Shown: positions 1 through 64,000 of the stretch, one piece after another
How positions within the stretch are numbered: position 1 is the first letter of the stretch
Layout of the letters: every line of letters starts with the position of its first letter
Notes under the pieces: model-generated
The model's database searches: none
The model's input: the letters and a program-made list of their open reading frames with translations, nothing else
What the model was told of the DNA's origin: nothing
Source: Bdellovibrionales bacterium
GTDB lineage: Bacteria; Bdellovibrionota; UBA1018
Direction of reading: 5' to 3'
NCBI GenBank assembly: GCA_018266355.1
Contig: JAFEAP010000029.1
Span: 400,909-464,908, forward strand
Length of the DNA: 64,000 bases
Translations under genes and position numbers: made by a program

Positions 1-332
1 TCGTAACCGGCGTCGGCGTAGACTTTGTTGATGCATTCGAGGGTCGCGCCCTTGCTGCACGCTTTCGCGGCTTTCGCCCGATCGTAACCGGCGTCGGCGT
101 AGACGGTGTCGATGCACTCGATCGAGGCTTTCCCGCAGGCGATCGCGGCTTTCGCGTGATCGTAACCGGCGTCGGCGTAGACCTTATCGATGCATTCGTC
201 GGTCGCGCCCGCGGCGCAGATCTGCTCGGCTTTCGCGCGGTCGTAACCGGCGTCGGAATAGACTTTATCCACGCAGTTCGCGGAGGCGGAAGCGGCGACG
301 ACGAAGGAGAGGACGGCGATGGTCTTTTTCAC
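1..332 (-). CDS. Secreted Cys-bracketed tandem-repeat protein (3' end of gene runs off the window; N-terminus present)
   Basis: GTG start at 332-330 with GAGGAG SD 6 nt upstream. N-terminus VKKTIAVLSFVVAASASA is a signal peptide. It is followed by four or more ~27-aa repeats of the form C-I-D/N-K-V-Y-A-D-A-G-Y-D-R/H-A-K-A-A-x-A-C (about 81-nt DNA period). Stop of the upstream gene (336-338) lies 3 nt from this start, suggesting coupling. Confidence 0.6.
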   Translation of the reverse strand, partial: MKKTIAVLSFVVAASASANCVDKVYSDAGYDRAKAEQICAAGATDECIDKVYADAGYDHAKAAIACGKASIECIDTVYADAGYDRAKAAKACSKGATLECINKVYADAGY

Positions 333-335
333 GGC

Positions 336-824
336 TTACTCCTCGAGGATGTCTTTTTTCGGGACGCGCTTGAAGACCGCGCTGTCGCAAGGCTTACCGC
401 TGCGGGATTTGCAGAGTTCATCGAAAAGGTCCATGCCGAAGCGGATCGTCCGGCCGCGCCCGAGGCGGATGTCGCCTTGAAGCTTCGCCGCGACCTCGGG
501 CTTCATCGGGTATTCGGCCGCGGTGCCTTCGTCGTCGACGTAACCTTCCGGGAAGCGGTATTGCATCCGGAAGTTCCCTCCGTCGCAGAGGATGCGGTCG
601 GTGGTGAGGCCTTGGTTTTCCTTTTGTTCCGGAATCTGCTGCATCTGCACGCCGACGCAGGATTTCGGGATGTTCACGAAGGTGCCGACATGCGTTTCCA
701 GGTCGACGTGCTGCCAGAGCCCAGCGATCTTCGCGCAGTCGCACGGTTTCGCGGCCGTAACTTCGGCGAACGCCGGAACGGCGAGGAGCGAGAGGAGGAG
801 GGAAGCGAGGAGTTTCGTCTTCAT
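336..824 (-). CDS. Secreted hypothetical protein (163 aa)
   Basis: Internal ATG of ORF 336..950 gives MKTKLLASLLLSLLAVPAFA, a signal peptide with AFA-E cleavage. Contains several Cys. The overlapping plus ORF 156..851 is antisense. No family recognised. Confidence 0.6.
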   Translation of the reverse strand: MKTKLLASLLLSLLAVPAFAEVTAAKPCDCAKIAGLWQHVDLETHVGTFVNIPKSCVGVQMQQIPEQKENQGLTTDRILCDGGNFRMQYRFPEGYVDDEGTAAEYPMKPEVAAKLQGDIRLGRGRTIRFGMDLFDELCKSRSGKPCDSAVFKRVPKKDILEE

Positions 825-847
825 GGCTATTCCTTTAGTCGAAATCG

Positions 848-1561
848 TTAACGGGAGCGGTAGACGGCTTGGTCGAGGCCGATGCCGTAGATCGTGCCGT
901 TCGGGGTGACGGAGATGTTCGTCACCGCCGGGTCGGTCGCGGTCGCCCACGTGCCGTAGCTGCGATTCTTATAGATCGCCTGGTCGAGGCCGACACCGTA
1001 GATGTCGCCGTTCGGCGTGACGGAGATGTTCGTCACGGCGGGTTCGGTCACGCGTTCCCACGTGCCGTAGGCGCGGTTCTTATAGATCGCTTGGTCGAGA
1101 CCGACACCGTAGATGTCGCCGTTCGGAGTGACGGAAATGTTCGTGACGGCGGGTTCGGTCACGCGTTCCCAGGTGCCGTAGGCGCGGTTCTTATAGATCG
1201 CTTGGTCGAGGCCGATGCCGTAGATATCGCCGTTCGGAGTGACGGAGATGTTCGTCACCGCGGGTTCGGTCACGCGTTCCCAAGCGCCGAAGGCGGTCGT
1301 CCGGTAGACGGCCTGGTCGAGGCCGATGCCGTAGATATCGCCGTTCGGAGTGACGGAGATGTTCGTCACCGCCGGTTCGGTCACGCGTTCCCAAGCGCCG
1401 AAGGCGGTCGTCCGGTAGACGGCCTGATCGAGGCCGACGCCATAGATCGTGCCGTTCGCGGTGACGGAGATGTTCGTCACGGCGGGCTCGGTCACGCGCT
1501 CCCAAGCGAAGGACGAGGTCGTGGCCAGGCCGAGGACGAGCGCGGTCAGAAGGAATTTCAT
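848..1561 (-). CDS. Secreted tectonin / tachylectin-like 6-blade beta-propeller repeat protein (lectin-like)
   Basis: Start at internal ATG (aa 13 of ORF 848..1597) gives signal peptide MKFLLTALVLGLATTSSFA. Six ~40-aa repeats follow: W-E-R-V-T-E-P-A-V-T-N-I-S-V-T-P-N-G-D-I-Y-G-I-G-L-D-Q-A-I-Y-K-N-R-A-Y-G-T. This matches the W..ISV..G.IYG..D..IY pattern of tectonin-type propeller blades. Confidence 0.65.
   Translation of the reverse strand: MKFLLTALVLGLATTSSFAWERVTEPAVTNISVTANGTIYGVGLDQAVYRTTAFGAWERVTEPAVTNISVTPNGDIYGIGLDQAVYRTTAFGAWERVTEPAVTNISVTPNGDIYGIGLDQAIYKNRAYGTWERVTEPAVTNISVTPNGDIYGVGLDQAIYKNRAYGTWERVTEPAVTNISVTPNGDIYGVGLDQAIYKNRSYGTWATATDPAVTNISVTPNGTIYGIGLDQAVYRSR
851..1504 (-). repeat. 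Six near-identical 120-nt tandem coding repeats (tectonin-like blades)
   Basis: The DNA in 880-1500 shows a 120-nt period with only a few substitutions per copy (e.g. gtcgaggccgatgccgtagat...gtgacggagatgttcgtcac recurring). Consistent with recent expansion or concerted evolution. Confidence 0.8.
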
Positions 1562-1636
1562 GGGTGCGGATATAACGCAACGCACTAATTCTGTCACTCG
1601 ATATAAATATCTATTTAAAACGGATAGTTATATCGA

Positions 1637-3871
1637 CTACTCCGCGATCAGCTCGGCGCAGGTTTTCACCGGGATCTTCCGCGCGACGGCGTCGCCGTAG
1701 TCGTCGAAACCGAGATTATCCGCCGCCGACTTCATGATCGCGCAGACGGCGTCTTGGGCCGTTTTCGAGGATTTCAAGACCGCCTTCACCCGCGGGAGCT
1801 CGAGTGCGGCGTAGAAACCGGCGAGGTCCACGTCGTTCGAGACGGTGACCGAGGCGTGCTGTTTGAAAAGCATTTCGATGAAAGCCGGGTCCGATCCGGC
1901 GTTCTGCGCGAGCGAGAGGAAGCCGTCGAAGACACGGCTCGTGATGAGCACGTTCGGTTTCGAACGGGTCGTCGTGAATAGGTTCGCCACCGCTTCGGGG
2001 GAGAGTTTCGTCTCGCGGAGGGCGTAGATCATCTCGTCCGGACGGCGTCCGTCGGCGCGGGTGAGGAGGTAATTCAAGATGCGCTTCTGGTTCTCGTCGC
2101 CGCGGATCGGTTCGATCGCGAAGTAGCGCTCGATACCGTACCAGAACGGATGGTTCGGCGTGAGGTAAACGTCGACGAACGCGGTTTCGAGCAGGTCGAG
2201 CCCGGCGCGCATCGAATGGAGCGAGTCGGCGTAGGACATCTGGAGGGACGGCGTCGCCGCGCGGACCATCGCCGCGAGGGATGCCGCGGTCGCTTCGTCG
2301 GTCGCGCCGAGATTCGCCATCGCGCGGCCGCAGACGGGGCTGAGCGGGTTCAGGGGGAACTTCTCGCACTGGGAGCGAAGGCGGGCGAGGAGCGCGCGGT
2401 CGGCGTCCGTCGGTTCGAGGATCGCGGGACCGTCGACGAAGAGCGAGGCGAGGAGGTCGGTCGTCTGCCCGGACGAGATCGAGCGGTCCTTGTAGGCGTC
2501 GGCCGCGCGCGCGCGGAATTCCGGGTAGCGGGCGAGCCCGGTACAACGCATCGCCTGGACGGCGGACGCGACGTTGAAGTGGAACGGCTGGATCTTCGCG
2601 ACGACCGCCGAGAAATCGATCTGGTTCACGCCGGCGACGTTCAGCGAGCAAATGGTGTCGCCGAGTTCGGTCTCGAAATAGGGAGCGGCGAAGGCCGAGT
2701 CGACGAGCTGATAGATCGTCCGGACGAGGTCTTCGCGCGTGATCCACCCCATCAGGTGGGCGAAGCGCATCCACTCGATCTTCGTGACCGCGGTCTTCAC
2801 GTCGGCGATCGTCTCGAGGAGGATCTTTCTCGCGTTCGCGTTCGACTGGAGGCGGGCGAAGATCGCCGACTGGGTGGTCTTGATCTCGCGGATGTTCGCG
2901 CGCATGAAGTTTTGGATCGAGGGAAGGAGCATGAGCACCTTCTCGCTGTTCAGCATCACCTCGACGGAGAGGAGTCGGTCGGCGAGGGGGATCGACTTGT
3001 CGAAAAGCGCGCAGATTTGGATGTGGAACGCGTATTCGGGATCCTTCGGATCGAGGCCCGAGCACTGGGTGAAGGACTGACCCTTCATCGCGGACCCGAG
3101 CGCGGCGTTCGTTTCCGTCTTCGCGGAGGTCCCGCGGTCGACGATCGAGTCGAAGTGCTTCGTGAAATCGCCGAGTTTCCGCATGTAGTTCTCGAGGATC
3201 GGCTTCAGATCCTTCCCGAGCGGACTCGTCGAGAAGAACCCGTAGATGTACGGAACGCCCGAGAAGGCGCGCTGGACCTTGCCGCGGTTGTCCTGACCGA
3301 AAGCGCCGTAGCGATCCTCGACCACGCGGCGGGCGGTATCCGGCGAGTAACCGTCGTCGACGAGGACTTGGTAGTACTCGGCCGGCGTGCGGTGATCTTT
3401 TTCCTTCGTCGCGAGCGCGTTGCAGCCGAAGAGGTAAACCTCGCGCGGATTTTCCATGATGCCTTTGCAATCCTGGGCGCAAGAATGGTTCTCGAGCTCG
3501 TTCAGTCCGAGCGTATAACCGCTCGATCCGAAGAAACGGCCGGCGAAATGGCCGGAGACGACGTCGATGTCGCACTTGTAGTTCTTCTTGCAGGCGGCGT
3601 CGAACCAACCGGACTTCGCGCCGTTCGCCGCCGGTTCGGTGAGCTCGACCAGATCCCACTCGGCGGGATTCAAGTACTGGGTGAAGACGCCTTTTTCGTC
3701 GGACGAGTTGATCGTGATGAAACAGGCGAGGCGTTTCCCCTCGCGCGGGATGAAGACCGACGACGGGATCGGTTCGCGCATCTCGTAACGGCCGGAGTTC
3801 CGGGCGTGACCGAGGGAAAGGGCGGTGGCGGCGATTACGGACAGGGCGACGAACTCGCGGGGAAAGCGCAT
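1637..3871 (-). CDS. Large secreted hypothetical protein (744 aa)
   Basis: ORF 1637..3952. Internal ATG at 3871 follows GAGGAG SD and starts signal peptide MRFPREFVALSVIAATALSLGHA. High coding GC3. No recognisable catalytic motif. The overlapping ORFs 1716..3659(-) and 2150..4039(+) are off-frame/antisense artefacts. Confidence 0.6.
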   Translation of the reverse strand: MRFPREFVALSVIAATALSLGHARNSGRYEMREPIPSSVFIPREGKRLACFITINSSDEKGVFTQYLNPAEWDLVELTEPAANGAKSGWFDAACKKNYKCDIDVVSGHFAGRFFGSSGYTLGLNELENHSCAQDCKGIMENPREVYLFGCNALATKEKDHRTPAEYYQVLVDDGYSPDTARRVVEDRYGAFGQDNRGKVQRAFSGVPYIYGFFSTSPLGKDLKPILENYMRKLGDFTKHFDSIVDRGTSAKTETNAALGSAMKGQSFTQCSGLDPKDPEYAFHIQICALFDKSIPLADRLLSVEVMLNSEKVLMLLPSIQNFMRANIREIKTTQSAIFARLQSNANARKILLETIADVKTAVTKIEWMRFAHLMGWITREDLVRTIYQLVDSAFAAPYFETELGDTICSLNVAGVNQIDFSAVVAKIQPFHFNVASAVQAMRCTGLARYPEFRARAADAYKDRSISSGQTTDLLASLFVDGPAILEPTDADRALLARLRSQCEKFPLNPLSPVCGRAMANLGATDEATAASLAAMVRAATPSLQMSYADSLHSMRAGLDLLETAFVDVYLTPNHPFWYGIERYFAIEPIRGDENQKRILNYLLTRADGRRPDEMIYALRETKLSPEAVANLFTTTRSKPNVLITSRVFDGFLSLAQNAGSDPAFIEMLFKQHASVTVSNDVDLAGFYAALELPRVKAVLKSSKTAQDAVCAIMKSAADNLGFDDYGDAVARKIPVKTCAELIAE

Positions 3872-3901
3872 AGAGACACTCCTCGGGGGGCTCTGCCTAT
3901 A

Positions 3902-3917
3902 GCGAGGGACGTGCCAG
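3902..3917 (-). promoter_or_regulatory. Candidate sigma-54 (-24/-12) promoter TGGCAC-N5-TCGC upstream of the 744-aa secreted protein gene
   Basis: Minus-strand sequence cTGGCACgtcccTCGCt has GG and GC in the canonical 10-nt register (consensus TGGCAC-N5-TTGCW, one mismatch). It lies about 30 nt upstream of the start at 3871. A sigma-54-type activator (ntrX-like) is encoded at 57705. Confidence 0.3.
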
Positions 3918-4031
3918 CGCGGACGGCGCCGAGTGCCCGAAATGACGAGCATTTTCGGACCCCTTCGTTTCCCGACCGTCTAAGGTTTAGACGGTCGAAA
4001 CCGGAGCTGAACGGCGATTTCCGTTTTCGAT

Positions 4032-7000
4032 TTATTTGAACGTCGCCAAGCAGGCGGCGTCGGCCCCGTTCGGAGATACGGTCCAGGAATGACTGAACGT
4101 TCCCGTGGCGTTCACGATCCGGAAAAGCGATTGGCCGGCTTCCCGGGAGGAGTTGTCCCGTTCGCTCGCGGCGAGATTCCAGTTCAGATTGTCATAGGTC
4201 CAGGTCGCCGTCGGATTTCCCCCGCCCGCCGCGGTCGCCACGAGGAACTCGTCGGAAGCGGTCGTCGCCGCCGTCGTGCCGGTCGATACGATGCCGACCG
4301 ACGTATCGTCGTGATTGCATATCGTCCGATCAAGCGGATTCACCGTATCCAGACCGGAGATCTCTTGGGCGACGGTCTGCGGATATCCGCTCGTGGTGAC
4401 GGTGAGCGTAAGGGGGCCCGAGGCGACGATGTTTTTCGCGTAAAATATGCTCGCGCCCTGGCCGATCGAATTCGCATCCGCTGCGGCGGGAACGTACGTG
4501 TTTCCGGCGCTGTCGGTGACTGTCGTCGCGTTCCCCGCCCATGTCCAGACGGATACGACGATCGTGTTACCGGCGGTCGCGTCGAAGGAGAACCGCGGAT
4601 TGACCGAAGACCCGAATCCGCCGTTCGCGTAGGTGCTCGTTTGAACGACCCTTATCGGAGGGGCCGCGACCGGATCCGATCCGCTGGCGAGGAACTTGAT
4701 CGGGTCGATCCATCCGTTTCCGGACACCCATCCCCAGCATTTCACGGCACCGCTCGTGAGCGCGGCGCACACGTGATAATCGCTGAGAGACGTTTGGAGA
4801 GCGTTCGTCACGCCGCTCACGACGTTGTCGATCGGGTCCGAAGGGTTCTGGTATCCTTCGAGTCCGAGAATCCCGTGCCCACCGTCCCCCCAGCAGCGGA
4901 TGAGACCGTTCGAAAAAGTCGCGCACGTCGTATCTTCGCCCGCCGAAACCGAAGCGACGTCCGAAAACCAATTCACGTTCGCCGGAAGGTCGTGACCGGT
5001 CGTCGTTCCGTCGCCCAACTGGCCGCGGCCGTTCGCACCCCAGCAGCTCAAAGTCCCGTCGCTGATCAGCGCGCAAGTGTGGTTCAGACCGAGTGCCATC
5101 CCGACGACGTTTCTCAGGCCGACGACGAGAGCGGGTGCCGGACGATCCGTTTGGGTACCGTCGCCGAGTTTTCCGTTCGTGTTCTTGCCCCAGCATCGCG
5201 CCGTCCCGTCGGTTAGGACCGCGCAGGTGTGTTGACCGCCGCGGTGGGAAGCGTAAATCGAGGCGATGTCGGAGAGGGGCACCGTGAAAGGGACGAGCTG
5301 ATCGACGGTATCTCCGGTTCCGAGTTGTCCGACGTCGTTCTTGCCCCAGCATTTGGCAGTGGCGTCGGCTAGTCGCGCGCAGAAATAAGCCCGTCCTCCG
5401 GTGATTTGGGTCGCGTTCGCGATGCCGCTGACGGTGGTGACGTTGAAATTCATGGAAATGTCGTTATCGCCCCGCTGCCCTACGTCGCCGGCTCCCCAGC
5501 ATTTGATCGTGCCGTTCGCGAGCAGGGCGCAAGCCGTGTGCTCGGCGGTCGCGATTTGGATCGCCGTCGTAATGCCGGCGATCGTTTCGGGCGTGGTGGC
5601 GTATCCCGGTTGATTCACAGGCCCGAGCTCACCCTGGTTTCCCGTCCAACCGAAACACTGAACGGCGCCGTTCGCGAGCCGTGCACACTCACCCGATTCG
5701 GTGGTCTCGACTTGGACCGCGTTCGCGACGCCCGGGTAGGCCTGGGCGGGCACCACGTCTTCGGTCCCGAAATCGCCGTGATGCCCTCCGGCCGGGCCCC
5801 AGCATTTCGTCCGGTCGTTTTCGATCACGCAACGATCCGCGTATCCGGTAAGGCTGATCGCGGAAGTGATTCCACCCACCGCCACCGGCGTGAGGCTGGA
5901 CGAGAGGTTGCCGGTGCCGAGCTCGCCGATGCCGTTGTCGCCCCAACACTTGACCGAGCCGTTTTGAAGGAGAGCGCAAGTCGAGAGGAAGCCGGGATTG
6001 GCGAATGCCGCCGCCGTAATTCCGGTGGGTATTCCCGTCGCGTAATCGTCCGAGAGGGTCGAACCGTTCCCGAATTGTCCGAAGGAATTGTCGCCCCAGC
6101 ATCGCATCGACCCGTCGGTCAGCACGGCGCAGGACGTATTATATCCCATCGCGATTTGTGCGACGCCGGTCAGATCGGTGGCACCGTCGATTTTCACGTA
6201 GGCCGGAACGATCGAGCCGCTAAAGCTGCCGTTTCCGACGTAACCGCCTCCCCAGCATTTAACGCGCCCGTCGGCGATCAAGGCGCAGGCTCCGAAAGCG
6301 CCCATCGCGACCCGGACCGCGCTCGTGACTCCGGATACCGCCACCGGCGCGCATCGGTCGGTCGTCGTTCCGTCGCCGAGTTGGTGATTGCCGTTGCTTC
6401 CCCAGCACTGGACGGTCCCGTCGGCGAGTACCGCGCAGGCCGAATTTCCCATGGTCGCCGCGGCGATATCGACCGCCGTCGAGATCCCGGAGACGGTGAC
6501 GGCGTTCGGAATGGAGTCCGCGCAGTTTCCGTCACCTAACTGTCCGTTCGCTCCCGCTCCGGAGCATTGGACGGTGCCGTCGGAATTTCGCATGCAGAAG
6601 AAATTTTCGCTCCCTGAGATTTGGGACGCGAGAGAGACGTTCGTCAGCGGATAAGGCGTGCCGGTTCCGCCCCACATTCCCGAAACGGCTGCTCGACCGT
6701 CGGCGTATCGCACGGCCATTCCGTTATGGGTGAGGGCGACGCCGGCGAGCGGCGATGGATTCGTGCCTTCGAGGCTGAGCAGTAATCCGATGGAACCGCC
6801 TACCGCGCAGGAAAATCCGAGCGTCGTTCCCGGTCGTACTCCGGTGGCGATCGGATGCCCGCGAACGACGGCGGTGCAATATCCGTTGACCGGAACGCTG
6901 ACGCCGCAGTCCGTGGAAACAAGATCGAAATCGGTCGAAGAAAGCGTCGGCGAGGAGCAACCGGTGGCGTCCGCCGTTCCGTAATTGGTGAATCTCACGG

Positions 7001-7574
7001 GATGGTCGGAGGTGTAAAAGCCGACGCCGACCTTTCCGAGATCGCCGTTCGTCGTGTCGACCGCGTGGAGAATCGGCGCGGCTGCGATTCCGGTCGCCTG
7101 GATGCCGTCGGCCGTGGTGGTCACCGTGCCGCCGTTCGCGCAGTTACGGGACAAGGTAGCGGTCTTCACTCCGGTTCCGGCCAGCACCGTCCGCACGTAC
7201 ACGTAGCAAGTATCGCCGACGGCGAGGTCCGCGGTACCGCATCCGTCGATCGATATTTCGAAATCGGCGGCGTTCGTGCCCGCGAGGGTGGGCGCCGAGC
7301 ACCCCACGGCGTCGGCGGGACCCGGATTCGTGAAACCGAATGCGATGCTACCCGTCTTTCCGTATCCGAACGCGTTCGAGCCGAAATCATGGGCCAATTT
7401 CGTCCAACTCGGGTTCGTCGGAACCAAGGGCACGAACGGGACGACGATCGTCGTCTGCCCCAGGGTGCTCAACGTACGAATTTGAGTTCCGCATCCGCAA
7501 ACGGCGGAACACGCGAGCGTGAGCGCGAGCCACGTCCGACGTGAAATGACGCGAATGGGATGCCGAGATTCCAA
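4032..7574 (-). CDS. Giant lipoprotein with N-terminal Cys-rich ASH/choice-of-anchor-like domains, a central RCC1-repeat beta-propeller array and a C-terminal beta-rich region
   Basis: TTG start at 7574 with GGAGGAA SD 7 nt upstream. Lipobox-like LTLACSAVCGC. More than 10 repeats of the RCC1 signature (G.V.CWG.N..GQLGDG.T..). Confidence 0.7.
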   Translation of the reverse strand: MESRHPIRVISRRTWLALTLACSAVCGCGTQIRTLSTLGQTTIVVPFVPLVPTNPSWTKLAHDFGSNAFGYGKTGSIAFGFTNPGPADAVGCSAPTLAGTNAADFEISIDGCGTADLAVGDTCYVYVRTVLAGTGVKTATLSRNCANGGTVTTTADGIQATGIAAAPILHAVDTTNGDLGKVGVGFYTSDHPVRFTNYGTADATGCSSPTLSSTDFDLVSTDCGVSVPVNGYCTAVVRGHPIATGVRPGTTLGFSCAVGGSIGLLLSLEGTNPSPLAGVALTHNGMAVRYADGRAAVSGMWGGTGTPYPLTNVSLASQISGSENFFCMRNSDGTVQCSGAGANGQLGDGNCADSIPNAVTVSGISTAVDIAAATMGNSACAVLADGTVQCWGSNGNHQLGDGTTTDRCAPVAVSGVTSAVRVAMGAFGACALIADGRVKCWGGGYVGNGSFSGSIVPAYVKIDGATDLTGVAQIAMGYNTSCAVLTDGSMRCWGDNSFGQFGNGSTLSDDYATGIPTGITAAAFANPGFLSTCALLQNGSVKCWGDNGIGELGTGNLSSSLTPVAVGGITSAISLTGYADRCVIENDRTKCWGPAGGHHGDFGTEDVVPAQAYPGVANAVQVETTESGECARLANGAVQCFGWTGNQGELGPVNQPGYATTPETIAGITTAIQIATAEHTACALLANGTIKCWGAGDVGQRGDNDISMNFNVTTVSGIANATQITGGRAYFCARLADATAKCWGKNDVGQLGTGDTVDQLVPFTVPLSDIASIYASHRGGQHTCAVLTDGTARCWGKNTNGKLGDGTQTDRPAPALVVGLRNVVGMALGLNHTCALISDGTLSCWGANGRGQLGDGTTTGHDLPANVNWFSDVASVSAGEDTTCATFSNGLIRCWGDGGHGILGLEGYQNPSDPIDNVVSGVTNALQTSLSDYHVCAALTSGAVKCWGWVSGNGWIDPIKFLASGSDPVAAPPIRVVQTSTYANGGFGSSVNPRFSFDATAGNTIVVSVWTWAGNATTVTDSAGNTYVPAAADANSIGQGASIFYAKNIVASGPLTLTVTTSGYPQTVAQEISGLDTVNPLDRTICNHDDTSVGIVSTGTTAATTASDEFLVATAAGGGNPTATWTYDNLNWNLAASERDNSSREAGQSLFRIVNATGTFSHSWTVSPNGADAACLATFK

Positions 7575-7720
7575 CCGAATTCCTCCAGGACATACGTTCC
7601 GATTTCGAAGGTTGAACTCTTTCCATTATGGATCAGAGGCTTCGACTAATGAACTGTGTCGAGAAGGACCCGGTCACGGTTTTCGCGAATTGCACGAAAA
7701 GAATAAATGCGCCGTAATTT

Positions 7721-7743
7721 AAATCCTCGAATAGCGAGGATTT
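7721..7743 (-). terminator. Intrinsic terminator-like hairpin after the 7748..8452 gene
   Basis: Perfect 9-bp inverted repeat AAATCCTCG-aatag-CGAGGATTT, 4 nt downstream (minus sense) of stop 7748-7750. An A/U-rich tract follows on the minus transcript. Confidence 0.45.
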
Positions 7744-7747
7744 CGAG

Positions 7748-8452
7748 CTATTCGCAGGCCGGAGCCATGAGCGTGATCGAGGTCGGCGCGCCCCACACCA
7801 GGCAGTCGACGCCTCCGTGTTCGTTCGTCTCGATGCCTTCCTGTTCGCAGTGGTAGCTGGTCTCCGTCCATTCGAGGTAGGCCTGTTTCCTCACTTGGTC
7901 GACCTTGAAGAAGTAGTGCATCTTCACGACGCCGTGCTCGCTTTCGAAGTCCTTCGCCGCGGCGTCGATGTCGCCGGCGACGCAACCTCCGCCGAAAATC
8001 GTTTTCTTCTTCAAGCTTCCGTTGTTCGCGCCCGGGAGAAGGACGTGTCCGTCGCGGCCGACGTAATAGAACGCGGTCTCGGCCGGGGCGTCGCACTCGA
8101 CTTGGGCCATGAATTTCTTGTTCCCGTAAACGGCCGTGGCGTGATCGCCGGCGCCGCCGCCGCGGAAATAGGCGCCTTTCGGCAAATGATCGGCGGAGAG
8201 TTCCCACCCGAAAGAATCCGGGGAATACCGGTTTTCGAAGAGTTTCACGGAGACGAGATCGTTTCCGAGGCCGAGGTCGGCCGGGATCGCCTTGTTCGCG
8301 ATGACCGCGAACTCCTTTCCGAAGATCCATTCACCGTTCTCGGTGCTGCGGGCGTCGATCCGGCACTTCGCGGCGAGTTCGCCGGCGAAAGACGATCCCG
8401 CGGCGAGCGCGGCGGAAAGTGCGAGAAGGACGAGAGTCTTCGACGTTTTCAT
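7748..8452 (-). CDS. Secreted hypothetical protein (234 aa)
   Basis: ATG at 8452 with GGAG SD. Signal peptide MKTSKTLVLLALSAALAAGSSFA. Several Cys. Coherent coding frame versus the antisense ORFs 7817..9184 and 7719..8330. Confidence 0.6.
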   Translation of the reverse strand: MKTSKTLVLLALSAALAAGSSFAGELAAKCRIDARSTENGEWIFGKEFAVIANKAIPADLGLGNDLVSVKLFENRYSPDSFGWELSADHLPKGAYFRGGGAGDHATAVYGNKKFMAQVECDAPAETAFYYVGRDGHVLLPGANNGSLKKKTIFGGGCVAGDIDAAAKDFESEHGVVKMHYFFKVDQVRKQAYLEWTETSYHCEQEGIETNEHGGVDCLVWGAPTSITLMAPACE

Positions 8453-8581
8453 AGGGATCTCCGGGATATGAATTTCCGAGGCCCTTTAAGCGGATTCCGT
8501 GCCAGGCGGCGACGGCGTGGAAGGCCGAACGGCGCCCGGGAGGTGTCGAAGCTTTTTACAGGTGTGGCGAAGGGTGCCGGT

Positions 8582-8992
8582 TCAAATCCCGAGTCCGAGG
8601 GCCATATCGAACGTCATGTCGTTCGGTTCGCGGCGGATCACGATCGGCAGCCAGATCGTCATGCGCGCGTTCGGCGCGCTCGCGAGAGGATTCCCGAAGC
8701 TCGCGTCGATCTTCCGGATCTTGAATTCCTTCTCGGTGCGCACGACGGCTTTCACGAGCACGTCGGCGAGCTCGTGCGGATTCTGCTTCGCGTTTCCCGA
8801 GAGCGCGAGGAAGCCCGCGCCTTCGTTCGATTTCACTTCGCGGAAGAGCACGCGCGCTCCAGATTCCGCGCCGACCGCGCCCTCGACGCGTTTCGGGAGG
8901 CCGAGTTCGAGTTTATCCGCGGGAAAGCGCTCGTTCAGCTCGTCGATGAGCGCCGAGTGGGCGGCCTGGAGCACTTGGTTCCAAACGCTCAT
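8582..8992 (-). CDS. Hypothetical protein (136 aa), cotranscribed with the MsbA-like exporter
   Basis: ATG overlaps the stop of the ABC transporter gene by 4 nt (ATGA at 8989-8992), consistent with translational coupling. No family recognised. Confidence 0.5.
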   Translation of the reverse strand: MSVWNQVLQAAHSALIDELNERFPADKLELGLPKRVEGAVGAESGARVLFREVKSNEGAGFLALSGNAKQNPHELADVLVKAVVRTEKEFKIRKIDASFGNPLASAPNARMTIWLPIVIRREPNDMTFDMALGLGI

Positions 8993-10716
8993 GCCCGGTG
9001 CTCCGCGATCTTGAGGAAAGCCGCGTACTCGCCGTCCTTCGTGACGAGTTCGCCGTGCGTCCCGTCCTCGACGACGGAGCCTTCGCGCATGACCAAGATC
9101 CGATTCGCGTTCCGAATCGTCGAGAGGCGATGGGCGATCAAGATCGTCGTCTTGTCGCGCATGAGTTTGTCGAGCGCGGCTTGAACCGCCTTTTCGGAGG
9201 CGTTATCGAGCGCGGACGTCGCTTCGTCGAGGATCAGGATGGGCGAATTCCGCAGGAACGCGCGCGCGATCGAGAGCCGCTGACGTTCGCCGCCCGAGAG
9301 CTTCTGGCCGCGATCGCCGATGTTCGTCATGAAGCCGTCGGGCAGTCTGTCGATGAAGTCGGTCGCGAAGGCTTCGCGGGCGGCTTGGCGAACCTCTTCG
9401 TCGGTCGCGCCGAGGCGCCCGCAGCGGATGTTCTCGGCGATGGTGTCGTGAAAGAGAAAGACGTCCTGGCTCACGACCGAAATCAGCGAACGAAGATCGT
9501 CGAGTTTCAGGTCGCGCACGTCGATGCCGTCGATTTCGATTTTCCCGTCGGTGACGTCGAAGATCCGCGGCAGAAGCGAGACGAGCGAGCTCTTCCCGGC
9601 GCCGCTCGCGCCGACGAGGGCGAGCGATCTCCCTTTCGGGATCGCGAACGAAATCCCTTTCAGGACTTCCCGGTCGGGCGCGTCCGGGTAGGCGAAGCGT
9701 ACGTTCGAGAGGCGGATCTCGGCGGTGAACCCGTGCTTTTCCGCCGCGTTCGGCTTTTCGAGGAGTCGCGTGCGCCAGTCCATGATCTCGAACACGCGCT
9801 CGGCGGCGGCGCCCGCGTTGTTCAGCTTGATGTTCATGTCGTTCAGCACTCGGATCGGATTCTGCATCATCGCGAACGCGCCGAAGAAAGCGAGCAGTTG
9901 GCCTTGGGTCATCGAGTTCTCGAGCACGGCCTTTCCGCCGAGATAGATGAGGCCCGCGATCGCGAACGCCATGATGAATTCGACGAGCGGGTGCGAGGTC
10001 TCCTCGACGATGATCGTCTTCGAGAGGTTCTTGAAGAACGCTTCCGAACGCTCGTAGTACTTCTTTCGCACGTACTCCTCGAGGCGGAAGGATTTGATCA
10101 CGCGAACCCCGGTGAAGCTTTCCTGGAGTGTCGCGAACATTCGCGCTTGTTCTTCCTGGAGGCGGTGGATGTAACGCTTCAGCGCCTTACCGGAGTAGGA
10201 GAACACCAGGGCGAGCGGCGGGAAGACCGCGATCGTCACGAGGGTGAGCTTCCAGTTCATGTAAAACGTGTAGCCGAGCAGAAAGACGAGCTGGAACGGC
10301 TCCCGGAGCATGACCGCGAACTGGGCGATCCCTTGGTCGATCTGGTTCGGATCGTTCCCGACGCGCGACATGAGGTTCCCGGTGCTCGCCGTCGTGAAAT
10401 AATCGGCGGAGAGGCCCATCACGTGGTCGTAGAGGTCGTTCTTCAGTTTTTGGTTCACCCGCGCGACGACGACCCGGATCGCCGAGTAGTGGATGAAGCG
10501 GACGACGAAGTTCACGGCGAAGATGCCGATGACCATCAGCGGAAAGGTGACGAGTTTACTCTGGTCCTTCGTCGCGAGGAGATCGTCGATGAGTTTTTGG
10601 ATCAGGACGACGGGGCTGAAGCGGATCGCCGCCATTGGGATCGCGAGGACGAGGCTTACGGCGATCCAGCGCCAATGCGGTTTGAGGTAGGGCTTCAGTT
10701 TCCAGAGAGATTTCAT
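8989..10716 (-). CDS. ABC transporter, fused permease/ATPase, MsbA-like (lipid A / lipid exporter family)
   Basis: Six-TM N-terminal domain. Walker A GASGAGKSS, ABC signature LSGGERQRLSIARA, Walker B ILILDEATSALD. 575 aa. Confidence 0.85.
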   Translation of the reverse strand: MKSLWKLKPYLKPHWRWIAVSLVLAIPMAAIRFSPVVLIQKLIDDLLATKDQSKLVTFPLMVIGIFAVNFVVRFIHYSAIRVVVARVNQKLKNDLYDHVMGLSADYFTTASTGNLMSRVGNDPNQIDQGIAQFAVMLREPFQLVFLLGYTFYMNWKLTLVTIAVFPPLALVFSYSGKALKRYIHRLQEEQARMFATLQESFTGVRVIKSFRLEEYVRKKYYERSEAFFKNLSKTIIVEETSHPLVEFIMAFAIAGLIYLGGKAVLENSMTQGQLLAFFGAFAMMQNPIRVLNDMNIKLNNAGAAAERVFEIMDWRTRLLEKPNAAEKHGFTAEIRLSNVRFAYPDAPDREVLKGISFAIPKGRSLALVGASGAGKSSLVSLLPRIFDVTDGKIEIDGIDVRDLKLDDLRSLISVVSQDVFLFHDTIAENIRCGRLGATDEEVRQAAREAFATDFIDRLPDGFMTNIGDRGQKLSGGERQRLSIARAFLRNSPILILDEATSALDNASEKAVQAALDKLMRDKTTILIAHRLSTIRNANRILVMREGSVVEDGTHGELVTKDGEYAAFLKIAEHRA

Positions 10717-10750
10717 GGAAGTACGTGGATCTTATGATAACCCTCGGAGC

Positions 10751-12313
10751 ATGGCTAGTGTTCTGATCGTCGGCGGCGCGGGGTATGTCGGGAGCGCGGT
10801 CGCCGCGCACCTGATCGACCGCGGGGACCGGGTTTGGGTCCTGGACGATCTTTCGACCGGCCATCGTTCGCTCCTGCTCGATCCGGTCGTGCGCGAGGAG
10901 CATTTCGTCGAGGCGCGCGCGGGCAATCGGCCGGCGCTCGAAGCGATCTTTCGCCACTGCGCCGAAAAGGAAAAACGACCGATCGACGTCGTCCTCCACT
11001 TCGCCGCGAAGTCGCTTGTCGGCGAGAGCGTGAAGTTTCCCGAACTCTACCGCGAGAACAACGTCGACCAGACGCGCCTTCTCCTCGACGCGATGGTCGC
11101 CCACGGCGTGAAGCGCTTCGTCTTCTCCTCGACCGCGGCCGTCTACGGCGATCCCGGCGATCGCGAGATCGACGAAGACCTCGAAAAGAATCCGATCAAT
11201 CCCTACGGCGAGACGAAGCTCGAGGCCGAGCGGCTCCTCGCCGCGTACGGCGAGAAGCACGGACTGCGTGCGATCGCGCTCCGTTACTTCAACGCCGCCG
11301 GCGCCGAGGACGGCGGTCGCGTGGGCGAGATCCACGACCCCGAGACCCACCTGATCCCGAACGTGCTCGCGGCGGGCCTCGCCGGTCGCCCCGTCTCGAT
11401 CTTCGGCGACGATTATCCGACGCCGGACGGAACCTGCGTGCGCGACTACGTGCACGTTTCCGATCTCGCGCAGGCGCACGCCGCCGCCGCCGATCGGATG
11501 CTCGCCGAAGCGCCGGGCACCGCGGGTTTCGAAGCGTTCAACCTCGGCTCCGCCGCGGGATATTCGGTGAAGGAAGTCGTCGCGGAGGCCGAGCGCGTGC
11601 TCGGGAATAAGATCGCGGTGAGGGTCGAACCCCGCCGCCCGGGCGATCCCGCGAAGCTCGTCGCGATCGCCGATCGTGCGCGAAAAACACTCGGGTTCGT
11701 ACCGCGTCCGGACGCGCTCGCTTCGATCCTGAAGACGGCGCTCGCCTGGGAAAAGAAGAAACAGGCGCCGAAGAAAGCCGTATTCCTCGATCGCGACGGG
11801 ACGCTGAATTTCGATCCGGGCTACCTGAGCGACCACGAGAAGTTCGAATTGATCCCGGGGGTACCCGCCGCGCTCAAGCGACTCGCGGACGCGGGTTATC
11901 TCCTCGTCGTCGTCTCGAATCAGTCGGGCGTCGGGCGCGGGAAGATCGAGATTCCGCAGCTTCGCCGGATCCACGCGAAGCTCGACCGACTGCTCGCCGG
12001 AGAAGGCGTGCGCATCCATCACTACGCGCTTTGTTTCCATCACCCGGACGAGGACTGCGAATGCCGGAAACCGAAACCGAAACTCGTCCTCGACGCCGCG
12101 GCGAAATACCGGATCGACCTCGCGCGGTCGTTCATGGTCGGCGATAAGCTCAGCGACGTCGAATGCGGACGGAACGCGGGAGTCGGCGGTTCCTTCCTCG
12201 TCGGCAGCGGGTACGGCGCGGAGGAAGTGAAGCTCCTCCCGAGCCCGGACGGGGTTTATTTCCCGGATCTCGCCGCGGTCGCCGACCGCATCCTCGGAGG
12301 AAAATCGAAATGA
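10751..12313 (+). CDS. Bifunctional fusion: UDP-glucose 4-epimerase (GalE) N-terminal domain plus D,D-heptose 1,7-bisphosphate phosphatase (GmhB, HAD) C-terminal domain
   Basis: GalE: VGGAGYVGS Rossmann motif, YGETK catalytic YxxxK. GmhB: FLDRDGTLN, CxH...CxCRKP zinc motif, VGDKLSD. Start at ATG 10751 is preferred (MASVLIVGG). An alternative ATG at 10715 would overlap the divergent transporter start codon. Confidence 0.8.
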   Translation: MASVLIVGGAGYVGSAVAAHLIDRGDRVWVLDDLSTGHRSLLLDPVVREEHFVEARAGNRPALEAIFRHCAEKEKRPIDVVLHFAAKSLVGESVKFPELYRENNVDQTRLLLDAMVAHGVKRFVFSSTAAVYGDPGDREIDEDLEKNPINPYGETKLEAERLLAAYGEKHGLRAIALRYFNAAGAEDGGRVGEIHDPETHLIPNVLAAGLAGRPVSIFGDDYPTPDGTCVRDYVHVSDLAQAHAAAADRMLAEAPGTAGFEAFNLGSAAGYSVKEVVAEAERVLGNKIAVRVEPRRPGDPAKLVAIADRARKTLGFVPRPDALASILKTALAWEKKKQAPKKAVFLDRDGTLNFDPGYLSDHEKFELIPGVPAALKRLADAGYLLVVVSNQSGVGRGKIEIPQLRRIHAKLDRLLAGEGVRIHHYALCFHHPDEDCECRKPKPKLVLDAAAKYRIDLARSFMVGDKLSDVECGRNAGVGGSFLVGSGYGAEEVKLLPSPDGVYFPDLAAVADRILGGKSK

Positions 12314-12936
12314 CCGATCCGCGGCCCGTCCTCGATCCGCAGCTTCGCTCGCCGTTCGTCGTTTCGCCCGAGATCGAGCTCGAGGGGAAGCACGTGCGCC
12401 TCGAACCGATGCGGCCCGAGCACGCGGAGGAGCTTTTCGCCGTCGGCGACATCGCGGAGATTTTCCGGTGGATGCCGCGGGTCGTGCGCGACGTGGTCGG
12501 CATGCGGGATTACATCGAGACCGCGATGGCCGAGCGCGCGGCGGGTACCTCGGTGCCGTTCGTGACGATCGATAGGGTCACCCGCCGGGTGATCGGCAGC
12601 ACGCGGTTCATGAACATCGACCGCGCGAATCGCGGGCTCGAGATCGGCAGCACCTGGCTCGGTCGGCTCCACCAGCGGACTTCCGCGAATTCCGAGGCGA
12701 AGGTCCTCATGCTCGAGCACGCGTTCGACCGGCTCGGCGCGATCCGGGTCGAGTTCAAGACCGACTCCTTCAACGAGAAGTCCCGTGCGGCTCTCCTCCG
12801 CCTCGGCGCGAAGGAAGAGGGCGCGCGCCGGCATCACGTGATCACCGCCGACGGCCGTCTCCGCGACTCCGTCTATTACAGCATCCTTCGCCACGAATGG
12901 CCGGCGATCCGCGAGCGGCTCGAGGCGCGGCTCTAG
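12310..12936 (+). CDS. GNAT family N-acetyltransferase (RimJ/RimL-like)
   Basis: ATG overlaps the GalE-GmhB stop (ATGA). GGAGGA SD 8 nt upstream. Acetyltransferase fold motifs present (…GLEIGSTWLGRLHQRTSANSEA…). Confidence 0.7.
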   Translation: MTDPRPVLDPQLRSPFVVSPEIELEGKHVRLEPMRPEHAEELFAVGDIAEIFRWMPRVVRDVVGMRDYIETAMAERAAGTSVPFVTIDRVTRRVIGSTRFMNIDRANRGLEIGSTWLGRLHQRTSANSEAKVLMLEHAFDRLGAIRVEFKTDSFNEKSRAALLRLGAKEEGARRHHVITADGRLRDSVYYSILRHEWPAIRERLEARL

Positions 12937-12937
12937 T

Positions 12938-13795
12938 CTAGGTCGCGTTTCCGAACGTGCCCGTGATTTCGGGGAGGAACCGGAGCCCTTTCAACGGCGC
13001 GCGGTCGAAACCGGGCACCTGGTAAATGAGCAGCGACTCCATCAACGCGAAGAGGAGTTTCTGGTCCTCGAGCGACCCCTGCGCGAGTTCGGGGACTTTC
13101 CGGATCGGCGTCGAGAGGCCGATGTAAAAATCGCCGATCGCGGCTTGGGTCGCCTCGAAGAACTGGTGCTGGAATCCCGGCGCGTAGTCGGTGGCCGAGT
13201 CGGGTTTCACGCCGCGGCAGTCGGGGCAGGTCCAACACGCGACCGAGATATGGCAACGGAGCCGCGCGTCCGCGGGAAAGTCGAGGAGCGAGCGCTCGCA
13301 ACCGAGGCAGCGGAGGAGCTGCGGCTGGGTCCCGTTCCATTGGAGCACCTTCGAGAGGTAGGCGTTCAGGAGCGCGAGCAGGATGCGCGGTTCGAGGGCT
13401 CGGCCCGCGTCGGCTTTTTCCTCAAGCTCGGCCAGCGCGTTCGAGTGGAGTTTGAACAGGTCGACGCAGGGTTCGCGCTCCGGCGCGAGACGGAGCATGA
13501 GTTCGTTGAAGACCGAAGCGAGCGAGAGGATCTCGAAATCCTTCCGGAGGCCGGCGAAATCTTTTCGGATCGTCGCCTCGTCGAGGTGATAGAGGTCGCC
13601 GCGCGTCTCTCCCATCCGCCAAGTCGCGGCCGCGAAGGGTTCGAGCGTGCCGCCGAAGCGCCGCGACTGGATCGCGTTCCGGGCGAGGGCGGAGATTTTC
13701 CCGTGCTTCTCGGTGAGCGCGGTCACGACCCGGTGGCGTTCCTCGTAGGGAACGCTCCGGAGGACGATCGCGGTTTCCTCGAAGGTCTCGGCCAT
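12938..13795 (-). CDS. recO: DNA repair protein RecO
   Basis: N-terminal OB-fold region (IVLRSVPYEERHRVVTALTEKHGKISALARNA). C4 zinc motif CLGCERS…CPDCRG. 285 aa. Confidence 0.8.
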   Translation of the reverse strand: MAETFEETAIVLRSVPYEERHRVVTALTEKHGKISALARNAIQSRRFGGTLEPFAAATWRMGETRGDLYHLDEATIRKDFAGLRKDFEILSLASVFNELMLRLAPEREPCVDLFKLHSNALAELEEKADAGRALEPRILLALLNAYLSKVLQWNGTQPQLLRCLGCERSLLDFPADARLRCHISVACWTCPDCRGVKPDSATDYAPGFQHQFFEATQAAIGDFYIGLSTPIRKVPELAQGSLEDQKLLFALMESLLIYQVPGFDRAPLKGLRFLPEITGTFGNAT

Positions 13796-13826
13796 GCCGT
13801 GGGTTTATCACGGCGGCGGAGCGAGA

Positions 13827-15158
13827 TCACGGTCGGGCGGGTCTTTTCGCCGGAATCCGCCCGGGGCTCCGTTTCCGGTAGTCCGGGACGTAGGTCTGGC
13901 TGCAGGATCCGCCCTGTTCGAGGGGGCGCACGACGGTTTGGCCGGGAAGGACGGTGTATTGGACGACGTTCGCGATGTGGCGCTGGACGACGCAGGATTT
14001 GAACCAGGTTTGGGAATTCGAGGTTCCGTATACGTTCGCGTACTCGATCTTTTTCGTGGCCTCGTTCCATTTTCCGCCCCAGTGGAGTCCCTCGACGAGA
14101 CCGACCGGATCGAGCTTCTGCCAGTCGGCGCCCGATTCGTGCCCGGCGCGGGTCATGCGGTAATAGTACTGGAGGACCGAGACCTCGCGGTCGCCGGCGT
14201 TATAGATCGCGTCGGCGAGGAGCCAACCCGTGTGGTACGGGAAGTAACGCGTGCGGTACGGACGCCGGCAGGCGAGGGGAAACCCGGCGCCGTTCGCGGC
14301 GTAGCGTTCGCGCGATTTGAGCGCATCGGGAACCGAACCGTCGAAGAGGCGGCGGAGCTCGTGTCCCTTCGCCGCGATTCCGTAGTGGAGGTCGGAGCAG
14401 TACTTCACGAAGTTCGCGGAAGCGGCGAAGCGAGCCGATTGGAGCGCGGAATCCCCCGCCGGGAAATGGCCGACGACGTCCTTCAGTGCGATGCCCGAGA
14501 AGTCCGCGGGCGTGAGCTCGTAATCTGGGCGGCCGTGGAGGCGTCTCAAGGCGATGTCGTAGAAGGGACGGATCAATTCGGGCCCGAGCGTGTTCACGTC
14601 GCAGGAAATACCGACCGGCCAACCCATGCTCCGCTGCTCGGCGAGCGGGAGCGCGTTCGCGTACTGGCACCACTCGAGGACGTTCACCTGGCCGATGCCG
14701 CAGGAAAAATTCCCGCCGTCGACGGTGATGCCGAGATTCGAAAGGAGCGATTCCTGTTTGAGCGCGCCGAAGAGGATCTGGGGCGGCATGTCCGCCGTCT
14801 CGGCCGCGTCGTAGATCGCGTCGATCTTCGCCGGCAGGTCTTCGGCTTGCTTCACCCACATCCACGCGTTCTCGAGCGCGCCCGCCGACTGCGATCCGGG
14901 CGAGACGGCTTCGCGCCGCTGGACTTCCTTCGCGCGGCAGAGAGAAAGGTCCGCGCGGTGATCGACCGTCCAATACGTCGTCTCCGTGTCCGAAAGCGGA
15001 GGCAGGTCCGACCACGGATTCGCGACCGCGGTGAGGTCGAGGCACGGTACGAGCTTCGGAACGAAATCTTCGATGCAGCCGACGGGCGGGACCGACCAAT
15101 CGGTGGCGAATGCCGAGGACGCGGCGAGAACGATCAGGACCAAGACGAAGAGTTTCAT
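13827..15158 (-). CDS. Secreted protein, possible lytic transglycosylase (SLT)-like domain
   Basis: Signal peptide MKLFVLVLIVLAASSAFA. Motifs ALKQESLLSN…GIGQVN and AIYNAGD resemble the SLT E-S / GLMQ / AYNxG signatures, but the spacing is atypical, so the assignment is tentative. Confidence 0.45.
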   Translation of the reverse strand: MKLFVLVLIVLAASSAFATDWSVPPVGCIEDFVPKLVPCLDLTAVANPWSDLPPLSDTETTYWTVDHRADLSLCRAKEVQRREAVSPGSQSAGALENAWMWVKQAEDLPAKIDAIYDAAETADMPPQILFGALKQESLLSNLGITVDGGNFSCGIGQVNVLEWCQYANALPLAEQRSMGWPVGISCDVNTLGPELIRPFYDIALRRLHGRPDYELTPADFSGIALKDVVGHFPAGDSALQSARFAASANFVKYCSDLHYGIAAKGHELRRLFDGSVPDALKSRERYAANGAGFPLACRRPYRTRYFPYHTGWLLADAIYNAGDREVSVLQYYYRMTRAGHESGADWQKLDPVGLVEGLHWGGKWNEATKKIEYANVYGTSNSQTWFKSCVVQRHIANVVQYTVLPGQTVVRPLEQGGSCSQTYVPDYRKRSPGRIPAKRPARP

Positions 15159-15324
15159 CCGTGAATCTCCGAGACTTAAGTAGGCCGGGTTCGCGGATGG
15201 AAGGGCTCCAAACCTTCAGCGTATGCTGACGGTGACCCGACCGGAACGAACTCAGCCGTTCTGACTTAAAAGCCTTTAATAAAGGCTAGCACGCCCCGGA
15301 ATTCCTGTCTTATTCTGGGAGCGA

Positions 15325-16257
15325 ATGGAAATTTTCCGGAGCCTCGTCCTCCGCCTGATCCCCCTCTATTTCATCGTCGCGACCGGTTTCGTCGCGGGGC
15401 GGAAACTCAAGGTCGACCGCGATTCGATCGCGAAACTCGTCATTTTCGTCATTTCGCCGATCGTCGTCTTCACGAACGTGAGTCAGATCGAGATGCGGAA
15501 AGAGTACCTCGCGGTTCCCCTCGGATTCGCGCTGCTTTGCTCCTTCATCGCCGTCGTGTTTTTGGCGCTCGCGCGAAAGATCGGTCCGCGGGTCGGGATC
15601 GTCGGCGCGGTGGGAAACCTGCTCTCATTCTCGGCCGGCAATGCGAACACGGGATACTTCGGGATGCCGATCGCGCTGATCCTCTTCGGTCCGGATTCGA
15701 TCGGGATCTACATCCTCTTTTGCCTCGGCTTCATCCTTTACGAGAACACCGTCGGTTTCTATATCCTCGCGCGCGGGACGGCGACGGTGGAGGAGGCGCT
15801 CCGACGGCTCGTGCGCCTACCCGCGCTCTACGCGTTCCCGGCCGCGATCGCCGCGAACGCCGCCGGACTGAAGATCACGGGGGTCGCCGCGGATTTCTCG
15901 GCCTATTTCCGCGGCGCCTACTCGGTTCTCGGGGTGATGCTCGTCGGTCTCGGAGTCGCGGAGATCCGCACCTGGCGTTTCGATTGGAAATTCGTCCTCG
16001 CGACCTTCCTCGGCAAGTTCGCCGTCTGGCCGGCGCTCGTCGGGCTTTTCATCGTGCTCGATCGCGGTCGATTCATGATCTTCGACGAGCAAGCCCACCG
16101 GATGATGCTCTTGATCGCGACTTGTCCGCTCGCCGCGAACACGGTCGCTTACGCGACCTTGCTCAAGACCGAGCCCGAAAAAGCCGGGGTGGCCGTCTTG
16201 CTCTCGACGGTTTTCGCTCTCTTCTTCATTCCGCTCGTCGTAGCGTGGGTGTTTTAA
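15325..16257 (+). CDS. AEC family (auxin-efflux-carrier-like) membrane transporter
   Basis: 310 aa, about 10 TM segments, internal duplication typical of PF03547-type permeases. Confidence 0.7.
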   Translation: MEIFRSLVLRLIPLYFIVATGFVAGRKLKVDRDSIAKLVIFVISPIVVFTNVSQIEMRKEYLAVPLGFALLCSFIAVVFLALARKIGPRVGIVGAVGNLLSFSAGNANTGYFGMPIALILFGPDSIGIYILFCLGFILYENTVGFYILARGTATVEEALRRLVRLPALYAFPAAIAANAAGLKITGVAADFSAYFRGAYSVLGVMLVGLGVAEIRTWRFDWKFVLATFLGKFAVWPALVGLFIVLDRGRFMIFDEQAHRMMLLIATCPLAANTVAYATLLKTEPEKAGVAVLLSTVFALFFIPLVVAWVF

Positions 16258-16261
16258 GCCG

Positions 16262-17563
16262 CTATCGAATCGTCACGATCGGGCGGAGTCGGCAGACTTT
16301 CTCCAGGATAGGGAATCCCCGCGCATCCTCGCCGTCGTTCGCCAGCGCGAAGCTCGCCTTCCAAAAGGCTTTCAGGCAATCCCGAATACCCAGACCCGAC
16401 GCGTGCCCGCCTTTCGGTAACTGCAAGTACACTTTTTTGGAGGCGTGTCTCTGCCCGGCGAAATGAGCGCCGGATTGCCAATACGGCGTAGCCGGATCAC
16501 GTGCCCCCTCCAAATAGACGATCGGAGAGAGAATTTGGACGTGGTCGGCGCTGTATTCGAGATCGAAGGGCGTCCCTTCGCAGTAACGGCTGCGACGCGC
16601 GATCGAAACGAGGAGCCCGTCCCGGACCTCCATCGGAATGAGCCATTCCGGCCGAGTTTCGCGACAGAGGACCGTTCTCGTCATGAGTTCGTCGGAGGTG
16701 CCCCTCGGCGGTTCTTGAGGTTCTCGGGCGGAGGAAACGACCTCTTCCTTCAGCTTTTCCTTTTCTTCCGACGTGCCGGTGACGAGAGGCTCGAGAGCAT
16801 CGGGAAGCGAGCGATGAACCGTCGTGCCGTCCTTGCCGAGATAGGTCCCGAAAAGCAGCTGATCGTGCAGGTATTTCCCCCACGTCCGCGCGTCCAAATC
16901 GAAGGGCAATCGCTTCGCTTTAAATAGGCCCAACACCTTCGCCGAGAGTTCGCGGCTCTGGACTTTCCATTGGTGCTCGAAGTCGACGGTTTGGCCACGT
17001 CCTACCGGCCACGCTCGGCCTAGAGTTCCTTCGAGGATCACGAGTCTCGGAAGCGGCAGTTTACGTTCGCGCAATACCCCGTAAAGCTCCGTCGCCCATT
17101 GTGTTCCGTACGACCCGCCGAAAAGGACGAAGTTCTTGAGGCGTTCCCGAGCGATAATCTCAGCCGTGTCCTCCGCGAGTTTTCGGGTGGAGTAGAGGCG
17201 AGCGGGAATTTCCTTCAAGCCCACGCGATTGCATCCGATTCCGCGCGGGTCGAGGCTCAACATTCCGAAACCTTCGGGTAACTGCCAGGCATCGGCGACC
17301 TCCTTCGCGTTCCAGTCGTAAATCCCCGGACCCGGTCCGCCGGGGAGCAAGACGAAAGTCGGTCGGCCGGGAGCGGTCGGCGGAAAATACTGGTAGCGAT
17401 GATCTAACGTTCCCGCCCGCGGGTTCGCCCGATCTTTCGGAACCGAAAGGTGACGAATCGCCGGTGAATCGCAATAGGCCGGTAGGCCCGCCCGGGCAGG
17501 GGCCAACGAACCCAGGAATGGGAATAGGCCCAGCACCCACCATCGGAAAATCGGAGATTTCAT
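16262..17563 (-). CDS. Secreted alpha/beta-hydrolase (prolyl aminopeptidase-like)
   Basis: Internal ATG at 17563 gives signal peptide MKSPIFRWWVLGLFPFLGSLAPARA. Nucleophile elbow GGSYGT. Upstream ATG at 17647 is an alternative start. Confidence 0.6.
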   Translation of the reverse strand: MKSPIFRWWVLGLFPFLGSLAPARAGLPAYCDSPAIRHLSVPKDRANPRAGTLDHRYQYFPPTAPGRPTFVLLPGGPGPGIYDWNAKEVADAWQLPEGFGMLSLDPRGIGCNRVGLKEIPARLYSTRKLAEDTAEIIARERLKNFVLFGGSYGTQWATELYGVLRERKLPLPRLVILEGTLGRAWPVGRGQTVDFEHQWKVQSRELSAKVLGLFKAKRLPFDLDARTWGKYLHDQLLFGTYLGKDGTTVHRSLPDALEPLVTGTSEEKEKLKEEVVSSAREPQEPPRGTSDELMTRTVLCRETRPEWLIPMEVRDGLLVSIARRSRYCEGTPFDLEYSADHVQILSPIVYLEGARDPATPYWQSGAHFAGQRHASKKVYLQLPKGGHASGLGIRDCLKAFWKASFALANDGEDARGFPILEKVCRLRPIVTIR

Positions 17564-17804
17564 GGAACCCGTATACCGGCACAGGGCCCGCAAATCTCTC
17601 CTCTCTTTCGAACGGGTCACTCGACGGGACGCCGAACTGTTAAGCATTCGCGAGGAGGATCGAGAGATAGGCGATAAAAAGGCAATAATTTCAGATAGAT
17701 ATAATCAAGACTGTAAAAACCGTGTATACCGCTCAACTTTTAGGCACCGTCGATCGAAAAGCATAGGGAAGAAGAGTTCTCAGGAAGGCTGAGGTCACGT
17801 CTCT

Positions 17805-18680
17805 ATGTTGATCATCATCGGTGGCATTTTCGTCTGCGCTTGCGTCTTCGGCGCGTTCGCGGGTCACGGCGGGAACCTCGCGGTTCTCTGGCAGCCGGTC
17901 GAAGTCATCATCATCGTCGGCGCCGGTATCGGCGCGACGGTCATTTCGTCGAGCCCCGCCGTCCTGAAAGAAATCATCGGTCAGATCAAGCACGCGCTCA
18001 CCGGCAAACCGCCCTCTAAAGCGGAATACACCGACGCGCTCCTCCTCATGTACGAGATCATCAAGACCGCGAAGGGCAACCCGCTCTCGCTCGAAGCGCA
18101 CGTCGAAAAGCCGGAAGCTTCCGAAATCTTCAAGCGCTATCCCTCGGTCGTGAAGAACCACCACGTCCTTCATTTCCTCTGCGATACGCTCAAAGTCCAG
18201 ATCTCCGCGCCGATGTCGCCGTATGATCTCGAAGACCTGATGGATAAAGACATCGATGCGATCCACGCCGCCGAGATGAAGGCCGCGACCCAAATCGGGA
18301 AGTTCGGCGACGCGATGCCGGGTCTCGGGATCGTCGCCGCCGTTCTCGGGATCGTGCAGACCATGGGCAAGCTCTCCATGGGTAAGGAAGTCATCGGTCA
18401 CTCCGTCGCCGCCGCTCTCGTCGGAACGTTCCTCGGGATTCTCGTCTCGTACGGTTTCGCGGGTCCGATCGCCGCTCGGGTCGAACTCATGATCAACGAC
18501 TCCGGCGGGATGTTCAACGCCGTGAAGGTCGCGCTCCTCGCTTACGCGAAGGACTGCTCGCCGAAGGTTTGCGTCGAGTTCGCTCGCCGTTCGATTCCGC
18601 CGGAAGTTCGTCCGAGCTTCGAGGAAATCGACAAGGCGACTTCGGGCGCCGGCAAAGGCGGCGGAGCGGCCGCCGCCTAA
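17805..18680 (+). CDS. motA: MotA/PomA-type proton-channel stator protein
   Basis: Four-TM topology with a conserved C-terminal TM3-TM4 region (GLGIVAAVLGIVQTMG…AALVGTFLGILVSYGF). 291 aa. Confidence 0.8.
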   Translation: MLIIIGGIFVCACVFGAFAGHGGNLAVLWQPVEVIIIVGAGIGATVISSSPAVLKEIIGQIKHALTGKPPSKAEYTDALLLMYEIIKTAKGNPLSLEAHVEKPEASEIFKRYPSVVKNHHVLHFLCDTLKVQISAPMSPYDLEDLMDKDIDAIHAAEMKAATQIGKFGDAMPGLGIVAAVLGIVQTMGKLSMGKEVIGHSVAAALVGTFLGILVSYGFAGPIAARVELMINDSGGMFNAVKVALLAYAKDCSPKVCVEFARRSIPPEVRPSFEEIDKATSGAGKGGGAAAA

Positions 18681-18742
18681 GATCACGTGAATTTTCCCGT
18701 CCTCTATTTGAAGTGTGCTGTCGGAAAATAAAGGAATAGATC

Positions 18743-19495
18743 GTGGCTGATTCGAAGCAACCCATCATCATCAGAAAGAAGAAAGGCGGACACGCCGGCG
18801 CGCACGGCGGCGCCTGGAAAGTCGCGTTCGCCGACTTCATGACCGCGATGATGGCGTTCTTCCTCGTCATGTGGCTCATGGGCTCCGACGAGGAGACCAA
18901 AGCCGCGATCGCGAACTACTTCAACAACCCGACGTCCGCGCTGCGGGTCGACCTCTCGAACAAGGAAAACGTCCCGCTCGGCGACAAGACCGGCGCCGGC
19001 GAAAGCGTCCTGAAGGGCGCCGACGGCGAGATCCCGGAGCAGCTCGTCCAGAAACCGTCGAAGCCGGTGCTCGAGGGAAATACCCAGGCCGAGGACGCGT
19101 CCGACGCCGCGGCGAAGCTCGCGTCTTCCGGCGACCGCGTGATGGTCGAAGTGATGCGTTTCTCGGTTCTCGAGGACGATCTCTTCATGCCGGGCACCAC
19201 CGACCAGTGGAAGCCGGGGATCGAGAAGATCTTCCAGAAGATCGGCAAACTCGCGAAGAACCAGGAACGCGGAAAGCTCACGATTCGCGGCGCTTGGGGC
19301 ACGCCGGAAACCGGAAACTACGACTTCCAGGTCGCGCGCGCCGTCGCGGTCGCGCGCTTCCTCGTCGACCACAAACTCGTCGAAGACGAACGCATCTCGA
19401 CGACGATGCGTCGGAAGAAGCCGGGCGGTGAAGATCGCGCGCCTTCGTCGGTCCAGGGCGCGGAAGCGCCGCGGATCGAATTCATCTTCCAATAG
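18743..19495 (+). CDS. motB: MotB-type stator protein (reduced OmpA-like C-terminus)
   Basis: GTG start with AAGGAA SD. N-terminal HGGAWKVAFADFMTAMMAFFLVMWL, the canonical MotB TM/plug region. C-terminal peptidoglycan-binding-like segment. Confidence 0.75.
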   Translation: MADSKQPIIIRKKKGGHAGAHGGAWKVAFADFMTAMMAFFLVMWLMGSDEETKAAIANYFNNPTSALRVDLSNKENVPLGDKTGAGESVLKGADGEIPEQLVQKPSKPVLEGNTQAEDASDAAAKLASSGDRVMVEVMRFSVLEDDLFMPGTTDQWKPGIEKIFQKIGKLAKNQERGKLTIRGAWGTPETGNYDFQVARAVAVARFLVDHKLVEDERISTTMRRKKPGGEDRAPSSVQGAEAPRIEFIFQ

Positions 19496-19502
19496 GAAGA
19501 CG

Positions 19503-20543
19503 TCACTCGCAATAATGCGCCATCATGCCGGAGGACTTCACCCGGGTGGAGAAGTATTCCTCGGCGTCCCACTCGACCGGCCGGGCTTCCCAGTCCGAGT
19601 CGTTCACGAGGAGCATTTCCTTGCCCTTCGAGTTCGCGAAAGCGCCGATCGCGACGAGCGCGTGGCCTCCGCCGTTCTTTTCGCCGATCGCGCGCGGGAG
19701 CCACATCCGGCGATCTTCGCCGACGCGTTCGGTGGTGTTCACCCATTGGTTCCGGGCGTTTTTCATGTCGCTTCCGATGTAGAACTCGATCAGTGCGGGT
19801 TTCCCGGCGCGAAGGAGGCCCATCACGGTCTTCTCGAGATAAGCCGGAGAGACGACTTCGAGCGAGTGGCAGACGAATCCGTACTTCTCGCCGAGCTCCT
19901 TGAAGATCGGCTTGAAGTTCCCGGCGCCTCGGCCGGAGGTGTAGTACTCGTTCGCGTGCTGGATGAGCTTCAGCCACCCGGCCGGATGCTCGAGTTCCTC
20001 TTTCAAGGTCCCGTTCCCGAGGTGTCCCGCGAGCACGAGTTGCGCGAAGTAGTTTACGGTGGCGAGTTCGGCGCAGTTCTCCCCTTCCTGCATCATCGTC
20101 GTGCGGATGGCCTGGATATCCGCGAGGTCGACGTTCCGGCCGGCGAACTTCAGCGAGCAGCGCGAGGGGGGGATGATGTAGTTTTTCTTTCCCGCCGGAT
20201 CCTGGAAAAGGAATCCGACCGTCTGGTCCTCGTCGGAGACGAGTCGACCGAGGAGGAGCCCTTCGGCTTCCCGCTCGTCGTCGACCCGGACTTTCATCTT
20301 CGTGCCCATCCCGAACTTGAATCCGTTCACTTCGACGGGTTCTTGGATGGCGGCGGCGGCCGAGGTCCAGTCCTTCTTGAAAAGACGGGTGCAGAACTCC
20401 TTTTGGAGTTTACGGCTGAAGGTGTCCTGCTTCTTCGTCCGCGGGATCGGCGCGGGGTCCTCCGCGCGGGCGAGGGAAGGCGAGAATCCGGCGGCGATCG
20501 TGAAACCCGCGATCAGGGGAATGAAAAGGAGATCAGCTCGCAC
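19503..20543 (-). CDS. Secreted papain-like cysteine peptidase domain protein (C39-like fold)
   Basis: Signal peptide. Putative Gln/Cys (MMQEGENCAELATVNYF) and His (GGGHALVAIGAF…LLVNDSDW) catalytic motifs, with C39-like spacing. Confidence 0.45.
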   Translation of the reverse strand: MRADLLFIPLIAGFTIAAGFSPSLARAEDPAPIPRTKKQDTFSRKLQKEFCTRLFKKDWTSAAAAIQEPVEVNGFKFGMGTKMKVRVDDEREAEGLLLGRLVSDEDQTVGFLFQDPAGKKNYIIPPSRCSLKFAGRNVDLADIQAIRTTMMQEGENCAELATVNYFAQLVLAGHLGNGTLKEELEHPAGWLKLIQHANEYYTSGRGAGNFKPIFKELGEKYGFVCHSLEVVSPAYLEKTVMGLLRAGKPALIEFYIGSDMKNARNQWVNTTERVGEDRRMWLPRAIGEKNGGGHALVAIGAFANSKGKEMLLVNDSDWEARPVEWDAEEYFSTRVKSSGMMAHYCE

Positions 20544-22188
20544 GGATCCTCCTCGCGGTATCGCGAGCGATCTGGCGCAGGCGGGTGTGCACGCGTTTCA
20601 TCTTGAACGCGCCTTCTATCGTGTAGTCGACGAGCGCGCCGTTCGAGTCGAGGAATTCGGCGTAGTCCTCGAGCGCCTTCCGGTTCCGCTCGGTCATCTC
20701 GGCGATCCAGTCGGTTTGATCGACGAGCTTACGGAGCTGCTCGGGCGTGATCGATTTCCCGGCCTTCCCCATGTTCGTGAACCGGAAGTTCACCGTCGCG
20801 CCGGCGCCCTTCGAAAGGTGGAAGTTTTTGTCCTTGTCCATCACCTCGACGGGGATGCGGACCTCGATCCGGTAACCCGGCTGTCCGAGGAAGACGTCGG
20901 GCTTGATCGCGATGCGTTCGCTCGCGGGCAGGCCCGGGAACCCCCTCTTCTTCGCGAGGGCGACCTCCTCGTCGATGATCTTCCGCGCCTCGTAGGCGGC
21001 GCTCATCCCGCTGTCGTTCAGCAGATCGATCCAATTCGCGTATTCCGCCATCTCGGAAAGGATCTTCGAGAGGTGAGTGCGCTCGTCCTTCGCGGGAGAG
21101 GCGAGAAACTCCTCGAACTTCCGGCGAGAAAGGTCGGAATACTCGGTCCAATCCACCTTCCCGTCGCGGAGGTAGTCGGCGTACGCGTATTTCAGATCGT
21201 TCTTCGTCTCGTTCGCGCGGGCGCCCTTCAGGACTTCGTCGAAACGGTCTTGGAGCGCGCGGCTGAGTTCGACGTTCTTGAACGAGGACTGGATCCCGTG
21301 GGCGGGAATCTCGTCGAGGTAGAGTTCGTTCCGATAATAGTCGCCGTCGCTGAGGGGGTCGACCGCCTCGGCGAGCGCCTTTTTCTGACGGGGCCCGACG
21401 GCGCCGGTCTTCTTGTACGCGTGATCGACCTTCATCCAGAACGCGTACGGGCTCTCGTGCCCTTTCGACGCGAGCGTCTCGACCACCATGTGCACGGCCT
21501 CGTGCACGGAAGTGTCGGTGAGCATGTCCTTCAGCATCCCGGGGACGTCGCCGTTGAAGATCCCTTTGCCTTTCTCGGACTCGAAGAACGCTTCCCACTC
21601 GTTCTTCCCGAGCAGTCCGACCGACATGCTGAATTCGCCGATGTCCTGCTTTTCGACGAAGGCCTTCGCGAGTTGGTTCCAGACGGTCGTGCCGCCTTCC
21701 TCGAAGATGAGCTTCGTGCGCCAAATCTTGAAGGACTTGTCCATCAGGTCTCGCACTTCGCGGACGGGCACTTCGTTCAATCCGGCTTTCCGGAGGTCAC
21801 CCGCGAGATTTCGGTAGGAGGGCATGCGGCGGCTCTCGAACGCGGGCCGGAGTACGTCGGCGAGCGCGGTTTGGCGGCTCGCCGAGAGGTCGGCGACGCG
21901 CGGGAGTTTCGAAAGTTGCTCGTCAAAGAAGATGTCGAGATTGAAGTTCTTGAGCAGGTCGCCGATCGCGATCAGGTATTGCTCGACCTCGTTCTGGAGC
22001 TTTCGTGCCTTCGCTTCGGTGAAGGTCTTGTAGTTCTGGAGTTTACCGAACTCCTCGAGGAGGCGGACGCGCTCCTTACGGAGGTGTTCGATGCAGTGAG
22101 GATCGGCGGCCCGCGCGCTCGGCGACGCGGCGAGAAGGGCGGCCGCGACGAGGCCGACGATTTTCTTTTTCGAGACGAAACGAGCCAT
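20533..22188 (-). CDS. Secreted hypothetical protein with HEAVH (HExxH) motif, possible zinc metallopeptidase
   Basis: Signal peptide MARFVSKKKIVGLVAAALLAASPSARA (ATG at 22188; upstream ATG at 22212 is an alternative). The HExxH motif is the only catalytic cue. 11-nt overlap with the downstream gene start. Confidence 0.5.
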   Translation of the reverse strand: MARFVSKKKIVGLVAAALLAASPSARAADPHCIEHLRKERVRLLEEFGKLQNYKTFTEAKARKLQNEVEQYLIAIGDLLKNFNLDIFFDEQLSKLPRVADLSASRQTALADVLRPAFESRRMPSYRNLAGDLRKAGLNEVPVREVRDLMDKSFKIWRTKLIFEEGGTTVWNQLAKAFVEKQDIGEFSMSVGLLGKNEWEAFFESEKGKGIFNGDVPGMLKDMLTDTSVHEAVHMVVETLASKGHESPYAFWMKVDHAYKKTGAVGPRQKKALAEAVDPLSDGDYYRNELYLDEIPAHGIQSSFKNVELSRALQDRFDEVLKGARANETKNDLKYAYADYLRDGKVDWTEYSDLSRRKFEEFLASPAKDERTHLSKILSEMAEYANWIDLLNDSGMSAAYEARKIIDEEVALAKKRGFPGLPASERIAIKPDVFLGQPGYRIEVRIPVEVMDKDKNFHLSKGAGATVNFRFTNMGKAGKSITPEQLRKLVDQTDWIAEMTERNRKALEDYAEFLDSNGALVDYTIEGAFKMKRVHTRLRQIARDTARRIRAS

Positions 22189-22405
22189 CCTGGCTACCCT
22201 CTCCGCAGACACCGAAACCCTTCTCTTATTGTGACATCGCCTCCCTTTTTCGGGACGAAAAACTCGCCGTCAGAGCATCGTCGGGTATTCGAAAAACGCG
22301 ATGCGTCAAATCTTGGAAAAGGCTCCCACTTTCAAGCACCTAACGACGTTTTAGGATTCGGTGCGGGTGATTGACACCCCGCCACGACCGGGATACTTCG
22401 CGGAC

Positions 22406-24364
22406 ATGATTTTCAAACTTCGGACGGCGAAATTTGCGGCTCTTTCCCTCGGTCTCTTCCTCGCACTCGGATGCACGGACGCGAAGAAAGGGCGGGCGCC
22501 GCTCTCGGCCGCAGCCGGCGGAGGCTCGCCGGTCGCACCGACGACTCCGATCGCGCGGGTCGCGCCGACCGTGATGGACACGAAGACTCCGATCGCGCTC
22601 GGTTCGGACGAACTCCTCGTCTCGATTCTCGGGACGAACGACATCCACGGCGCGATCGAGCCGCGGGTTTCGAAGGACGGGAAGACGTTCGGCGGGATGG
22701 CGTTCTGGGCCGGCGCCGTGAAAGCGGTTCGCGACGGGGTCGCGAAGGAATACGGCGACAAGGGCGGCGTCCTCGTCCTCGACGGCGGCGACCAGTTCCA
22801 AGGCACGCTCCTCTCGAACTACTCCGAAGGCGCGCTGATGTTCTCGCTCCTCGGCGACGTCGGGTACGACGCGATGGTCCCGGGCAACCACGACTACGAC
22901 TTCGGTCCCGAAGGCTGGCTCGTCGACCAAGTCACGCCGGATTCGAAAGACAAGGACCCGCGCGGCGTGATCAAGAAGCTCGCGAACTCCGCCCCTTTTC
23001 CGCTGCTCTCCTCGAACGCCTATGTGAAGGCTTCGATCAGGACCTTCGACGGAAAACCGGCCACCATCGATTCCCAAGGGTGCGGCTCCGACCAGCCGCT
23101 CGACTGGTCTCGCGCCGAGCGTCCGGAATTCCTGAAGTCCTATCTCCTCCGGGAAGTCGCCGGCCTCCGCGTCGCGATCATCGGTCTCGATAACCCGATC
23201 ACGCCGACGACCACGACGCCCGCGAACGTGAGCGACCTCTGCTTCCGCGACGCCGCCGAGGAGTACAAGTCGGTGCGCGAATCCCTCGAAGGAAAGGCCG
23301 ACCTCTTCGTCCTCGTGATCCACGACGGCGATATCAACAACGAGAAGAACCTCACGAACCTCCTCGTGAAGCTCGAAGCCTATCGCCCGGACGCGGTCGA
23401 CGCCGTCATCGGCGGCCATACCCACCAGGTGAACAAGATCGAGAAGAACGGCGTCTACGCGATCCAATCCGGATCGAGCGGCGCGATGTTCGGCCGGATC
23501 GACCTCGTCGTCGACGCGAAGACGAAGAAAGTCGTCCGCACCCGCGCGGCCGCGGGCGCGATGCTCTTCCAATCCGACTGCGACTCGCAGATCAAGACCT
23601 TCTGCGAACTCCCGAACGCGACGGACGTGAACTACGAACACGAGAAAATCGCCGCCTCCGCCTCCGCCCTCGCGAAGATCGAAGACGGGAAGAAGGACAT
23701 CGCGCCGATGACCGGACGGAACCTCGGTTACGCCGATGCGACGATCGCGAAAGATCCGATCAACGAGAGCGGCCTCGTGAACCTCCTCACCGACGCCTAC
23801 CGCCGCGCCTCGGGCGCGGACGTCGCGATGATCAACACCGGCGGCGTGCGCACGTCGATCGCTCCGGGCCCGTTCACTTACGAAGCCCTCTACGCGATTT
23901 CGCCGTTCAATAATCGCGCGGTCGTGCTCGGTCCGGTGAAGGTCTCGACGCTCCTCAAGATCGTTTCCCGCGCGGCGAAGAGCTGCGGGAAATCCGGCCC
24001 CGTGCTCGCCTCGGGCATCCGCGTGACCTACGAGCGCGGCGACTGCAAGCAGACGGACGCCGACGGGAACGACCCGCAGTCTCGCGTCGTGACGATCGCC
24101 CTCGCCGACAAGGCCGACGGCTCGAAGGACGGGAAGCTCCTCTACGACGCTCGCGACCCGAACAAGGTGTTCGTCTCGGACGACACGGTCACGATCGCGA
24201 CCCTCGACTTCCTCGAAGCCGGCGGATCCGGTTACGTCGAATTCAAGGAAGCGCCCCGCATGGCCGACCTCGGGATTTTCCGCGAACTCGTTGCCGACGA
24301 GCTCGCGAAGAATCCGGGCAAGCTCGAGGACAAGCTCGACGGTCGTTACCGGAATCTGAAGTAA
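22406..24364 (+). CDS. Lipoprotein 5'-nucleotidase / metallophosphoesterase (UshA family)
   Basis: Lipobox LALGC. Metallophosphatase motifs GTNDIHG, DGGDQFQG, GNHDYD, GGHTHQ, followed by a C-terminal 5'-nucleotidase domain. Confidence 0.8.
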   Translation: MIFKLRTAKFAALSLGLFLALGCTDAKKGRAPLSAAAGGGSPVAPTTPIARVAPTVMDTKTPIALGSDELLVSILGTNDIHGAIEPRVSKDGKTFGGMAFWAGAVKAVRDGVAKEYGDKGGVLVLDGGDQFQGTLLSNYSEGALMFSLLGDVGYDAMVPGNHDYDFGPEGWLVDQVTPDSKDKDPRGVIKKLANSAPFPLLSSNAYVKASIRTFDGKPATIDSQGCGSDQPLDWSRAERPEFLKSYLLREVAGLRVAIIGLDNPITPTTTTPANVSDLCFRDAAEEYKSVRESLEGKADLFVLVIHDGDINNEKNLTNLLVKLEAYRPDAVDAVIGGHTHQVNKIEKNGVYAIQSGSSGAMFGRIDLVVDAKTKKVVRTRAAAGAMLFQSDCDSQIKTFCELPNATDVNYEHEKIAASASALAKIEDGKKDIAPMTGRNLGYADATIAKDPINESGLVNLLTDAYRRASGADVAMINTGGVRTSIAPGPFTYEALYAISPFNNRAVVLGPVKVSTLLKIVSRAAKSCGKSGPVLASGIRVTYERGDCKQTDADGNDPQSRVVTIALADKADGSKDGKLLYDARDPNKVFVSDDTVTIATLDFLEAGGSGYVEFKEAPRMADLGIFRELVADELAKNPGKLEDKLDGRYRNLK

Positions 24365-24366
24365 AC

Positions 24367-24705
24367 GTGGGTACCCGGATCGATTTCGTACGGCGCGCTC
24401 CGCCTTCGGGAAGCGCCGATTTTTCCGACGTGGCGACGGTCGACTTCGTCGAGCCGAACTTGAACGTGCTCGCGCACGCCCAGACGCTCGAACTCGAGGT
24501 CGGTTCGCGGTGCGGCGGTCACGGCATTTGCGGGGGGGACCGCGTCCGCGTCCTCGGCGAGCCGCCGCTCTCGGAAATCACGGAAGCGGAGCGCCGTCAC
24601 CTCTCGAAAAAGGAACTCGCCGCGGGAATTCGGCTCGCTTGCCAATGTTTTCCGAACGATTCCACGATTTCGCTCCGGGTCGAGATCTTCCCCGACGGTC
24701 AGTAG
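24367..24705 (+). CDS. Small 2Fe-2S ferredoxin-like protein
   Basis: GTG start 2 nt after the upstream stop. Cys cluster CGGHGICGGD…LACQC. Confidence 0.45.
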   Translation: MGTRIDFVRRAPPSGSADFSDVATVDFVEPNLNVLAHAQTLELEVGSRCGGHGICGGDRVRVLGEPPLSEITEAERRHLSKKELAAGIRLACQCFPNDSTISLRVEIFPDGQ

Positions 24706-24749
24706 TTCCTGGAAGTTTCCGGCGTTCCCGAGTAGCCCTTTAAGACGCT

Positions 24750-25367
24750 ATGGCAACTCCGGCTTGGATCCTCGTCATCGGTTTCGCGACGAAAGTCGTC
24801 CTCGTTCTCCTCCTCTTTCTCTCGATATGGTCCGTCGCGATCGTGGTCGATCGACGGAAGAGACTCCGCGAGTACGTCGCGGGAGACGAAGCGGCGAAAG
24901 GACGCGAGTTGATCCGCGCCGGCGATGCCGCGGGACTGCGCGCCTGGGCCGAAAAGGGCCGCACGCTCCAAGCCGCGGCCATGCGGGAAGTCCTCGAAGC
25001 GCCCCAGGGCGCCGAGGCGATCGCCTACGCCCAGCGCTCGTTCCTCGCCGACGAGCGCGCGGAACTCTCGAAGGGGCTTTCGGTGCTCGCGACCCTCGGT
25101 TCGAACGCGCCGTTCATCGGTCTCTTCGGAACGGTCCTCGGCATCATCCAGTCGTTCGGCGCGCTCGCGACGTCGAGCGCGGCGATGAACCAAGTGATCT
25201 TCTCTCTTGCGGAGGCCCTCATCGCGACCGCGATCGGACTTTTCGTCGCGATCCCGGCGGTCGTCGCTTATAACTATTTTTCGAACCGCGTGAAGAACGC
25301 GATCGCCGACGCCGAATCGCTGCGCGACCTCTACCTTTCGCGGTTCGTCCTGAAGGGCCGCGCGTAA
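24750..25367 (+). CDS. exbB: ExbB/TolQ/MotA-family proton-channel protein
   Basis: Three TM segments. Conserved MotA/TolQ/ExbB C-terminal region (NAPFIGLFGTVLGII…LIATAIGLFVAIPAVVAYNYF). Confidence 0.8.
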   Translation: MATPAWILVIGFATKVVLVLLLFLSIWSVAIVVDRRKRLREYVAGDEAAKGRELIRAGDAAGLRAWAEKGRTLQAAAMREVLEAPQGAEAIAYAQRSFLADERAELSKGLSVLATLGSNAPFIGLFGTVLGIIQSFGALATSSAAMNQVIFSLAEALIATAIGLFVAIPAVVAYNYFSNRVKNAIADAESLRDLYLSRFVLKGRA

Positions 25368-25807
25368 TGGCGGCGAACCTCCCGTCCTCGACCGAGGGCG
25401 ATTCGCTCATCTCCGACATCAACGTCACGCCGTTCGTCGACGTCGTTCTCGTGCTTCTCGTGATCTTCATCGTCACCGCTCCCGCGCTCGTGAAGGACAC
25501 CCTCGGGATCAAGCTCCCGAAGGCGGCTTCGGCCGACGGTTCCGCGATGGAGACCCTCGGCGTCGCCGTCACCCGCCAAGGCCAGATTCTGCTGAACGGC
25601 ACGATCGCGACCGAGGAAGCGGTGACCGCCGCGGTGAAAGCCGCGCTCTCGAAGAATCCCGATGCCCAGGCGATCATCGCCGCCGACGGCGAAGCCCGGC
25701 ACGCCGACGTCGTGCGCGCGATCGACCTCGTGAAGACGGCCGGCATGAGTCGTTTCGCGCTCCAGATCGAGCGGCCCGAAAAAACCGAGACGAAGGCGGG
25801 GCCCTAG
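25367..25807 (+). CDS. exbD: ExbD/TolR biopolymer transport protein
   Basis: ATG overlaps the exbB stop (TAATG). Single TM (INVTPFVDVVLVLLVIFIV) plus periplasmic domain. Confidence 0.8.
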   Translation: MAANLPSSTEGDSLISDINVTPFVDVVLVLLVIFIVTAPALVKDTLGIKLPKAASADGSAMETLGVAVTRQGQILLNGTIATEEAVTAAVKAALSKNPDAQAIIAADGEARHADVVRAIDLVKTAGMSRFALQIERPEKTETKAGP

Positions 25808-25810
25808 ATC

Positions 25811-26485
25811 GTGGCGACGGCGGCTTCTTCCCGAGCCGAACCCGGCGCGACTCCGTTCTGGCGTTCGCCGTGGGGAGTTTCCGTCGGCGCGCACCTCGCC
25901 GTCGCGATTTCGATCGGTCTCGTGATCTTCCCGTGGGGGCGTCGTCGCGAAACGGTCGACTTCGAAGTCTACGAAGCGCCGAAGCTCGCGACCGCGCCTC
26001 CGATCGCGCTCACGAAACCGCCGGAGCCGAAGAAGGCATCACCCGAGAAACGTTCCGTCTTCGGCACCTCTCGGAAGGCGATGGTCGACGCGACGAACGA
26101 TCCGAACGCGGCCGCGGTGAAAGCCGGGAACACCGTCGCGAAGGATCCGGATCATGAGAAGCTCCGCGACGACGACGCGGATTCGATTCCGATCCCGACG
26201 GAGGAATACCTCGTCACCGCGATGCCGGTGCTCGAGACGGACTTCCGCATCCCGTATCCGCCGGAGGCTCGGAAGGCGAAAATCCAGGGCCGCGTCCTCA
26301 TGAAGCTCCTCGTCGACGGGGAGGGGAAAGTGCGCCGCGCCACGCTGATCAACGGACCCGGTTACGGATTGAACGAAGCGGCCGTCGATGCGATGAAGAA
26401 TTTCCGCTTCCGGCCCGCCCGCGTGCAGGACAAACCGGTCGCGGTCGAGATCCAGTTCGCCTATAACTTCGTGCTCGAGCGCTGA
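25811..26485 (+). CDS. tonB: TonB family energy transducer (C-terminal TonB domain)
   Basis: GTG start. N-terminal TM, Pro/Lys-rich linker, C-terminal TonB fold (RIPYPPEARKAKIQGRVLMKLLVDGEGKV…). Confidence 0.7.
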   Translation: MATAASSRAEPGATPFWRSPWGVSVGAHLAVAISIGLVIFPWGRRRETVDFEVYEAPKLATAPPIALTKPPEPKKASPEKRSVFGTSRKAMVDATNDPNAAAVKAGNTVAKDPDHEKLRDDDADSIPIPTEEYLVTAMPVLETDFRIPYPPEARKAKIQGRVLMKLLVDGEGKVRRATLINGPGYGLNEAAVDAMKNFRFRPARVQDKPVAVEIQFAYNFVLER

Positions 26486-26502
26486 GCCCCGGACAACTCC
26501 CG

Positions 26503-28842
26503 ATGAAACGTTTTCTCCCGCTATCGACGCTCCTTCTGACCCTCGCGGCTCCGGCGATCGCCGTCGAACCCGGGGCCGCGCCGAGCGCGGTTCCTTCCTT
26601 AGGGCCCGCGACCGAGACCGCTTCGGTCGGGACGGTCACCGTCGCCGGCACGCTCTTCGAGAAAGGGACGAAGAAGCCCGTCGCCGACGCGAACGTCTAC
26701 GTCCTTCCCGCGAAATTGAAGGGGACGACCGACGCGGAAGGGAAGTTCCGGATCGAAGGCGTGCCCGAGGGCGAGTTCGAAATCCTCGTGAACCTCACCG
26801 GCTATAAGAAATTCTCGCGCGTCGTGCAGCAGTCCGCCGCCGAAGGGGAGTTCGAGCGGTCGGTTTACCTCGAGCGCGATTCCTACCAGGTCTACGAAAC
26901 GACGGTGTACGGGAAACTCGATTCCGGCGACGACTCGGCGAAGAGCCTGAAGGCTTCGGTCGCGCAGAAACTCCCGGGAGCGAACAACGATCCGATCAAG
27001 GCCGTGCAGAACATGCCCGGCGTTTCGCGCACGAACGGGTTTTCCTCCCAGGTCATCATCCAGGGCTCCGCGCCCCAAGACACGCGCTACACAATCGACG
27101 GGCACGAAGTTCCGATCATCTTCCACTTCGGCGGCTATTCCTCGGTCGTGCTCCCCGAAGCGCTCGACCGCGTCGACTACCTCTCCGCCGGTTACGGCGT
27201 CGAGTACGGACGCGCGATGGGCGGGATCGTCGGCGTGTGGACGCGGAAGCCCGATCGCGATCGGTTGAAGGGATTCGCTTACGCGGATTTCATCAACGCC
27301 GGGGCGGCGATCGAGACGCCGGTCGGGGAGAAGGGTTCGCTCACGCTCGGTCTCCGTCGGAGCTACATCGGCGAGCTCCTGAAGGAAGCCGACAAGCACA
27401 AGAAGGACGACGATAAGAATTCGGACGCTGACCTGACGGCGGCGCCGACGTTCTCGGATTTCACCGCGGTTTACGATACGCCGCTCGGCGATCGGGACGA
27501 CCTGCGCGTCGACCTCATCGCGTCCCAGGACTCGCTCGGGTTCGTGCTCAAGGATTCGCCCCAGAACGACCCGAAGATCCGCGGCGATTTCGAGACGAAG
27601 ACCTCGTTCGTCCGGCTGATCCCGCAGTGGACCCACCGGCACGGCGAGGGCACGACGAGCCGCCTCTCGCTCGGCCTCGGCCGCGATTGGTCGAAGTTCA
27701 TCCTCGCCGATCAGTACTTCCGCCTTTACCTCTATACGATCACCCAGCGCTACGAGCTCGAACGGAAATTTTCGGAGGACTTCACCTCGACGCTCGGCCT
27801 CGATAACTCTTTCGGATGGGCGAAGGTCGCGATGAATTTCCCGGATTTCTACGCGGCGGGCGGCATCTCGAATCCGGTCTCGACGGGAACGAGCCGCCGC
27901 GTCGGCATCTCGTCGAACAGCCAGAACTTCGGCGCGTACTGGAATAACGACTGGAAATTCGCTCCCGAGTGGTCGTTGAAACCCGGTCTGCGTTTCGATT
28001 ATTTCAGCGTCGTGAACGAGGCCCACGTCGCCCCGAGACTCGCGGTAAAGCGTTCGCTCTCGCCGTATTCTTCGGTGCGTTTCGCGACCGGTCTCTACTA
28101 CCAACCGCCCCAGCCCCAGGAAACCGCGGAAGGCGTCGGAAATCCCGAGCTGACCGCTCCGCGCGCGACGCACTTCGCGATCGGATACGAGGAAGACTTC
28201 CGGAGGGGTTCCTCGAAAGGCGTGATCTTCACCGGCGGACCGTTCTACCGGAAATTCGACGATCTCGTCGTCGCTTCGAGCGCGACGACCACCCGGAACG
28301 GCGTCACGACCCCCGAATATTATAACAATAACGGGTCCGGCCGCGCGTACGGCGTCGAGATGCTCGTCCGGTACGAGGCGAATCCTTGGAACGCGTGGCT
28401 TTCCTATACGGTCGGGAGAAGCACGCGCGTGCAGCCGGGGCAGCCCGAGTATCCTTCCGCCTACGACCAAACCCATAACTTGAACCTGATCGTCGGCAAG
28501 GACCTGCCTCGGAACTGGCGGGTCGCGGGGCGCTTCCGCTACGTCACCGGGAATCCGATCACTCCGGTCACCGGATCCGTTTTCGACGCCGATAACGACG
28601 CCTACATCCCGATCCGCGGCCCCTACTACAGCGAGCGCATCGGCCCCTTTTACCAGCTCGACCTCCGCGCGGATAAGAAGTGGATCTTCAATACCTGGGT
28701 CCTGACCGCCTACCTCGACGTCCAGAACGCGACGAACCACAAGAACACCGAAAACGTGAGCTATGCCTACGATTACTCGCAGCGGACCGACGTCACGGGG
28801 CTGCCCATCATTCCCGCGCTCGGCTTGAAAGGGGAGTTTTAA
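26503..28842 (+). CDS. TonB-dependent outer-membrane receptor with N-terminal carboxypeptidase-regulatory-like domain
   Basis: Signal peptide, CarbopepD_reg-like domain, plug (DPIKAVQNMPGVS…), 22-strand barrel ending in an aromatic terminal residue (GEF). Confidence 0.8.
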   Translation: MKRFLPLSTLLLTLAAPAIAVEPGAAPSAVPSLGPATETASVGTVTVAGTLFEKGTKKPVADANVYVLPAKLKGTTDAEGKFRIEGVPEGEFEILVNLTGYKKFSRVVQQSAAEGEFERSVYLERDSYQVYETTVYGKLDSGDDSAKSLKASVAQKLPGANNDPIKAVQNMPGVSRTNGFSSQVIIQGSAPQDTRYTIDGHEVPIIFHFGGYSSVVLPEALDRVDYLSAGYGVEYGRAMGGIVGVWTRKPDRDRLKGFAYADFINAGAAIETPVGEKGSLTLGLRRSYIGELLKEADKHKKDDDKNSDADLTAAPTFSDFTAVYDTPLGDRDDLRVDLIASQDSLGFVLKDSPQNDPKIRGDFETKTSFVRLIPQWTHRHGEGTTSRLSLGLGRDWSKFILADQYFRLYLYTITQRYELERKFSEDFTSTLGLDNSFGWAKVAMNFPDFYAAGGISNPVSTGTSRRVGISSNSQNFGAYWNNDWKFAPEWSLKPGLRFDYFSVVNEAHVAPRLAVKRSLSPYSSVRFATGLYYQPPQPQETAEGVGNPELTAPRATHFAIGYEEDFRRGSSKGVIFTGGPFYRKFDDLVVASSATTTRNGVTTPEYYNNNGSGRAYGVEMLVRYEANPWNAWLSYTVGRSTRVQPGQPEYPSAYDQTHNLNLIVGKDLPRNWRVAGRFRYVTGNPITPVTGSVFDADNDAYIPIRGPYYSERIGPFYQLDLRADKKWIFNTWVLTAYLDVQNATNHKNTENVSYAYDYSQRTDVTGLPIIPALGLKGEF

Positions 28843-29744
28843 TGATCCGCTTGGACTCGAATCAAAGACGCGCGCTTCGCGCTTGGACGGCCGGGATCCT
28901 TCTCGTTTTCGCCGCCGGCTGCGGATCCGACGACCTGCCCGATTACTTCCTTCTCGATCGTCTCCGGGTGCTCGGCGCGAACGTGACCGGGTCGGCGGCG
29001 GAATTCTCCGCCGGTGATGCCGGGATCACGGTGGACTTCCACATTTCCGATCCGAAGGGAGCGGGCCGCTCGCTTTCGTATTCGCTCGAGGCCTGCGTCG
29101 ATCCCGGTATCGGGTTCGGCGCGACTCCGACTTGCGCGGGCAACCCGACCCGAACGGTGATCACCGCGAGCGGGTCGTTCACGCCGGGGAGCGCGGCCAC
29201 GAATTATTACGGCGTCCTTACGACGCCGGCGTTTTCCGTTCCCGCGGCGGGCGTGATTTACGTCGATCCGGCGACGGGACTGACCCGGGCGACCTACCAA
29301 CAGCAGAACGGCGTGGGGTACCTCGTGCTCCTCACGCTCACGGCGTCTTCGACCGAGTCGGTGACCGCGTTCAAGCGGGTGATCGTTTCGACGAAGGCGA
29401 CGAAGAACCAGAATCCGACGTTCGCTTCTCCAGCCCTCCTTTTCGCGGGCGTCGACGCTTCCGCGTATTCGCTCACCTCCGATTATTTTACGATGGTAGC
29501 GAACGCCGCGACCGGAGCGGCCGAGAGCTACGTGGCCGAGAACGCGGACGGAACGACGACGAACATGACGGAGAAACTCACCGTGACTTGGCTCTCGAAC
29601 GCGGGATCGATCCGGTATTCGCGGACCGATCCCGCGTTCGAGAATCGCTACACGCCGGAGAGCCCGGCGCCGACGAAGACGAGCTTCATCGCGATCTTGC
29701 GCGACGAACGCGGCGGTCTCGCGGTCTTCGCCCTGCATAAATGA
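28842..29744 (+). CDS. Lipoprotein cotranscribed with the TonB-dependent receptor (unknown function)
   Basis: ATG overlaps the receptor stop (TAATG). Lipobox FAAGCGSD. Ser/Thr-rich. Confidence 0.6.
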   Translation: MIRLDSNQRRALRAWTAGILLVFAAGCGSDDLPDYFLLDRLRVLGANVTGSAAEFSAGDAGITVDFHISDPKGAGRSLSYSLEACVDPGIGFGATPTCAGNPTRTVITASGSFTPGSAATNYYGVLTTPAFSVPAAGVIYVDPATGLTRATYQQQNGVGYLVLLTLTASSTESVTAFKRVIVSTKATKNQNPTFASPALLFAGVDASAYSLTSDYFTMVANAATGAAESYVAENADGTTTNMTEKLTVTWLSNAGSIRYSRTDPAFENRYTPESPAPTKTSFIAILRDERGGLAVFALHK

Positions 29745-30238
29745 CGAAGCCCGTTCGCCATTGGCTCTTCGCGGAGACGCGCGAGATCCCGCTCGCGGTG
29801 GACGCCCCGGGCTTTCGAAACGTATCGGTCGAGGACGCGGAAGCGCTCGGGCCGCTCATGGACCGCGCGTATACGAACACGATCGATTGGGAACGGGAAA
29901 CGCCCGAGCAGTGCGTGGAGGAAATGCGCGGGACGCTGACCGGGAAGTACGGTCCTTTCCTCGACCGCGCGTCGTTCTTGATCGAGACGGAGGGAAGGAT
30001 CGTCTCGGCGTCGCTCGTCACGCTCTATAAGGAGATGCCGCTCCTCGCGTTCTCGATGACCGACCCGGACTTCCAAGGACGCGGATACGGTCGCTTCCTG
30101 ATCGAGCGTTCGCTCAGCGCTCTTTTCGCAGCCGCTTCGCCGGCGCTTTACCTCGCCGTGACGGAGGGGAATTCTTCCGCCCAGCGGCTTTACGCGCGGC
30201 TCGGCTTCCGGACCGCGCCGGAGTCGACGCGCCTTTAG
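29741..30238 (+). CDS. GNAT family acetyltransferase
   Basis: ATG overlaps the upstream stop (ATGA). Motif A QGRGYGRFL. C-terminal LYARLGF. Confidence 0.7.
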   Translation: MTKPVRHWLFAETREIPLAVDAPGFRNVSVEDAEALGPLMDRAYTNTIDWERETPEQCVEEMRGTLTGKYGPFLDRASFLIETEGRIVSASLVTLYKEMPLLAFSMTDPDFQGRGYGRFLIERSLSALFAAASPALYLAVTEGNSSAQRLYARLGFRTAPESTRL

Positions 30239-30677
30239 CCGCCGCGCCCTTCGGGCGCTTCGGTTTCTTTTCTTTCGGCGCCTTTCCGATGCGTGGATCG
30301 CCCGCCCGGATGAGTGCGCAAACGCGCAGCACGTCTTCTTCGAACGTCGGCGCCTCTTCGGGCAGGTTATGCCAGGTCGTCGGCCCGGAGGTTTCGAACA
30401 TGAAGATCTCGCGGAGGGCCGGGATCTCGCGCTTGATCGACTCCACCTGATCGACCGGGGAGACGACCCAGACGCCGTTGTCCTTCGGGTTCGCATCCTT
30501 CTGGCGAAGGATGAGGAGGATCTTTTCGTCGCGATAGACCGCGTGTGCGCCGAACATCGGGCGTACGAGGGTATACACCCCGTCGAGCTCGTCGAGGACG
30601 AACGAGAAGGGAACGGGTTTCTTCAATTTCGGTTTCGGATCGGAGACGCGCGCGCCCGAGCGTTTACGGAGAGCCAT
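30114..30677 (-). CDS. Hypothetical protein with histone-H1/AlgP-like lysine/alanine-rich C-terminal tail
   Basis: ATG at 30677 with GAGGAAAAGG upstream. Globular N-domain carries an MFG motif. The tail KAPKEKKPKRPKGAAAKGASTPAR… overlaps the 3' end of the convergent GNAT gene by about 125 nt, so the true C-terminus is uncertain. Confidence 0.4.
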   Translation of the reverse strand: MALRKRSGARVSDPKPKLKKPVPFSFVLDELDGVYTLVRPMFGAHAVYRDEKILLILRQKDANPKDNGVWVVSPVDQVESIKREIPALREIFMFETSGPTTWHNLPEEAPTFEEDVLRVCALIRAGDPRIGKAPKEKKPKRPKGAAAKGASTPARSGSRAARKAAGRKNSPPSRRGKAPAKRLRKER

Positions 30678-30861
30678 GCCTTTTCCTCGCACCGATGCGG
30701 CTACCCGGAAAGCGGAAAAGGAAAAACCCCGGGAGGTCAGGCTCCCGGGGTTCTTAGGTGTGTACGATGAGATCGGGTGCTCACTTTCCTTCGCTTCACG
30801 CTCAGGAACAGGCTCGAAAGAGCCTGACGTTGCGCCCCCGAAAATCCGCTCGAGCGGATTT

Positions 30862-31629
30862 TTACTCGAGGCCCGGAACTTGGTCGTGGTACCAGTTCTT
30901 GAGCACTTGCTTCATCGTTTCTTCGTTCGTGCCCCAGTTCTTGGCGGCGTCCGCGACGGTGGCCTTCATGTCGGCCTTGTCGCCGTTCATCGCGCTCAGA
31001 ACGGCCTTCTTCACGCGAGTGTAGTCGACTCCGTAGAGCTTCTGGGAGAACTCGGCGAAGTCCTTCTCGGTCTTCGCGCGTTGCTTGCCGATCTTCGCCC
31101 AGTCGTTGAGGGTACGAGCGATTTGCACGCCCTTCGAGACGGAGAGGTTGTACTTCGCCGCGAGGTCCTTACCGGCCTTCTCGACGATCTTCGACTCGGC
31201 CTTCGCGACGTCGCGAACCATGTCGCGGCCGCCGGAGCCCTTCTTCTTGTTGAGGGCGTTGCCGTAGTCGTCATACAGGATGCCGGTCGGGGAGACCCAG
31301 CCCCATCCGGTGTACTCATAGAGAACGCCGTTCAGGTAGTAATCCCAGGTGTTGTACTCCGGCCAATAGTAGTCGTTGAAGTACGGATCTTCGAAATCCA
31401 TGATCTTCACGAGGTCGGAACCCCAAGCGTAGTAGTTACAGCCGGGGCCGGGGCCTTGGGCGGCCGTCGCGCATCCGTTTCCGTATACGTCGAACCAGGC
31501 ATAGACGACCGGATCGATGATGATCACGCCGCCGCCGCCGCCACCGCCGCCGTTACAGGCGGAGAGGCCGGCCATCATCGCGAGGCCCGCGAGACCCATC
31601 AGGGAATTTTTAATCAGGGACTTTTTCAT
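30862..31629 (-). CDS. Lipoprotein, Gly-run plus aromatic-rich domain (unknown)
   Basis: Lipobox GLSAC followed by G8. The W/Y-rich region resembles a carbohydrate-binding module. Confidence 0.6.
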   Translation of the reverse strand: MKKSLIKNSLMGLAGLAMMAGLSACNGGGGGGGGVIIIDPVVYAWFDVYGNGCATAAQGPGPGCNYYAWGSDLVKIMDFEDPYFNDYYWPEYNTWDYYLNGVLYEYTGWGWVSPTGILYDDYGNALNKKKGSGGRDMVRDVAKAESKIVEKAGKDLAAKYNLSVSKGVQIARTLNDWAKIGKQRAKTEKDFAEFSQKLYGVDYTRVKKAVLSAMNGDKADMKATVADAAKNWGTNEETMKQVLKNWYHDQVPGLE

Positions 31630-31887
31630 TTCTAAATGCTCCTAGTGGTTTGGGACTAAGCGACTCCATCGAATAAAATTGTGAAGTCGTCTCCCGGCCA
31701 TGGTGCAGTCGATGTGCCAAACGGCCAATAAAAGTGCAGCGCAGTGTGTTAAGACTTTGAATTCGCTCCGTAAACGGAGGAAAAGCGCACGCCTCGGGTG
31801 GTCGCGTTAATAGCAAAAGCTCGGGTGCGAAACGACGCCTCGGAGCCGTTTCGAACCGACCGCTTTTCCCGAGAAAACCGCCTTCTT

Positions 31888-34800
31888 TTAGAAACGGTAG
31901 GGAATGCGAAGGAATCGGTCACCGCAGAAATAGACGGCTTCCGAGGGGTTCGCCACGGTTGGCTCGGTGCGTGCGAGCCAGTCACAATCGTCGGTGAGCG
32001 TCTGGATCCGAAGTGCGGCGGGGCGAATCAAATCGACGCTCACGCCGTTCTTCCGAAGCGGCACGATGAGCTCCGCGCCCGGGTAAGCGCCGAAACCGTC
32101 GGGGATTTGGATCGCGGGCAACCGGACGCCGTCGCTCTCCGCGACCGCCGGAATGAACGTGCGCTCGAAGAGCGCGGAGGCGAGGAAGGTGTATCGGCGA
32201 AGCGACGTGAGGAGATTCTTCTCCGTCGTCGAGTCCCGGTAAATCACGTCGTAGTTCGCTTGGATGAACGCCGCGAGGCCCGTCGGCGCGGAGGCCGGCC
32301 CCTCGCTGAAGGCGGCGATCGTCTTGTAGGCGGTATCCGCGGCGGAATCCGGAGTCACCTTGCGGTCGAGCACGAGGTACCGGTCGCCCGCTTTCACGAC
32401 GCCGCTCACGCGCTGGGAAGTCACGCTCGAGTTGCCCGCGAACGTCGTCGCCGCGGCGAGCGGGTTCGCGTCGAGCGCATAGGCCTTGATGCTTTCGACG
32501 GCTTGGAGATTCCGGAAACGCGGGACTTCGACCGGGTAGACTTTCGGAGCGGCGCCCGCGGCCGAGACTTCCATCGCGAAGACCTTCGCGAAGTAATCGC
32601 CCGTTTCCGTGATCAAGATCGCGATCCGGCCGGCTTTACGGTCGGCCGCGCTCTGGTTCAGCAGCGAAAGGAAACTCGTATCCTTCGGGAGGATCGAGTC
32701 GTTCGGCATCGCGATCGAGCGCACGCCGTCTTCCGTCGCCGGATCGTGATAATAAAGGTGCGCGTCGGCGTCCTCGTCCTTGTACGCGTTCGGATTCCAC
32801 GGATCGAACTTCTTCTGCTCCGCTTTCGGAGTCATGCCGGCGCCGGCCCAAGCCTGGACCAGGCGGTCTCCGGAACGGAGCCACTGGAAGCGGTCGAGCT
32901 GGAGGACGGCCGTGCGGTTCTTGAAGAGGTAGGACGGAAGGACCTCGTTCCCGTCCGCGTCGCGATAGTCGAAGCGGAAATACGGGAGGTGGTCCTCTTC
33001 CTCGCTCGGGATGTAGACCGAGAAAACGTAATCGGGTTTGCCGTCGAGATTCACGTCGAGGCGCTGGGCGGTCCGGGGCGCGCCGTTTTCGACGGCGGGC
33101 ACGGGTTTGACGGGGCCGGCGACGTAGTGGCGGGCGCCTGCGTCGCGGACTTCGCGGATGATCTGGTAGTTCCAAGTCTCATCTGTGCGTTCGATCGAGA
33201 CGTAATCCTGCTCGGGGCGCCCGTCCATCGACTGGACGGAGAAAATCACGCCGTTCGGGTTCACCTTGCCCTCGACCGGGATCGTGACGGCGTTCGGGAG
33301 CTTCGCGTCCTTATCGAGGACGACGGAAATCTGGAGGGGGATGCGGATCTTCTGGGCCGGGCCGCCGTCGGCGGAAATCTCGAGGACGAGCGTCGCGTCG
33401 GAGGTCAGACGCGGATCGAGGACCGCGAGCGCGGTCTCGAGCGAGCGCACCTCGCCGGATTTCCAATTCGCGAGCGAGAACTCGGCCTTCTTCACCCGGA
33501 TTTGCCCGAGCTTTTCGTCGCGCTTCGAGAGCGTGAGTCGGGCGCGGACTTTTTTCGCGGTCTTCCAGATGTTTTTCAGGTCGATCGCGAGTTCGGCCTC
33601 GTTCGCCTTGCGGTCCCAGAGGGTCGGGTAGACGCCCTTGTTTTCGGGCGTGAAGAACGGCCGAGGCGCGATCGAAATCGCGCGGGAAACGTCGAGATTC
33701 CCCGTCAGGACGACTTTACCCTCGGAGTACTCCATCGGGCGCGCTCCGGCGAGGAGCCGGGCGATCGTTTCGCCGTAGGAATATCCCTGCGAACGCAGGA
33801 TCGCGGCGGCGCCCGCGACGTACGGGCTCGCGAACGAGGTCCCGCTGTCGAAGTCGTAGCCTTGGCGATCGGTGAAATAAATCGGATCGGCTTCGCGGTC
33901 GATCGTCGAGAGGATGCTGAATCCCGGGGCGGCGAGGTCGACGCCCGAACCGAAATTCGAGAACTCCGAGATCTTTCCGTCCGGATCGTGCGCGCCGACG
34001 CAAACGACGCCTTCGTACTGGCACGGGAAAACGAGCGCGTCGGTCGAATCGTTTCCGGCGGCGGAAACGACGATGATTCCCTTTTCCTGGGCGGTCTTCA
34101 CGGCGTCGCGCATGAGCGGGGAGTCGGCGCGACCGTTCCATCCGAGGGAGAGGTTGATCACGTTCGCTTTTTCGGCGATCGCGTAAAGCATCCCGCGGAC
34201 GACGGTCGAAACGAGGCTCATCGCCTTTTCCGGATCCGAGACGCCGTTCGTCTCGGCGCCCGGTTCCTCGGTGATCACGCGCACGCCGAGGATCTTCGCC
34301 TTCGGCGCGATGCCGCGGACGCCGACGCCGTTATTCGCGATCGCGGCGATCACGCCGGCGACCTTCGTGCCGTGGCCGGAACCTTCCTCGAACTGCTCTG
34401 CGATGTCGGGCGAGCCGTATTGGCCGGAGACCTTCGATTTCTTGCCGACGAAGTTCCATCCGTGGCAGTCCATCGGATAGCCGTTCCTGTCGGCGTCGAG
34501 CTTCAGGTACTGGTTGTCGCAGGTCGTGCTCGGCTTGTTCGCGGCCTTCGCGTCGGCGACGCAGGCGTTATATTTCGCGAGATTCTCGCATTCGGCGGTC
34601 TTCGTGACGAACTGACCGGAGAGGTCCTCGTGATCGGCGTCGAATCCGGAGTCGAGGACGGCGACGACCATCCCCGCGCCTTCTTTCGAATAGGAGGGTA
34701 GGTGGACGTCCTCGCCGATCTTCCCTTTCACGACGATCGAGGTGAAGTTATCGAGGTAGAATTTGCGGGAGTCGCCGTTGTTCGAAATGCCCCAGAGTTC

Positions 34801-35154
34801 GGGCGAAAGCGGATCGCGACCGTTCAGCGACCGCGCCTTCACCTTGCGGTCGACTTCGACCTTCAGGTGGAGGTTCTTCGCGCGAACGGTGACGTCGGCC
34901 GCGACGTTCCCGGGCGCGACGAGAAGGGTCGCCGCCATGTCGGGCCGGCCGAGCTTCAGGAGAAGCTTCTGCTCGTTCTCGGTGAAGAGCGGCGCGGTCC
35001 GGATGGTCTTTCCGGCCGAAGCGCGGAATTTCGCGAGATTCGCCGCCTTACCGGTGAGGATGAGGTTTTCCGCGCGCGCGGCGCCCGCGGTCAGCGCCGT
35101 CGAGACGAGGAAGGCGGTCGAAAGGAGGGCGAGCCGGGATCCGAGCTTCGTCAT
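31888..35154 (-). CDS. Large secreted subtilisin-like serine protease (S8) with ~600-aa C-terminal extension
   Basis: Signal peptide. Catalytic triad motifs VAVLDSGFD, GHGTKVAG, GTSFASPYVAG. 1088 aa. Confidence 0.8.
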   Translation of the reverse strand: MTKLGSRLALLSTAFLVSTALTAGAARAENLILTGKAANLAKFRASAGKTIRTAPLFTENEQKLLLKLGRPDMAATLLVAPGNVAADVTVRAKNLHLKVEVDRKVKARSLNGRDPLSPELWGISNNGDSRKFYLDNFTSIVVKGKIGEDVHLPSYSKEGAGMVVAVLDSGFDADHEDLSGQFVTKTAECENLAKYNACVADAKAANKPSTTCDNQYLKLDADRNGYPMDCHGWNFVGKKSKVSGQYGSPDIAEQFEEGSGHGTKVAGVIAAIANNGVGVRGIAPKAKILGVRVITEEPGAETNGVSDPEKAMSLVSTVVRGMLYAIAEKANVINLSLGWNGRADSPLMRDAVKTAQEKGIIVVSAAGNDSTDALVFPCQYEGVVCVGAHDPDGKISEFSNFGSGVDLAAPGFSILSTIDREADPIYFTDRQGYDFDSGTSFASPYVAGAAAILRSQGYSYGETIARLLAGARPMEYSEGKVVLTGNLDVSRAISIAPRPFFTPENKGVYPTLWDRKANEAELAIDLKNIWKTAKKVRARLTLSKRDEKLGQIRVKKAEFSLANWKSGEVRSLETALAVLDPRLTSDATLVLEISADGGPAQKIRIPLQISVVLDKDAKLPNAVTIPVEGKVNPNGVIFSVQSMDGRPEQDYVSIERTDETWNYQIIREVRDAGARHYVAGPVKPVPAVENGAPRTAQRLDVNLDGKPDYVFSVYIPSEEEDHLPYFRFDYRDADGNEVLPSYLFKNRTAVLQLDRFQWLRSGDRLVQAWAGAGMTPKAEQKKFDPWNPNAYKDEDADAHLYYHDPATEDGVRSIAMPNDSILPKDTSFLSLLNQSAADRKAGRIAILITETGDYFAKVFAMEVSAAGAAPKVYPVEVPRFRNLQAVESIKAYALDANPLAAATTFAGNSSVTSQRVSGVVKAGDRYLVLDRKVTPDSAADTAYKTIAAFSEGPASAPTGLAAFIQANYDVIYRDSTTEKNLLTSLRRYTFLASALFERTFIPAVAESDGVRLPAIQIPDGFGAYPGAELIVPLRKNGVSVDLIRPAALRIQTLTDDCDWLARTEPTVANPSEAVYFCGDRFLRIPYRF

Positions 35155-38100
35155 AAGCCGTCTCCGAAGTAGCGCGCCTGCAGTTCGTAGTCCGAGATCT
35201 GCCAGTCTTGGCCGTTCGTGTAGACCTTCAGGTCGCGGAACGGCCCGAGGGAGACCGGCGTCTGAACGGTCCCGATCGTGTCGGTCACGTAATCCGTTTC
35301 CCCGTTCTTGTTTTGGGCGTTCTCGTCGCCTTTACGGAAACCGCTGACGCGGACTTGGAAGAAGAAGTTTTCCTTACCGATCCGATTCAGGAAACGCGAG
35401 ACGTCGAGGTGTTTGTTCACGAGGTAAATCGTGGTCGAGAGCCATTCGGTGTATTTTTCCTTCTGGTCGCGCGGCGGGGCGTTCCGCACGTGGCGCATCA
35501 CCTTCCGCATCCAGGGTTGGATGCAGCGGTTCCAGATCTTCTTCTTCGCCTTCTCGTCGTCGAGTTTCTCGAATTGCTCGAGATCGGGTTCGATCTTCCG
35601 GTCGGCGAAATAATTTCGGCAACGTTTCCGGTAGTCTTCCGGATCGACCCAGTCGAGGAGATTCAGCATCAATTCCTGGCGCGACTTCGGGCCGAAGAAC
35701 TCCTTCTCGATCTTATCGACCGCGCTCGGGTAGAGGAGCACGCTCGAACGGATCTCGTAGGCTTGGAGCTGCGTCGTGGACGCGAACATGTCGCGGCGGA
35801 AAATCGGCGAACCGAGGTTCAAATCGTTCACCTCGCCTTGGAGGCGATCGAGGATCTTCAGCAGCTTGTCCTTCGCGAGGAACCATCCCGAGTAATAGTC
35901 CTCGAGGATGAGCATCGGTTTGAACTCGCGTCCCGGGGTGACTTCGGCTTCGGCGCGGACCTGGCTCCAATTCGCGGAACCGAGGAACGTTCCCGACGGG
36001 TTCTGGTTCGTCCCCGAATCGAGGAGGCCCCCGACGCCGACGGCTTTCGAGAGGACTTGGCCGACGAGCCCGTACGGGTTCTTGCCCGAGAGGTTCATTT
36101 TCCGCGCGCTGTAGAGCGTGCGCGTCTCGCCCTTCACGTCGAAAACGTGGAGCGGATCGGCCGGAGGAGTCAGCGAAACGCGGTTCGTTTCCGCGTAGTT
36201 CGCCCAGTTCCAAAGCAGCACCTTCGCGCTCCGGGATTTCCCCTTCAGGTCATGGTGGATGGCGTACGGCGGGGCGATCTCCTCCGCGCGGTCCATCTCG
36301 TTCTTGAACATGAGATCGGAGATCGCCATGAGGAGTTTTTTCCGGTCGCCCGCGAGCTTATCGTCTTTCGCCTTGTCCTCGTCGGTGACCGAGGAAAGGT
36401 CGAGCATGAGGGCGTCGGTATCGGCCGTGCCCTTCTTTTTGTTCGCGGCGACTTTCGCGAGTTCGATCCAAGCGGTGAAGTTCACCGCCCCGCCGAGCGC
36501 GCGCGTGTTCATCTTCGTGTCGTAGACGGTGAACTGATCGCCCTTGCGCATGAACATCAGTCGTTTCAGGATCGCCCACTGGCCGGTGACGCTCACGCCG
36601 ACCGAGGGCGCGATCTTTCCGTAGAGGTCCTTACCGACGAGGTCCATCACGCCCATGCCCGCGATCGTAGTGAGCGGAATTTGGACTTGGGGCGTGATCT
36701 GGTTCACGTAGGAATCGGTGATCGTGTAGACTTCGTTGTCGCGGACGTCGTCGAGGAAGCCCTTCAGCGTGCTGAGGACGACGGTGTCTTCGAGGTCTTC
36801 CGGGAGCTTCGACGGAATTTCCGGGTCGGAAGAGACGTCGGGAATCTCGCGGCCCTCCGGAAGCGCCGAGCCGAAAGTTTTTTCGTAGAGCGCTTTCACG
36901 TTCGGCGTCGGATCGACCGGGGCCGGGTATTTTTTCGCGTCGAAGTCGCAGCCGTCGTACGGAGCTTTCAGCCCCTGGGCCTCGCAGACCGTCTTCTTCG
37001 TCGTATTGTAAGCGGTGAGCTGCTTTTGGTACGCTGGCCAGAGGGTGTTCGAATTCTTCGCCCAGCTCCGCTGGGCCTCGTCGTAAGCGCCTTCGAAGGC
37101 GACGAACTTCCGGTGGAGGACTTTCCAGGTGAGGACCTTGCTCGTGCCCTTCAGGAAGCCCGGTACGAAGAGGTTCTTCCACTTCTCGTTCTTCACCGCT
37201 TCGAGCGAAGCGATCGGACGGACGTGGGTGTAGGTGCGCTGGTAGGTGACCGAGGCGCCGAAGCCGAAGTTCTGGAGGTAAGTCCGGCCGTCGACGCCGC
37301 CGAACGCCCCGACGCTCGCGCCGACGATGAAATTATCGACGAGCTGGGCCTTCGAATCGGAGCCGTAGTAGGTGCCGGTCACGAGCGAACGCGAGGCGTT
37401 CATCTGCAGGCCGTAGAGCGGCTGGACCCACGGCTTCAGCGGCATCACGTACGGATCGTTCGGATGCTCCTGGAAGTGCTTCACGATGTCGTCGAGGAGG
37501 TTCTGCTTGTGGGCGTCGACCCCGTCGGTCACGTCCTTGAACTGGAGTTCTTTGTTGATCTTATCGGTGAGCGCATGGATCCCTTGGGCGAGGGTTTCCA
37601 TCTTCACGTAGTGCTTCAGCTCGCTCCACCGAAGCGGCGAGGCCGGGTCGCCGACCGTGAACCGCGCGGCATAGTTCGGGTAGTATTCCTGGGTGGCTTC
37701 GCCTTTCACGACGGCGCCAGTCGAAATATAGACGTCGTAGGGCAGCTTCGCCGGGACTTCGCCCCCGAGGTTGAAGATTTGAATCATGTGGTTCCGGCGC
37801 GCGACGACCTTCTCGAGCAGCAACGCGGAAATATCGGCCGGGTAATTCGCCTGGTCGATGATCGCCTTCAGTTCCGGTTTCGTGAGTGCGCCGATCTTCC
37901 GCGCGGCCCATCGCGCGTCCTCGTACGTCGTTTCCTTGAACGCGGTGACGTACTCGTGCGAGAGCATGATGTTTTCGCCGAAGATCCGGGCGAATTCCCA
38001 AGGGAAGATGTTCACGCTATTTTCGGAGAGACGGACGTCGAGGAGCATGAGCGGGATGATGAGGGCCCGCATCGCGCGGTGGCCCGCGATCCACGCGGTG

Positions 38101-38768
38101 TTGATCTTGCCGTTATAGAGCTGGGGGACGTCGATCCGCGGGTATTCGAGGTTCACGTCCTGGAGGCTGACGACGAGGTTCTTTTCGTCGACCGCTTTCA
38201 GCCACCGGTCGCGAGAGAACTCGGTTTCGAACGCGAAGTTCTCGACGAAGTTCTTCATCTGCTCGGCGGTGTCGAATCGGACGGCGAGGTTCTTGTAATG
38301 TTTAGGCATGTCGACCGGGTAGCCGAGCGCGCGAAGCATGGCCGCGGTCATGATCGCCTGATGGTTGTCCATGTCGACGACGAGACGGAACGGGCGATTG
38401 TAGAATTCGACTTGGCCCCGGTACATGCCGTTCGGCTCGACGTCGTTCAGGAAATGCACCTGGGATCCGTCGCCCGGATAACCGAACTTGTCGGCGTTCG
38501 AGATCGGAAGCTTCGCCGGTTGCCACGGGTCGCTCGGGATCGGATCGAGCGTCGAGAGGTCGAATCCCTTTTTCATGAGCGCGGTCGCTTCGTCGCGGTC
38601 GATCGCGCGGCCTTGGTAGACGAGGTCGATCGCCGGTGCGCCCGTCGTCTTGATCTCCATCGGGAGTTCGTTCGGGGAGTCCGCCGCGCGCACGGTAGAC
38701 GAAACGCTTCCGCCGAGAACGACGAGAGTGACGAGCGCGAGATGAATGAGGTTCCGCGGCAGTTTCAT
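35151..38768 (-). CDS. Giant secreted hypothetical protein (1205 aa) cotranscribed with the S8 protease
   Basis: Internal ATG at 38768 preceded by GGAG SD. Signal peptide MKLPRNLIHLALVTLVVLGGSVSSTVRA. 4-nt overlap with the protease start. No recognisable domain. Confidence 0.65.
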   Translation of the reverse strand: MKLPRNLIHLALVTLVVLGGSVSSTVRAADSPNELPMEIKTTGAPAIDLVYQGRAIDRDEATALMKKGFDLSTLDPIPSDPWQPAKLPISNADKFGYPGDGSQVHFLNDVEPNGMYRGQVEFYNRPFRLVVDMDNHQAIMTAAMLRALGYPVDMPKHYKNLAVRFDTAEQMKNFVENFAFETEFSRDRWLKAVDEKNLVVSLQDVNLEYPRIDVPQLYNGKINTAWIAGHRAMRALIIPLMLLDVRLSENSVNIFPWEFARIFGENIMLSHEYVTAFKETTYEDARWAARKIGALTKPELKAIIDQANYPADISALLLEKVVARRNHMIQIFNLGGEVPAKLPYDVYISTGAVVKGEATQEYYPNYAARFTVGDPASPLRWSELKHYVKMETLAQGIHALTDKINKELQFKDVTDGVDAHKQNLLDDIVKHFQEHPNDPYVMPLKPWVQPLYGLQMNASRSLVTGTYYGSDSKAQLVDNFIVGASVGAFGGVDGRTYLQNFGFGASVTYQRTYTHVRPIASLEAVKNEKWKNLFVPGFLKGTSKVLTWKVLHRKFVAFEGAYDEAQRSWAKNSNTLWPAYQKQLTAYNTTKKTVCEAQGLKAPYDGCDFDAKKYPAPVDPTPNVKALYEKTFGSALPEGREIPDVSSDPEIPSKLPEDLEDTVVLSTLKGFLDDVRDNEVYTITDSYVNQITPQVQIPLTTIAGMGVMDLVGKDLYGKIAPSVGVSVTGQWAILKRLMFMRKGDQFTVYDTKMNTRALGGAVNFTAWIELAKVAANKKKGTADTDALMLDLSSVTDEDKAKDDKLAGDRKKLLMAISDLMFKNEMDRAEEIAPPYAIHHDLKGKSRSAKVLLWNWANYAETNRVSLTPPADPLHVFDVKGETRTLYSARKMNLSGKNPYGLVGQVLSKAVGVGGLLDSGTNQNPSGTFLGSANWSQVRAEAEVTPGREFKPMLILEDYYSGWFLAKDKLLKILDRLQGEVNDLNLGSPIFRRDMFASTTQLQAYEIRSSVLLYPSAVDKIEKEFFGPKSRQELMLNLLDWVDPEDYRKRCRNYFADRKIEPDLEQFEKLDDEKAKKKIWNRCIQPWMRKVMRHVRNAPPRDQKEKYTEWLSTTIYLVNKHLDVSRFLNRIGKENFFFQVRVSGFRKGDENAQNKNGETDYVTDTIGTVQTPVSLGPFRDLKVYTNGQDWQISDYELQARYFGDGL

Positions 38769-38889
38769 GGGACTCCTGGGCCGGCGGTTCATATCAAAAA
38801 TGACGCGCGGTGTAAAGACTGAGTGGCGACTTCCGCAACCGAAGTGCAGGAGGACCTGGCTGGGGGGTATTATTTCACGTCCGTGAAAC

Positions 38890-39372
38890 TTAAGGGGATT
38901 CGATCCACTCGCAGGCGACTTCCGATGAAGGCCCGAGCGGCAGCGTGCCGGACCGCTTCTCATGCATCGAGCGGCTCGTCTTCTCGTAGGCGAATAGAAT
39001 GTCGATCCGTTCGTTTTCGTTCTGAACCAAGCTGAGATGGACGTTCTTCGCTGAAAGCGTGAAGCCATTTTTCACGGTAGCGTCCGAGATTTCGAATGAG
39101 TCGTATTCGCGGTATTCGGCAGGAATTTGGTTCACCGGCTTCTCGGCTAGAAGAAGATTCACCATGCTTTCGCTCAAGTTCGGCGTTAATTTCCGGATTT
39201 TTTCCGCCGTCATGGGGATCACCAGCGAAGCCAAAAAGTGCTTTCCGGATTTGGAGATCGAAAGGATCGCATCGTTCGACGTGCATTTCAGTATTTCGAT
39301 CGGTTCAGCGGCGCCTGCCGAAGCGAGGCTGGCGATCAGGGCCAAGGCGAGCGGGGCGAATGTCCGTTTCAT
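38890..39372 (-). CDS. Small secreted protein (160 aa), low-GC
   Basis: Signal peptide MKRTFAPLALALIASLASAGA. Cys near both termini. Locally reduced GC. Confidence 0.55.
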   Translation of the reverse strand: MKRTFAPLALALIASLASAGAAEPIEILKCTSNDAILSISKSGKHFLASLVIPMTAEKIRKLTPNLSESMVNLLLAEKPVNQIPAEYREYDSFEISDATVKNGFTLSAKNVHLSLVQNENERIDILFAYEKTSRSMHEKRSGTLPLGPSSEVACEWIESP

Positions 39373-39392
39373 GAGGTCTTCCTTTTTTCGGA

Positions 39393-39812
39393 TTAAAGCT
39401 GCTTAGCTAAATCAGACTCGGCGTCTTCGGACGAAGTCCAGCTGAAGCTCACGTAGGGAATTTCCTCGCCGTCGTCCGCGACCACTTTCGCCACGCAGAC
39501 GTAAGGCGTTTTTTTCATCGACTTCGAGGTCGCAAGGAAACCCGAGAGAGCCACTTCCTGCCGAAGCAGGTTTTCGTAGGACTTCTCTTTCAGGACGGCC
39601 GTAGCGTTTTTGAGGTTCTCGATCGAATTTTCCTGCGGGGTGTTTTTCTTAATGACGACGGTTTTGAACGTCACAGAAACCGTCAGGGCCGCCTCGTCTC
39701 GCTGAACAGACTTCTCGACGCCACAGTAACTTGTGGTTCCGTTGTCCCCTGCGAGGCTCGAGCCGGCGGACAGGGCGACCATAAGGGCGATCGTTCCTTG
39801 AGCGATTTTCAT
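39393..39812 (-). CDS. Small secreted protein (139 aa), low-GC
   Basis: Internal ATG gives signal peptide MKIAQGTIALMVALSAGSSLA. Two Cys pairs. Confidence 0.55.
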   Translation of the reverse strand: MKIAQGTIALMVALSAGSSLAGDNGTTSYCGVEKSVQRDEAALTVSVTFKTVVIKKNTPQENSIENLKNATAVLKEKSYENLLRQEVALSGFLATSKSMKKTPYVCVAKVVADDGEEIPYVSFSWTSSEDAESDLAKQL

Positions 39813-40011
39813 GATCGGTATTTTCTCGTAGGGTGGAAATGAAGTGCGGTGAATATATACGCGACGCGTCATAAAAGCAATCGATTTGATGCGGACACGG
39901 CTAAGGATCTGAATCGAAAAAATCTTTTTAATTCGAGTGGTTGTCTCGATTTTTGGGTGATCTCGGCGACCACCCCTTCTCTATATATAGAGGCGGGGGT
40001 AAACCCGAGGG

Positions 40012-41229
40012 ATGGAAACCACCCGATCCCGTCCCGAACAGTCGATCCGCGATATCCAGCACTTCGGCGAAGAAGGGGGCGTCGTCCCCGTCATCGACGT
40101 CGCCGCGACCTCGACCTTCCTCGATCCGGCGGATATGGAGCGCACGTTCCAAGGCGAGATGCAAGGGTGCTACCTTTATTCGCGGCATTCGAATCCGACG
40201 GTGAACTTCTTCGGGAAGAAGCTCGCCGCGATGGAAGGCGCGACCGCGGCGCTCGGAGTCGCGAGCGGGATGGCCGCGATCACCTGTACGATCGACCAGA
40301 TCTTCCGATCGAACGGAAAAGTCGGCGGGCACCTCGTGAGCTCGAACACCGTCTACGGCGGAACCTACGCGCTCTTCAAGAACATCCTGCCCACGCGCGG
40401 GATCGCCGTCGACTTCGTCGAAGCGACCGACCTCGCCGCGGTCGAGAAAGCCTTTCGTCCGGAAACGCGCGTCCTTTACGTCGAGACGCTGAGCAATCCG
40501 CTCCTTTCCGCGGTCGATCTGCGCGCGCTCTCGGCGCTCTGTAGGAAACGGAAGATCCTCCTCGTCGTCGATAACACCTTCGCTCCGCTCATCGTCCGCC
40601 CGCTCGAGCTCGGAGCCGACGTCGTCGTCCATTCGTGCACGAAGTTCATTTCCGGTGCGAGCGATCTCATCGCGGGAGCGATCGCCGGATCGGAGGAATT
40701 CATCGCGAGCCTGATCGACGTGAATCACGGCTCGGTGATGCTGAACGGGCCGGTGATGGACCCGCGGGTCGCTCACGAACTTTACCTCCGGATGGACCAT
40801 CTTCCGATCCGGATGCAGGCCCACGCGAGAATGGCCGATTTCCTCGCCCGCCGGATGGCGGAGATGAAGCTGCCGGTGATCTATCCGGGCCTCGAATCGC
40901 ATCGCCAGCACAAGCTCCTGAAGGGGACGGCCAATCCCGAATACGGATTCGGCGGGATCCTCACCCTCGACTGCGGAACTTCCGAGCGGGCGCGCGATCT
41001 CGCGACGAAGCTCCAGGACGACAAATTCGGTCTTTACGCCGTCTCGCTCGGTTTCTCGCGAACCCTCATGAGCTGCTCCGCGAAGAGCACTTCGAGCGAG
41101 ATTCCCGAAGACGAGCAGAAGGCGATCGGACTTTCGCCGGGTCTCCTCCGTTTCAGCATCGGGTACATCGGCGACGCCGAGACGATGTGGAACCGTTTCC
41201 TGAAGTGCTGGAAGGCCGTATCCGCTTGA
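40012..41229 (+). CDS. Cys/Met-metabolism PLP-dependent enzyme (methionine gamma-lyase / cystathionine gamma-synthase family)
   Basis: 405 aa. PLP-lysine region VVHSCTKFISGASD and overall trans-sulfuration family layout. Preceded by an AT-rich promoter region. Confidence 0.75.
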   Translation: METTRSRPEQSIRDIQHFGEEGGVVPVIDVAATSTFLDPADMERTFQGEMQGCYLYSRHSNPTVNFFGKKLAAMEGATAALGVASGMAAITCTIDQIFRSNGKVGGHLVSSNTVYGGTYALFKNILPTRGIAVDFVEATDLAAVEKAFRPETRVLYVETLSNPLLSAVDLRALSALCRKRKILLVVDNTFAPLIVRPLELGADVVVHSCTKFISGASDLIAGAIAGSEEFIASLIDVNHGSVMLNGPVMDPRVAHELYLRMDHLPIRMQAHARMADFLARRMAEMKLPVIYPGLESHRQHKLLKGTANPEYGFGGILTLDCGTSERARDLATKLQDDKFGLYAVSLGFSRTLMSCSAKSTSSEIPEDEQKAIGLSPGLLRFSIGYIGDAETMWNRFLKCWKAVSA

Positions 41230-41624
41230 GCGAATCGAGCCCGGCCGTCCTCGGCGTCGACCACGCCCAAATCACGATCCCGAAAGGCGAAGAGGCGGCG
41301 GCGCGTGCCTTTTACGTCGAGTTCCTCGGGCTCAAAGAAATCCCGAAAGCCGAACCGCTTCGCGGCCGCGGCGGGTTCTGGCTCGACCTCGGGAATATCC
41401 AGGTCCACGTCGGAGGAGAAGAAGGCGTCGATCGCTCGAGAACGAAGGCCCATCTCGCTTATCGAGTGCGTGGACTCGCCGAGTGGAAGACGAAGCTCCT
41501 CGCCCGCGGCGCGACGCCGATCGAGAGCATCCCGATTCCGGGCATCGATCGCTTCGAGTTCCGCGACCCCTTCGGGAACCGCGTCGAATTCACCGAACCG
41601 AGTGAGGAGGCTTCCCGTGCGTAA
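41226..41624 (+). CDS. VOC/glyoxalase-family protein
   Basis: TTG start overlapping the upstream stop (TTGA). No ATG or GTG in frame. Beta-alpha-beta(3) VOC-like sequence. Confidence 0.5.
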   Translation: MSESSPAVLGVDHAQITIPKGEEAAARAFYVEFLGLKEIPKAEPLRGRGGFWLDLGNIQVHVGGEEGVDRSRTKAHLAYRVRGLAEWKTKLLARGATPIESIPIPGIDRFEFRDPFGNRVEFTEPSEEASRA

Positions 41625-42204
41625 ACTCTCCGTTTTCGAGTCGATCTCCGTCGACGGATTCTTCACCGACGCCGAAGGCGACATGAGCTGGGCGAAGCCG
41701 GCGGAACGCGACCCCGAACTCGATGCGTTTTCGAAGGACAGCTCCACGCGCGGCGGAACGCTGATCTTCGGCCGGGTGACCTACGAGATGATGGCGGGGT
41801 TCTGGACGTCGGATATGGCGAAGCAGATGATGCCGGAAGTCGCCGGAGGGATGAATGCCTCGCCGAAGATCGTGTTTTCGAAAACGCTCGCGAGCGCCGA
41901 CTGGGCCGGCACGCGCCTCGTGAAGACCGATCCGGTCGCCGAAATACGCCGCCTGAAACAGGAATCCGGGCCGGATATGTGCATCCTCGGCAGCGGATCG
42001 ATCGTTTCGCAGCTCTCGGCCGCGGGATTGATCGACGCCTACCAATTCGTCGTGGTCCCCGTCGTCATCGGGAAAGGCCGATCGCTTTTCGAGACGGTGA
42101 GAGATCCGTTCCCGATCAAACTCGAGAGTTCGCGCGCTTTTCCGAGCGGACGGGTGCTTTTGACTTATTCGAAAGAGGTACCCGGCGGAAAACAACCCGG
42201 GTGA
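41617..42204 (+). CDS. RibD C-terminal / dihydrofolate-reductase-like family protein
   Basis: GTG start with GGAGG SD 7 nt upstream. VRKLSVFESISVDGFF… matches the RibD_C signature. Confidence 0.65.
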   Translation: MRKLSVFESISVDGFFTDAEGDMSWAKPAERDPELDAFSKDSSTRGGTLIFGRVTYEMMAGFWTSDMAKQMMPEVAGGMNASPKIVFSKTLASADWAGTRLVKTDPVAEIRRLKQESGPDMCILGSGSIVSQLSAAGLIDAYQFVVVPVVIGKGRSLFETVRDPFPIKLESSRAFPSGRVLLTYSKEVPGGKQPG

Positions 42205-42818
42205 CGGGAGCACCAATCGTCGATTTCTTCGGGAGTAAAATAGCGGGCCCGTTTTACGCGCATTTGGCGAGGACTGAGCTTCCCGTAGATCCAAACCCGA
42301 TAGGCCTTTATCGATTCCGCGAATCCACGGGCGAATGCCCGTAAATCCGTTCTCCGCTCGACGCGCGCCGGATGTAGAAGGAGATCCGTTCCGAGTCGGA
42401 GAATCCCGATCACGGAACTCGTTTCGTAATCGACGAGATGCCAAAGTTCGTGAGCGAGGATGCCCTGGATCGCCGCGACCGACGGCGGCCCCGAGGGAGT
42501 TTGCGCGACGTCGTAAATTCCCGGATTTACGTCGATCGAATATTCGCGCTGCGAGGGATCGCGACTTAACCGACCGGCCGAAAACGAGGTCTTCAGGTAA
42601 TAGGCGTTCGAGTCGAACTCGCGGAATCGGATACGGCCCTGCCTCCAGGCGGTATCGAGCTCCGGAAAATGGTGATTGATCAGTTCATTCGTGAGACAGG
42701 GCACGTCGCCGGGACGGATCGGAGCCCTCAGGTCCCCGCATTCCGAGGCGCGCGCTGAAGTCGAGCCGATCGCGCCGATGAGTGCGCCCAGTACCAGGCG
42801 TCCCGCTGAAATCCGCAT
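42165..42818 (-). CDS. Secreted protein with HELWH (HExxH) motif, putative metallopeptidase
   Basis: Signal peptide MRISAGRLVLGALIGAIGSTSARA. ATG immediately follows the leuS stop (TGAATG), suggesting translational coupling. Confidence 0.5.
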   Translation of the reverse strand: MRISAGRLVLGALIGAIGSTSARASECGDLRAPIRPGDVPCLTNELINHHFPELDTAWRQGRIRFREFDSNAYYLKTSFSAGRLSRDPSQREYSIDVNPGIYDVAQTPSGPPSVAAIQGILAHELWHLVDYETSSVIGILRLGTDLLLHPARVERRTDLRAFARGFAESIKAYRVWIYGKLSPRQMRVKRARYFTPEEIDDWCSRHPGCFPPGTSFE

Positions 42819-45251
42819 TCAGCCGACGACGAAGTTCATGATCTTCCCCGGCACGAAGATGACCTTCTTCACGGTCTTTCCCTCGAGCTGGGCGACGACC
42901 TGCGGGATCTTCCGCGCTTCGGCTTCGACCGCCGTCTGATCGGCGCCGACCGGGACGGAGACGGTTCCGCGGGTCTTGCCGAGCACCTGGATCGCGACGG
43001 TGACGGAGTCCTCCGCGACGTACTTCGGGTCGAACGTCGGCCAGGTCGCGTAGGCCAGCGGCTCTTTTTCGCCGAGCCGTTCCCAGAGCTCCTCCGCGAT
43101 GTGCGGCGCGAACGGGCAGAGGAGCTGCACGAATGGCTTCAAGCACGCCCGCGGTTTCCGAGGCTCCTTCGTGAAGTGATTCACGAAGGTCATCATCTGC
43201 GAGATCGCGGTATTGAACCGGAGGTTTTCGATGTCGTCGGTGACTTTCTGGATCGTCTTGTGCGTGATCCGGAGGTCTTCCTCGGTCGGCGCCTCGTCCT
43301 TCACGATGAGCGTATCGACCGCATCTTCTTCTTTCCCTTCGAAAAAGATGCGCCAGGCGCGCGCGAGGAAGCGGTACGAACCCGCGATCGCGGTCGTCGA
43401 CCAGGGTTTATCGGCTTCGAGCGGGCCCATGAACATTTCGTACACGCGGAGCGTGTCCGCCCCGTATTCGTTCACGACGTCGTCGGGATTGATCACGTTC
43501 CCGCGCGACTTCGACATCTTCTCGCCGTCTTCGCCGAGAATCATTCCCTGGTGCACGAGGCGCTGGAAAGGTTCGTCGTGAGTGACGAGGCCGGCGTCGA
43601 AGAGGACTTTCGTCCAAAACCGCGCGTAAAGGAGGTGACCGACGGCGTGTTCGGGCCCTCCGAGGTAGAGGTCGACCGGCATCCAGTACTTCTCGGCTTC
43701 CTTCGACCACGGTTCTTTATCGTTCTTCGGGTCGCAGTACCGGAGGAAGTACCACGACGATCCGGCGGAACCCGGCATCGTGTCCGTCTCGCGGCGGAGT
43801 TTCTTCCCCGTTTTCGGGTCGGTCGTATGCAGCCACTCGGTGATCGCGGCGAGCGGCGATTCGCCGGTGCCCGTCGGTTCGTAGGACTTCACTTCCGGAA
43901 GCGAAACCGGCAGCAGGTCGTCGCCGACCGTCTCCCGCTTTCCGTCGTCGAACACGACGATCGGGAAGGGCTCGCCCCAGTACCGCTGACGGGAGAAGAG
44001 CCAGTCGCGGAGCTTGTAATTCACCGTCCGCTTTCCGCGACCTTCTTTCTCGATCGTCGCGATGACTTTTTCCTTCGCGTCCTTCGTCGAAAGCCCCGTG
44101 ATATAGCCCGAATTCACCGCTTTACCTTCGCCCGAAAAGCAACCTTCGATTTTCGTTCCGGGAGGCGATTCGACGACTTCCCGGATCGGGAGATCGAAGG
44201 CTTTCGCGAACTCGTGGTCGCGGTCGTCGTGTGCCGGAACGGCCATGATCGCGCCGGTGCCGTAACCCATCATCACGTAGTCGGCGATCCAGACCGGGAT
44301 TTTTTCGCCGTTCACCGGATTGATCGCGTACGTGCCCGAGAAGACGCCGGTCTTTTCCTTCGTCTGCTCCTGGCGTGCGATCTCGGACTTCCTTCCGGCG
44401 GCGGCGACGTATTCGTCGACGGCTTTCTTCTGGCCCGCGACGGTGAGCTTCGCCGTCAATGGATGCTCGGGCGCGAGCACGAGGTAAGTCGCGCCCCAGA
44501 GCGTGTCCGGGCGCGTGGTGAAAATCTCGATCTCTTCCTTCGAGTCGACCACGGCGAACCGCATTTGGAGGCCTTCCGAGCGTCCGATCCAGTTCCTCTG
44601 TAAATCTTTCGTGCTCTCCGGCCAGTTCACCTTGTCGAGGTCTTTCAGCAGTCGCTCGGCGTAGTCGGTGATCTTCAGCATCCACTGGTTCATCGGCACG
44701 CGGTGCACGGGATGGCCGCCGCGTTCGGATTTTCCGTCGACGACTTCGTCGTTCGCGAGCACGGTCTTCAGCGCCGGGCACCAGTTCACGGGCACTTCCT
44801 TTTTATAGGCGAGTCCGCGGTCGTAGAGGCGTTTGAAGATCCACTGGGTCCACTTGTAATAGGACGGCTCGGCGGTCGAGATCTCGCGGGACCAGTCGTA
44901 GGAGAAGCCGAGCATCTTGAGTTGCTTCGTGAAGTTCTTGATGGCGGCGTTCGTGGTGATCGCCGGGTGCGTGCCCGTTTGGATCGCGTGTTGTTCCGCG
45001 GGCAGGCCGAACGCGTCCCATCCCATCGGGTGGAGGACGTTGAAACCGCGCGTCCGTTTATAGCGCGCGAGGATGTCGGTCGCAGTGTAGCCCTCGGGGT
45101 GTCCGACGTGGAGGCCGCTGCCGGACGGGTAGGGGAACATGTCGAGCACGTAGTACTTCGGCTTCTTCGGATCGAGCACCGACTTGAACGTCTGCTTCTC
45201 GTCCCAGTGTTTCTGCCACTTCGCTTCGACTTGCTTGTGAGAATAAGCCAT
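42819..45251 (-). CDS. leuS: Leucine--tRNA ligase
   Basis: Starts MAYSHKQVEAKWQKHW. HIGH motif region (YPSGSGLHVGHPEGY), KMSKS motif. 810 aa. The upstream in-frame extension of ORF 42819..45863 is a non-coding artefact. Confidence 0.9.
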   Translation of the reverse strand: MAYSHKQVEAKWQKHWDEKQTFKSVLDPKKPKYYVLDMFPYPSGSGLHVGHPEGYTATDILARYKRTRGFNVLHPMGWDAFGLPAEQHAIQTGTHPAITTNAAIKNFTKQLKMLGFSYDWSREISTAEPSYYKWTQWIFKRLYDRGLAYKKEVPVNWCPALKTVLANDEVVDGKSERGGHPVHRVPMNQWMLKITDYAERLLKDLDKVNWPESTKDLQRNWIGRSEGLQMRFAVVDSKEEIEIFTTRPDTLWGATYLVLAPEHPLTAKLTVAGQKKAVDEYVAAAGRKSEIARQEQTKEKTGVFSGTYAINPVNGEKIPVWIADYVMMGYGTGAIMAVPAHDDRDHEFAKAFDLPIREVVESPPGTKIEGCFSGEGKAVNSGYITGLSTKDAKEKVIATIEKEGRGKRTVNYKLRDWLFSRQRYWGEPFPIVVFDDGKRETVGDDLLPVSLPEVKSYEPTGTGESPLAAITEWLHTTDPKTGKKLRRETDTMPGSAGSSWYFLRYCDPKNDKEPWSKEAEKYWMPVDLYLGGPEHAVGHLLYARFWTKVLFDAGLVTHDEPFQRLVHQGMILGEDGEKMSKSRGNVINPDDVVNEYGADTLRVYEMFMGPLEADKPWSTTAIAGSYRFLARAWRIFFEGKEEDAVDTLIVKDEAPTEEDLRITHKTIQKVTDDIENLRFNTAISQMMTFVNHFTKEPRKPRACLKPFVQLLCPFAPHIAEELWERLGEKEPLAYATWPTFDPKYVAEDSVTVAIQVLGKTRGTVSVPVGADQTAVEAEARKIPQVVAQLEGKTVKKVIFVPGKIMNFVVG

Positions 45252-45281
45252 GAAATTCAGTATAAAAGACGGAGGATCGGA

Positions 45282-45776
45282 ATGGAACCGTTTCAGCTGC
45301 CGAATGGCCCGGGATTGCAGGCGAAGTACGCCCCGAAGAGCATCTGCTTTGGATGCGGTCCGGCGAATCCGAAAGGCTTGAAGATCGATAGTCGCCCCGT
45401 CGAAGAGGGCGGCGCGCTCGAAGTGCGCGCGGAATGGAAACCCGAGTCCTATCACGAGGCGTTCCCGGGAATGCTGAACGGCGGGATCATCGGCGCGCTC
45501 CTCGATTGTCACTCGAACTGGACGGCCGCGTATCACTTGATGAAGAAGGGCGGGCTCGCCGAGCCGCCGTGCACAGTCACCGCCGATTTCCACGTCACTT
45601 TGAAACGCCCAACGCCGTCGAACGGGCCGGTCTACCTGCGGGCGAAGGTGGCCGAGTCGGGAGACGATCGCGCCGTGATTGACGCGACTCTCGAAGCCGG
45701 CGGTAAGGTCTGCGCGACGTGTCGCGGAACCTTCGTCGCCGTGAAACCCGGTCATCCGGCCTATCACCGCTGGTAA
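45282..45776 (+). CDS. Hotdog-fold thioesterase (PaaI/YbgC-like)
   Basis: GGAGG SD 6 nt upstream of ATG. 164 aa. Divergent from leuS. Confidence 0.6.
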   Translation: MEPFQLPNGPGLQAKYAPKSICFGCGPANPKGLKIDSRPVEEGGALEVRAEWKPESYHEAFPGMLNGGIIGALLDCHSNWTAAYHLMKKGGLAEPPCTVTADFHVTLKRPTPSNGPVYLRAKVAESGDDRAVIDATLEAGGKVCATCRGTFVAVKPGHPAYHRW

Positions 45777-45784
45777 GGAAAGGT

Positions 45785-46168
45785 ATGTCTCGAAACGATC
45801 GATTTTTCGCAGGACTGGCCGTCGCCGGCCTATTCGGGTTCGGAGCATGCGCCCACACCGCATCGACCGACGAGTACAATACCGGGGCGACGGAGGCGAT
45901 CCACGCGAAATCCTCCGAGTTTGAGCGGTGTTACGCGATCTTCGGAAACGGAAAGCCGATCGAGAGCTGGATCGAATTCTCCGCGAATTTCGACGGGGCC
46001 GTCCAATTCGCCGAAATCGCCGAATCGGAAATCCACGTCTCGAACCCGAAATTCGACGAATGCGCCCTCAAGGTCTTCCGCACGATCCAATTCCCCGAGG
46101 CCGATCCGAACGCCCGCGCCGCCTCCGGAAAATATCCGATCCGATTCCAGGGTTGGAATTCGCGCTGA
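45785..46168 (+). CDS. Small lipoprotein (paralog A)
   Basis: AAGGAAAGG SD. Lipobox GFGAC. Conserved C…F…C.L..F.T...PE motif shared with the next gene. Confidence 0.55.
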   Translation: MSRNDRFFAGLAVAGLFGFGACAHTASTDEYNTGATEAIHAKSSEFERCYAIFGNGKPIESWIEFSANFDGAVQFAEIAESEIHVSNPKFDECALKVFRTIQFPEADPNARAASGKYPIRFQGWNSR

Positions 46169-46214
46169 AATTGGCCGCTTGAGAAATATAGGCGAACCGC
46201 GTTAAGTTCGGAGC

Positions 46215-46583
46215 ATGGAATCGGCCGTTTCAAGCCTCGCGCTCGTTCCGTTTCTCGTCGTCGGTCTCGCCGGCTGCGCGAGCGCGCCGGAGCTCGACCA
46301 TAATGCCGAAGTCACGAAGGCCGTGAACGCCCATCAGAAGGAATTCATGGGCTGTTACAAAAAGTTCGGCGCGAAGATGGAGGTCTTCGTCACCGTGAAG
46401 TACCAGATCAACTACGCGGGCGACATGCGCTTCGTCGAGATCGATCCGTCGACTTCGAAGGCTTCGACTCCCGCGATGGATAATTGCGTGCTTCAAGAGT
46501 TCAAGACTCTCCGGATGCCGGAAGTCCAAGGCTACGACGGCGCCCGCGGCAGCTACACCTTCAGCTTCAGCACGGAAAAATGA
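46215..46583 (+). CDS. Small lipoprotein (paralog B)
   Basis: Lipobox LAGCAS. Paralogous to 45785..46168 (ECALKVFRTIQFPE versus NCVLQEFKTLRMPE). Confidence 0.55.
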   Translation: MESAVSSLALVPFLVVGLAGCASAPELDHNAEVTKAVNAHQKEFMGCYKKFGAKMEVFVTVKYQINYAGDMRFVEIDPSTSKASTPAMDNCVLQEFKTLRMPEVQGYDGARGSYTFSFSTEK

Positions 46584-47575
46584 CTCCGAAATACCGCGGC
46601 GACGACGACGATTACCTCGACTCGGATCAGGAACGCGGCCGTCACGGGACGGGTCGGGTCGCGAAGAAAAAACGCCCGCAGACGGGTTACCTTCCGACCG
46701 CGGAAGGGAACGGCACCGTCACCGAGGTTTTCCCGAACCAGTGTAAAATCACCGACGATGCCGGCCACGAATTCGCCTGCACTTACCGGAAGGCGAAACT
46801 CCCGACGACCGAGGTCCGCGAGCGCGCTCCGGTCGCCGTCGGGGACCGCGTGCGTTTCGAAAAGGTCGGTTCGCGGGACGGCGTGATCGACGGCGTCTGC
46901 GAGCGCCGGAATTTCCTCGCGCGGCCCGCGCCCGAAAGCACGATGCGCCACACGATCGTCGCGAACATCGACCTCCTCGTGATCGCGGCCGCCGCGCGTT
47001 CGCCGGATTTCACGCCCGGTCTCGTCGACCGGTTCCTGGTCGCGGCCCAGGCGGCGGGCATCGCGCCGCTGATTTGCGTGACGAAACTCGACCTGCTCGA
47101 AGAGGGCGCGGAACGCCCGTGGTCGCTCTACCGCGACATCGGTTTCACCGTGATCGAGACTTGCGCGAAGACGGGGACCGGACTCGCCGAGCTCCGCGCC
47201 GCGCTTGCCGGAAAACTCGCGACGTTCTGCGGGCACTCGGGCGTCGGGAAAACGACGATCTTGAACGCGCTCCTCGGTTTCGAAGCCGGAAAGACCGGCG
47301 AAGTGAGTGAATCGACGGGCAAGGGCCAACACACGACCACCGGCGCTTACCGCATTCCGGGCACCGACCTCATCGACACGCCCGGCATCCGCGAGTTCGG
47401 GATCCTCGGCGTCGCGCCGGCGGATTTGCGCCGGTATTTCCCGGAGATGGTGGGACTCGCGTGCGCGGAGGCCGATTGCTGGCACCGCGAGGAGGCGGGT
47501 TGCGTGGCGCACGATCTCCCGCGCTACGGCAGCTACCGTCGTATGGTCGAATCGCTGATCGCGGGCGAGAACTAG
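46580..47575 (+). CDS. rsgA: Ribosome small-subunit biogenesis GTPase RsgA
   Basis: ATG overlaps the upstream stop. Circularly permuted GTPase motifs (VTKLDL, GHSGVGKTT, DTPG) and C-terminal Zn-finger Cys/His. Confidence 0.8.
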   Translation: MTPKYRGDDDDYLDSDQERGRHGTGRVAKKKRPQTGYLPTAEGNGTVTEVFPNQCKITDDAGHEFACTYRKAKLPTTEVRERAPVAVGDRVRFEKVGSRDGVIDGVCERRNFLARPAPESTMRHTIVANIDLLVIAAAARSPDFTPGLVDRFLVAAQAAGIAPLICVTKLDLLEEGAERPWSLYRDIGFTVIETCAKTGTGLAELRAALAGKLATFCGHSGVGKTTILNALLGFEAGKTGEVSESTGKGQHTTTGAYRIPGTDLIDTPGIREFGILGVAPADLRRYFPEMVGLACAEADCWHREEAGCVAHDLPRYGSYRRMVESLIAGEN

Positions 47576-47633
47576 ACGCCGGCGAGCCGGCTCGACCGTG
47601 GCGAATCGCGCGGATCTAAGATAGACGTAGGAA

Positions 47634-48755
47634 ATGACCTACACCGCGACCGAAGCGCCGAAGCTCGAGGGCAATCGCGAGAAGTTCCGACTCGAAGGGT
47701 TGCTCGCCGCCCAAGCGAAGACCCGAGAAGGACTCGCGAAGATCCGCGAAGCGCTCCGACCCGGGATGACCGAGCTCGAGATCCAACGCGCGGGCGAGGA
47801 GATCCTCCGGGGACTCGGCGCGAAGAAGAACTGGCACCGCGTGACGGTGCGGATCGACGCGGACACGCTGCTGAAATTCAACGCCCCCGCGAATCCGACG
47901 GCGAAACTCGAGACCTCGAGCATCGTCTTCCTCGATATCGGACCGGTCTTCGAGATCGACGGGGTCGAATACGAAGGCGACTTCGGCGACACGTTCGCGA
48001 TGGACGCGGACGCCGAGAAAAACCGGATGGTCGCCGTCTGCCGGACGCTCTTCGAGCGCGTCGCCGAGATCTGGCGCGAAGAGGAAATAACGGGCGTCGA
48101 GCTCTACCAGCGCGCGACCCGCGAAGCGGATCGGCTCGGCGTGGCCTTAAACCAGGAAGTCGACGGACATCGCGTCGGCGATTTCCCGCACCAGGTTTTT
48201 TTCCGCGGCGGCATCGGCGAACTCGAATTCAAGCCGGGTGCCGGGGTTTGGATCCTCGAGATCCAAATCCGGCACCCGACCCTTCCTTACGGCGCGTTCT
48301 ACGAGGACTCCCTCGTCTAACGCTTACCAGCTCACGCGATGACCCTCCTTTCGTTCGATGAGCTGCGGACGAAGACCCGGACCGACTTCACGGTGGAGCA
48401 CGATCGAGCCCTTCACGGAGAAGAGGCGGATCACATGCCCGCACCCGCGGAGCAGGAGCCAAAGCCAACTCCGTTTGGGCGGAGGTGGCGGAGGCGGGGA
48501 TTTTTTCGGCGGACGGTGCAGCTTCAAGAGTTCGAGATGAATTTCTTGGGAGCGGCGGTTTTCGTTTCGGGACTTTTCGACTTTAAGCAGTTCCATAGGT
48601 TCCTCAGTTTTACGTTTACGGACATTCGGGGAAATCGGGGGACGGTCAGACACGAGCCGGAACGACCGCCCGCCGCCTGGACGCGCGAGAACGCGTGGTC
48701 AGGGATGGCGAAGTGCGACGGTACGATCGTCCCGGCGATTCGGGAGCGCGAATGA
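47634..48755 (+). pseudogene. M24 (pita-bread) metallopeptidase-like gene interrupted by a single in-frame TAA (48318-48320)
   Basis: The N-part (47634..48320) has M24 motifs (FLDIGPVFEIDGVEYEGDFGDTF, GHRVGDF). The next ORF (48339..48755) is in the same frame. It has very high GC3, no SD, and carries the expected downstream E-H metal motif (FTVEHD). The two ORFs are separated only by TAA plus 5 codons. Confidence 0.5.
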
Positions 48756-48804
48756 CGAGCGTGCGCGAACCCGAAAGGGTTTAAAGCTTAGTTGCTAGGG
48801 GTTT

Positions 48805-48846
48805 GAAATCCTTCAGAAGGATTTCAGAGTCAGAAGGATTTCAGAG
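48805..48846. repeat. Palindrome GAAATCCTTC-a-GAAGGATTTC plus direct repeat of cagaaggatttcagag (x2)
   Basis: Seen directly at 48805-48825 (inverted repeat) and 48814-48829 / 48831-48846 (direct repeat). A related inverted repeat TTCTGAA-ag-TTCAGAA lies at 49097-49112. Candidate operator array for a dimeric DNA-binding protein. Confidence 0.5.
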
Positions 48847-48859
48847 ATAGAGCCGTGTT

Positions 48860-48979
48860 TCAGGCGGAGGCGAGTGGGAGATAAAGCCCAATCGATCCGG
48901 AGACGACGCCGCATTCAACAACGGACTCGGTGGTATCTCGTTCGGTACGGATTCCGTTCATTGCGATTTCAAACTGCAT
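48860..48979 (-). CDS. Candidate 39-aa small ORF (MQFEIAMNGIRTERDTTESVVECGVVSGSIGLYLPLASA) with strong SD
   Basis: AAAGGAGG 5 nt upstream of ATG. Lies within the AT-rich 530-nt intergenic region. No homology recognisable. Confidence 0.3.
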   Translation of the reverse strand: MQFEIAMNGIRTERDTTESVVECGVVSGSIGLYLPLASA

Positions 48980-49284
48980 GGTCGCCTCCTTTCGAGGGGA
49001 TTTTTCGATCCGGAAGATCCCGAATCAATAATCTTAAGATAAAGGTCTTTCGAGCGGAACACAAGCAATCGCCCGGAAAAACCGCATGATTTGATTTTCT
49101 GAAAGTTCAGAAGCGGGAATGATCGAGCAATCGCTATTCGGAAACGAGGCGAATCGTTCGGGATGCGTTTGACGCGGGAGGCGGGGTGGGAAAGATCTCC
49201 TAAATCGACCCGCCTCGGTTGCCAAACTCTCCCGGCCTCGCTATCTGAGGGGACACTTCAAATTCACCTCAAAGGGGGGAAACT

Positions 49285-50676
49285 ATGATTTTGAAACTCG
49301 TCCAATTGGGAGTTCTGGGAATCGCGCTGGCGACGATCTCGGCTCCGACCGCGCAAGCGGCGGCTTTCGTCGATCCGATGCTCGCGAACGCGTCCGGAAA
49401 GACCACCGTCATCATCACGTTCAAGGACCGCACGCGCCTGCCGGATACCCGCCGCTCGCTCGTCTCCTACTCGTCGCTGCGTCGTGCGCTCGAAGCGAAC
49501 GCGCGCGCGAGCCAACAAGACGTCGTGAAGATGCTGAACTCCGAACGCCGCATTTCCGGCAACGTCCGCTTCACGCCGTTCTGGATCGTGAACGCGATGG
49601 TCGCCCAACTCCCGGCCGAGCAGATCTCGAAGCTCCGGAATCACCCGGACGTTCGCGCGATCTACGCGAACCGCGAAGTCCACCTCATCGAAGATTACCG
49701 CGGCCACGCGCGCGAGCGCCTCGGTGACCCGTTCACCTACGGTCTCTCGATCATGAACATCCCGGAACTTCGCAAGGAAGTTCCGAAGGCGGACGGCCAA
49801 GGCGTGGTCGTCGGCATCATCGATACCGGCGTCGACGCCTCCCACCCGGACCTGAAGGGGAAGGTCATCGGTTTCCGCGACTTCGCGGGCAACCGGAAAG
49901 AGCCTTACGACGATCACGGCCACGGCACGCACGTGTCGGGCACGATCGCCGGCGGAAACGCTTCGGGCACCGCCATCGGCGTCGCTCCGAACGCGAAGAT
50001 CATCATGGCGAAGGCGTTCTCGGCGAGCGGCGGATCGAGCACCGCGACCCTCCTCTCCGCGATGCAGTGGATCGCCGATCCGGACGGAAATCCGGCGACG
50101 AAGGACCAGCCGATGCTCGTCAGCAACTCCTGGGGCGGTGGACCGCCGTCTCCGTCGACCGATCCGGCCGACGAGATGTTCTGCCAAGCCGTTTCCTCGT
50201 GGTTGAAGCTCGGGATCTTCCCGGTTTTCGCCGCGGGTAACTCCGGCCCTCGCGCCGGTTCGGTCGGCAGCCCGGGCGCTTGCCCGCAATCCTACGCCAT
50301 CGGCGCGACGGACGCGAACGACACGGTCGCTTCGTTCAGCTCGCGCGGACCGGTGGTTTGGAAGACCGGCACGCTCCAAAAGCCGAACGTTTCGGCTCCC
50401 GGAGTGAACGTCCTCTCGGCCGCTCCCGGCGGGAAGTACCAGACGATGTCCGGTACCTCGATGGCGACTCCGCACGTCGCGGGTCTCCTGACCCTGATCT
50501 ATCAGGTGATGCCGAACATCTCGATCGACGACGCCGCGAAGCTCGTGGCGAAGACGACGAAGGACCTCGGACCGACGGGCTCGGACCCGGATTACGGCGC
50601 CGGCCGCGTCGACGCGCTCTCGGCGGTGAAGGCGGCCCAGACCTTCCGCGCCCGGGCGATGCACTCGTCCCGTTAA
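49285..50676 (+). CDS. Secreted subtilisin-like serine protease (S8) with N-terminal I9 inhibitor propeptide
   Basis: Signal peptide, propeptide, catalytic motifs GIIDTGVD, HGTHVSG, GTSMATPHVAG. 463 aa. Confidence 0.85.
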   Translation: MILKLVQLGVLGIALATISAPTAQAAAFVDPMLANASGKTTVIITFKDRTRLPDTRRSLVSYSSLRRALEANARASQQDVVKMLNSERRISGNVRFTPFWIVNAMVAQLPAEQISKLRNHPDVRAIYANREVHLIEDYRGHARERLGDPFTYGLSIMNIPELRKEVPKADGQGVVVGIIDTGVDASHPDLKGKVIGFRDFAGNRKEPYDDHGHGTHVSGTIAGGNASGTAIGVAPNAKIIMAKAFSASGGSSTATLLSAMQWIADPDGNPATKDQPMLVSNSWGGGPPSPSTDPADEMFCQAVSSWLKLGIFPVFAAGNSGPRAGSVGSPGACPQSYAIGATDANDTVASFSSRGPVVWKTGTLQKPNVSAPGVNVLSAAPGGKYQTMSGTSMATPHVAGLLTLIYQVMPNISIDDAAKLVAKTTKDLGPTGSDPDYGAGRVDALSAVKAAQTFRARAMHSSR

Positions 50677-50736
50677 TCGTTACCCGAACGGCCCGGTTCC
50701 CCACTCGGGAGCCGGGCCTTTTTTCTAGGAGTCCCG

Positions 50737-51486
50737 ATGAAACACCGAATCCCGATCGCCGCTCTTTTACTTTCCTCGCTCCCGGCTCTCGCCTTCGCCG
50801 CGTCCCCGCCGATCGAAGAGGTCGATCTCGGATCGTGTTGGGTGCAGGACGGCTCCGCCACCCAGGGCGCTCCTTTCTTCAAGATCGCCTCGTTCTCGAT
50901 CGGAAGCCCGATCACGGCCCAGCTTTACCTCGATCCGGCTCCCGAAGGGGCGACGGTCACGAAAGCGGTGAAGGCGGCTCTCCTGGAGGCCCTGCCCGGG
51001 GCGAAGGGTACCCTCGCTTATTCGCTTGCGATCCACTGTTCGTCGAGCCAAGCCATGCCGCTGATTTCGGCGACCGTCGACGGCGAGAACTTCTGTCTCC
51101 AGGGCCGGCTCACCTCCGGCGACAATCAAATCCAGATCGAGCGCGTCCTGCCGGACCCGCTCCGCCGGCCGAACGAGGTTTGTCGCGGAGTGAACCCGGG
51201 CGTGCTCCTCTTCGGATTGAAGGATAAATCGAAGGCCGCCGCCGCCGAAACCGCGCTCCTTAAGCGTGAAGGCGCGCTGATCGAGAAGATCGAGCGGCTC
51301 GACGCGATCGGCGTCCTGATCCTTCGCCTGAAGAAGTCGGAGTACTACCGTGAAGCAGCCGCGAAAGCGCGGATCGAGAAGGACGCCCGTCTCGCGGCTT
51401 ACCGCGGTTCGCTCGCGTTCGACGCGATCACGCTGACCGTCGGTGCGCCGGTCGAGCTCTGGAAAGACTCGATCTCGATCCGGTGA
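50737..51486 (+). CDS. Secreted hypothetical protein (249 aa)
   Basis: Signal peptide MKHRIPIAALLLSSLPALAFA. Coherent frame. Confidence 0.55.
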   Translation: MKHRIPIAALLLSSLPALAFAASPPIEEVDLGSCWVQDGSATQGAPFFKIASFSIGSPITAQLYLDPAPEGATVTKAVKAALLEALPGAKGTLAYSLAIHCSSSQAMPLISATVDGENFCLQGRLTSGDNQIQIERVLPDPLRRPNEVCRGVNPGVLLFGLKDKSKAAAAETALLKREGALIEKIERLDAIGVLILRLKKSEYYREAAAKARIEKDARLAAYRGSLAFDAITLTVGAPVELWKDSISIR

Positions 51487-51490
51487 TCGC

Positions 51491-52636
51491 TTACGCGCGG
51501 TCGAAGATTTCCTTCGCTAGGATGAGGCGCTGGATCTGCGAGGTTCCTTCGTAGATCTGGTAGATCTTCGCGTCGCGCATGAGCTTCTCGACCGGGTATT
51601 CCTCGGAATAACCGTAGCCGCCGAAGACCTGGACCGCGTCCGTCGCGACCTTCATCGCCATGTCGGCGGCGAAGGCCTTCGCCATCGCGGCGTATTTCGT
51701 GTTCCGGCGGCCGGCGTCGATCTCCGTCGCGGCCTTCCATACGAGGGCGCGCGCGGCTTCGATGTTCATCGCCATCTCGCCGATCATGAAGCTGATCGCC
51801 TGGTAGGTCGCGATCGGTTGGCCGAACGTCTTACGGGTGGTGGAGTAGCTGACCGCTTCGTCCATCGCCCGGCGGGCGAGCCCGACCGCGCCGGCGGCGA
51901 CCGTCGGGCGGGTATGGTCGAACGCGGCCATGGCGGTGCGGAAACCTTCGCCTTCTTTACCGACGCGGTATCGCTCGGGGATCCGAACGCCCTCGAACGT
52001 GATCCCGCGCGTATCGCTCGCGCGCTGGCCCATGTTCCATTCCTTCTTTCCGACGGTGATGCCCTTCGTATCGGCCGGGACGAGGAAGCCCGACATGCCC
52101 TTATGCTTCGCCGACGGGTCCGTATAAGCGAGGACGAAGTACCAGGACGCGACCGAGGCGTTCGTGATCCACATCTTCGATCCGTCGATGACGTAATCCG
52201 AGCCGTCTTTTTTCGCCATCGTGCGGATGCCGGAGACGTCGGAGCCCGCGCCCGGTTCGGTCACGCAGTAGGCGGCGAACTTCGGGGCTTCGGTGAGCTG
52301 GCCGAGGAATTCTTTCTTCTGCTCGTCGTTCCCGGCGACGATGACCGGGGCGGAGGCGAGGGAGTTCGCTTCGAGGGCGGTGCAGATACCGGTACATCCG
52401 TAGGCGAGCTCTTCCGTGATCAGGCAGCCGTCGAGCGTCCCGAGGCCGAGTCCGCCGTATTCGGCCGGAACGTGGGTGTTCACGAGACCGAGCTCCCAGG
52501 CCTTCTCGGCGATCTCGCGGGGAAATTTCCCTTCCTTATCGTGGGCGGCGGCCTTCGGGATGATCTCGTCCTTGGCGAACTTGCGGGCGAGTTCTTGGAG
52601 CTGCTTTTGGTCGTCGGAAGGGGTAAAGTCGATCAT
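51491..52636 (-). CDS. Acyl-CoA dehydrogenase (short/branched-chain type)
   Basis: 381 aa. FAD/substrate motifs ([11 protein letters not shown], catalytic Glu region [16 protein letters not shown]). Confidence 0.85.
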
Positions 52637-52660
52637 ATCTAGAGTTTAGAGGAGCTTGGC

Positions 52661-54046
52661 TTGAATCGCACGAAAACCCGCCGCATCCGGGCGAAGAAGA
52701 AGGTCCAAGCGATCAAACGGGAACGCGTCGAGCGCGACCGGGACGATCGGGAGAAATCCGCGCGCGCGGTCGCCCGCCAAACCGCTGTCGATCCGTTCGG
52801 CCGCTTCTGGCGCGATTGGGTCGAGTCGCGCCGGCACCTCGATGCGCTCCTTGCGGATCTTCCGCGGAACAAGAAGACGGCCTGGGCGCCGCGGATCCAA
52901 GCCTTTCTTCGGATCCCGACCTCGCTCGCGGCCGAAGTCGGCATCGGCGTCGCGCCGGGCGAGCCGTGGAAACTCTCGAAAGAAGCGCTCCTGAACTGGA
53001 CGACCGCCGGCCAGGTCTTCCGCGCGCTCGAAGCGAACCCGCAGGTCGCGCGAAACCTCGCGCTCGATACGACGGTCGATCCCGAAATTGTCGCAGGTAG
53101 CCAGATCGTCGGGGGTCGCGAGGACTTCCCGCCCGAGATGATCGAGGCTTGGGAAAAGGATTGGGGTTCGAAAGCGACCGACCGTCTCGCCGAAGCGCTC
53201 TCCCGGCAGCCCGGGGTCGCGCTGCGCGTGCGATTGAAGGAAAGCCGGGAAGCGATCCGGAAAGAACTCGAAGCGCGGAAGGACTCGTTCTCGAAGCTTT
53301 CTCCGGTCGGCATTCGCTTCGAGGGTTACAAGGCCGTGATGGCCGCACCGTCGTTCGAGCGGGGCGCGTTCGAGATCCAAGACGAGGGCTCGCAGCTCCT
53401 CGCGCTCGCCGTCCTCGCGCCCGAGCTCGTGATTCCGATGCTCGCGAAAGAGCCCGGGGAAGAGACGCCGGATTTCGCGGGCGAGCTGCCCGCGAAGGGT
53501 TTCCCGCCGATGACCGTGATCGACGCATGCGCGGGAGCGGGGGGGAAAACCCTCGCGCTCGCCGACCTGATGGGCGGCCGCGGCCGCGTTTTCGCGTACG
53601 ACATCTTTTCCTCGAAGATCGCGGCGCTGAAGCGCCGGATCGGGAAGGCCCAGATGACGAACGCGAAGGCGATCCAGCTCGTTCCGGGCGAGGAGTCCGA
53701 GCAGTTGAAGGATTTCGCGGGGAAGGCGGACGCCGTGCTCGTGGATGCGCCTTGCTCGGGATGGGGCGTGCTTCGCCGCAACCCGGACGCGAAGTGGAAG
53801 GAAAATTTTGCCGAGATCGCGAAGCTGCCCGAGTTGCAGTCGAGGCTCCTCGATCTCTATTCGGGACTCGTCCGCCCCGGCGGACGCCTCGTTTACTCGC
53901 TCTGCACCTTCCGGAAGGAAGAATCCGAGGGAGTGGTGAAGCGGTTCCAAGCCGCGCATCCCGAATTCAAGCCGGTCGGAGGCGGCTATCTCGGCCCGGC
54001 CCAGACCGACGGGTTCTTCCTCCAGATCTGGGAGAAGCGCGCGTGA
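52661..54046 (+). CDS. rsmB: 16S rRNA (cytosine-C5)-methyltransferase, RsmB/Sun family
   Basis: TTG start with GGAG SD. SAM motifs DACAGAGGKT. Catalytic Cys motifs DAPCSGWG and LVYSLCTF. Confidence 0.7.
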   Translation: MNRTKTRRIRAKKKVQAIKRERVERDRDDREKSARAVARQTAVDPFGRFWRDWVESRRHLDALLADLPRNKKTAWAPRIQAFLRIPTSLAAEVGIGVAPGEPWKLSKEALLNWTTAGQVFRALEANPQVARNLALDTTVDPEIVAGSQIVGGREDFPPEMIEAWEKDWGSKATDRLAEALSRQPGVALRVRLKESREAIRKELEARKDSFSKLSPVGIRFEGYKAVMAAPSFERGAFEIQDEGSQLLALAVLAPELVIPMLAKEPGEETPDFAGELPAKGFPPMTVIDACAGAGGKTLALADLMGGRGRVFAYDIFSSKIAALKRRIGKAQMTNAKAIQLVPGEESEQLKDFAGKADAVLVDAPCSGWGVLRRNPDAKWKENFAEIAKLPELQSRLLDLYSGLVRPGGRLVYSLCTFRKEESEGVVKRFQAAHPEFKPVGGGYLGPAQTDGFFLQIWEKRA

Positions 54047-55089
54047 CCGGTCCGTCGGACCTCGGGTTCTGGGGTTTCGTGCGAGGGCTCGTTTTCCTCT
54101 TCGACGCCGAGAGCGTGCACCACTTTTTCGCGAAAAAACTCCGATTCCTCGGCTCGAACGCCTTCGGGCGGTGGTGTCTGCGCCGGATTTCGGGGACGAA
54201 CCTCGCGAAAGCGCGGCACCCCGTGAATATCGGCACGCTCACGTTCCGGAACCCGATCGGACTCGCCGCCGGCTTCGATAAGGAAGGCACGATGATCCTC
54301 GCGCTGCCTCACCTCGGGTTCGGTTACGTCGAGGTCGGCACGGTCACGCCCCGTCCGCAGCCCGGAAACGCGAAACCGCGGCTCTTTCGCGACGCCGATC
54401 GCTTCTCGCTCTTCAATCGGATGGGATTCAACAGCCCCGGAGCCGAAGAAGTGGCGAAAAACGTCACGCAGGCGCGTGCGAGCGGATGTCTGCCGGAGGA
54501 TTTTCGCATCGGGATCAATCTCGGGAAGAATAAAACCACCTCAGCGGAGGATGCGCCCGCCGATTACGGGCTTGCGGTGCGTCCGTTCGACGGTCTCGCG
54601 GACTATTTGGTGGTGAACGTGAGTTCGCCGAACACGCCGGGACTTCGCGAGCTTCAAACGGTCGAATCCATTACGAAAATCGTCGGCGCGATTCGCGCGG
54701 AGATGACGAATTGGAAGGCGAAGCCGCCGATCTACTTGAAACTCGCGCCCGAAGTGCGCGGAGAAACGCTCGAACACATCCTCGCCGCGGAAAAGAATCT
54801 CGGAATCGACGGGTGGGTCCTCACGAACACGCTCGGGGGATATTGGAAGGGCGGGAAGGGCGGTTGGAGCGGCGGAGCGTTAGGAACGCTCGGAAGAGAC
54901 TGCCTCGAGCGCGTGCGCGGTCGCAGTCGCCTGCCAATCCTCTCCGTCGGCGGCATCCTCGAGCGACGCGAAGTCGAGACTCGACTCGCGCGAGGAGCGA
55001 ACCTCGTCCAAGTCTACACGGGGTGGATCTACTTCGGTCCGCGCTGGATCGCGCATTTGCTGAAAGCGTTCACGGGCGAAAAGACCTGA
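54043..55089 (+). CDS. pyrD: Dihydroorotate dehydrogenase (quinone), class 2
   Basis: GTG overlaps the rsmB stop (GTGA). N-terminal membrane-association helix. FMN/orotate motifs (GFDKEG, NVSSPNTPGLR, active-site Ser class-2 type). Confidence 0.8.
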   Translation: MTGPSDLGFWGFVRGLVFLFDAESVHHFFAKKLRFLGSNAFGRWCLRRISGTNLAKARHPVNIGTLTFRNPIGLAAGFDKEGTMILALPHLGFGYVEVGTVTPRPQPGNAKPRLFRDADRFSLFNRMGFNSPGAEEVAKNVTQARASGCLPEDFRIGINLGKNKTTSAEDAPADYGLAVRPFDGLADYLVVNVSSPNTPGLRELQTVESITKIVGAIRAEMTNWKAKPPIYLKLAPEVRGETLEHILAAEKNLGIDGWVLTNTLGGYWKGGKGGWSGGALGTLGRDCLERVRGRSRLPILSVGGILERREVETRLARGANLVQVYTGWIYFGPRWIAHLLKAFTGEKT

Positions 55090-55167
55090 GCATCGGTCGT
55101 CGTGAACTTTTAGAAATCCGCTTTTTTGCGGGGGTTTTCAGGCGTTTTCGAACCCCTGAAAAAGGAT

Positions 55168-55198
55168 GGGCCCCGATCCGTTTCCGGAGTCGGGGCCC
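55168..55198. terminator. Bidirectional intrinsic terminator
   Basis: Perfect 9-bp GC-rich stem GGGCCCCGA…TCGGGGCCC. aaaaagga lies on one side and tatcttta on the other, giving U-tracts on both transcripts. It terminates pyrD (+) and the K-rich micro-gene (-). Confidence 0.65.
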
Positions 55199-55226
55199 TA
55201 TCTTTACTCGTTAAGAGTAAGAAGAA

Positions 55227-55298
55227 TTACTTCTTCTTTTTCTTAGCGGTCTTCTTCTTGGCCACTTTCTTCTTCGCGGCTTTCTTCTTCGTTGCCAT
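55227..55298 (-). CDS. 23-aa poly-lysine micro-protein MATKKKAAKKKVAKKKTAKKKKK
   Basis: ATG with GGAGGAA SD 6 nt upstream. 5'-UTR hairpin (GACATCGC…GCGATGTC). A sigma-70-like promoter lies upstream and the bidirectional terminator downstream. The antisense ORF 55126..55452 is implausible (poly-Phe). Confidence 0.5.
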   Translation of the reverse strand: MATKKKAAKKKVAKKKTAKKKKK

Positions 55299-55350
55299 CG
55301 CTATTTCCTCCGTTAAGACATCGCACCAAAGCGATGTCGTTATGGTTTTA

Positions 55351-55378
55351 ATGTTACCGCGATCTTTCTTGAGTGCAA
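55351..55378 (-). promoter_or_regulatory. Sigma-70-like promoter (TTGCAC-16 nt-TAACAT) for the K-rich micro-gene
   Basis: Read on the minus strand. About 55 nt upstream of the ATG. Positions approximate. Confidence 0.35.
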
Positions 55379-55448
55379 GCGTCGAAATCAAAAAAAATCA
55401 CTTTTTCTATTTTTTTTCTTGCCACCACTTTCGTGCGAAAAAGATCAC

Positions 55449-57683
55449 GTGAACGACGTCCGCGAGATCCCACCGCTCGATCCGAAAGAGAGTTTGAAGC
55501 GAAAACGCGAGCGAATCGCGATTCTCTCGCTGCTCTTCCTCTTCCTCACGCTGATGGTACTCGAGTTCCGGATCAGCCGGGTGTCGAGCACGCTCCCGTT
55601 CGTGAACTCGATCTTCTTCTTCGGGCTCGTGAACCTGAACATCATCATCCTCATCCTGCTCCTCTGGCTCGTGCTCCGGAACGTCGGGAAGCTCTTCATC
55701 GAGCGCCGCCGGAACGTCCTCGGCTCGCGCTTGAAGACGAAGCTCGTCGTTTCCTTCCTCTCGTTCTCGATCATTCCGACCCTCGTTCTCTTCGTGATTT
55801 CGGCCCTCTACATCAACACCACGTTCGACAAGTGGTTCTCGATCAAGATCCAAAACACCCTCGAAACCGCGCTCGAGATCACCCGCATCTACTACCGCGG
55901 CGCCGATCAGACGACTTCGCATTTCTCCGCTCACATCGCGAAGGGAACCGCTCAGCAACTCGCCAGCGGACGCATTAATAAAGAGAAGCTCCAAAAATAC
56001 CTCGAATCCCAGCGCGAGCTCCTCGCGCTCGACGTCGTGGAATATTATTCCGGCCCGCTCGAGGAGCGAGTGATGGCGGTGCGGGACTCCGACGAGTGGG
56101 AGCTACCGGCGCCCCGGGTCTCGCTCGACCTCCTCGACGGCGCTTTCGCGGGCTCCCCGGGCAGCGTGATCCATCACGCGGGCAACGGAGACTGGGTCCG
56201 GGCGCTCTCGCCGGTGCGTCTACCGGGCTCGGACACCGTTTTAGGCGTCGTCGTGGTCAGCCGCTACGTCCCGGTCACCCTCGTGAACAAGGTCGACGAG
56301 GTTTCGAGCGTCATCCAGGACTATAAGGACATCAACCCGCTGAAGTACCCGGTGAAGACCGCCTACTTCCTGATCCTGATCCTCATCACCCTCGTGATCA
56401 TCTTCGTCGCGATCTGGATCGGCCTCTACATGGCCCGCGAACTCACCGTCCCCGTCGAGCGCCTCGTGAAGGGCGCCCAGATGGTCGGCGCCGGGAATCT
56501 CGACACCGTGATCCAGTCCTCCGGCCACGACGAAATCGCGACCCTCGTCGAGTCCTTCAACCGCATGACCGCCGATTTGAAGGAGAACCGCGAGCGCCTG
56601 ACCGAGGCGACGCGCGACCAGGAGCGCCGGAAAATCCAACTCGAAGCCATCCTCGCGAACGTCGGCACGGGCGTGATCTCGCTCGATCAGGACGGCCGGA
56701 TCACGACGTTCAACCGCGCCGTTTCGCAGCTCCTCGAGATTTCCCCCGACCGCGCGATCGGTCGCCCCTACGCCGAAGCGCTCGTCGGCGAAGTTTCCGC
56801 CCTGAACAGCGTCTTCGAGAAGGCGATGAGCTCCTCGGCGCCTCTCCGGAGTCCGGAGGTCATGCAGGTCAATCTCAAGATCGGAGGCACGACGAAGTCG
56901 GTCGCCGCCATCGCGACCTCGCTTCCGACGGGCGCCGTCGTCGTCATCGACGATATGACCTCCCTCGTGAAGGGCCAGCGCGAGATGGCCTGGCGGGAAG
57001 TCGCCCGCCGGATCGCCCACGAGATCAAGAACCCTCTCACGCCGATCAAACTCTCCGCCCAGCGGATGCAGCGAAAACTCGGCGACCTCACCGGAAAGGA
57101 AGGCCAGCTCGTGCGGGAGTGTACCGAGACGATCATCCAGCACACCGACGAGCTGAAGCAGATGGTGAACGAATTTTCCGACTTCGCACGGATGCCGGAA
57201 GTCACCCTCGTGGCCGATTCGCTCGACGACATGATTCGCGAGACGCTTTCGCTCTACGAACAAGCCCACGCCGACGTGCGATTCGTTTATCGCCCGGACT
57301 CGGAACTGCCCCGTTTCGAATTCGACCGCGACCAGCTGAAACGGGTGTTCATCAATCTTTTCGACAACGCCGTCGCGGCGCTGCGCGAGAAGAAAGGCGA
57401 GAAGCGCATCGAGATCACGACGAATTACCACGCTTCGCTGAAGATCGCCGTGCTCGACTTCCGAGATAACGGCGCCGGGATGCCCGAAGACGTGAAATCG
57501 CGCGTATTCGAACCTTATTTCTCGACGAAAAGCGACGGAACGGGCCTCGGCCTCGCTATTGCCAAACGCATCGTGGCCGACCATCATGGATTCATCCGGG
57601 TCCAGTCCTCGGCCGGCGAGGGCACCCAGTTCACCATCGAGCTTCCGACCGAGCTGCCCACGATGGCGAAGCCGAAGGTTTAA
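55449..57683 (+). CDS. ntrY: NtrY-like sensor histidine kinase (TM region, HAMP, PAS, HisKA, HATPase_c)
   Basis: H-box RIAHEIKNPLTPI. N, G1, G2 boxes (DNGAGMP, GTGLGLA). Start uncertain: GTG 55449 is preferred because a T-rich tract abuts the TTG at 55419, with TTG 55485 also possible. Confidence 0.75.
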   Translation: MNDVREIPPLDPKESLKRKRERIAILSLLFLFLTLMVLEFRISRVSSTLPFVNSIFFFGLVNLNIIILILLLWLVLRNVGKLFIERRRNVLGSRLKTKLVVSFLSFSIIPTLVLFVISALYINTTFDKWFSIKIQNTLETALEITRIYYRGADQTTSHFSAHIAKGTAQQLASGRINKEKLQKYLESQRELLALDVVEYYSGPLEERVMAVRDSDEWELPAPRVSLDLLDGAFAGSPGSVIHHAGNGDWVRALSPVRLPGSDTVLGVVVVSRYVPVTLVNKVDEVSSVIQDYKDINPLKYPVKTAYFLILILITLVIIFVAIWIGLYMARELTVPVERLVKGAQMVGAGNLDTVIQSSGHDEIATLVESFNRMTADLKENRERLTEATRDQERRKIQLEAILANVGTGVISLDQDGRITTFNRAVSQLLEISPDRAIGRPYAEALVGEVSALNSVFEKAMSSSAPLRSPEVMQVNLKIGGTTKSVAAIATSLPTGAVVVIDDMTSLVKGQREMAWREVARRIAHEIKNPLTPIKLSAQRMQRKLGDLTGKEGQLVRECTETIIQHTDELKQMVNEFSDFARMPEVTLVADSLDDMIRETLSLYEQAHADVRFVYRPDSELPRFEFDRDQLKRVFINLFDNAVAALREKKGEKRIEITTNYHASLKIAVLDFRDNGAGMPEDVKSRVFEPYFSTKSDGTGLGLAIAKRIVADHHGFIRVQSSAGEGTQFTIELPTELPTMAKPKV

Positions 57684-57704
57684 GCGGAGTTCGGAGCCGA
57701 ACCC

Positions 57705-59090
57705 ATGTCACGCAGCGTTTTGATCATCGACGACGAAGCCTCGATCCGGACCTCCCTCGAAGGGGCGTTGAAGGACGAAGGGTATCGCGTGCGCACGGCG
57801 CCCTCCGGGAAGGAGGGCCTCGAAGCCCTCCGTCAGGAAATCGCCGACGTCGTGATCCTCGACATCTGGATGCCGGGGATGGACGGGCTCGAGACCCTGA
57901 AGCTGATCAAGAACGAATGGCCGGACCAGTCCGTGATCATGATGTCGGGCCACGGCACGATCGACACCGCCGTAAGGGCGACGAAGCTCGGTGCGTTCGA
58001 TTTCCTCGAGAAGCCGCCGTCCCTCGAAAAACTCCTCGTGCTTCTGCAGAACGCCGCCTCGGTGCGCGATCTCGCGCGCGAAAACCAAGCGCTTCGGAAG
58101 CAGATCTCCCGCTCGCGCCAGCTGATCGGGAAAAGCGCGCCGATGACCCAGATCCAAGCCCTGATCCGCCAGGTCGCCCCGACGACCGGATCGGTCCTCA
58201 TCACCGGCGAAAACGGCACGGGCAAGGAACTCGTCGCCCACAGCGTGCACGCGCTCTCTTCGCGATACGTGAAGCCGTTCGTCGAAGTGAACTGCGCCGC
58301 GATTCCCGAGGAACTGATCGAGAGCGAACTCTTCGGTCACGAAAAGGGAGCCTTCACGGGCGCGACCCAGCTCCGCCGCGGGAAGTTCGACCTCGCGCAC
58401 GAAGGCACGCTCTTTCTCGACGAGATCGGCGACATGTCGATGAAGACCCAGGCGAAGATCCTCCGGATCGTCCAGGAGCAGAAGTTCGAGCGCGTGGGCG
58501 GGACCCAGACGATCTCCGTCGACGTCCGGATCGTCGCGGCGACGAACAAGGACCTGAAGGCCGAGATCGCGAAGGGGAACTTCCGCGAAGACTTATTCTA
58601 TCGATTGAACGTCATTCCTTTTCACGTCCCGCCGCTCCGGGAGCGTGCCGAGGACATCCCGCTCCTCGCCGAGCATTTCCTGAAGGAATTTTCGGTCACT
58701 CACGGGAAGAAGCTCCGGGCGCTCACGAAAGAGGCGGAGGGGTTGCTCAAGACTTATCCCTGGCCGGGAAACGTCCGGGAGCTCAAGAACCTCATCGAAC
58801 GGCTCATGATCCTCACCCCGGAAGTCGAGGACGGCGCGGCGATCACGGCGAACCACCTCCTCTCGCACCTCCAGCACGACACGATCCGTGTACCCGAGCG
58901 GGGGGGCGCGGCGGCCGCGACCGCGGCGAGAAACCTCCGCGACGCCCGCGGCGAGTTCGAGAAGGACTTCATCCTGAAGACGCTCAAGGAAAACGACTGG
59001 AACGTCTCGAAAGCGGCGTCGGTGCTCGGCATCGAGCGCTCCCACCTTCACAAGAAGATGAAGGCCTACGGGATCGAGCACGACGGCTGA
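57705..59090 (+). CDS. ntrX: Sigma-54-dependent response regulator (NtrX/NtrC family): REC, AAA+ and HTH domains
   Basis: Phospho-acceptor D in LDIWMPGMDG. Walker A GENGTGKE. GAFTGA motif. C-terminal HTH. Confidence 0.8.
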   Translation: MSRSVLIIDDEASIRTSLEGALKDEGYRVRTAPSGKEGLEALRQEIADVVILDIWMPGMDGLETLKLIKNEWPDQSVIMMSGHGTIDTAVRATKLGAFDFLEKPPSLEKLLVLLQNAASVRDLARENQALRKQISRSRQLIGKSAPMTQIQALIRQVAPTTGSVLITGENGTGKELVAHSVHALSSRYVKPFVEVNCAAIPEELIESELFGHEKGAFTGATQLRRGKFDLAHEGTLFLDEIGDMSMKTQAKILRIVQEQKFERVGGTQTISVDVRIVAATNKDLKAEIAKGNFREDLFYRLNVIPFHVPPLRERAEDIPLLAEHFLKEFSVTHGKKLRALTKEAEGLLKTYPWPGNVRELKNLIERLMILTPEVEDGAAITANHLLSHLQHDTIRVPERGGAAAATAARNLRDARGEFEKDFILKTLKENDWNVSKAASVLGIERSHLHKKMKAYGIEHDG

Positions 59091-59111
59091 GCGTCCGCTT
59101 TCGTCGCGGCG

Positions 59112-59849
59112 TTACCGACAAGCCGCCATTCGACGGAAGATCGCGCGGTCGGTTTCGTATTCTTCCGCGCTCGCGCCGTCGAGGTGGAGTTTCGCCATTC
59201 CGTTCACGAAGAAGTCTTTCGCGGGGGCATCGCCCGCGAGCGCGAAATCCTTGATCGCGGCGACTTCGGATTCGTCGAGGGATTTTCCTTCCCCGGCGCG
59301 GACGATCATGTCCTTCACCTGACGCGGTTCCCATTTCGATTTTCCGGTCGGGAGTTTGAAGATGCAGGTTTCCTTCGCGGCCGCGCATTTTCCGCCCGAG
59401 CAAGCGAACGCCTGTCGAAACGCCGGGACCCAGTTCTCGCCGACGTAGATCATGTCCTCGACGACGAGCTTTTCTCCTTCGACGTAGACGAGCGCGCGTT
59501 CGAGTTCGCCCTCGGTGTGGATCGGTTTCGAAGCCTTCCCGGCCGCGTCGACCGAGAGGATGTCGAATCCCGTGGCGAAGACCTTGCCGGGATAGCGTTC
59601 GTCGTCGGCCGAGTCGCCGCAAACGATCAGTCGCGAAGGGGCGGTGCCGACGGCGACGAGGGGCTGGCTTCCGGAGAGGGAGGCGATCCCGCCTGGGCAT
59701 TCCCCGGGTTTGCCGGAGGGAGCGGGGGCGGCGGCCACCGCGACCGGCGGCGGAGGGGCGACCGGAGAGGGGGACTCCGCCGGTTTCGTGCAGGCGGAGA
59801 GGGAGAGGATGTGGAGGACGGAGATCGTGGCGAACGCTCGGAATTGCAT
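59112..59849 (-). CDS. Lipoprotein, Pro-rich linker (unknown)
   Basis: Lipobox LSLSAC. PVAPPPPVAVAAAP linker. 245 aa. Confidence 0.55.
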   Translation of the reverse strand: MQFRAFATISVLHILSLSACTKPAESPSPVAPPPPVAVAAAPAPSGKPGECPGGIASLSGSQPLVAVGTAPSRLIVCGDSADDERYPGKVFATGFDILSVDAAGKASKPIHTEGELERALVYVEGEKLVVEDMIYVGENWVPAFRQAFACSGGKCAAAKETCIFKLPTGKSKWEPRQVKDMIVRAGEGKSLDESEVAAIKDFALAGDAPAKDFFVNGMAKLHLDGASAEEYETDRAIFRRMAACR

Positions 59850-59942
59850 AGGCCGAATCTAACTCTCGGGCGAAAGGGCCGAAAGGAAATCCAAGCCGAG
59901 GAAGCGTTGCGTCGACATCGGGATGATGGTAAGGCACGCCCC

Positions 59943-60455
59943 ATGAAAACTTTCTTCGTCTTGATGAGCGTCTTGGCCTCGATCACTGCGGCGTCCGCCG
60001 GAATCTCCGCTGCGAAGCGCGCGGCGATCGTTTCCCGCGCGGAGACCTATTTTCTCCTCGTCGGGAACGGGCAGCTCGCCGGTCCGGCCGAGTGCACGCC
60101 GCCATCGACCCAAGACTGCATCGTCTTCGTCGCCGGTTCCTATCCGTCGTCGGACGAGCGAATCACGGCCGCGAAGGCTTGCGTCGGCAACTACGGCGTG
60201 ACTTGCGCGAAGTGGGCGGCGGGTTCGTATCCGTCGTTCGACGAACGCGTGACCGCCGCCCGCGCCTGCCGCGATAACCGCACGACCGAATGCGCGGTTT
60301 TCGTCGCCGGTTCCTATCCGTCCTCCGACGAACGCCTCACCGCGGTTCGCGCGTGCGGGAACGCCGATATCGCGTGCGTGAAGTACGTCGCGGGTTCGTA
60401 TCCGTCGTTCGACGAACGCGTCGCCGCCGCGAAGTCCTGCTCTGACCAGAACTGA
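59943..60455 (+). CDS. Secreted Cys-bracketed tandem-repeat protein (second member of the family seen at 1..332)
   Basis: Signal peptide MKTFFVLMSVLASITAASA. Four ~30-aa repeats of the form C-x-x-F/Y-V-A-G-S-Y-P-S-S/F-D-E-R-V/I-T-A-A-K/R-A-C. Confidence 0.65.
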   Translation: MKTFFVLMSVLASITAASAGISAAKRAAIVSRAETYFLLVGNGQLAGPAECTPPSTQDCIVFVAGSYPSSDERITAAKACVGNYGVTCAKWAAGSYPSFDERVTAARACRDNRTTECAVFVAGSYPSSDERLTAVRACGNADIACVKYVAGSYPSFDERVAAAKSCSDQN

Positions 60456-60461
60456 GCGCCG

Positions 60462-61016
60462 TTACGGCGCCATCGTCAGGTAGTAGTAGCAGTAGTAGGA
60501 CGCGTAACCGTCGTCGATCGTCGCGATCTTCTCGACCCAGTAGTCCCCGCTCCGGCGGAGGTAGGACGCCGAGTTCGGGCCGATGACGGCCATCACGCTA
60601 TTTCCGGACGCGCAAACCGGGAACCAGGTGCTTCCCGGAAACGAGAGTCCGCGCGAGGAGAGGTGGTCGAAGTATCCGAGATCGTCGTCCCAAACGGTCT
60701 GGATCGAGGTCGCCGGATCGATCGGCCCGTTTCGGCCGCCGCCCGTGTGGACGAGGTAGGCCGCGCCTTTGACCGCGTCCTCGTGGGAGCGGTCGAAGCA
60801 CCGGCCCGCCATCCCGAGGGTGCCCGCCGCCGGGAAGGAAGGCATCGTCCCGACTTGGAAAAGCGCTTCGAGGCGGTCGAAATTCGCGCTGTTCGGAGCT
60901 TCGAACGAGGCGGCCGACGCTTCGGCCGATTTCACCTCGGTCGCCCGGGCCTCCGAGGCGAACGAGATGCCGAGCGGCAGGGAAATCATCAGGGCGATCA
61001 GGGGCGTGGAACGCAT
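60462..61016 (-). CDS. Secreted hypothetical protein (184 aa), Tyr/Cys-rich C-terminus
   Basis: Internal ATG of the 880-aa artefact ORF. AAAGGA SD. Signal peptide [23 protein letters not shown]. The rest of ORF 61017..63104 is antisense to proS. Confidence 0.55.
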
Positions 61017-61154
61017 AAAGAATCCTTTCTTAAAGTCGACCCGCCGGGTCGTTTCGGGACGAACGAGGTTTGCTCGTCTAAGGGATGCACCTTCCGTTCC
61101 GGGTGCGCTGTCCCCTCGCAAAAGCCATCGCTTTGTGTCATGTTCGACGGGATT

Positions 61155-62627
61155 ATGGCTGAAAAGATTACGCCCCGGGCCCAGGACTTCTCGCAGTGGT
61201 ATCAAGACATCGTTCTTCAGGCGCGTCTCGCCGACTACAGTCCCGTGAAAGGCTGCATGGTCATTCGCGCGAACGGCTACTCCATTTGGGAGAAGATCCA
61301 GCAGGATCTCGATCGGCGGATCAAGAAGTCGGGCGCCTCGAACTACTACTTCCCGATGTTCATCCCGGAGTCCTTTTTGAAGAAGGAAGCCGAGCACGTC
61401 GAAGGGTTCGCGCCCGAGCTCGCGATCGTCACCCACGCCGGCGGGAAGAAGCTCGAAGAGCCGCTCGTCGTCCGTCCGACTTCCGAAACGATCATCAACT
61501 CGATGTTCGCGAAGTGGATCCAGTCCTACCGCGACCTCCCGCTCATGATTAACCAGTGGGCGAACGTCGTTCGCTGGGAGATGCGCACGCGTCTCTTCCT
61601 GCGCACGACCGAATTTCTCTGGCAAGAGGGCCACACCTGCCACGCGACGGCGGAAGAAGCCGAAGCCGAGACGCGCACGATGCTCGGAGTGTACCGCGAC
61701 TTCGCCGAAGAAATGCTCGCGATGCCGGTCTACTTCGGATTGAAATCCGATAACGAACGCTTCGCCGGCGCCCTGCGCACGTACTGCATCGAAGGGATGA
61801 TGCAGGATAAGAAGGCGCTCCAAGCCGGAACCTCGCACAACCTCTCGACGAACTTCGCGAAGGCCTTCGAGACGAAGTTCCTCGACAAGGACTCGACCCA
61901 GAAACTCGTGCACCAGACCTCCTGGGGCGTCTCCACCCGCCTCATCGGCGGCATGATCATGACCCACTCGGACGATAAGGGCCTCGTTCTCCCCCCGCGC
62001 CTCGCGCGCACGCACGTCGTGATCGTTCCGGTCACGCCGAAACCCGATACGAAAGCCGCGGTCCTCGAAGCCGCGCGCAAACTGAAGGCCGCGATCGAAG
62101 CCGATGCGACCGTGAAGGCCCTCCCGTACGAGATCGGCGTCCAAGTCGACGACGACGATACGAAGCAAGCCGGTTGGAAGTTCCACGAGCACGAACTCGT
62201 CGGTACCCCGGTCCGCATCGAGATCGGTCCGCGCGACCTCGAAAAAGGCACCGCGGTCTTCACCCGCCGAGACGTCGGCCAGAAGGAATTCATCCCGATG
62301 GCGGACCTGCCGGCGAAGATCGGCGGCGAGCTCGCGAAGATGCAGAAGGAACTCCTCGAGAAGGCGCGCGCCTTCCGCGACGCGAACACGACCGAAGTCG
62401 CGAGCTACGACGAATTCAAGTCGAAGATCGAGGGCGGCGGTTTCTTCGTCGCTTCCTGGTGCGGAAACTCCGAACTCGAGAAGAAGATCAAGGAAGAGAC
62501 GAAGGCGACCATCCGTTGCATCCGTCTCGACGATAAATTCGAACCGGTCCGGTCGGGCAAGCCCTGCTTCATGACTGGCGAAAAATCGGAGAAAAACGTC
62601 GTTGCGATCTTTGCGCGAGCCTACTAA
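61155..62627 (+). CDS. proS: Proline--tRNA ligase, archaeal/eukaryote-like type (no insertion/editing domain)
   Basis: Starts [16 protein letters not shown]. Class II motifs, C-terminal zinc-binding domain with terminal Tyr. 490 aa. Alternative ATG at 61140. Confidence 0.85.
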
Positions 62628-63432
62628 GCGGCTGCTGAAATCGCCGGCGAAATCCGGCCCGAAAAAGACCGAACTCATCGTCGCGCTCGATTTCCCGGAA
62701 GGGGAAAGCGCGCTAAAGGTAATGCGCACGTGCGCCGATTTGCCGGTGGTCTGGAAGATCGGCTCCGAACTCTTCCTCGCCGAAGGTCCGGACTGGGTCC
62801 GCGAGCGGACGAAGGAAGGCTTCCGGATCTTCCTCGACCTGAAGTTCCATGACATCCCGAACACGGTGATGAAGTCCGCGGTGCAGGCGGCTTCGCTCGG
62901 CATCGAGATGTTCACTCTCCACCTCGCGGGGGGGCCGAACATGATCCGCGCCGTCCGAGACGAGCTCGAGAAGAAGGTCACCGGAAAGAAGGAAGGTAAG
63001 CGGCCCTCGAGCGAAGCTCGGCGGCCATTGATCCTCGGCGTCTCCGTCCTGACCTCGTTCGACCAACCGACGTGGGACGACGTGAGCTTCGCCGTGGGCG
63101 GCAAGACCGCGAAGGTCGCCGACTCCGTGAAACGGCTCGTGTCCCAAGCCCGTTATTGGGGCGTCGACGGCGTCGTTTGCAGTCCCCACGAGATCAAGAC
63201 CGTCCGCGCGGCCGATCCGCTCCTGTTCACCGTCGTCCCGGGCATCCGTCCGAAAGGCGCGAAGGCGGGCGATCAGGCGCGGGTGATGACGCCGAAGGAA
63301 GCGGCGACCCTCGGCGCCGGCGCGATCGTCTGCGGTCGTCCGGTCACCGAGTCGAAGACGCCGAAAACGGTGATCGAAAAGATCCTGCGCGAGCTGGATA
63401 CGCCGGTCGGCATGCCGGTGAAGGAGAGTTAG
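62602..63432 (+). CDS. pyrF: Orotidine 5'-phosphate decarboxylase (long type)
   Basis: LIVALDF and [11 protein letters not shown] motifs. Start uncertain: TTG at 62602 or 62611. No ATG or GTG is available. Either start overlaps the proS 3' end by about 17-26 nt. Confidence 0.7.
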
Positions 63433-63436
63433 TCCG

Positions 63437-64000
63437 ATGTCCTCGAACCTGATTTCCGTGCGCAATCCGCACAGCGTCCTCGCGGCCCTCGAAAGGCGTC
63501 CGGCCGACGTCGTCTCCGTCCAAGTCAGCGCGGGCGGCGGCGACGAGGCGTGGAAACGGGTCGCCGACCTCGCCCGAAAGCACAAGGTCCCGGTTCACGC
63601 GGCCTCGGCCGAGCGCCCCGGCGGAGCGAACGACCGCGGCCGTCGCGAGTTCCGGCCGGATTACTCGAAAGAGGCGGGCCGCACCTCCTTCAACGAGGCG
63701 AAGGTCCAGCCGATCGAAAGCGTCTCGGCCGAGGACCTCTTTCGCGACGCGCGCGAGCGCGCGGGCGGGAAAGGGATCTGGCTCGCCCTCGATTCGCTCA
63801 CGGACCCGCACAACGTCGGCGCGATATTCCGGATTGCCGGTTTTTTCGGGATCGAGGGAATACTGATGACTTCCGAACGCTCCTCTCCGCTCACCGGGAC
63901 CGTCTACGACGTCTCGTGCGGCGGAGTGGAGACGGTCCCGCATACGGAGCAAGTGAACCTCCAGCGCGCGTTCGAGATCGCGAAGGAAGAGGGGATGTGG
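63437..64000 (+). CDS. SpoU/TrmH-family rRNA 2'-O-methyltransferase (RlmB-like), 3'-truncated by window end
   Basis: AAGGAG SD. N-terminal substrate-binding-like domain, then the start of the SPOUT domain (LDSLTDPHNVGAIFRIAGFFG). Confidence 0.6.
   Translation, partial: MSSNLISVRNPHSVLAALERRPADVVSVQVSAGGGDEAWKRVADLARKHKVPVHAASAERPGGANDRGRREFRPDYSKEAGRTSFNEAKVQPIESVSAEDLFRDARERAGGKGIWLALDSLTDPHNVGAIFRIAGFFGIEGILMTSERSSPLTGTVYDVSCGGVETVPHTEQVNLQRAFEIAKEEGMW

Follow-up and report, generated by a model that had tools for sequence, protein, structure and literature searches.

Within the stretch of DNA that we analysed, 64,000 nucleotides long and hereafter called the window, two genes encode small, apparently secreted proteins made of cysteine-bracketed repeats: gene 1 at the left end (positions 1-332) and gene 2 towards the right end (positions 59943-60455, plus strand). 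The preliminary description had located the pair at both edges of the window. Both genes do exist, but gene 2 starts about 59.6 kb from gene 1 and ends 3.5 kb inside the right edge, and the pair is not clustered. The strand of gene 1 had also to be corrected, since this gene is read from the minus strand and is incomplete at its left end. No third copy appeared when the whole 64-kb window was scanned in six frames with the repeat profiles.

Gene 1, truncated on the left by the start of the window, has 110 visible codons. Its start codon is the GTG at positions 332-330, with an RBS-like GAGGAG located 6 nt upstream. This ribosome-binding site is provided by the last codons of the preceding gene, which encodes a 162-aa protein and whose TAA stop is separated from the GTG of gene 1 by a gap of only 3 nt; for this reason, the two genes are probably translated as a pair. 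The translation opens with a putative signal peptide, VKKTIAVLSFVVAASASA (positions 279-332), which was read by eye and carries an A-S-A cleavage motif. The repeats that follow are CVDKVYSDAGYDRAKAEQIC (repeat 1, C-x18-C, positions 216-275), CIDKVYADAGYDHAKAAIAC (repeat 2, positions 135-194) and CIDTVYADAGYDRAKAAKAC (repeat 3, positions 57-116), all on the minus strand, as is the partial repeat 4, CINKVYADAGY..., visible in the translation at positions 1-35 and cut by the window edge. Gene 1 therefore contains at least 3.4 repeats of the form C-x18-C, joined by linkers of 6-8 residues, with cysteine spacings of 18/7/18/6/18/7. The same periodicity is seen at the DNA level, where Tandem Repeats Finder detected 3.4 copies with a period of 81 nt (27 aa), 75% matches and a score of 281.

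Three genes on the same strand stand close together, and gene 1 closes the row. The first of the row (848-1597, minus strand; 848-1546/1597) encodes a putatively secreted protein in which a 37-aa unit recurs almost unchanged about 5.8 times (period of 111 nt, 89% matches); its match to Pfam Tectonin (E=1.6e-21) indicates a beta-propeller, lectin-like repeat protein. The middle gene (336-824, minus strand) encodes the 162-aa protein, which contains cysteines, is likewise predicted to be secreted and has no match in Pfam or NCBIfam. The relatives of gene 1 lack both the tectonin gene and the 162-aa partner gene; in particular, no counterpart of the latter was found beside P0026 or P0022. Beyond this row, a 771-aa ORF (1637-3952, minus strand) gave no Pfam match at E≤0.01.

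Gene 2 is complete and encodes 170 residues, identical to the NCBI protein JST04_15925, from a metagenome-assembled genome of a Bdellovibrionales bacterium. Its putative signal peptide, MKTFFVLMSVLASITAASA (positions 59943-59999), also read by eye, ends with A-S-A, and is followed in the AlphaFold2 prediction by an N-terminal helix at residues 23-41. A lone cysteine, C51 (positions 60093-60095), which we call C0, precedes the first repeat cysteine by 7 residues. Four C-x20-C repeats come next: CIVFVAGSYPSSDERITAAKAC (C59-C80, positions 60117-60182, with helices predicted at residues 57-64 and 70-79), CAKWAAGSYPSFDERVTAARAC (C88-C109, positions 60204-60269), CAVFVAGSYPSSDERLTAVRAC (C117-C138, positions 60291-60356) and CVKYVAGSYPSFDERVAAAKSC (C145-C166, positions 60375-60440). 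They are connected by linkers of 6-7 residues, which results in spacings of 7/20/7/20/7/20/6/20 from C51 onwards, and Tandem Repeats Finder reports a period of 87 nt (29 aa), 2.6 copies and a score of 237. Relatives of gene 2 were collected to a number of 20, of which 18 entered the family alignment. The aligned sequences are 40-64% identical to gene 2 and keep all four repeats in register. C51 is invariant across this family and raises the cysteines of mature gene 2 to nine; eight of these nine are invariant in the alignment of 18 sequences and the ninth is nearly so.

Gene 2 is placed between a gene for an NtrC-type response regulator, which comes first, and the genes proS and pyrF. The order ntrY-ntrX-gene 2-proS-pyrF is retained in the closest relative (contig L013) but not in more distant ones, and we read it as inherited synteny and not as a functional link. 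Between the regulator and gene 2 there is an ORF of 245 aa (59112-59849, minus strand), for which Pfam gave no match and whose beginning resembles that of a lipoprotein (...ILSLSAC); it is missing from L013, where the gene 2 orthologue comes directly after the regulator. On the other side, an ORF of 184 aa that opens with a signal peptide (60462-61016, minus strand) converges on gene 2, leaving 6 nt between the two stops; many Tyr and Cys residues are present at its C-terminus, and Pfam gave no match for it. L013 and L004 both have a small minus-strand ORF at this place; neither the L004 one nor the one beside P0008 is similar to the 184-aa ORF. When conserved neighbours were sought in seven contexts, none was kept across the family, and promoter and terminator scans gave nothing above shuffled sequences. 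Class II aminoacyl-tRNA synthetase genes are found near both repeat genes; the enzymes are different (GlyRS vs. ProRS), and the resemblance was set aside as coincidence.

A second assembly, GCA_039810405.1, matches the window around gene 2 at 99.9% (contig L001) and probably represents the same organism. It carries a shorter version of gene 1 (P0021, contig L002, positions 790-1002), which encodes 70 residues with two repeats and is followed by a glycyl-tRNA synthetase gene. P0021 is the closest relative of gene 1: the first 35 residues of the two proteins are identical, and the sequences diverge from a junction located within the conserved GGTTACGACCGCGCGAA stretch. The tectonin repeat region differs between the assemblies as well, with 96.4% identity as compared to 99.9% at the gene 2 locus. 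The difference between P0021 and gene 1 may reflect either a real deletion of repeats or an assembly collapse. If contig L002 gives the true 3' end, gene 1 of the window would contain at least five repeats and be followed by glyQS.

The relationship between the two genes was evaluated at the level of families. Eight relatives of gene 1 were collected and aligned, and the gene-1 family counts nine members. The two proteins compared directly by BLASTP gave E=3e-4, whereas hhalign between the gene-2 alignment and the first gene-1 alignment gave a probability of 92.6% and E=4e-7, with 73 columns in register. The profile built from gene-2 relatives only recovered the gene-1 relatives at 11-44 bits, and the one built from gene-1 relatives recovered the gene-2 relatives at 17-57 bits. 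The alignments of these cross-hits span about three repeats and include both ends of the proteins, namely a C-x7/8-C arrangement before repeat 1 and AAKACGG at the C-terminus. As a control, the cysteines were kept fixed and all other residues of the mature protein were permuted; in none of five tests did any of the 500 shuffles reach the observed score. For example, gene 2 scored 27.0 bits against the gene-1 profile (shuffles 0.4 ± 2.7), and gene 1 in the same kind of test scored 16.5 bits against the gene-2 profile (shuffles -2.2 ± 2.7).

These family-level profile comparisons, backed by shuffle controls, show that gene 1 and gene 2 are homologous and belong to one family, as had been proposed. 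The alignment of repeats between the two genes is significant at this level and over about three repeats. Profiles of single repeats of gene 1 and gene 2 gave no cross-hit; in single-repeat hhalign only the second half of the unit aligns (ERxxAAKAC vs. DRAKAAxAC), with a score that was matched by 1 of 300 cysteine-fixed column shuffles. The failure of single repeats, together with the success of several, points to a kinship that is distant and visible only across several repeats. The scheme C-aromatic-A-G/D-Y-acidic-R-AAKAC, which had been suggested to be common to both proteins, is real, but not as a gap-free match: the loop between the helices needs a two-residue gap (VYADAGY--DR vs. VAGSYPSSDER).

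The opposite view, that the genes are unrelated and resemble each other through convergent, alanine-rich, cysteine-periodic low complexity, or that the ORFs are not genes, could appeal to the silence of the single-repeat profiles, to the modest pairwise BLASTP value and to the score of only 13.6 bits that gene 1 of the window obtains against the gene-2 family profile. It is largely refuted, and we find it barely credible, considering that the multi-repeat matches are reciprocal and in register up to the ends, that no cysteine-fixed shuffle equalled them, that intermediate subfamilies bridge the gene-1 and gene-2 types, and that each ORF has conserved homologues on other contigs.

To define the extent of the family, the two types were merged into one profile, which was run with HMMER over 1.84 billion protein representatives. 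With E≤1e-3 the search returned 114 clusters, of which 51 passed ≤1e-10 and 21 passed ≤1e-30; all representatives are between 54 and 248 aa long. Nearly all of the 133 proteins inspected follow the same cysteine rhythm: the spacing within the repeat is 17-25 residues, the linker is of 6 or 7 residues in 276 of 321 cases, usually 7, and there are one to five repeats per protein, most often four. The consensus derived from 454 units is [ED]-C-[VI]-x-[FYW]-V ... R-x-x-A-A-[KR]-A-C-x-G. Many subtypes occur, such as CVEWVYQGSASREESARAC and CIDYMKDY..DR.KAA..C, and nine proteins (P0079, P0092, P0099, P0102, P0111, P0117, P0118, P0124 and P0133) have an extra cysteine pair inside each repeat. In these double-pair subfamilies the internal spacings are 4/5/11 or 4/7/12, and a protein of 150-250 residues may contain as many as 18 cysteines. 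P0041 is peculiar in having an additional lipoprotein signal and an unrelated N-terminal domain with four cysteines.

Most of the relatives are unnamed metagenome proteins. Those that bear the name of an organism all come from metagenome bins of Bdellovibrionales, Pseudobdellovibrionaceae or Bacteriovoracia, and a scan for the gene-2 type over one genome per GTDB species, with two type-specific peptide patterns, found it in two species, both Bdellovibrionales. The proposal of a lineage-specific family thus holds for all organism-named relatives, which belong to Bdellovibrionota, the phylum that includes predatory bacteria. The absence of a known family, also claimed beforehand, was borne out by searches in Pfam and NCBIfam and by PDB sequence and fold searches, none of which gave a significant match. 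For gene 1, gene 2 and ten diverse relatives alike, Pfam and NCBIfam yielded only sub-threshold noise. One apparent hit, of P0067 to Tudor_4 (E=1.3e-8), was discarded, being driven by the repeats with no single stretch passing. A literature search found no description of the family. This family of 27-30-aa repeats is real, undescribed and, wherever the taxon is named, so far observed in Bdellovibrionota bins only; it comprises at least 114 sequence clusters with neither a Pfam or NCBIfam model nor a solved relative. The secreted proteins of predators matter for predation, yet they are poorly annotated, and the finding is chiefly a cataloguing and structural-genomics result.

The structure of gene 2 was predicted by AlphaFold2 from the alignment of 18 sequences, with a mean pLDDT of 85.6 and values above 93 throughout the repeats. 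The model contains eight helices arranged in four pairs (57-64/70-79, 87-93/99-108, 116-122/128-137 and 143-150/156-166). In each unit, the first cysteine is located in the first turn of helix 1 and the second just past the C-terminal end of helix 2. The same helix pairs were obtained for P0022, a relative of gene 1, from three sequences only and with pLDDT of 76-84 in the repeats. The helix pairs in both models suggest that each repeat is a short alpha-hairpin, one helix-loop-helix per repeat, and in this respect the prediction agrees with the disulfide-closed hairpin of the preliminary description as far as its hairpin part is concerned. A stacked, mini-solenoid packing of the hairpins may be deduced from secondary structure and pLDDT only. 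Foldseek gave no match in the PDB at E≤0.001. The two models share the same weak fold matches, 5cwg and VP35, which fits a common architecture.

The cysteines presumably form disulfides, and for their connectivity two models were considered. In the first, which is the one put forward in the preliminary description, a bond between both cysteines of a repeat closes the hairpin; in the second, as in Hcp and COA7, the last cysteine of a repeat pairs across the linker with the first cysteine of the next. We lean towards in-repeat pairing, which we hold to be roughly twice as probable as pairing across the linker. Exactly two cysteines per repeat and no extras are found in 35 members. Both cysteines of the same unit are absent from repeat 2 of P0041 and, as read from its sequence, from repeat 4 of P0075, whereas a scan of the family units found no case of joint loss of the two cysteines that flank a linker. 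In the cysteine-loss scan, 478 units proved intact, two had genuinely lost a single cysteine and one had lost both; the single losses (P0018 and P0056) match neither model neatly, and in-repeat pairing is backed by just two co-loss events. In addition, divergent members hold the in-repeat spacing while their linkers lengthen to 14-46 residues.

Pairing across the linker, on the other hand, is favoured by the length of the linker, the most constant feature across the family, and by the cysteines that flank the repeats. In 63 members a cysteine is present within 16 residues upstream of repeat 1, often at about 7 (6-10), and in 42 members an extra cysteine follows the last repeat; these cysteines favour the second model because only there do they have a partner. 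If in-repeat pairing is correct, gene 2 retains an invariant unpaired cysteine, which is unusual in an exported protein. However, either model leaves an unpaired cysteine in most members, gene 2 included, and one extra cysteine, before the first or after the last repeat, is carried by 91 of the 133 members. This recurrent odd number of cysteines calls for an explanation.

Taken jointly, these data are best accounted for by Sec-exported, cysteine-stapled helical-hairpin repeat proteins that serve as mini alpha-solenoid binding scaffolds, a reading to which we assign a probability of about 0.6. Export through the Sec pathway, in line with the secretion proposed earlier, is suggested by the typical signal peptide that both proteins appear to possess, in which K or KK precedes a hydrophobic segment and A-S-A comes last. 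Once the signal peptide is cleaved, the mature protein would be a row of one to five, usually four, helix-loop-helix units, each bracketed by two cysteines and joined to the next by a linker of 6-7 residues. In the oxidising periplasm the cysteines would form disulfides that staple the hairpins, the first and the last cysteine of each repeat most likely pairing together, and the stapled hairpins could then assemble into a rigid miniature alpha-solenoid. Such a protein would not be an enzyme; it would rather work, either periplasmic or extracellular, as a stable scaffold for binding, on which the residues conserved in the loop (G-S-Y-P-S-x-D/E-R in gene 2 and D-A-G-Y-D/N-K/R in gene 1) might create a repeated binding ridge. 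The binding function itself is a guess by analogy with other alpha-repeat proteins. A disulfide-stapled helical scaffold so small, and probably very stable, may be of interest to protein engineers.

The closest analogues that we could identify are the cysteine-rich proteins HcpB and HcpC of Helicobacter together with human COA7 (PDB 1KLX, 1OUV and 7MQZ), the Hcp proteins and COA7 being known disulfide-bridged alpha/alpha repeats (PMC1941758, PMC8892353). The likeness is real at the level of design. As in those proteins, the family would consist of tandem alpha/alpha hairpins with a cysteine pair on each; it appears from its sequences to be exported, and the Hcp and COA7 proteins are exported or reside in an oxidising compartment; they too are thought to be binding scaffolds, the role that we propose by analogy. 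The C-x7-C spacing from one helix to the next and a short AKAC-x7-C motif are further points in common. It differs in the length of the repeat (27-30 aa, as compared to 34-36 aa), in the odd cysteine count of many members, in the evidence on pairing, which leans to bonds across the hairpin and not across the 7-residue turn, and in the lack of any Sel1 HMM, PDB-sequence, hhalign or structural match.

These resemblances could mean that the family branched off from the Sel1-like repeats (SLR/TPR clan) of the Hcp/COA7 type and became shorter and strongly diverged; in it, C-x7-C disulfides would staple the turn between helix 2 and helix 1 of the next repeat. The linker of 6-7 residues in 276 of 321 cases equals the C-x7-C of HcpC, the bonded cysteines of COA7 are short C-x7-10-C pairs (PMC8892353), hhalign pairs AKAC-VGNYGVT-C of the gene-2 family exactly with AKAC-DLNYSNG-C of HcpC, and the cysteine upstream of repeat 1 in 63 members would have a partner only if pairing occurs across the linker. 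Against this, tests of Sel1 membership failed. Pfam hmmscan gave no Sel1 (PF08238) or TPR match in any of the 12 members tested, with a cutoff of E≤1 for the two genes of the window and of E≤0.1 for the ten diverse members; the gene-2 family profile had no match at E≤10 among PDB sequences, a library that includes HcpB, HcpC and COA7 (1klx, 1ouv and 7mqz); the hhalign comparison with HcpC reached a probability of only 0.3% over 14 columns; and the family models showed no fold similarity to SLR structures. Sel1-like repeats are also longer, 34-36 aa (PMC1941758), and two repeats have lost their own cysteine pair while no linker pair was lost together. We therefore regard a Sel1-like origin as doubtful. 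A functional role of the cysteine row, as a ladder at one helix end, a free-thiol relay, a linkage between chains or a Cu/Zn binding site, is unlikely. The single extra cysteine of 91 out of 133 members, invariant in the gene-2 family with its nine mature cysteines, would be in keeping with it, as would the predicted antiparallel hairpin, which would put all the cysteines at the same end, and the redox activity of COA7 (PMC8892353). However, the sequences contain neither CxxC nor any other motif known for redox chemistry or metal binding, the extra cysteine is missing from 35 members, no gene of the thioredoxin-fold, Dsb or metal-handling kind is consistently kept beside the repeat genes, and the proposal is speculative.

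A bolder version of the cysteine ladder may be envisaged, in which the family would represent a new disulfide-stapled mini-solenoid fold, so far limited to Bdellovibrionota, with a thiol that migrates along the ladder or cross-links chains. A single free thiol is postulated there in view of the odd cysteine count of most members, and its migration would proceed by successive thiol-disulfide exchange. We consider this very unlikely; if it were true, the protein would serve as a redox relay, or polymerise covalently, in the envelope of the predator or at the interface with the prey.

The preferred reading, a stapled mini-solenoid scaffold, may also be set beside other alpha-helical repeats. Fold matches with Z below 5 were obtained with the designed repeat proteins DHR10 (PDB 5CWG) and C2HR1_4r (PDB 8EOV), which, unlike the family, are synthetic, contain no cysteines and have no sequence kinship with it. 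Solenoids of the TPR, HEAT and ankyrin type are similar in their tandem helix-turn-helix arrangement, in the variable number of repeats and in the lack of catalytic residues; in contrast to them, the family has a shorter, cysteine-stapled repeat with no profile match, and its proteins are tiny, stand-alone and apparently secreted. In a single case, from which we claim no association, a distant member of the family with five repeats of the CIDYMKDY type (P0048, contig L012, positions 6001-6702) is immediately followed by a tad/flp pilus locus, which contains genes for a Flp pilin, a prepilin peptidase, RcpC, a secretin and CpaE/CpaF-like ATPases.

Follow-up and report, generated by a model that had tools for sequence, protein, structure and literature searches.

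The window, i.e., the whole stretch of 64,000 nucleotides analysed here, derives from the metagenome-assembled genome (MAG) of an uncultured Bdellovibrionales bacterium and carries a minus-strand gene whose product was assigned to the tectonin family by sequence profile. The coding sequence is one open reading frame, with an ATG at 1561 and a stop codon at 848–850 (Table 1), and the original prediction of a six-blade tectonin-like lectin had delimited exactly this single gene, stop codon included. The third-position GC content (GC3) of 0.84 matches the expectation for a real gene in a genome of 62% GC. A plus-strand reading frame at 869–1588 was discarded as an artefact mirroring the GC-rich gene on the minus strand, the GC3 filter over 848–1597 being passed by the minus-strand frame only. 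A foreign origin by composition was also rejected, the GC content of the gene being that of its surroundings and of the genome. An exact-sequence look-up of the protein in protein collections, in versions of 237 aa and 249 aa, returned no match, and no further copies of the repeat were found elsewhere within the 64-kb window.

Table 1. Features of the tectonin locus, in window coordinates.
Feature	Position	Strand	Remarks
Tectonin-like CDS	848–1561	minus	237 aa plus stop; based on ORF list and translation, GC3, Pfam Tectonin and AF2 model
Signal peptide MKFLLTALVLGLATTSSFA	1505–1561	minus	predicted cleavage after SFA, immediately ahead of the first Trp
Repeat unit 1	1394–1504	minus	aa 20–56; tail type AVYRTTAFGA
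Repeat unit 2	1283–1393	minus	aa 57–93; mosaic
Repeat unit 3	1172–1282	minus	aa 94–130; tail type AIYKNRAYGT
Repeat unit 4	1061–1171	minus	aa 131–167
Repeat unit 5	950–1060	minus	aa 168–204; DNA identical to sister-strain contig L008
Repeat unit 6	851–949	minus	aa 205–237; shortened, most divergent (WATATD...AVYRSR); DNA identical to L008
Most recent duplication or conversion tract	1203–1426	minus	two 111-nt copies in tandem, out of phase with the blade register
162-aa secreted Cys-containing protein, MBS1963654.1	336–824	minus	starts 23 nt after the tectonin stop
Cys-rich protein gene, 5' part	1–332	minus	3-nt gap after the 162-aa gene; runs off the window
Upstream intergenic region	1562–1636		AT-rich, 75 nt
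771-aa protein	1637–3952	minus	upstream of the tectonin gene

Downstream of the tectonin gene, the secreted Cys-rich protein is built from tandem repeats of 27 aa (81 nt) with the pattern C(I/V)(D/N)KVYxDAGYDxxKA...C, at least four units of which precede the window edge. The same order of tectonin, 162-aa and Cys-repeat genes was found in a sister strain of 96% nucleotide identity (GCA_039810405.1, contig JBDHWY010000359.1, hereafter L008), where a 70-aa version of the Cys-repeat protein (790–1002) has two units only; two units versus at least four may reflect either copy number variation or assembly collapse. From the spacing of the genes, the tectonin gene is possibly co-transcribed with those downstream of it. 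Pfam and NCBIfam searches gave no match for the 162-aa and 771-aa neighbours, and AlphaFold2 gave no usable model for the 162-aa one (pLDDT 44). The 162-aa, 771-aa, RCC1 and 234-aa proteins neighbouring the gene in the window were not found in loci L001–L007, which harbour relatives, and a Pfam search of the neighbours of the Sorangium and Bacteriovoracaceae copies gave no match. A second, unrelated β-propeller lies near the tectonin gene, in a minus-strand 1180-aa protein with RCC1-like repeats (4032–7574; WD40_RLD, 248 bits).

The N-terminus of the tectonin protein was judged by eye to be a putative Sec/SPase I signal peptide, with Lys in the n-region, a hydrophobic core of 11 residues and small residues at −3 and −1. 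It suggests export, which would bring the protein at least to the periplasm as a mature form of 218 residues (20–237). The leaders of the Sorangium and Polyangium homologues end in A-x-A with the first Trp coming next, and leaders ending right before the first Trp fit a mature N-terminal Trp that closes the ring, like Trp3 in Tectonin 2 of Laccaria bicolor (Lb-Tec2).

The product begins with MKFLLTALVLGLATTSSFA, after which six units of 37 aa, the sixth cut to 33 aa, are arranged head to tail with the consensus WERVTEPAVTNISVTPNGDIYG(I/V)GLDQA(V/I)Y(R/K)xxxxGx. Tandem Repeats Finder returned a period of 111 nt (5.8 copies, 89% matches, score 814) and a repeat search a start-to-start spacing of exactly 111 nt, replacing the period of 120 nt given originally. 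In the blade register, the units share 74–93% of nucleotides and 73–97% of amino acids pairwise (median 78% at the amino acid level), the longest exact in-register repeat being 59 nt. Nei-Gojobori estimates gave a dS between units of 0.26–0.86 and a dN/dS of 0.04–0.56. Given this substantial dS and low dN/dS, fresh duplication does not account for most of the array, and purifying selection acts on every blade. The original description of the repeats as nearly identical DNA does not apply to the array overall; it does apply to one stretch.

This stretch was revealed by comparison in a register shifted by about 80 nt, in which 1203–1315 and 1314–1426 agree at 112 of 113 nt, the sole difference being 1262 versus 1373. 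Unit 2 is correspondingly a mosaic, its first 80 nt differing from unit 3 at one position and its last 33 nt equalling unit 1 exactly. The near-identical pair and the mosaic unit are what a very recent duplication of one unit, or a gene-conversion tract, leaves behind. Recombination is still acting on the array, as the mosaic unit shows.

The original prediction had pointed to tectonin or tachylectin profiles, and the tectonin half of it was confirmed. Tectonin PF19193 matched with E = 1.6e-21 and 77.2 bits against a gathering threshold of 30, in two stretches of which the best covers residues 18–162. Tachylectin PF14517 was missing from the 15 Pfam families that the window protein matched at E ≤ 1, and one relative (P0016) reached 25.5 bits with it, which is sub-threshold. 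An NCBIfam search of the tectonin protein returned noise matches only.

AlphaFold2, run without an alignment, yielded a model with pLDDT 83.6, pTM 0.79 and 24 β-strands in a 6 × 4 pattern. The model thus predicts six four-stranded blades forming a closed β-propeller ring, in keeping with the blade number originally read from the sequence. Units of 37 aa with one four-stranded blade apiece also agree with the tectonin family, whose tandem repeats measure about 33–38 residues. A Foldseek search against the PDB placed Lb-Tec2 (5fsb/5fsc) at ranks 1–3 by E-value (E 2e-15, TM 0.78–0.84, 20% identity) and also listed carp fishelectin and the Photorhabdus PLL lectins. Designed Pizza6 propellers, the PknD sensor and NHL propellers were listed with TM values of 0.80–0.82, as high as that of Tectonin 2. 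With TM values this high for non-lectin six-bladed propellers, the fold alone says "six-bladed propeller" and offers no argument for a lectin; the tectonin assignment comes from the sequence profile, not from the fold. In phmmer, Tectonin 2 was the sole PDB sequence aligned over the full length (E 0.25, not significant alone). We hold the gene structure, the tectonin family and the six-blade fold, taken alone, with high confidence.

Among characterised proteins, Lb-Tec2 (PDB 5FSB/5FSC) is likewise a stand-alone six-bladed propeller of about 225 residues without any other domain, and its repeats of about 37 residues have the same W...(I/V)...G...(I/V)Y(R) spacing. In the fungus it is a defence lectin of the cytoplasm, specific for O-methylated mannose and fucose, whereas the window protein has a predicted bacterial signal peptide, and the blades are far more alike in the window protein (median 78% at the amino acid level) than in Lb-Tec2. 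In the sixth site of Tectonin 2, Ser200, Asn216 and Tyr222 form hydrogen bonds, while Trp3 and Tyr222 stack on the ligand (review PMC6359319). The inter-blade sites of Lb-Tec2 employ the Tyr of IYR and a Trp that the following repeat contributes, both of which are kept in the window protein, where the phmmer alignment showed the repeat-opening Trp and the Tyr of (I/V)Y(R/K) in six of six units.

The remaining contacts differ. The WG(V)N motif that marks the family, WGVN in Lb-Tec2, is absent: all six units read (I)YG(I/V)G-L-D, with Trp replaced by Tyr and the hydrogen-bonding Asn by Gly, at an overall identity of 20%. The Ser of the Lb-Tec2 site aligns with Ala. The Asp two residues beyond (G-x-D) is invariant across the subfamily alignment and, judging from this conservation, might stand in for the missing Asn. 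Hydrophobic sites of the PLL type need two Trp residues (PMC12203525), and the window protein has one per repeat unit. With Asn changed to Gly, Ser to Ala and one Trp per unit, glycan binding is a plausible hypothesis, and no specificity can be transferred from the known tectonins.

The Photorhabdus lectins PLL and PHL are bacterial tectonin-related propellers whose sites lie between adjacent blades and are multivalent within one chain (PMC12203525). Unlike the six-bladed window protein, they have seven blades, about 340–370 residues and two rings of sites, one hydrophobic and one polar. Neither the seven blades nor the two conserved Trp residues per hydrophobic site were found in the window protein, and the TM values were 0.54–0.58.

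Highly repetitive β-propellers have been defined by a run of two or more blades whose median identity to one another exceeds 60%, and 10,474 such domains were counted in 32 ECOD families (Pereira & Lupas 2022, PMC9218822). The authors describe continuous amplification from single blades, with variable blade numbers, and warn of assembly errors (PMC9218822). The window protein belongs to this category, with a median of 78% and a maximum of 97% over six units. In the accessible parts of the main text and supplements of that study (PMC9218822), tectonin goes without mention. Compared with the cases described there, the present locus adds nucleotide evidence of a mosaic recombinant unit and parallel homogenised arrays in Bdellovibrionota and Myxococcota.

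A word-indexed homologue search retrieved five proteins, and an exhaustive profile search 3115 cluster representatives at E ≤ 1e-3, of which 45 remained at E ≤ 1e-30; many are long multidomain proteins. Four of the strongest matches to the repeat (P0006, P0007, P0010 and P0011) are long and Cys-rich, have 'CCV' motifs within the blades and low-complexity Pro-rich linkers, and look eukaryotic or viral, not bacterial. A scan of 185,579 species, using narrow peptide patterns on one genome per species, confirmed four close relatives, only in Sorangium, Polyangium and Bacteriovoracaceae; the fourth, in Sorangium So ce375, is fragmentary. One more locus (L007) was confirmed but is distant, at 29% identity. 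A scan of metagenome contigs with alignment gave no confirmed relatives.

The homologue from Sorangium sp. So ce134 (CP150314.1; L003, 6001–6723), encoded on a complete chromosome, is 59% identical to the window protein and matches Pfam Tectonin with 78 bits. Like the window protein, it has a signal peptide and then six units of 37 aa, 240 aa in all; unlike it, it has lineage residues of its own (EGSVT, LDKAVW) and other neighbouring genes, without unit-to-unit orthology. In Polyangium sp. 6x1 (L004, 5989–8100), five tectonin-like units are fused, in a secreted protein of 703 aa, to a PLD-like domain (PLDc_2 with HKD motif), and further relatives carry astacin (P0022) or RTX repeats (P0041). 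Modules that confer binding or targeting on secreted effectors usually occur in fusions of this sort.

Within the window, Sorangium and Polyangium proteins, the mean nucleotide identity of units was 0.80–0.84, compared with 0.51–0.75 between proteins. Cross-species unit matrices showed no diagonal, the units grouping by species and not by position, and each species has residues common to all six of its units (EPAVTN/LDQA in the window protein versus EGSVT/LDKAVW in Sorangium). The grouping by species and the shared lineage residues imply that either a single blade was amplified once the lineages had diverged or the units have evolved in concert. The recent duplication or gene conversion claimed at the outset thus finds support locally, in the 112/113-nt pair and the mosaic unit 2, and globally, in this grouping by species. 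Across the 56 relatives in which three or more units were detected, unit identity had a median of 43% and exceeded 60% in nine proteins, with the Sorangium protein (84%) and the window protein (78%) at the top. Lineage-specific amplification or concerted evolution is a phenomenon already described for propellers.

Hints of differences in unit number, which the original prediction had considered possible between strains, were seen among relatives, and assembly artefacts explain them equally well. For the Bacteriovoracaceae homologue of Hainich groundwater, two replicate assemblies from the same well at 3–5x coverage disagree: one shows five units (L001, 372–1313) and the other four (L002, 2365–3186), the difference being an exact 111-nt indel in otherwise identical DNA over about 1.5 kb. 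In the MAG copy of this gene (L005, 6001–6643) a run of N lies inside the array. The Hainich proteins also have a non-propeller, charged C-terminal tail of about 100 aa. The sister-strain contig L008 ends inside its tectonin array (1–274), where units 5 and 6 equal those of the window without a mismatch and are preceded by a partial unit, a hybrid between window units 3 and 4. These hints of variable unit number can be explained equally well by unequal crossing-over and by short-read assembly.

Taking these observations together, we propose that the gene encodes an exported six-blade tectonin propeller with a multivalent glycan-binding role, whose array arose by single-blade amplification; for this statement as a whole our confidence is slightly better than even. 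Each repeat would form one four-stranded blade, the six blades closing into a β-propeller ring in which, going by the example of Tectonin 2, the contact with the last blade would be completed by Trp20, the first mature residue. Between the blades there would be six almost equivalent pockets, lined by the repeat Trp and the Tyr of (I/V)Y(R/K), which could serve the multivalent, avidity-driven binding of a surface ligand with a repeating structure, probably a glycan that belongs to the envelope of another cell or to the bacterium's own surface. The protein would represent a stand-alone version of the module that occurs joined to secreted hydrolases or toxins (PLD-like, astacin, RTX) in its relatives. 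One blade-sized unit would have been amplified within this lineage, with unequal recombination or gene conversion presumably reshaping the array still and purifying selection maintaining the function of every blade.

One alternative concerns the ligand. A tectonin-fold propeller could function without sugar binding, its six symmetric pockets or top face accommodating a protein, a lipid or a small ligand, as a periplasmic or secreted scaffold, inhibitor or adaptor; we regard this as possible but rather unlikely. The loss of the Asn and Ser that contact the sugar in Lb-Tec2 speaks for it, as do the equally good structural matches to six-bladed propellers that bind proteins or act as sensors (NHL, PknD, Pizza) and the invariant Asp (G-x-D) in place of the usual family motif, which suggests a different chemistry. 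Moreover, non-glycan binders exist among eukaryotic TECPR proteins, TECPR1 being reported as a sphingomyelin sensor (PMC10476172). Against this, every stand-alone tectonin propeller retrieved here that has been characterised structurally and biochemically (Lb-Tec2, fishelectin, the PLLs) is a lectin, the aromatic pair typical of CH-π sugar stacking is present in each unit, and the six-fold repetition of one site is the classic way by which lectins attain avidity.

As to the array, the number of units might be an assembly product, the true gene having more of them (by collapse of the 99%-identical pair) or fewer, with the differences among relatives being artefacts too. A metagenome-assembled source, two tandem 111-nt copies one base apart, which short reads count unreliably, the end of the L008 contig within the array, the N run in the Bacteriovoracaceae MAG and the low coverage behind the five- and four-unit versions all lend themselves to this explanation. 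We nevertheless consider it improbable, since each unit in the window has its own set of substitutions with the frame intact, units 5 and 6 recur in an independent assembly without a mismatch, the complete Sorangium chromosome also encodes a signal peptide and six units, and six units give a confidently closed ring in the model. Six units as the genuine architecture are supported by the complete Sorangium chromosome and by the confident closed-ring prediction. The similarity of the blades could alternatively stem from strong purifying selection on an old six-blade gene, without recent duplication or gene conversion. The dS between most units, together with the low dN/dS, agrees with such a history, yet selection at the protein level fails to explain 112 of 113 identical nucleotides with synonymous sites included, and it leaves unexplained the sharp mosaic breakpoint in unit 2, the lineage residues common to all six units (EPAVTN...LDQA; EGSVT...LDKAVW) and the complete absence of positional orthology. 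We deem it very improbable.

If the lectin proposal is right, the window protein would be a compact, almost six-fold symmetric bacterial tectonin with a mature length of 218 residues and six equivalent sites, and it would offer a natural scaffold for protein design as well as a probe of tectonin recognition without the usual Asn. In addition, a tectonin lineage, with recombination evidence at the nucleotide level, joins the documented propellers recently amplified from one blade. The restriction of the close relatives to Bdellovibrionota and Myxococcota suggests, as a speculation, a role in cell-cell or prey-surface recognition. A bolder version would make the arrays active recombination hot spots with real within-population variation in blade number (4, 5 or 6) in these phyla best known for predation, which would adjust a secreted lectin for prey envelopes in its valency or specificity, with YGxGxD marking a new tectonin ligand specificity; we find this version quite unlikely. 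We conclude that the locus clearly exemplifies a protein type and a mode of repeat evolution that were both known before. It does not overturn current understanding and would not surprise a specialist.

The spacer between the tectonin and 771-aa genes contains a 19-nt imperfect palindrome (1598–1616/1618–1636) and three GATATAA sites; five such sites occur in the 64 kb, against 0.94 expected. These elements are a possible promoter or operator of the tectonin gene or, alternatively, a possible terminator of the upstream 771-aa gene, and a scan of 1–4200 for sigma-70-like promoters found no site. Farther along the window, a TonB-dependent receptor is encoded at 26503–28842, and the regions 31888–39068 and 49285–50676 hold two subtilase (Peptidase_S8) genes, for proteins of 1088 aa and 463 aa, together with a 1305-aa reading frame without a family match directly upstream of the larger subtilase gene.

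Follow-up and report, generated by a model that had tools for sequence, protein, structure and literature searches.

The locus described here lies within a 64,000-nt stretch of DNA (the window) from an uncultured Bdellovibrionales bacterium. Two small genes are found on its minus strand: a micro-ORF and, downstream of it, a gene encoding a small basic protein, which converges on the gene of an M24 peptidase. The two small genes are separated by a spacer that contains the hairpins hp1, hp2' and hp3. On the 5' side of the micro-ORF are placed a stem-loop, a candidate promoter and a conserved stretch of DNA named block A, beyond which two plus-strand genes code for a secreted S8 subtilase and for a second protein with a signal-like sequence. 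The positions of these features are collected in Table 1, and the unit that extends from block A to the small-protein gene is referred to as the module. The GC content of the region drops to an overall range of 45-54%, against 62% over the whole window, with 51% in the stretch 48756-49284 and 45% in 48980-49131.

Table 1. Positions in the window of the genes and sequence features at the locus.
Feature	Position	Strand	Remarks
M24 peptidase gene	47634-48320		adjoins the module; synteny anchor
Small basic, proline-rich protein, 90 aa, MBS1963695.1 (annotated hypothetical)	48324..48596	-	open in six sequences
hp3, long conserved RNA stem-loop	48656..48736	-	just upstream of the small-protein gene
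hp2', conserved interrupted stem	48739..48775	-	RNAalifold pairs, including G.U, and some compensatory changes
hp1, palindrome and tandem duplication	48804..48846	-	starts 14 nt past the micro-ORF stop
Micro-ORF, 39 codons	48860..48979	-	encodes MQFEIAMNGIRTERDTTESVVECGVVSGSIGLYLPLASA; AAGGAGG 5 nt before the ATG
SD region and start codon (CTCGAAAGGAGGCGACCATG)	48977..48995	-	CGAAAGGAG and ATG invariant in six sequences
Stem-loop at the predicted transcript 5' end	49005..49028	-	begins 7-9 nt past the -10
Sigma-70-type promoter, inferred	49036..49064	-	-35 TTGTGT 49064 to 49059, N17, -10 TATCTT 49041 to 49036
Block A, conserved 44-nt block 5' of the promoter	49085..49128	-	74-81% identity to each of five relatives
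Upstream region of the subtilase gene, 153 nt	49132..49284	+	inserted cargo, outside the module
Secreted S8 subtilase	49285-50676	+	Pfam Peptidase_S8 and Inhibitor_I9
249-aa protein, N-terminal signal-like sequence	50737-51486	+	no domain

The M24 peptidase gene was used as the anchor for the comparison with other genomes. It leads to six syntenic relatives with 65-82% identity in this protein (L046, 82%; L042, 79%; L043/L044, 74%; L045, 73%; L047, 67%; L048, 65%). The gene order LeuRS-RsgA-M24-(module)-(variable slot)-ACAD-RsmB-DHODH is present in L042, L043/L044 and L048, and the shorter contigs of L045 and L046 show parts of it. The minus-strand module is common to the window and five of the six relatives. 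In L047 the flanking genes are kept and both the micro-ORF and the small-protein gene are missing, so the two genes are present or absent together. All module comparisons use six sequences, the window included, which come from about five lineages only. In the adjacent ORFs the synonymous divergence (pS) of the window from the individual relatives is 0.44-0.77, in contrast to the motifs upstream of the micro-ORF, which are invariant or nearly so. From these comparisons the unit appears to be conserved in a clade of uncultured, high-GC Bdellovibrionales.

The region is also 100% identical in two further assemblies of the same organism. One of them represents a slightly different strain, since its 249-aa protein is 99.6% identical; this assembly spans only 48830-49284 and cuts through the first palindrome. 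Searches of phage and plasmid collections gave no match, and a literature search found nothing specific to the micro-ORF/small-protein module.

The first-pass annotation had described a gap between genes that starts at 48756, immediately after a 138-aa plus-strand ORF (48339-48755). This left boundary is wrong. The 138-aa ORF overlaps the 90-aa minus-strand gene, has a stop in L042 and no full-length counterpart in L046 and L043, and was rejected as a gene. The true protein-free stretches are 48597-48859 and 48980-49284. The local annotation is corrected in this way: the 138-aa plus-strand ORF is spurious, and the 39-aa and 90-aa minus-strand ORFs are real.

The micro-ORF had been proposed from its SD and its length of 39 codons, and it is both present and conserved, with the SD and the ATG invariant across the comparison. 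From the homologous ATG the frame runs on without a stop in each of the six sequences, for 39, 29, 27, 30, 31 and 33 codons, which corresponds to ATG-to-stop distances of 120, 90, 84, 93, 96 and 102 nt. The terminus is also homologous in the six sequences and reads G(C/T)C-TGA. The chance of a non-coding frame staying open for at least 27 codons is, by our estimate, roughly 0.3 per lineage. Gene callers predict the micro-ORF in three assemblies.

The SD alone is weak evidence for the micro-ORF because AGGAGG is common in the window: of its 38 copies most lie within genes, and about five come with a start codon and a spurious ORF of at least 30 codons. The pair CCTC/GAGG of the window and L048 is replaced by TCTC/GAGA in the other four sequences, and this swap is compatible with a small hairpin that would mask the SD.

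The encoded peptides share the consensus M.F..TKN.GI.S..TG[IV][IV]S..V..LRPL.A. The dN/dS ratio is 0.24 for L043 versus L045, the closest and least saturated pair; within the group of the four peptides that resemble each other most (window, L046, L043 and L045) it is 0.24-0.54. The peptides have no Pfam match. In searches of 5.8 billion proteins and of 1.84 billion representatives, the query itself was the sole match to the micro-ORF protein; for the larger collection a one-residue pad was added to the query to reach 40 aa. The homologues from L042 (29 aa) and L048 (33 aa) sit in the protein collection, yet neither search returned them. The homologues are too short and too diverged to score, and the empty searches are therefore no argument against coding.

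The conserved element could also be a non-coding RNA, namely an sRNA or the long and structured 5' leader of the small-protein gene, in which the ORF is incidental or marginally translated. This explanation, which we regard as unlikely, would account for the better conservation of block A, the 5' UTR and hp3 compared with the peptide, and for the covariation of the RNA structure in the spacer (described below). It would also suit the atypical GC3 of the micro-ORF (0.57 in the window and 0.42-0.72 over the six sequences, versus about 0.8 in ordinary genes) and the dN/dS near 1 of the distant pairs, in which the sites are saturated and the peptide alignments weak. However, the invariant SD and ATG stand at optimal spacing, and no stop interrupts the frame between its two homologous anchors in any of the six sequences, whereas the other two frames shut within 10 codons in most of them. 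The shared peptide motifs and the low dN/dS of the least saturated pair also argue for coding, and the element matches no Rfam family. The micro-ORF is thus very probably a real small gene that is translated, and, as judged from the sequence comparison, it would serve as a leader ORF or open a small-protein operon as its first cistron.

The gene downstream of the micro-ORF encodes a protein of 79-90 aa in the six sequences, with indels in multiples of three. The protein of the window contains the run PPPPPPP and is 47-60% identical to those of the relatives. The dN/dS values of 0.18-0.40 indicate that the small protein is under purifying selection. It has no Pfam, NCBIfam, PADLOC or PDB match, the PHROGs matches are insignificant and nothing was found below E = 0.03. 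The AlphaFold model has a low pLDDT of 57 with two helices only, which is too low for a fold search. This same-strand protein, instead of the S8 subtilase, is the partner of the micro-ORF.

The spacer between the micro-ORF stop and the start of the small-protein gene measures 263 nt in the window and 156-284 nt across the sequences. Its best conserved structure is placed next to the small-protein gene. The stem of hp3 has 14 bp, all of its 84 cells in the alignment are paired, and five of the 14 pairs covary, with changes in both partners. In 500 shuffles none of the five measures was matched even once, and slid registers pair just 31-49% of the cells. In the window the hairpin folds at -48 kcal/mol. 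Nine of the cells are G.U pairs, and read from the plus strand these would be A.C mismatches. Selection has therefore acted on hp3 as minus-strand RNA, which shows that transcription runs through the spacer in the direction of both small ORFs.

The interrupted stem hp2' shares a GGG with a small AACCC-TTTC-GGGTT hairpin, is supported by single-sequence folds and is missing in L045. The GGG shared between hp2 and hp2' is one alternative pairing, about 90 nt past the micro-ORF stop. No U-tract follows hp1, hp2', hp3 or any other spacer hairpin, and for this reason no defined attenuation mechanism can be named. A scan of both strands of 48300-49500 against Rfam 15 (E <= 1) returned only CRISPR-DR54, with 22.5 bits versus a threshold of 39 and E = 0.1; this match is below the gathering threshold and was treated as chance.

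The first part of the spacer is variable and is occupied in the window by hp1. Here the first-pass annotation had noted a palindrome with 10-bp arms and 16-nt direct repeats. Both elements exist and their sizes were given slightly short. The palindrome TGAAATCCTTC-A-GAAGGATTTCA at 48804-48826 has 11-nt arms with 100% complementarity and is overlapped by an exact 17-nt tandem duplication, TCAGAAGGATTTCAGAG twice, at 48813-48846. Sequences related to the 17-mer with at most three mismatches match four times in the window versus 0.05 expected, and three of the four matches fall within hp1. On the minus strand hp1 folds at -25.6 kcal/mol. The duplication leaves one left arm opposite two right arms. 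In each of the relatives hp1 corresponds to an alignment gap, and some of them carry unrelated hairpins at this position, for example GAUCUGAA-UUCGU-UUCAGGUC in L048. It looks as if the 17-nt duplication had enlarged the variable first hairpin of the spacer in this species alone, giving rise to hp1.

A different role for hp1 would be that of a terminator, either of a monocistronic micro-ORF transcript or bidirectional between convergent units, and a separate promoter would be needed for the small-protein gene. This is a rather improbable arrangement. The stable hairpin that starts 14 nt past the stop codon (z = -3.7) is in its favour. The same 21-nt palindrome, of the GAATCCTTC-type pattern GAAATCCTTCNGAAGGATTTC, is also found in seven metagenome contigs, some with T-runs behind it that give a terminator-like appearance, and all of these are unrelated, generic hairpins. 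However, hp1 has no T-run after it on either strand (the flanking sequences are AAACCCC, minus strand, and GAGTCAG, plus strand), the terminator scan makes no call, and hp1 has no counterpart in the relatives. The minus-strand RNA structure covaries downstream of hp1 and transcription evidently continues beyond it, and the distance of about 35-60 nt from hp3 to the next ATG leaves little room for a separate promoter.

The DNA upstream of the micro-ORF is conserved in a way that fits a start of transcription. For the candidate promoter, TTG and TATnnT (TTG-N19-TATnnT) are invariant in all six sequences and the spacing of the hexamers is fixed at 17 nt, while the 17-19 nt between TTG and TATnnT are just 16-47% identical to the window. 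The candidate TTGTGT-N17-TATCTT agrees with the consensus at 7 of 12 positions and is not called by the promoter scan. No sigma-54 or FliA-type promoter with correct spacing was found when the sequence was read by eye. The hairpin that comes after the -10 folds in five of the six sequences, at about -10 to -13 kcal/mol and with differing stem sequences; in L048 it is lost through a clean deletion. Its location is consistent with a stem-loop at the start of the predicted mRNA.

Block A, located on the other side of the candidate promoter, has 23 invariant columns of 43. It is a single-copy element, always at the same position of the locus (nhmmer), and has no second copy at other intergenic sites of the window. 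Block A is probably a site for a putative transcription factor or for the RNA polymerase alpha subunit. With it, the promoter region of the module is unusually well conserved.

The second palindrome of the earlier description, TTCTGAA/TTCAGAA, is indeed present. It reads TTCTGAAAGTTCAGAA, stands at 49097-49112, occurs once in the window and sits inside block A. Only its first half contains an invariant part, CTTCTGA; the second half is TTGATGA or TTCATGA in the relatives, several of which have a different small dyad, TTGAT-N3-ATCAA, at the same site. The palindrome as such is consequently not the conserved unit, and it is best described, on these alignments, as a local variant within block A. 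The proposal that the AT-rich gap has a regulatory function therefore stands in one part, the DNA upstream of the micro-ORF, which is conserved across the relatives. It does not stand for the palindromes as conserved operators, one being absent from the relatives and the other reduced to CTTCTGA.

The recurrence of the half-site GAAGGATTTC at other promoters had been suggested as a check, and within the window it is not observed. Only two other exact copies exist (13535 and 53707), both inside long ORFs. At the other intergenic sites of the window no further copy of this half-site, the 17-mer, TTCNGAA or block A is found. TTCNGAA is not enriched there, with 22 occurrences versus 32 expected. 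Three of the four copies of TTCWGAA in the window fall in this region.

The homology between the window and the relatives ends at about 49131, so the leader region of the S8 gene is part of a cargo. This leader region (49132-49284) is similar only to the same-organism assemblies among the compared loci; TTGCCA-N17-TATCTG at 49221-49249, read by eye, is tentatively a possible promoter of the S8 gene. The slot between the 3' end of the acyl-CoA dehydrogenase gene and block A is empty or holds different genes in the relatives. It is empty in L042, where the ACAD stop abuts block A, and contains a 105-108-aa protein with a lysine-rich tail in L045 and L048. In L043 it contains a lysine-tail protein (115 aa) together with HNH and Rce1-like genes, and in the window the S8 gene with its 153-nt leader region and the gene of the 249-aa protein. 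The short contig of L046 has an unannotated plus-strand ORF right after block A, the translation of which was read as putatively RsmB-like.

The subtilase, for its part, is found without the module. Its closest homologues are 65-67% identical and lie in four different contexts, unrelated to that of the window; none of these four loci has a match to the upstream region of the module. An S8-anchored scan of genome contigs gave 24 further loci with at most 56% identity, and these, like the four closest, have neither gene context nor upstream DNA in common with the window and lack a micro-ORF. The borders of the S8 cargo are free of flanking repeats. These observations indicate that the cargo, made up of the S8 gene, its leader region of 153 nt and the gene of the 249-aa protein, is lineage-specific and was inserted between the ACAD gene and the module promoter. 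The adjacency of peptide and protease is, on this evidence, an accident of the insertion, with no functional tie to the micro-ORF.

The first-pass annotation had linked the small peptide or the palindromes to the protease. This link is contradicted in both directions, by the homologues of S8 that lack the module and by the five micro-ORF-bearing relatives, in which no S8 gene is found near the module within 1.3-7 kb on that side. A divergent hub or a RiPP-like pair, in which the palindromes (as operators) and the micro-ORF (as a precursor or leader peptide) would both work together with the secreted S8, is very hard to sustain: although the two genes stand side by side in divergent orientation in the window, with 305 nt between them, and LanP-type S8 proteases process ribosomal peptides, the adjacency is unique to this species and contradicted by the synteny, the palindromes are unconserved, the S8 leader is cargo, and no RiPP-type modification enzymes are found nearby, the Pfam neighbours being LeuRS, RsgA, the M24 peptidase, acyl-CoA dehydrogenase and RsmB. 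A tempting but wrong peptide-protease pairing is thereby removed.

The explanation that we hold to be probable, with some room left for doubt, is that the region is the head of a conserved, lineage-restricted operon, made up of a promoter, the micro-ORF or leader, a structured spacer that acts at the RNA level and the small protein. It is carried by the conservation of the module, the retention of the two reading frames, the covariation in the spacer and the synteny. In the minus-strand direction the predicted order is block A, the sigma-70-like promoter, the 5' stem-loop, the strong SD, the micro-ORF, the spacer with hp1, hp2' and hp3, and the 90-aa gene. Transcription would start just before the 5' stem-loop and the two genes would be co-transcribed. 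The micro-ORF would act as a first cistron or as a leader ORF. The spacer hairpins may act on the stability, processing or translation of the RNA and in this way set the output of the small protein.

A bolder version of the operon explanation takes the micro-ORF, hp2'/hp3 and block A for an undescribed cis-regulatory device that serves a clade-specific proline-rich protein. In it, ribosomes moving over a translated leader would remodel the spacer RNA, or else the basic small protein would bind the RNA as its operator; a trans-acting role of the micro-peptide is conceivable as well. We put this forward as a speculation that is not likely to hold. If the module is regulatory, it would give access to the control of genes in uncultured Bdellovibrionales; if not, it is a further small-protein operon restricted to one lineage. 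In both cases it is a compact unit of small genes with a covarying RNA stem, in a lineage that is little studied for small proteins and RNA regulation. The host clade is presumably one of predatory Bdellovibrionales.

Several known systems can be compared with the module. A RiPP precursor with a LanP-type subtilase resembles the locus in that a small peptide gene adjoins the gene of a secreted S8 protease. Unlike in such systems, the adjacency is not conserved, modification, transport and immunity genes are lacking and the micro-ORF peptide is without a Cys/Ser/Thr-rich core pattern. The hairpin hp1 is similar to an intrinsic terminator as a perfect stem just past a stop codon, but it has no U-tract, is of moderate GC and is unconserved. 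In 5' UTRs of the ompA type, 5'-terminal stem-loops stabilise the mRNA. The hairpin of the module likewise lies a few nt from the inferred transcript start and is kept through sequence change; on the other hand, that start site is a predicted one and L048 is without the hairpin.

Ribosome-dependent attenuators such as trpL and regulatory uORFs such as mgtL and ermCL are upstream or leader ORFs placed before the gene they regulate. The module is like them in that an ORF of 27-39 codons with an SD precedes a structured RNA and a gene of the same strand, and in that its two genes occur together in five relatives and are both missing in L047. As in a trpL-type attenuator, a short conserved ORF with predicted translation precedes the small-protein gene in the six sequences, at a distance of 156-284 nt. 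The module differs from this type in that it contains no run of regulatory codons and no conserved repeated residue in the peptide alignment, no terminator hairpin with a U-tract and no antiterminator pairing that overlaps the end of the leader ORF. Both the distance of 156-284 nt and the position of the conserved stems, at least 100 nt past the micro-ORF stop, set the module apart from the leader ORFs, and the peptide is partly conserved, which is unusual for pure leader peptides.

Overall, the module belongs to the ordinary small operons specific to a lineage, of the small-protein or uORF type. Bicistronic small-protein operons have been found by Ribo-seq in many bacteria (reviews PMC10723866, PMC11955535), and the module, known here from sequence alone, agrees with them in its two tiny family-less ORFs, its strong SD-type start and its presence in one lineage, and stands apart in the unusual conservation of its promoter-proximal DNA and of its intercistronic RNA structure.

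The conserved small gene of this region is the 90-aa ORF of the minus strand, which lies antisense to a 138-aa frame of the plus strand. The latter was rejected as a gene and is considered spurious because, among the relatives' loci retrieved through the neighboring M24 peptidase gene, it is interrupted by a stop in L042 and no full-length ORF exists in L046 or L043. The GC3 of the 90-aa ORF (approximately 0.61) resembles that of a shadow frame despite its being the conserved gene. The small protein of the window contains seven consecutive prolines (minus-strand codons, 48473-48493), and that of most relatives contains PPP; EF-P would be expected to be required for translation of such a run.

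The small-protein gene and the 39-codon micro-ORF are gained or lost as a pair. In L047 (segment 5688-6066), whose M24 peptidase is 67% identical, the flanking genes and a Lys-tail protein are kept, and neither the micro-ORF nor the small-protein gene is present; therefore, the two were gained or lost together. The spacer just upstream of the small-protein gene forms the conserved stem-loop hp3, the G.U pairs of which are compatible with the minus strand only. This element is located within a region that the first-pass annotation had taken as coding, and it matched no Rfam family. In the subtilase leader region, the fold around the GAGGCGGG/CCCGCCTC stem was not significant in relation to shuffled sequences (z = -1.1).

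The slot between the 3' end of the acyl-CoA dehydrogenase gene and block A, the conserved 44-nt block upstream of the micro-ORF, is a cargo hotspot. Its contents vary from the secreted S8 subtilase gene and its neighbor to an empty slot. A check of the window revealed no repeats on either side of the cargo. The Lys-tail protein, a conserved protein of 105-115 aa common to L045, L043, L048 and L047, is characterized by the motifs RYEFSNE.G.LEGGDIFE.PS and GLLKNYGMT and by a poly-lysine C-terminus. No Pfam hit was recorded for this protein, and tblastn did not find it in the 64-kb window.

Features of the window and of the relatives' loci (window coordinates unless a locus is named)
Feature	Position	Strand	Remarks
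hp3, conserved RNA stem-loop	48656-48736	minus	14-bp stem, 5 pairs covarying
90-aa ORF	48324-48596	minus	conserved gene
138-aa ORF	48339-48755	plus	spurious
8-bp perfect stem	49167-49227	plus	23-nt loop; subtilase leader region
Mechanical LeuRS ORF	42819-45863	minus	1014 aa
Lys-tail protein	L045 1701-2027; L043 8541-8888; L048 6402-6719; L047 5703-6032
Slot, window	49132-51490		S8, 249-aa gene
Slot, L043	8541-10834		Lys-tail protein, HNH, Rce1-like genes
Slot, L045	1701-2027		Lys-tail protein only
Slot, L048	6402-6719		Lys-tail protein only
Slot, L042	8389		empty

The 5' end of the mechanical LeuRS ORF is over-extended. Its Pfam domains start at residue 215, and the start assigned by the gene caller on L001, the contig of the same organism, corresponds to a position near 45251 of the window and to a calculated length of approximately 810 aa. 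The exact 21-nt palindrome GAAATCCTTCNGAAGGATTTC is also present in seven unrelated JGI metagenome contigs (L035-L041), three of which (L039-L041) display a T-rich tail similar to that of an intrinsic terminator and appear to represent one and the same locus.

Follow-up and report, generated by a model that had tools for sequence, protein, structure and literature searches.

The closest described counterparts of the peptide analysed here are the histone H1-like proteins (the C-terminal domains of AlgP and PhaF, Hc2, and BpH1), which are dominated by lysine (K) and alanine (A) together with threonine, valine, or proline (T, V, P). Like the peptide, they are built of short tandem repeats that vary in number between relatives, are predicted to be disordered, and keep Lys over Arg even in G+C-rich genomes. 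However, they comprise 100 to more than 350 amino acids and usually include a folded domain, whereas the peptide is 23 amino acids (aa) long, consists of repeats only, is encoded by a unit of its own, and lacks a Pfam or NCBIfam family match (e.g., HC2/Hc1). H1-like K/A/(T,V,P) repeat tails of the AlgP type bind DNA and associate with polyphosphate granules (PMC9239181). Similarity of low-complexity sequences cannot establish homology of the peptide to these proteins. By functional analogy, the peptide may also be compared with protamines and polyamines, which are small, abundant polycations that neutralise the charge of nucleic acids and compact DNA; protamines, however, are Arg-rich and eukaryotic, and polyamines are metabolites.

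Known ribosomal microproteins have fixed, non-repetitive sequences. The proteins bS22, eL41, bL37, bTHX, and bL38 resemble the peptide in being 20-50 aa long, strongly basic, lineage-restricted, and either missed by annotation or labelled 'hypothetical'. In contrast to the peptide, bS22 (Mycobacteria, Bacteroidota) and the other ribosomal microproteins mix Arg with Lys and fit a defined rRNA pocket. The proteins bS22 and eL41 are very basic chains of 25-33 aa, each a single helix lodged between helices of the rRNA. They were found only through cryo-EM, having been annotated as hypothetical (PMC7797042; PMC12123416); bS22 of F. johnsoniae is 30 aa long with a pI of 12.7, and the bL38 gene lies beside ribosomal protein genes (PMC7797042).

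A further group comprises the attenuator leaders (trpL, hisL, pheL, thrL) and the mycobacterial polycysteine sensor ORFs, which likewise are tiny open reading frames rich in one amino acid with a terminator close by. Unlike the leaders, in which the codons in question form a short run, the ORF described here is filled with Lys codons over its whole length, and its non-Lys residues are constrained.

A predicted lysine-rich transcription unit between pyrD and ntrY

The window, i.e., the whole 64-kb stretch of DNA that was analysed (62% GC), contains the 23-aa poly-lysine gene as the first-pass annotation had described it (Table 1). The peptide has a mass of 2600 Da (2469 Da without Met), a pI of 11.1, and a charge of about +14. 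It consists of four KKK-x-A pentads (K 61%, A 22%, T 9%, V 4%) and contains no acidic or bulky residues. Lys accounts for 14 of the 23 codons and Arg for none; AAR triplets stand in tandem, and purines make up 81% of the sense strand. Among ORFs of 10-70 aa in the six frames of the window, no other contains 35% Lys or more, and the four neighbouring genes favour Arg (155 Arg vs. 120 Lys codons among 2016); a chance origin of the K-rich ORF is thus not credible.

Table 1. Features of the micro-gene and its two neighbours (positions in the window)
Feature	Position	Strand	Basis
pyrD (dihydroorotate dehydrogenase), convergent neighbour, context only	54049..55089	+	Pfam DHO_dh 1.8e-58
Intrinsic terminator: G+C-rich hairpin (55198..55168) followed on the - strand by a U run	55159..55198	both	fold
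Pyrimidine tract UUCUUCUU right after the stop codon, with small hairpin	55206..55226	-	fold, comparison
Micro-ORF: ATG, 22 codons, TAA; encodes MATKKKAAKKKVAKKKTAKKKKK	55298..55227	-	intact across relatives
Shine-Dalgarno sequence GGAGGA, 7 nt before ATG	55306..55311	-	conservation
5'-UTR stem-loop, 8 bp, 6-nt loop, arms GACATCGC/GCGATGTC (55338..55317); Shine-Dalgarno sequence left single-stranded	55317..55338	-	folding and covariation
-10-like hexamer TAACAT, 16-nt spacer to -35	55351..55356	-	conservation
-35-like hexamer TTGCAC	55373..55378	-	conservation
UP-element-like A/T-rich, A-tract region upstream of -35; overlaps the upstream region of divergent ntrY	55385..55420	-	sequence; putative function
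ntrY (sensor kinase), divergent neighbour, context only; start codon GTG at 55449, not TTG	55449..57683	+	Pfam NtrY_N/HAMP/PAS/HisKA/HATPase_c

The gene had been expected to be unannotated, and database searches bear this out. The gene caller applied to the source contig skipped the micro-ORF, exact look-up of 10 peptide variants in a collection of 15 billion proteins recorded none, and a 54-aa over-extended ORF used as a query gave only nine matches, which are over-extended 'hypothetical protein' calls. The peptide had no match in Pfam or NCBIfam even at E ≤ 10, a negative result that is weakened by the bias filters acting on low-complexity sequence, and a PDB sequence search returned no chain at E ≤ 10. 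Rfam gave nothing at the gathering score over the whole window and only chance-level matches at E ≤ 10 between 55050 and 55480. A literature search on the peptide motifs, on lysine-rich small proteins in Bdellovibrio, and on Lys leader peptides yielded nothing relevant. Judged by its sequence, the peptide represents a new small-protein family.

The sigma-70-like promoter proposed for the unit is borne out by its relatives, in which motif and spacing are conserved, but not by a generic sigma-70 scan, which calls no promoter above threshold at the micro-gene; TTGCAC/TAACAT matches the consensus at 7 of 12 positions. Comparative motif analysis was used in place of the generic scan. Among 29 distinct loci, the TTG of the -35 element is invariant and is followed by A or C, T or A, and C. 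The -10 element reads TAACAT in 26 of 29 distinct relatives, with a close variant in the remaining three, and the spacer measures 16 nt in all 29. CTTG-N18-GTAACAT has a single occurrence in the window against none expected, and the looser motif TTG-N19-TAACAT is present once per related locus. Moreover, the 45 nt preceding the -35 element are 53-91% A+T in 28 distinct relatives, with A/T runs of 7-20 nt. The putative promoter of the micro-gene is thereby supported by conservation rather than by the generic scan, and peptide sequence MAKKKVAKKKTAKKKVAKKKAKK combined with motif TTGNNN-N16-TAACAT could serve as a search signature for the unit.

The untranslated hairpin said to adjoin the Shine-Dalgarno (SD) sequence is present in the window, and its pairing is kept by compensatory changes in relatives. 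Of the UTR folding energy, -14.1 kcal/mol comes from this hairpin, with z = -5.8 relative to dinucleotide shuffles; among 29 UTRs, 23 surpass 95% of such shuffles in stability (median z = -3.1). In alignment A4 of the UTRs, which was fitted via a covariance model and in this way leans towards structure, 94% of the cells pair and changes on both sides are seen in 8/8 pairs; 0/500 shuffles match this pairing, and slid controls reach 26-62%. RNAalifold found no structure when the UTRs were aligned by MAFFT, since this alignment puts the hairpins out of register. The SD sequence takes the form AACGGAGGA or AATGGAGGA in almost all related loci, a few having a reduced purine core (GGAGA, GAGGAG), and is predicted to be unpaired in 19 of 28.

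At the 3' end, the small hairpin that follows the stop codon pairs, in the predicted fold, with the final Lys codons, leaving UAA in a loop. The first 10 nt past the stop average 86% pyrimidines in 31 loci, and the predicted duplex between this tract and the ORF tail has -7.3 kcal/mol, compared with -2.5 in control windows (Wilcoxon p = 1e-6). Shuffled pyrimidine tracts reach roughly -4 to -5 kcal/mol, and the pairing effect is therefore partly one of composition. The main terminator hairpin is followed by CCUUUUUC on the micro-gene strand, and its 3' flank on the pyrD side is UAUCUUUAC; two more small hairpins are found in the interval from the pyrD stop (55089) to the main hairpin. The terminator had been described as shared and bidirectional. 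In most relatives, an A run and a T run flank the stem symmetrically; in the window, however, the A-rich 5' flank would make a weaker terminator for convergent pyrD. A bidirectional terminator shared with pyrD is plausible from these sequences. The whole predicted transcript measures about 185 nt and folds with z = -6.8.

Conservation of the unit in Bdellovibrionota

Syntenic conservation between pyrD and ntrY had been named beforehand as the test of the gene, and it was found, with promoter, hairpin, SD sequence, and terminator; every part of the proposed stand-alone transcription unit is present in the window and conserved in relatives. The micro-ORF is convergent to pyrD in 28 loci of the predatory phylum Bdellovibrionota and lies about 1 kb away in three more, although pyrD identity among these loci is only 42-79%. 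The divergent ntrY arrangement is kept throughout the clade of the window, and in relatives the micro-gene is found between pyrD and ntrY or flagellin genes. A G+C-rich hairpin followed by a T run is located after the ORF in every related locus. The ORF is absent beside pyrD in 13 Bdellovibrionota loci. In B. bacteriovorus HD100, pyrD (Bd0715) abuts Bd0717, and the pyrD context therefore differs. The published HD100 attack-phase small RNAs (APsRNA1-7, merRNA) were considered as counterparts of the unit, and none matches; APsRNA5 is similar in size and different in sequence (PMC3627812 and its supplement).

ORF, SD sequence, and ATG are intact in 32 of 32 loci, which comprise 29 distinct DNAs and 22 peptides. 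Third codon positions are about threefold more variable than the others (entropy 1.08 vs. 0.30 for first and 0.44 for second positions), and all four synonymous codons are used at both Ala2 and Thr3. In relatives, the peptide is 15-33 aa long and changes by whole repeats. Across 28 distinct Bdellovibrionota peptides (the 22 from pyrD-linked loci plus other recovered variants), the composition is K 63%, A 21%, T 12%, and V 2%, with no D, E, G, or aromatic residues; Arg amounts to 0.6% despite Arg-rich genomes of 62% GC. Spacer residues are limited to A, T, and V, and D, E, and G are absent though only one mutation away. By these comparative sequence measures, the micro-ORF is a real, monocistronic micro-gene with purifying selection on its peptide. 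From its conservation, we infer that it is transcribed and translated, and from its signals at what level.

Similar micro-ORFs in other lineages

A metagenome scan found that stand-alone K/A micro-ORFs with a strong SD sequence and a terminator recur in many unrelated lineages, with GC contents of 32-70%. Two genomic contexts stand out. A lysA gene (TIGR01048 equivalog) directly follows a K-rich micro-ORF in contigs L073 and L093 and precedes one in L134 and L154. This adjacency is seen in at least two independent lineages, and by a rough estimate it is very unlikely to have arisen by chance. The ORFs of L073 and L093 are set apart from lysA by a complete terminator flanked by A and T, and they may therefore also be separate units. 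The window contains no lysA. In three further contigs (L067, L074, L079), which are SD-less and probably from Bacteroidota, the near-identical peptide MATKKKAAKKKTAKKKVAKKKK is encoded just downstream of rplU-rpmA by a micro-ORF with its own promoter-like sequence. Taken together, the lysA and rplU-rpmA contexts give a hint of a role in lysine economy or at the ribosome and not in the nucleoid.

Candidate roles of the peptide

The reading that we favour is that the micro-gene encodes a soluble, abundant, disordered polycation that binds polyanions, and on the sequence data it has, in our estimation, about an even chance of being right. A sigma-70-type promoter, TTGCAC-16-TAACAT, together with the A/T-rich tract would yield the transcript, whose 5' stem-loop probably stabilises the mRNA and keeps a near-perfect SD sequence free. 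The Arg-free translation product of 23 residues and about +14 would be a stand-alone equivalent of the K/A-rich tails of histone H1, AlgP, PhaF, Hc2, and BpH1. Through bulk electrostatics, it might bind, neutralise, or condense chromosomal DNA, rRNA/ribosomes, or polyphosphate; the first-pass annotation had likewise conjectured nucleic acid, ribosomes, or polyphosphate as targets. That length varies in whole repeats fits a function set by charge and length, not by a fold. The resemblance to H1-like tails in composition and tandem repeats, and the recurrence of comparable K/A units in unrelated lineages, also favour this reading. The polyanion target and the roles of the hairpins are what we infer.

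The peptide might instead be a lineage-specific ribosomal microprotein of the bS22/eL41 or bL38 type, one that occupies a defined site on rRNA and is not a diffuse polycation. Its size and charge lie within the bS22/eL41 range, its expression signals (perfect SD sequence, UP-like tract) look strong, and the copies adjoining rplU-rpmA point the same way, although these have a promoter-like sequence of their own and the window gene, flanked by pyrD and ntrY, is not part of a ribosomal protein operon. A defined binding pocket, however, is hard to reconcile with a peptide that is Arg-free, repetitive, and variable in repeat number, given that the known microproteins mix Arg and Lys whereas here an Arg-free pentad repeat spans 15-33 aa. 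Moreover, the NCBIfam, Pfam, and PDB searches disclosed neither a ribosomal protein match nor a chain, and this explanation is considered unlikely. A more distinctly unlikely proposal is that the peptide is immaterial and translation of the 14 Lys codons itself is the function, scarcity of Lys-tRNA stalling the ribosome and altering mRNA structure, termination, or decay. The proportion of Lys codons (61%) with strict exclusion of Arg, the terminator close after the ORF, the conserved pyrimidine tract able to pair with Lys codons, and the lysA adjacency of K-rich micro-ORFs would all suit such a lysine-supply sensor. But spacers confined to A, T, and V, with D, E, and G excluded, are not required by a pure codon sensor, and no Bdellovibrionota locus has a downstream gene in the same orientation, the next gene being convergent pyrD. 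No terminator/antiterminator alternative was found; the terminator stem and the post-stop hairpin are not in competition, and even in L073 and L093 the terminator stands between ORF and lysA. For the window locus, an attenuator was rejected, a downstream gene and a competing fold both being missing.

There is little chance that the RNA itself is the effector, as an Hfq/ProQ-type small RNA or sponge for which translation would be secondary. An (ARN)n tract is the binding rule of the Hfq distal face, and the tandem AAR triplets of the purine-rich sense strand conform to it; the shortness of the transcript, its structured 5' end, its intrinsic terminator and U tail, and the conserved pyrimidine tract after the stop would likewise agree with a regulatory RNA. 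Against it, an optimal SD sequence at optimal spacing and an ATG are kept in almost all loci, in most of them predicted to be accessible, the ORF is never interrupted, and Ala, Thr, and Val codons vary freely at their four-fold-degenerate positions without loss of the encoded residue. Neither Rfam nor the Bdellovibrio attack-phase small RNAs provide a match (PMC3627812). Some of the conservation of the ORF could nevertheless act at the RNA level through (ARN)n-type Lys codons. Almost certainly wrong is the idea that the + strand encodes a small hydrophobic Phe/Leu-rich peptide (YFFFFLAVFFLATFFFAAFFFVA), e.g., a type I toxin. Its frame is open in every locus and has its wobble positions in common with the Lys frame, so that the codon-position signal alone cannot exclude it; yet purine-rich composition by itself explains the openness, and in the window the frame would begin within the terminator region of pyrD and extend across the promoter. 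Among 31 distinct sequences, its start is absent or wanders from -34 to +41 codons relative to the region, is usually TTG, and lacks an SD sequence, and the antisense ORF was rejected for want of a conserved start codon and SD sequence on the + strand.

If the polycation is made at the level that its signals suggest, Bdellovibrionota possess an abundant +14 peptide that is absent from annotation and family databases and that is likely to escape standard tryptic proteomics, and apparently many other bacteria carry such a polycation. Models of nucleoid compaction in predatory bacteria would then have to include it, beside the recently described bacterial histones, and possibly the ribosome parts list as well, as happened with bS22 and bL38. 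More broadly, and as a tentative proposal that we rate as less likely than not, stand-alone oligo-lysine micro-genes may form a widespread bacterial class whose products make up an abundant pool of 'peptide polyamines' setting the charge balance of the nucleoid and/or the ribosome, with production tied to lysine supply, a link suggested by the lysA adjacency. The proposed class takes in the phylum-wide family of Bdellovibrionota together with analogous units from many further lineages. If it exists, such a peptide could be a major component of the chromatin in tiny predatory cells, where nucleoids are hyper-compacted. Its members would have stayed invisible by falling below the length limits of gene callers, by low-complexity filtering, and by being shredded by trypsin; ORFs of fewer than 30 codons combined with low-complexity masking constitute a systematic blind spot. 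The present case supplies a search recipe (SD + ATG + (K3X2)n + stop + terminator), and the recurrent lysA adjacency offers a testable link between the amino acid composition of a product and control of the synthesis of that amino acid. In the metagenome scan, KKK-x-A repeats also formed the tails or bodies of proteins of 100-600 aa.

The micro-gene and its conservation beside pyrD

The micro-ORF encodes the peptide MATKKKAAKKKVAKKKTAKKKKK. No other ORF of 10-70 aa, in any frame of the 64-kb window (62% GC), reaches 35% lysine. GC content around the micro-ORF falls to 37-48%. It holds 14 Lys and no Arg; in the neighbouring genes, Arg and Lys account for 155 and 120 of 2016 codons, respectively. 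The first-pass annotation expected such a gene to be unannotated, which proved correct: the gene caller skips it on the matching public contig, and a collection of 15 billion sequences contains none of ten peptide variants. Pfam, NCBIfam, PDB and Rfam hold no match for the peptide or locus, and nothing was found in full-text literature on the peptide motifs or on lysine-rich small proteins in Bdellovibrio. A 54-aa in-frame extension upstream to a TTG appears in the ORF list but lacks conservation at the protein level. As a query, it yields nine matches only, all over-extended and unnamed or 'hypothetical'; the 'LTEEI' that recurs in over-extended calls is the Shine-Dalgarno (SD) sequence translated in frame.

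Coordinates of the micro-gene, its flanks and related micro-ORFs
Feature	Position	Strand	Remark
Micro-ORF	55298..55227	-	ATG GCA ACG AAG AAG AAA GCC GCG AAG AAG AAA GTG GCC AAG AAG AAG ACC GCT AAG AAA AAG AAG AAG TAA
SD GGAGGA	55311..55306	-	7 nt upstream of ATG
5'-UTR stem-loop	55338..55317	-	GACATCGC-UUUGGU-GCGAUGUC; 8-bp stem
-10-like TAACAT	55356..55351	-	16 nt after TTGCAC
-35-like TTGCAC	55378..55373	-	16-nt spacer to -10
A/T-rich tract	55385..55420	-	A and T runs; upstream of TTGCAC
Post-stop tract and small hairpin	55206..55226	-	UUCUUCUU; directly after stop
G+C-rich terminator hairpin	55198..55168	-	then CCUUUUUC
Two small hairpins	55118-55160	+	CCGC-UUUUUU-GCGG and GGGGUU...AACCCC; between pyrD stop and main terminator
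rsmB, pyrD	pyrD end at 55089		one flank; convergent to micro-ORF
ntrY, ntrX	start at 55449		other flank; divergent from micro-ORF
rplU-rpmA-linked K/A micro-ORFs	L067:538-606(+), L074:8222-8317(+), L079:1607-1714(-)		just downstream of rplU-rpmA, upstream of PolX-like gene
lysA-adjoining K-rich micro-ORFs	L073:1531-1632(-), L093:1553-1711(+), L134:7593-7661(+), L154:3694-3762(-)		22-52 aa
K/A micro-ORFs of two further G+C-rich lineages	L100, L109, L155, L184, L189 (e.g. L184:5955-6020(-)); L132, L139, L152		58-67% GC

Among pyrD loci taken from 64 species genomes, the micro-ORF lies convergent to pyrD, within about 300 nt, in 28 Bdellovibrionota loci (one of which runs off its contig) and about 1 kb from it in three more; pyrD of the loci carrying it is just 42-79% identical to that of the window. 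It is absent from 15 of 15 non-Bdellovibrionota pyrD loci and from the fetched pyrD flank of 13 Bdellovibrionota loci; five further loci are truncated. Finds made independently of pyrD (L066, L068/69, L099) have the same arrangement. Conservation between pyrD and ntrY had been named as a check, and the micro-ORF passed it; ntrY is always the upstream neighbour in the window's clade, and a flagellin gene cluster takes this place in a Bdellovibrio-like clade. Thus, the conserved partner is pyrD with the shared terminator, not ntrY. Two contigs labelled Lysobacteraceae (L040) and Nitrosovibrio (L042) carry a Bdellovibrionota-type pyrD, micro-ORF and promoter and are probably mis-binned.

The ORF is uninterrupted in each of the 32 copies (29 distinct DNAs, 22 distinct peptides) and begins at a common ATG, preceded in almost every case by the SD AACGGAGGA or AATGGAGGA. 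Column entropy is 0.30, 0.44 and 1.08 at first, second and third codon positions, and all four synonymous codons are in use at Ala2 and likewise at Thr3. In 28 distinct Bdellovibrionota peptides (the 22 plus variants recovered from over-extended calls and the metagenome scan), the residues after Met are Lys (63%), Ala (21%), Thr (12%), Val (2.4%) and Arg (0.6%), and none is Asp, Glu, Gly, Asn, Gln, Leu, Phe, Tyr, Trp or Cys. A GCN codon can become an Asp, Glu or Gly codon, and AAG an Arg codon, by one mutation each, and Arg is favoured in G+C-rich genomes. Because Asp, Glu and Gly are missing and Arg is rare, though one mutation away, selection, judged from the aligned copies, acts on the small-residue spacers as well as on Lys itself. 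The antisense Phe/Leu frame has wobble positions in common with the Lys frame and was therefore checked separately; it is open through composition alone and has no conserved start or SD. Antisense-ORF and chance-ORF explanations are effectively excluded, and comparison demonstrates, at the sequence level, that the gene and its signals exist and that the peptide is under purifying selection.

Transcription and translation signals

The transcription unit proposed in the first-pass annotation is confirmed as an observation and in its structural interpretation, with ORF, SD, adjacent UTR hairpin and terminator present and conserved; its sigma-70-like promoter and bidirectional terminator stand with qualifications. 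Aligned on the -10, the 29 distinct loci follow the consensus TTG[AC][TA]C, exactly 16 nt, then TAACAT (exact in 26), with A/T runs of 7-20 nt in the A/T-rich region 5' of the motif. The window contains one copy of the motif, where 0 are expected; each related locus has a single copy, invariably at the micro-ORF, and just 3 of 120 unrelated loci contain it. However, a generic sigma-70 scan gives no call on TTGCAC-16-TAACAT, and the putative promoter is therefore inferred from conservation. An inverted repeat covers the -35 and spacer in the window (55357-55379, minus strand; CTTGCACTCAAG) and at equivalent positions in L005, L008, L010, L017 and L023, as CTTGAT-N10-ATCAAG in L008 and CTTG-N14-CAAG in several loci; it looks like a candidate operator through which a dimeric regulator would control the micro-gene.

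The 5'-UTR hairpin varies in sequence among clades and is nearly constant in presence: 23 of 29 UTRs beat 95% of dinucleotide shuffles in stability, and the median z is -3.1. A covariance model was built on six in-register sequences, and 24 loci were aligned with it. In this alignment, which is fitted to the structure and thus somewhat inflates the figures, 94% of stem cells pair (26-62% with slid partners), 8 of 8 pairs are changed on both sides, and double changes affect 44 stem cells versus 13.8 in shuffles, none of 500 reaching 44. Single-sequence folds, independent of the alignment, agree with the hairpin. The SD is unpaired in most folds; since the stem does not sequester it, the stem would act as a 5'-end stabiliser or protein-binding site rather than a translational switch.

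The predicted whole transcript folds far more stably than shuffles (z = -6.8). The 10 nt after the stop average 86% pyrimidine (31 loci), and folding predicts that this tract pairs with the final Lys codons, so that the stop codon sits in a loop; for the duplex, the predicted energy is -7.3 kcal/mol versus -2.5 in control windows (p = 1e-6), but with shuffled tracts it is already about -4 to -5 kcal/mol, so the pairing is partly composition. A G+C hairpin and T run follow the micro-ORF in every related locus. Most loci have a matching A run 5' of the hairpin, and thus most terminators would be bidirectional, as claimed, but in the window the T tract is weak on the pyrD side. There, the 137-nt convergent spacer contains three tandem stem-loops.

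Similar micro-ORFs in other lineages

Metagenome contigs, scanned for the DNA pattern of KKK[A/V]AKKK[T/A/V]AKKK, yielded at least 120 stretches. The matches listed include repeats within 100-600-aa proteins and numerous free-standing micro-ORFs (16-62 aa) that have strong SDs and terminators, on contigs of 32-70% GC. Several groups among them are set apart by conserved promoter and UTR sequences of their own and therefore represent separate lineages. Neighbours among these matches vary (uvrA, ribonucleotide reductase, rpiA, an EVE-domain gene, RNase E/G), and at least two contexts recur, after rplU-rpmA and beside lysA. The three rplU-rpmA-linked ORFs (peptide MATKKKAAKKKTAKKKVAKKKK in L067) lie on AT-rich contigs and lack an SD; they share 70 conserved nt upstream and a promoter-like TTTG ... 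TAnnTTTT of Bacteroidota type, by which these contigs are probably Bacteroidota. Two further G+C-rich lineages, with peptides MAAKAKKAKKKVAKKKAAKKK and MAAKKKAAKKKAAKKKKQ-like, each show a highly conserved promoter and a structured 5' UTR of their own and are independent families of the same gene kind. The micro-gene represents a new, phylum-wide small-protein family within a broader unannotated class.

The four lysA-linked contigs among the matches listed belong to at least two unrelated lineages, and their lysA (diaminopimelate decarboxylase) products score above cut-off against the equivalog model TIGR01048. The ORF lies upstream of lysA, with a full intrinsic terminator between, in L073 and L093, and downstream in L134 and L154. 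That two independent lineages of roughly fifteen have the micro-ORF beside one particular gene by chance is very unlikely (by a rough, informal estimate, about 1e-5 to 1e-4). These micro-ORFs could be Lys-responsive leaders or co-located with lysine supply; the 64-kb window contains no lysA.

Possible functions of the peptide

So short and repetitive a peptide cannot fold; its length changes in steps of whole pentads, and it uses Lys alone even where the genome is rich in Arg. In these respects it matches the Lys/Ala-rich tails with which H1-like proteins bind DNA and polyphosphate granules (PMC9239181); for this reason the favoured reading, given about an even chance, is that the peptide is a free, abundant polycation exerting bulk electrostatics on DNA, RNA or polyphosphate. 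In composition it is close to known lysine-rich nucleic-acid binders, but it falls outside each named family by the membership criteria tested. The main rival, a defined ribosomal microprotein, fits in size and charge, recalls the history of bS22 and bL38 (PMC7797042, PMC12123416) and is favoured by the rplU-rpmA context; with a variable repeat number and no Arg, it is unlikely.

A lysine-supply sensor, suggested by the lysA adjacency in other lineages, would have no cis target in Bdellovibrionota and leaves the constrained spacer residues unexplained, which makes it quite unlikely. That the transcript acts as an Hfq-type RNA is improbable: its (ARN)n tract and terminator fit, but the conserved SD and ATG and the coding substitution pattern do not. 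The micro-gene matches none of the attack-phase sRNAs, eight in all, published for B. bacteriovorus HD100 (PMC3627812). APsRNA5 (HD100 605,441-605,617) was published as a 'non-coding' attack-phase RNA induced 5295-fold (PMC3627812, Figure S1). It contains AAAGGAG, then ATG and an ORF of ~28 codons (MAKKHVVRKEYIWNREIRELALLTETGPP) that is unrelated to the poly-Lys ORF, and it may encode a small protein.
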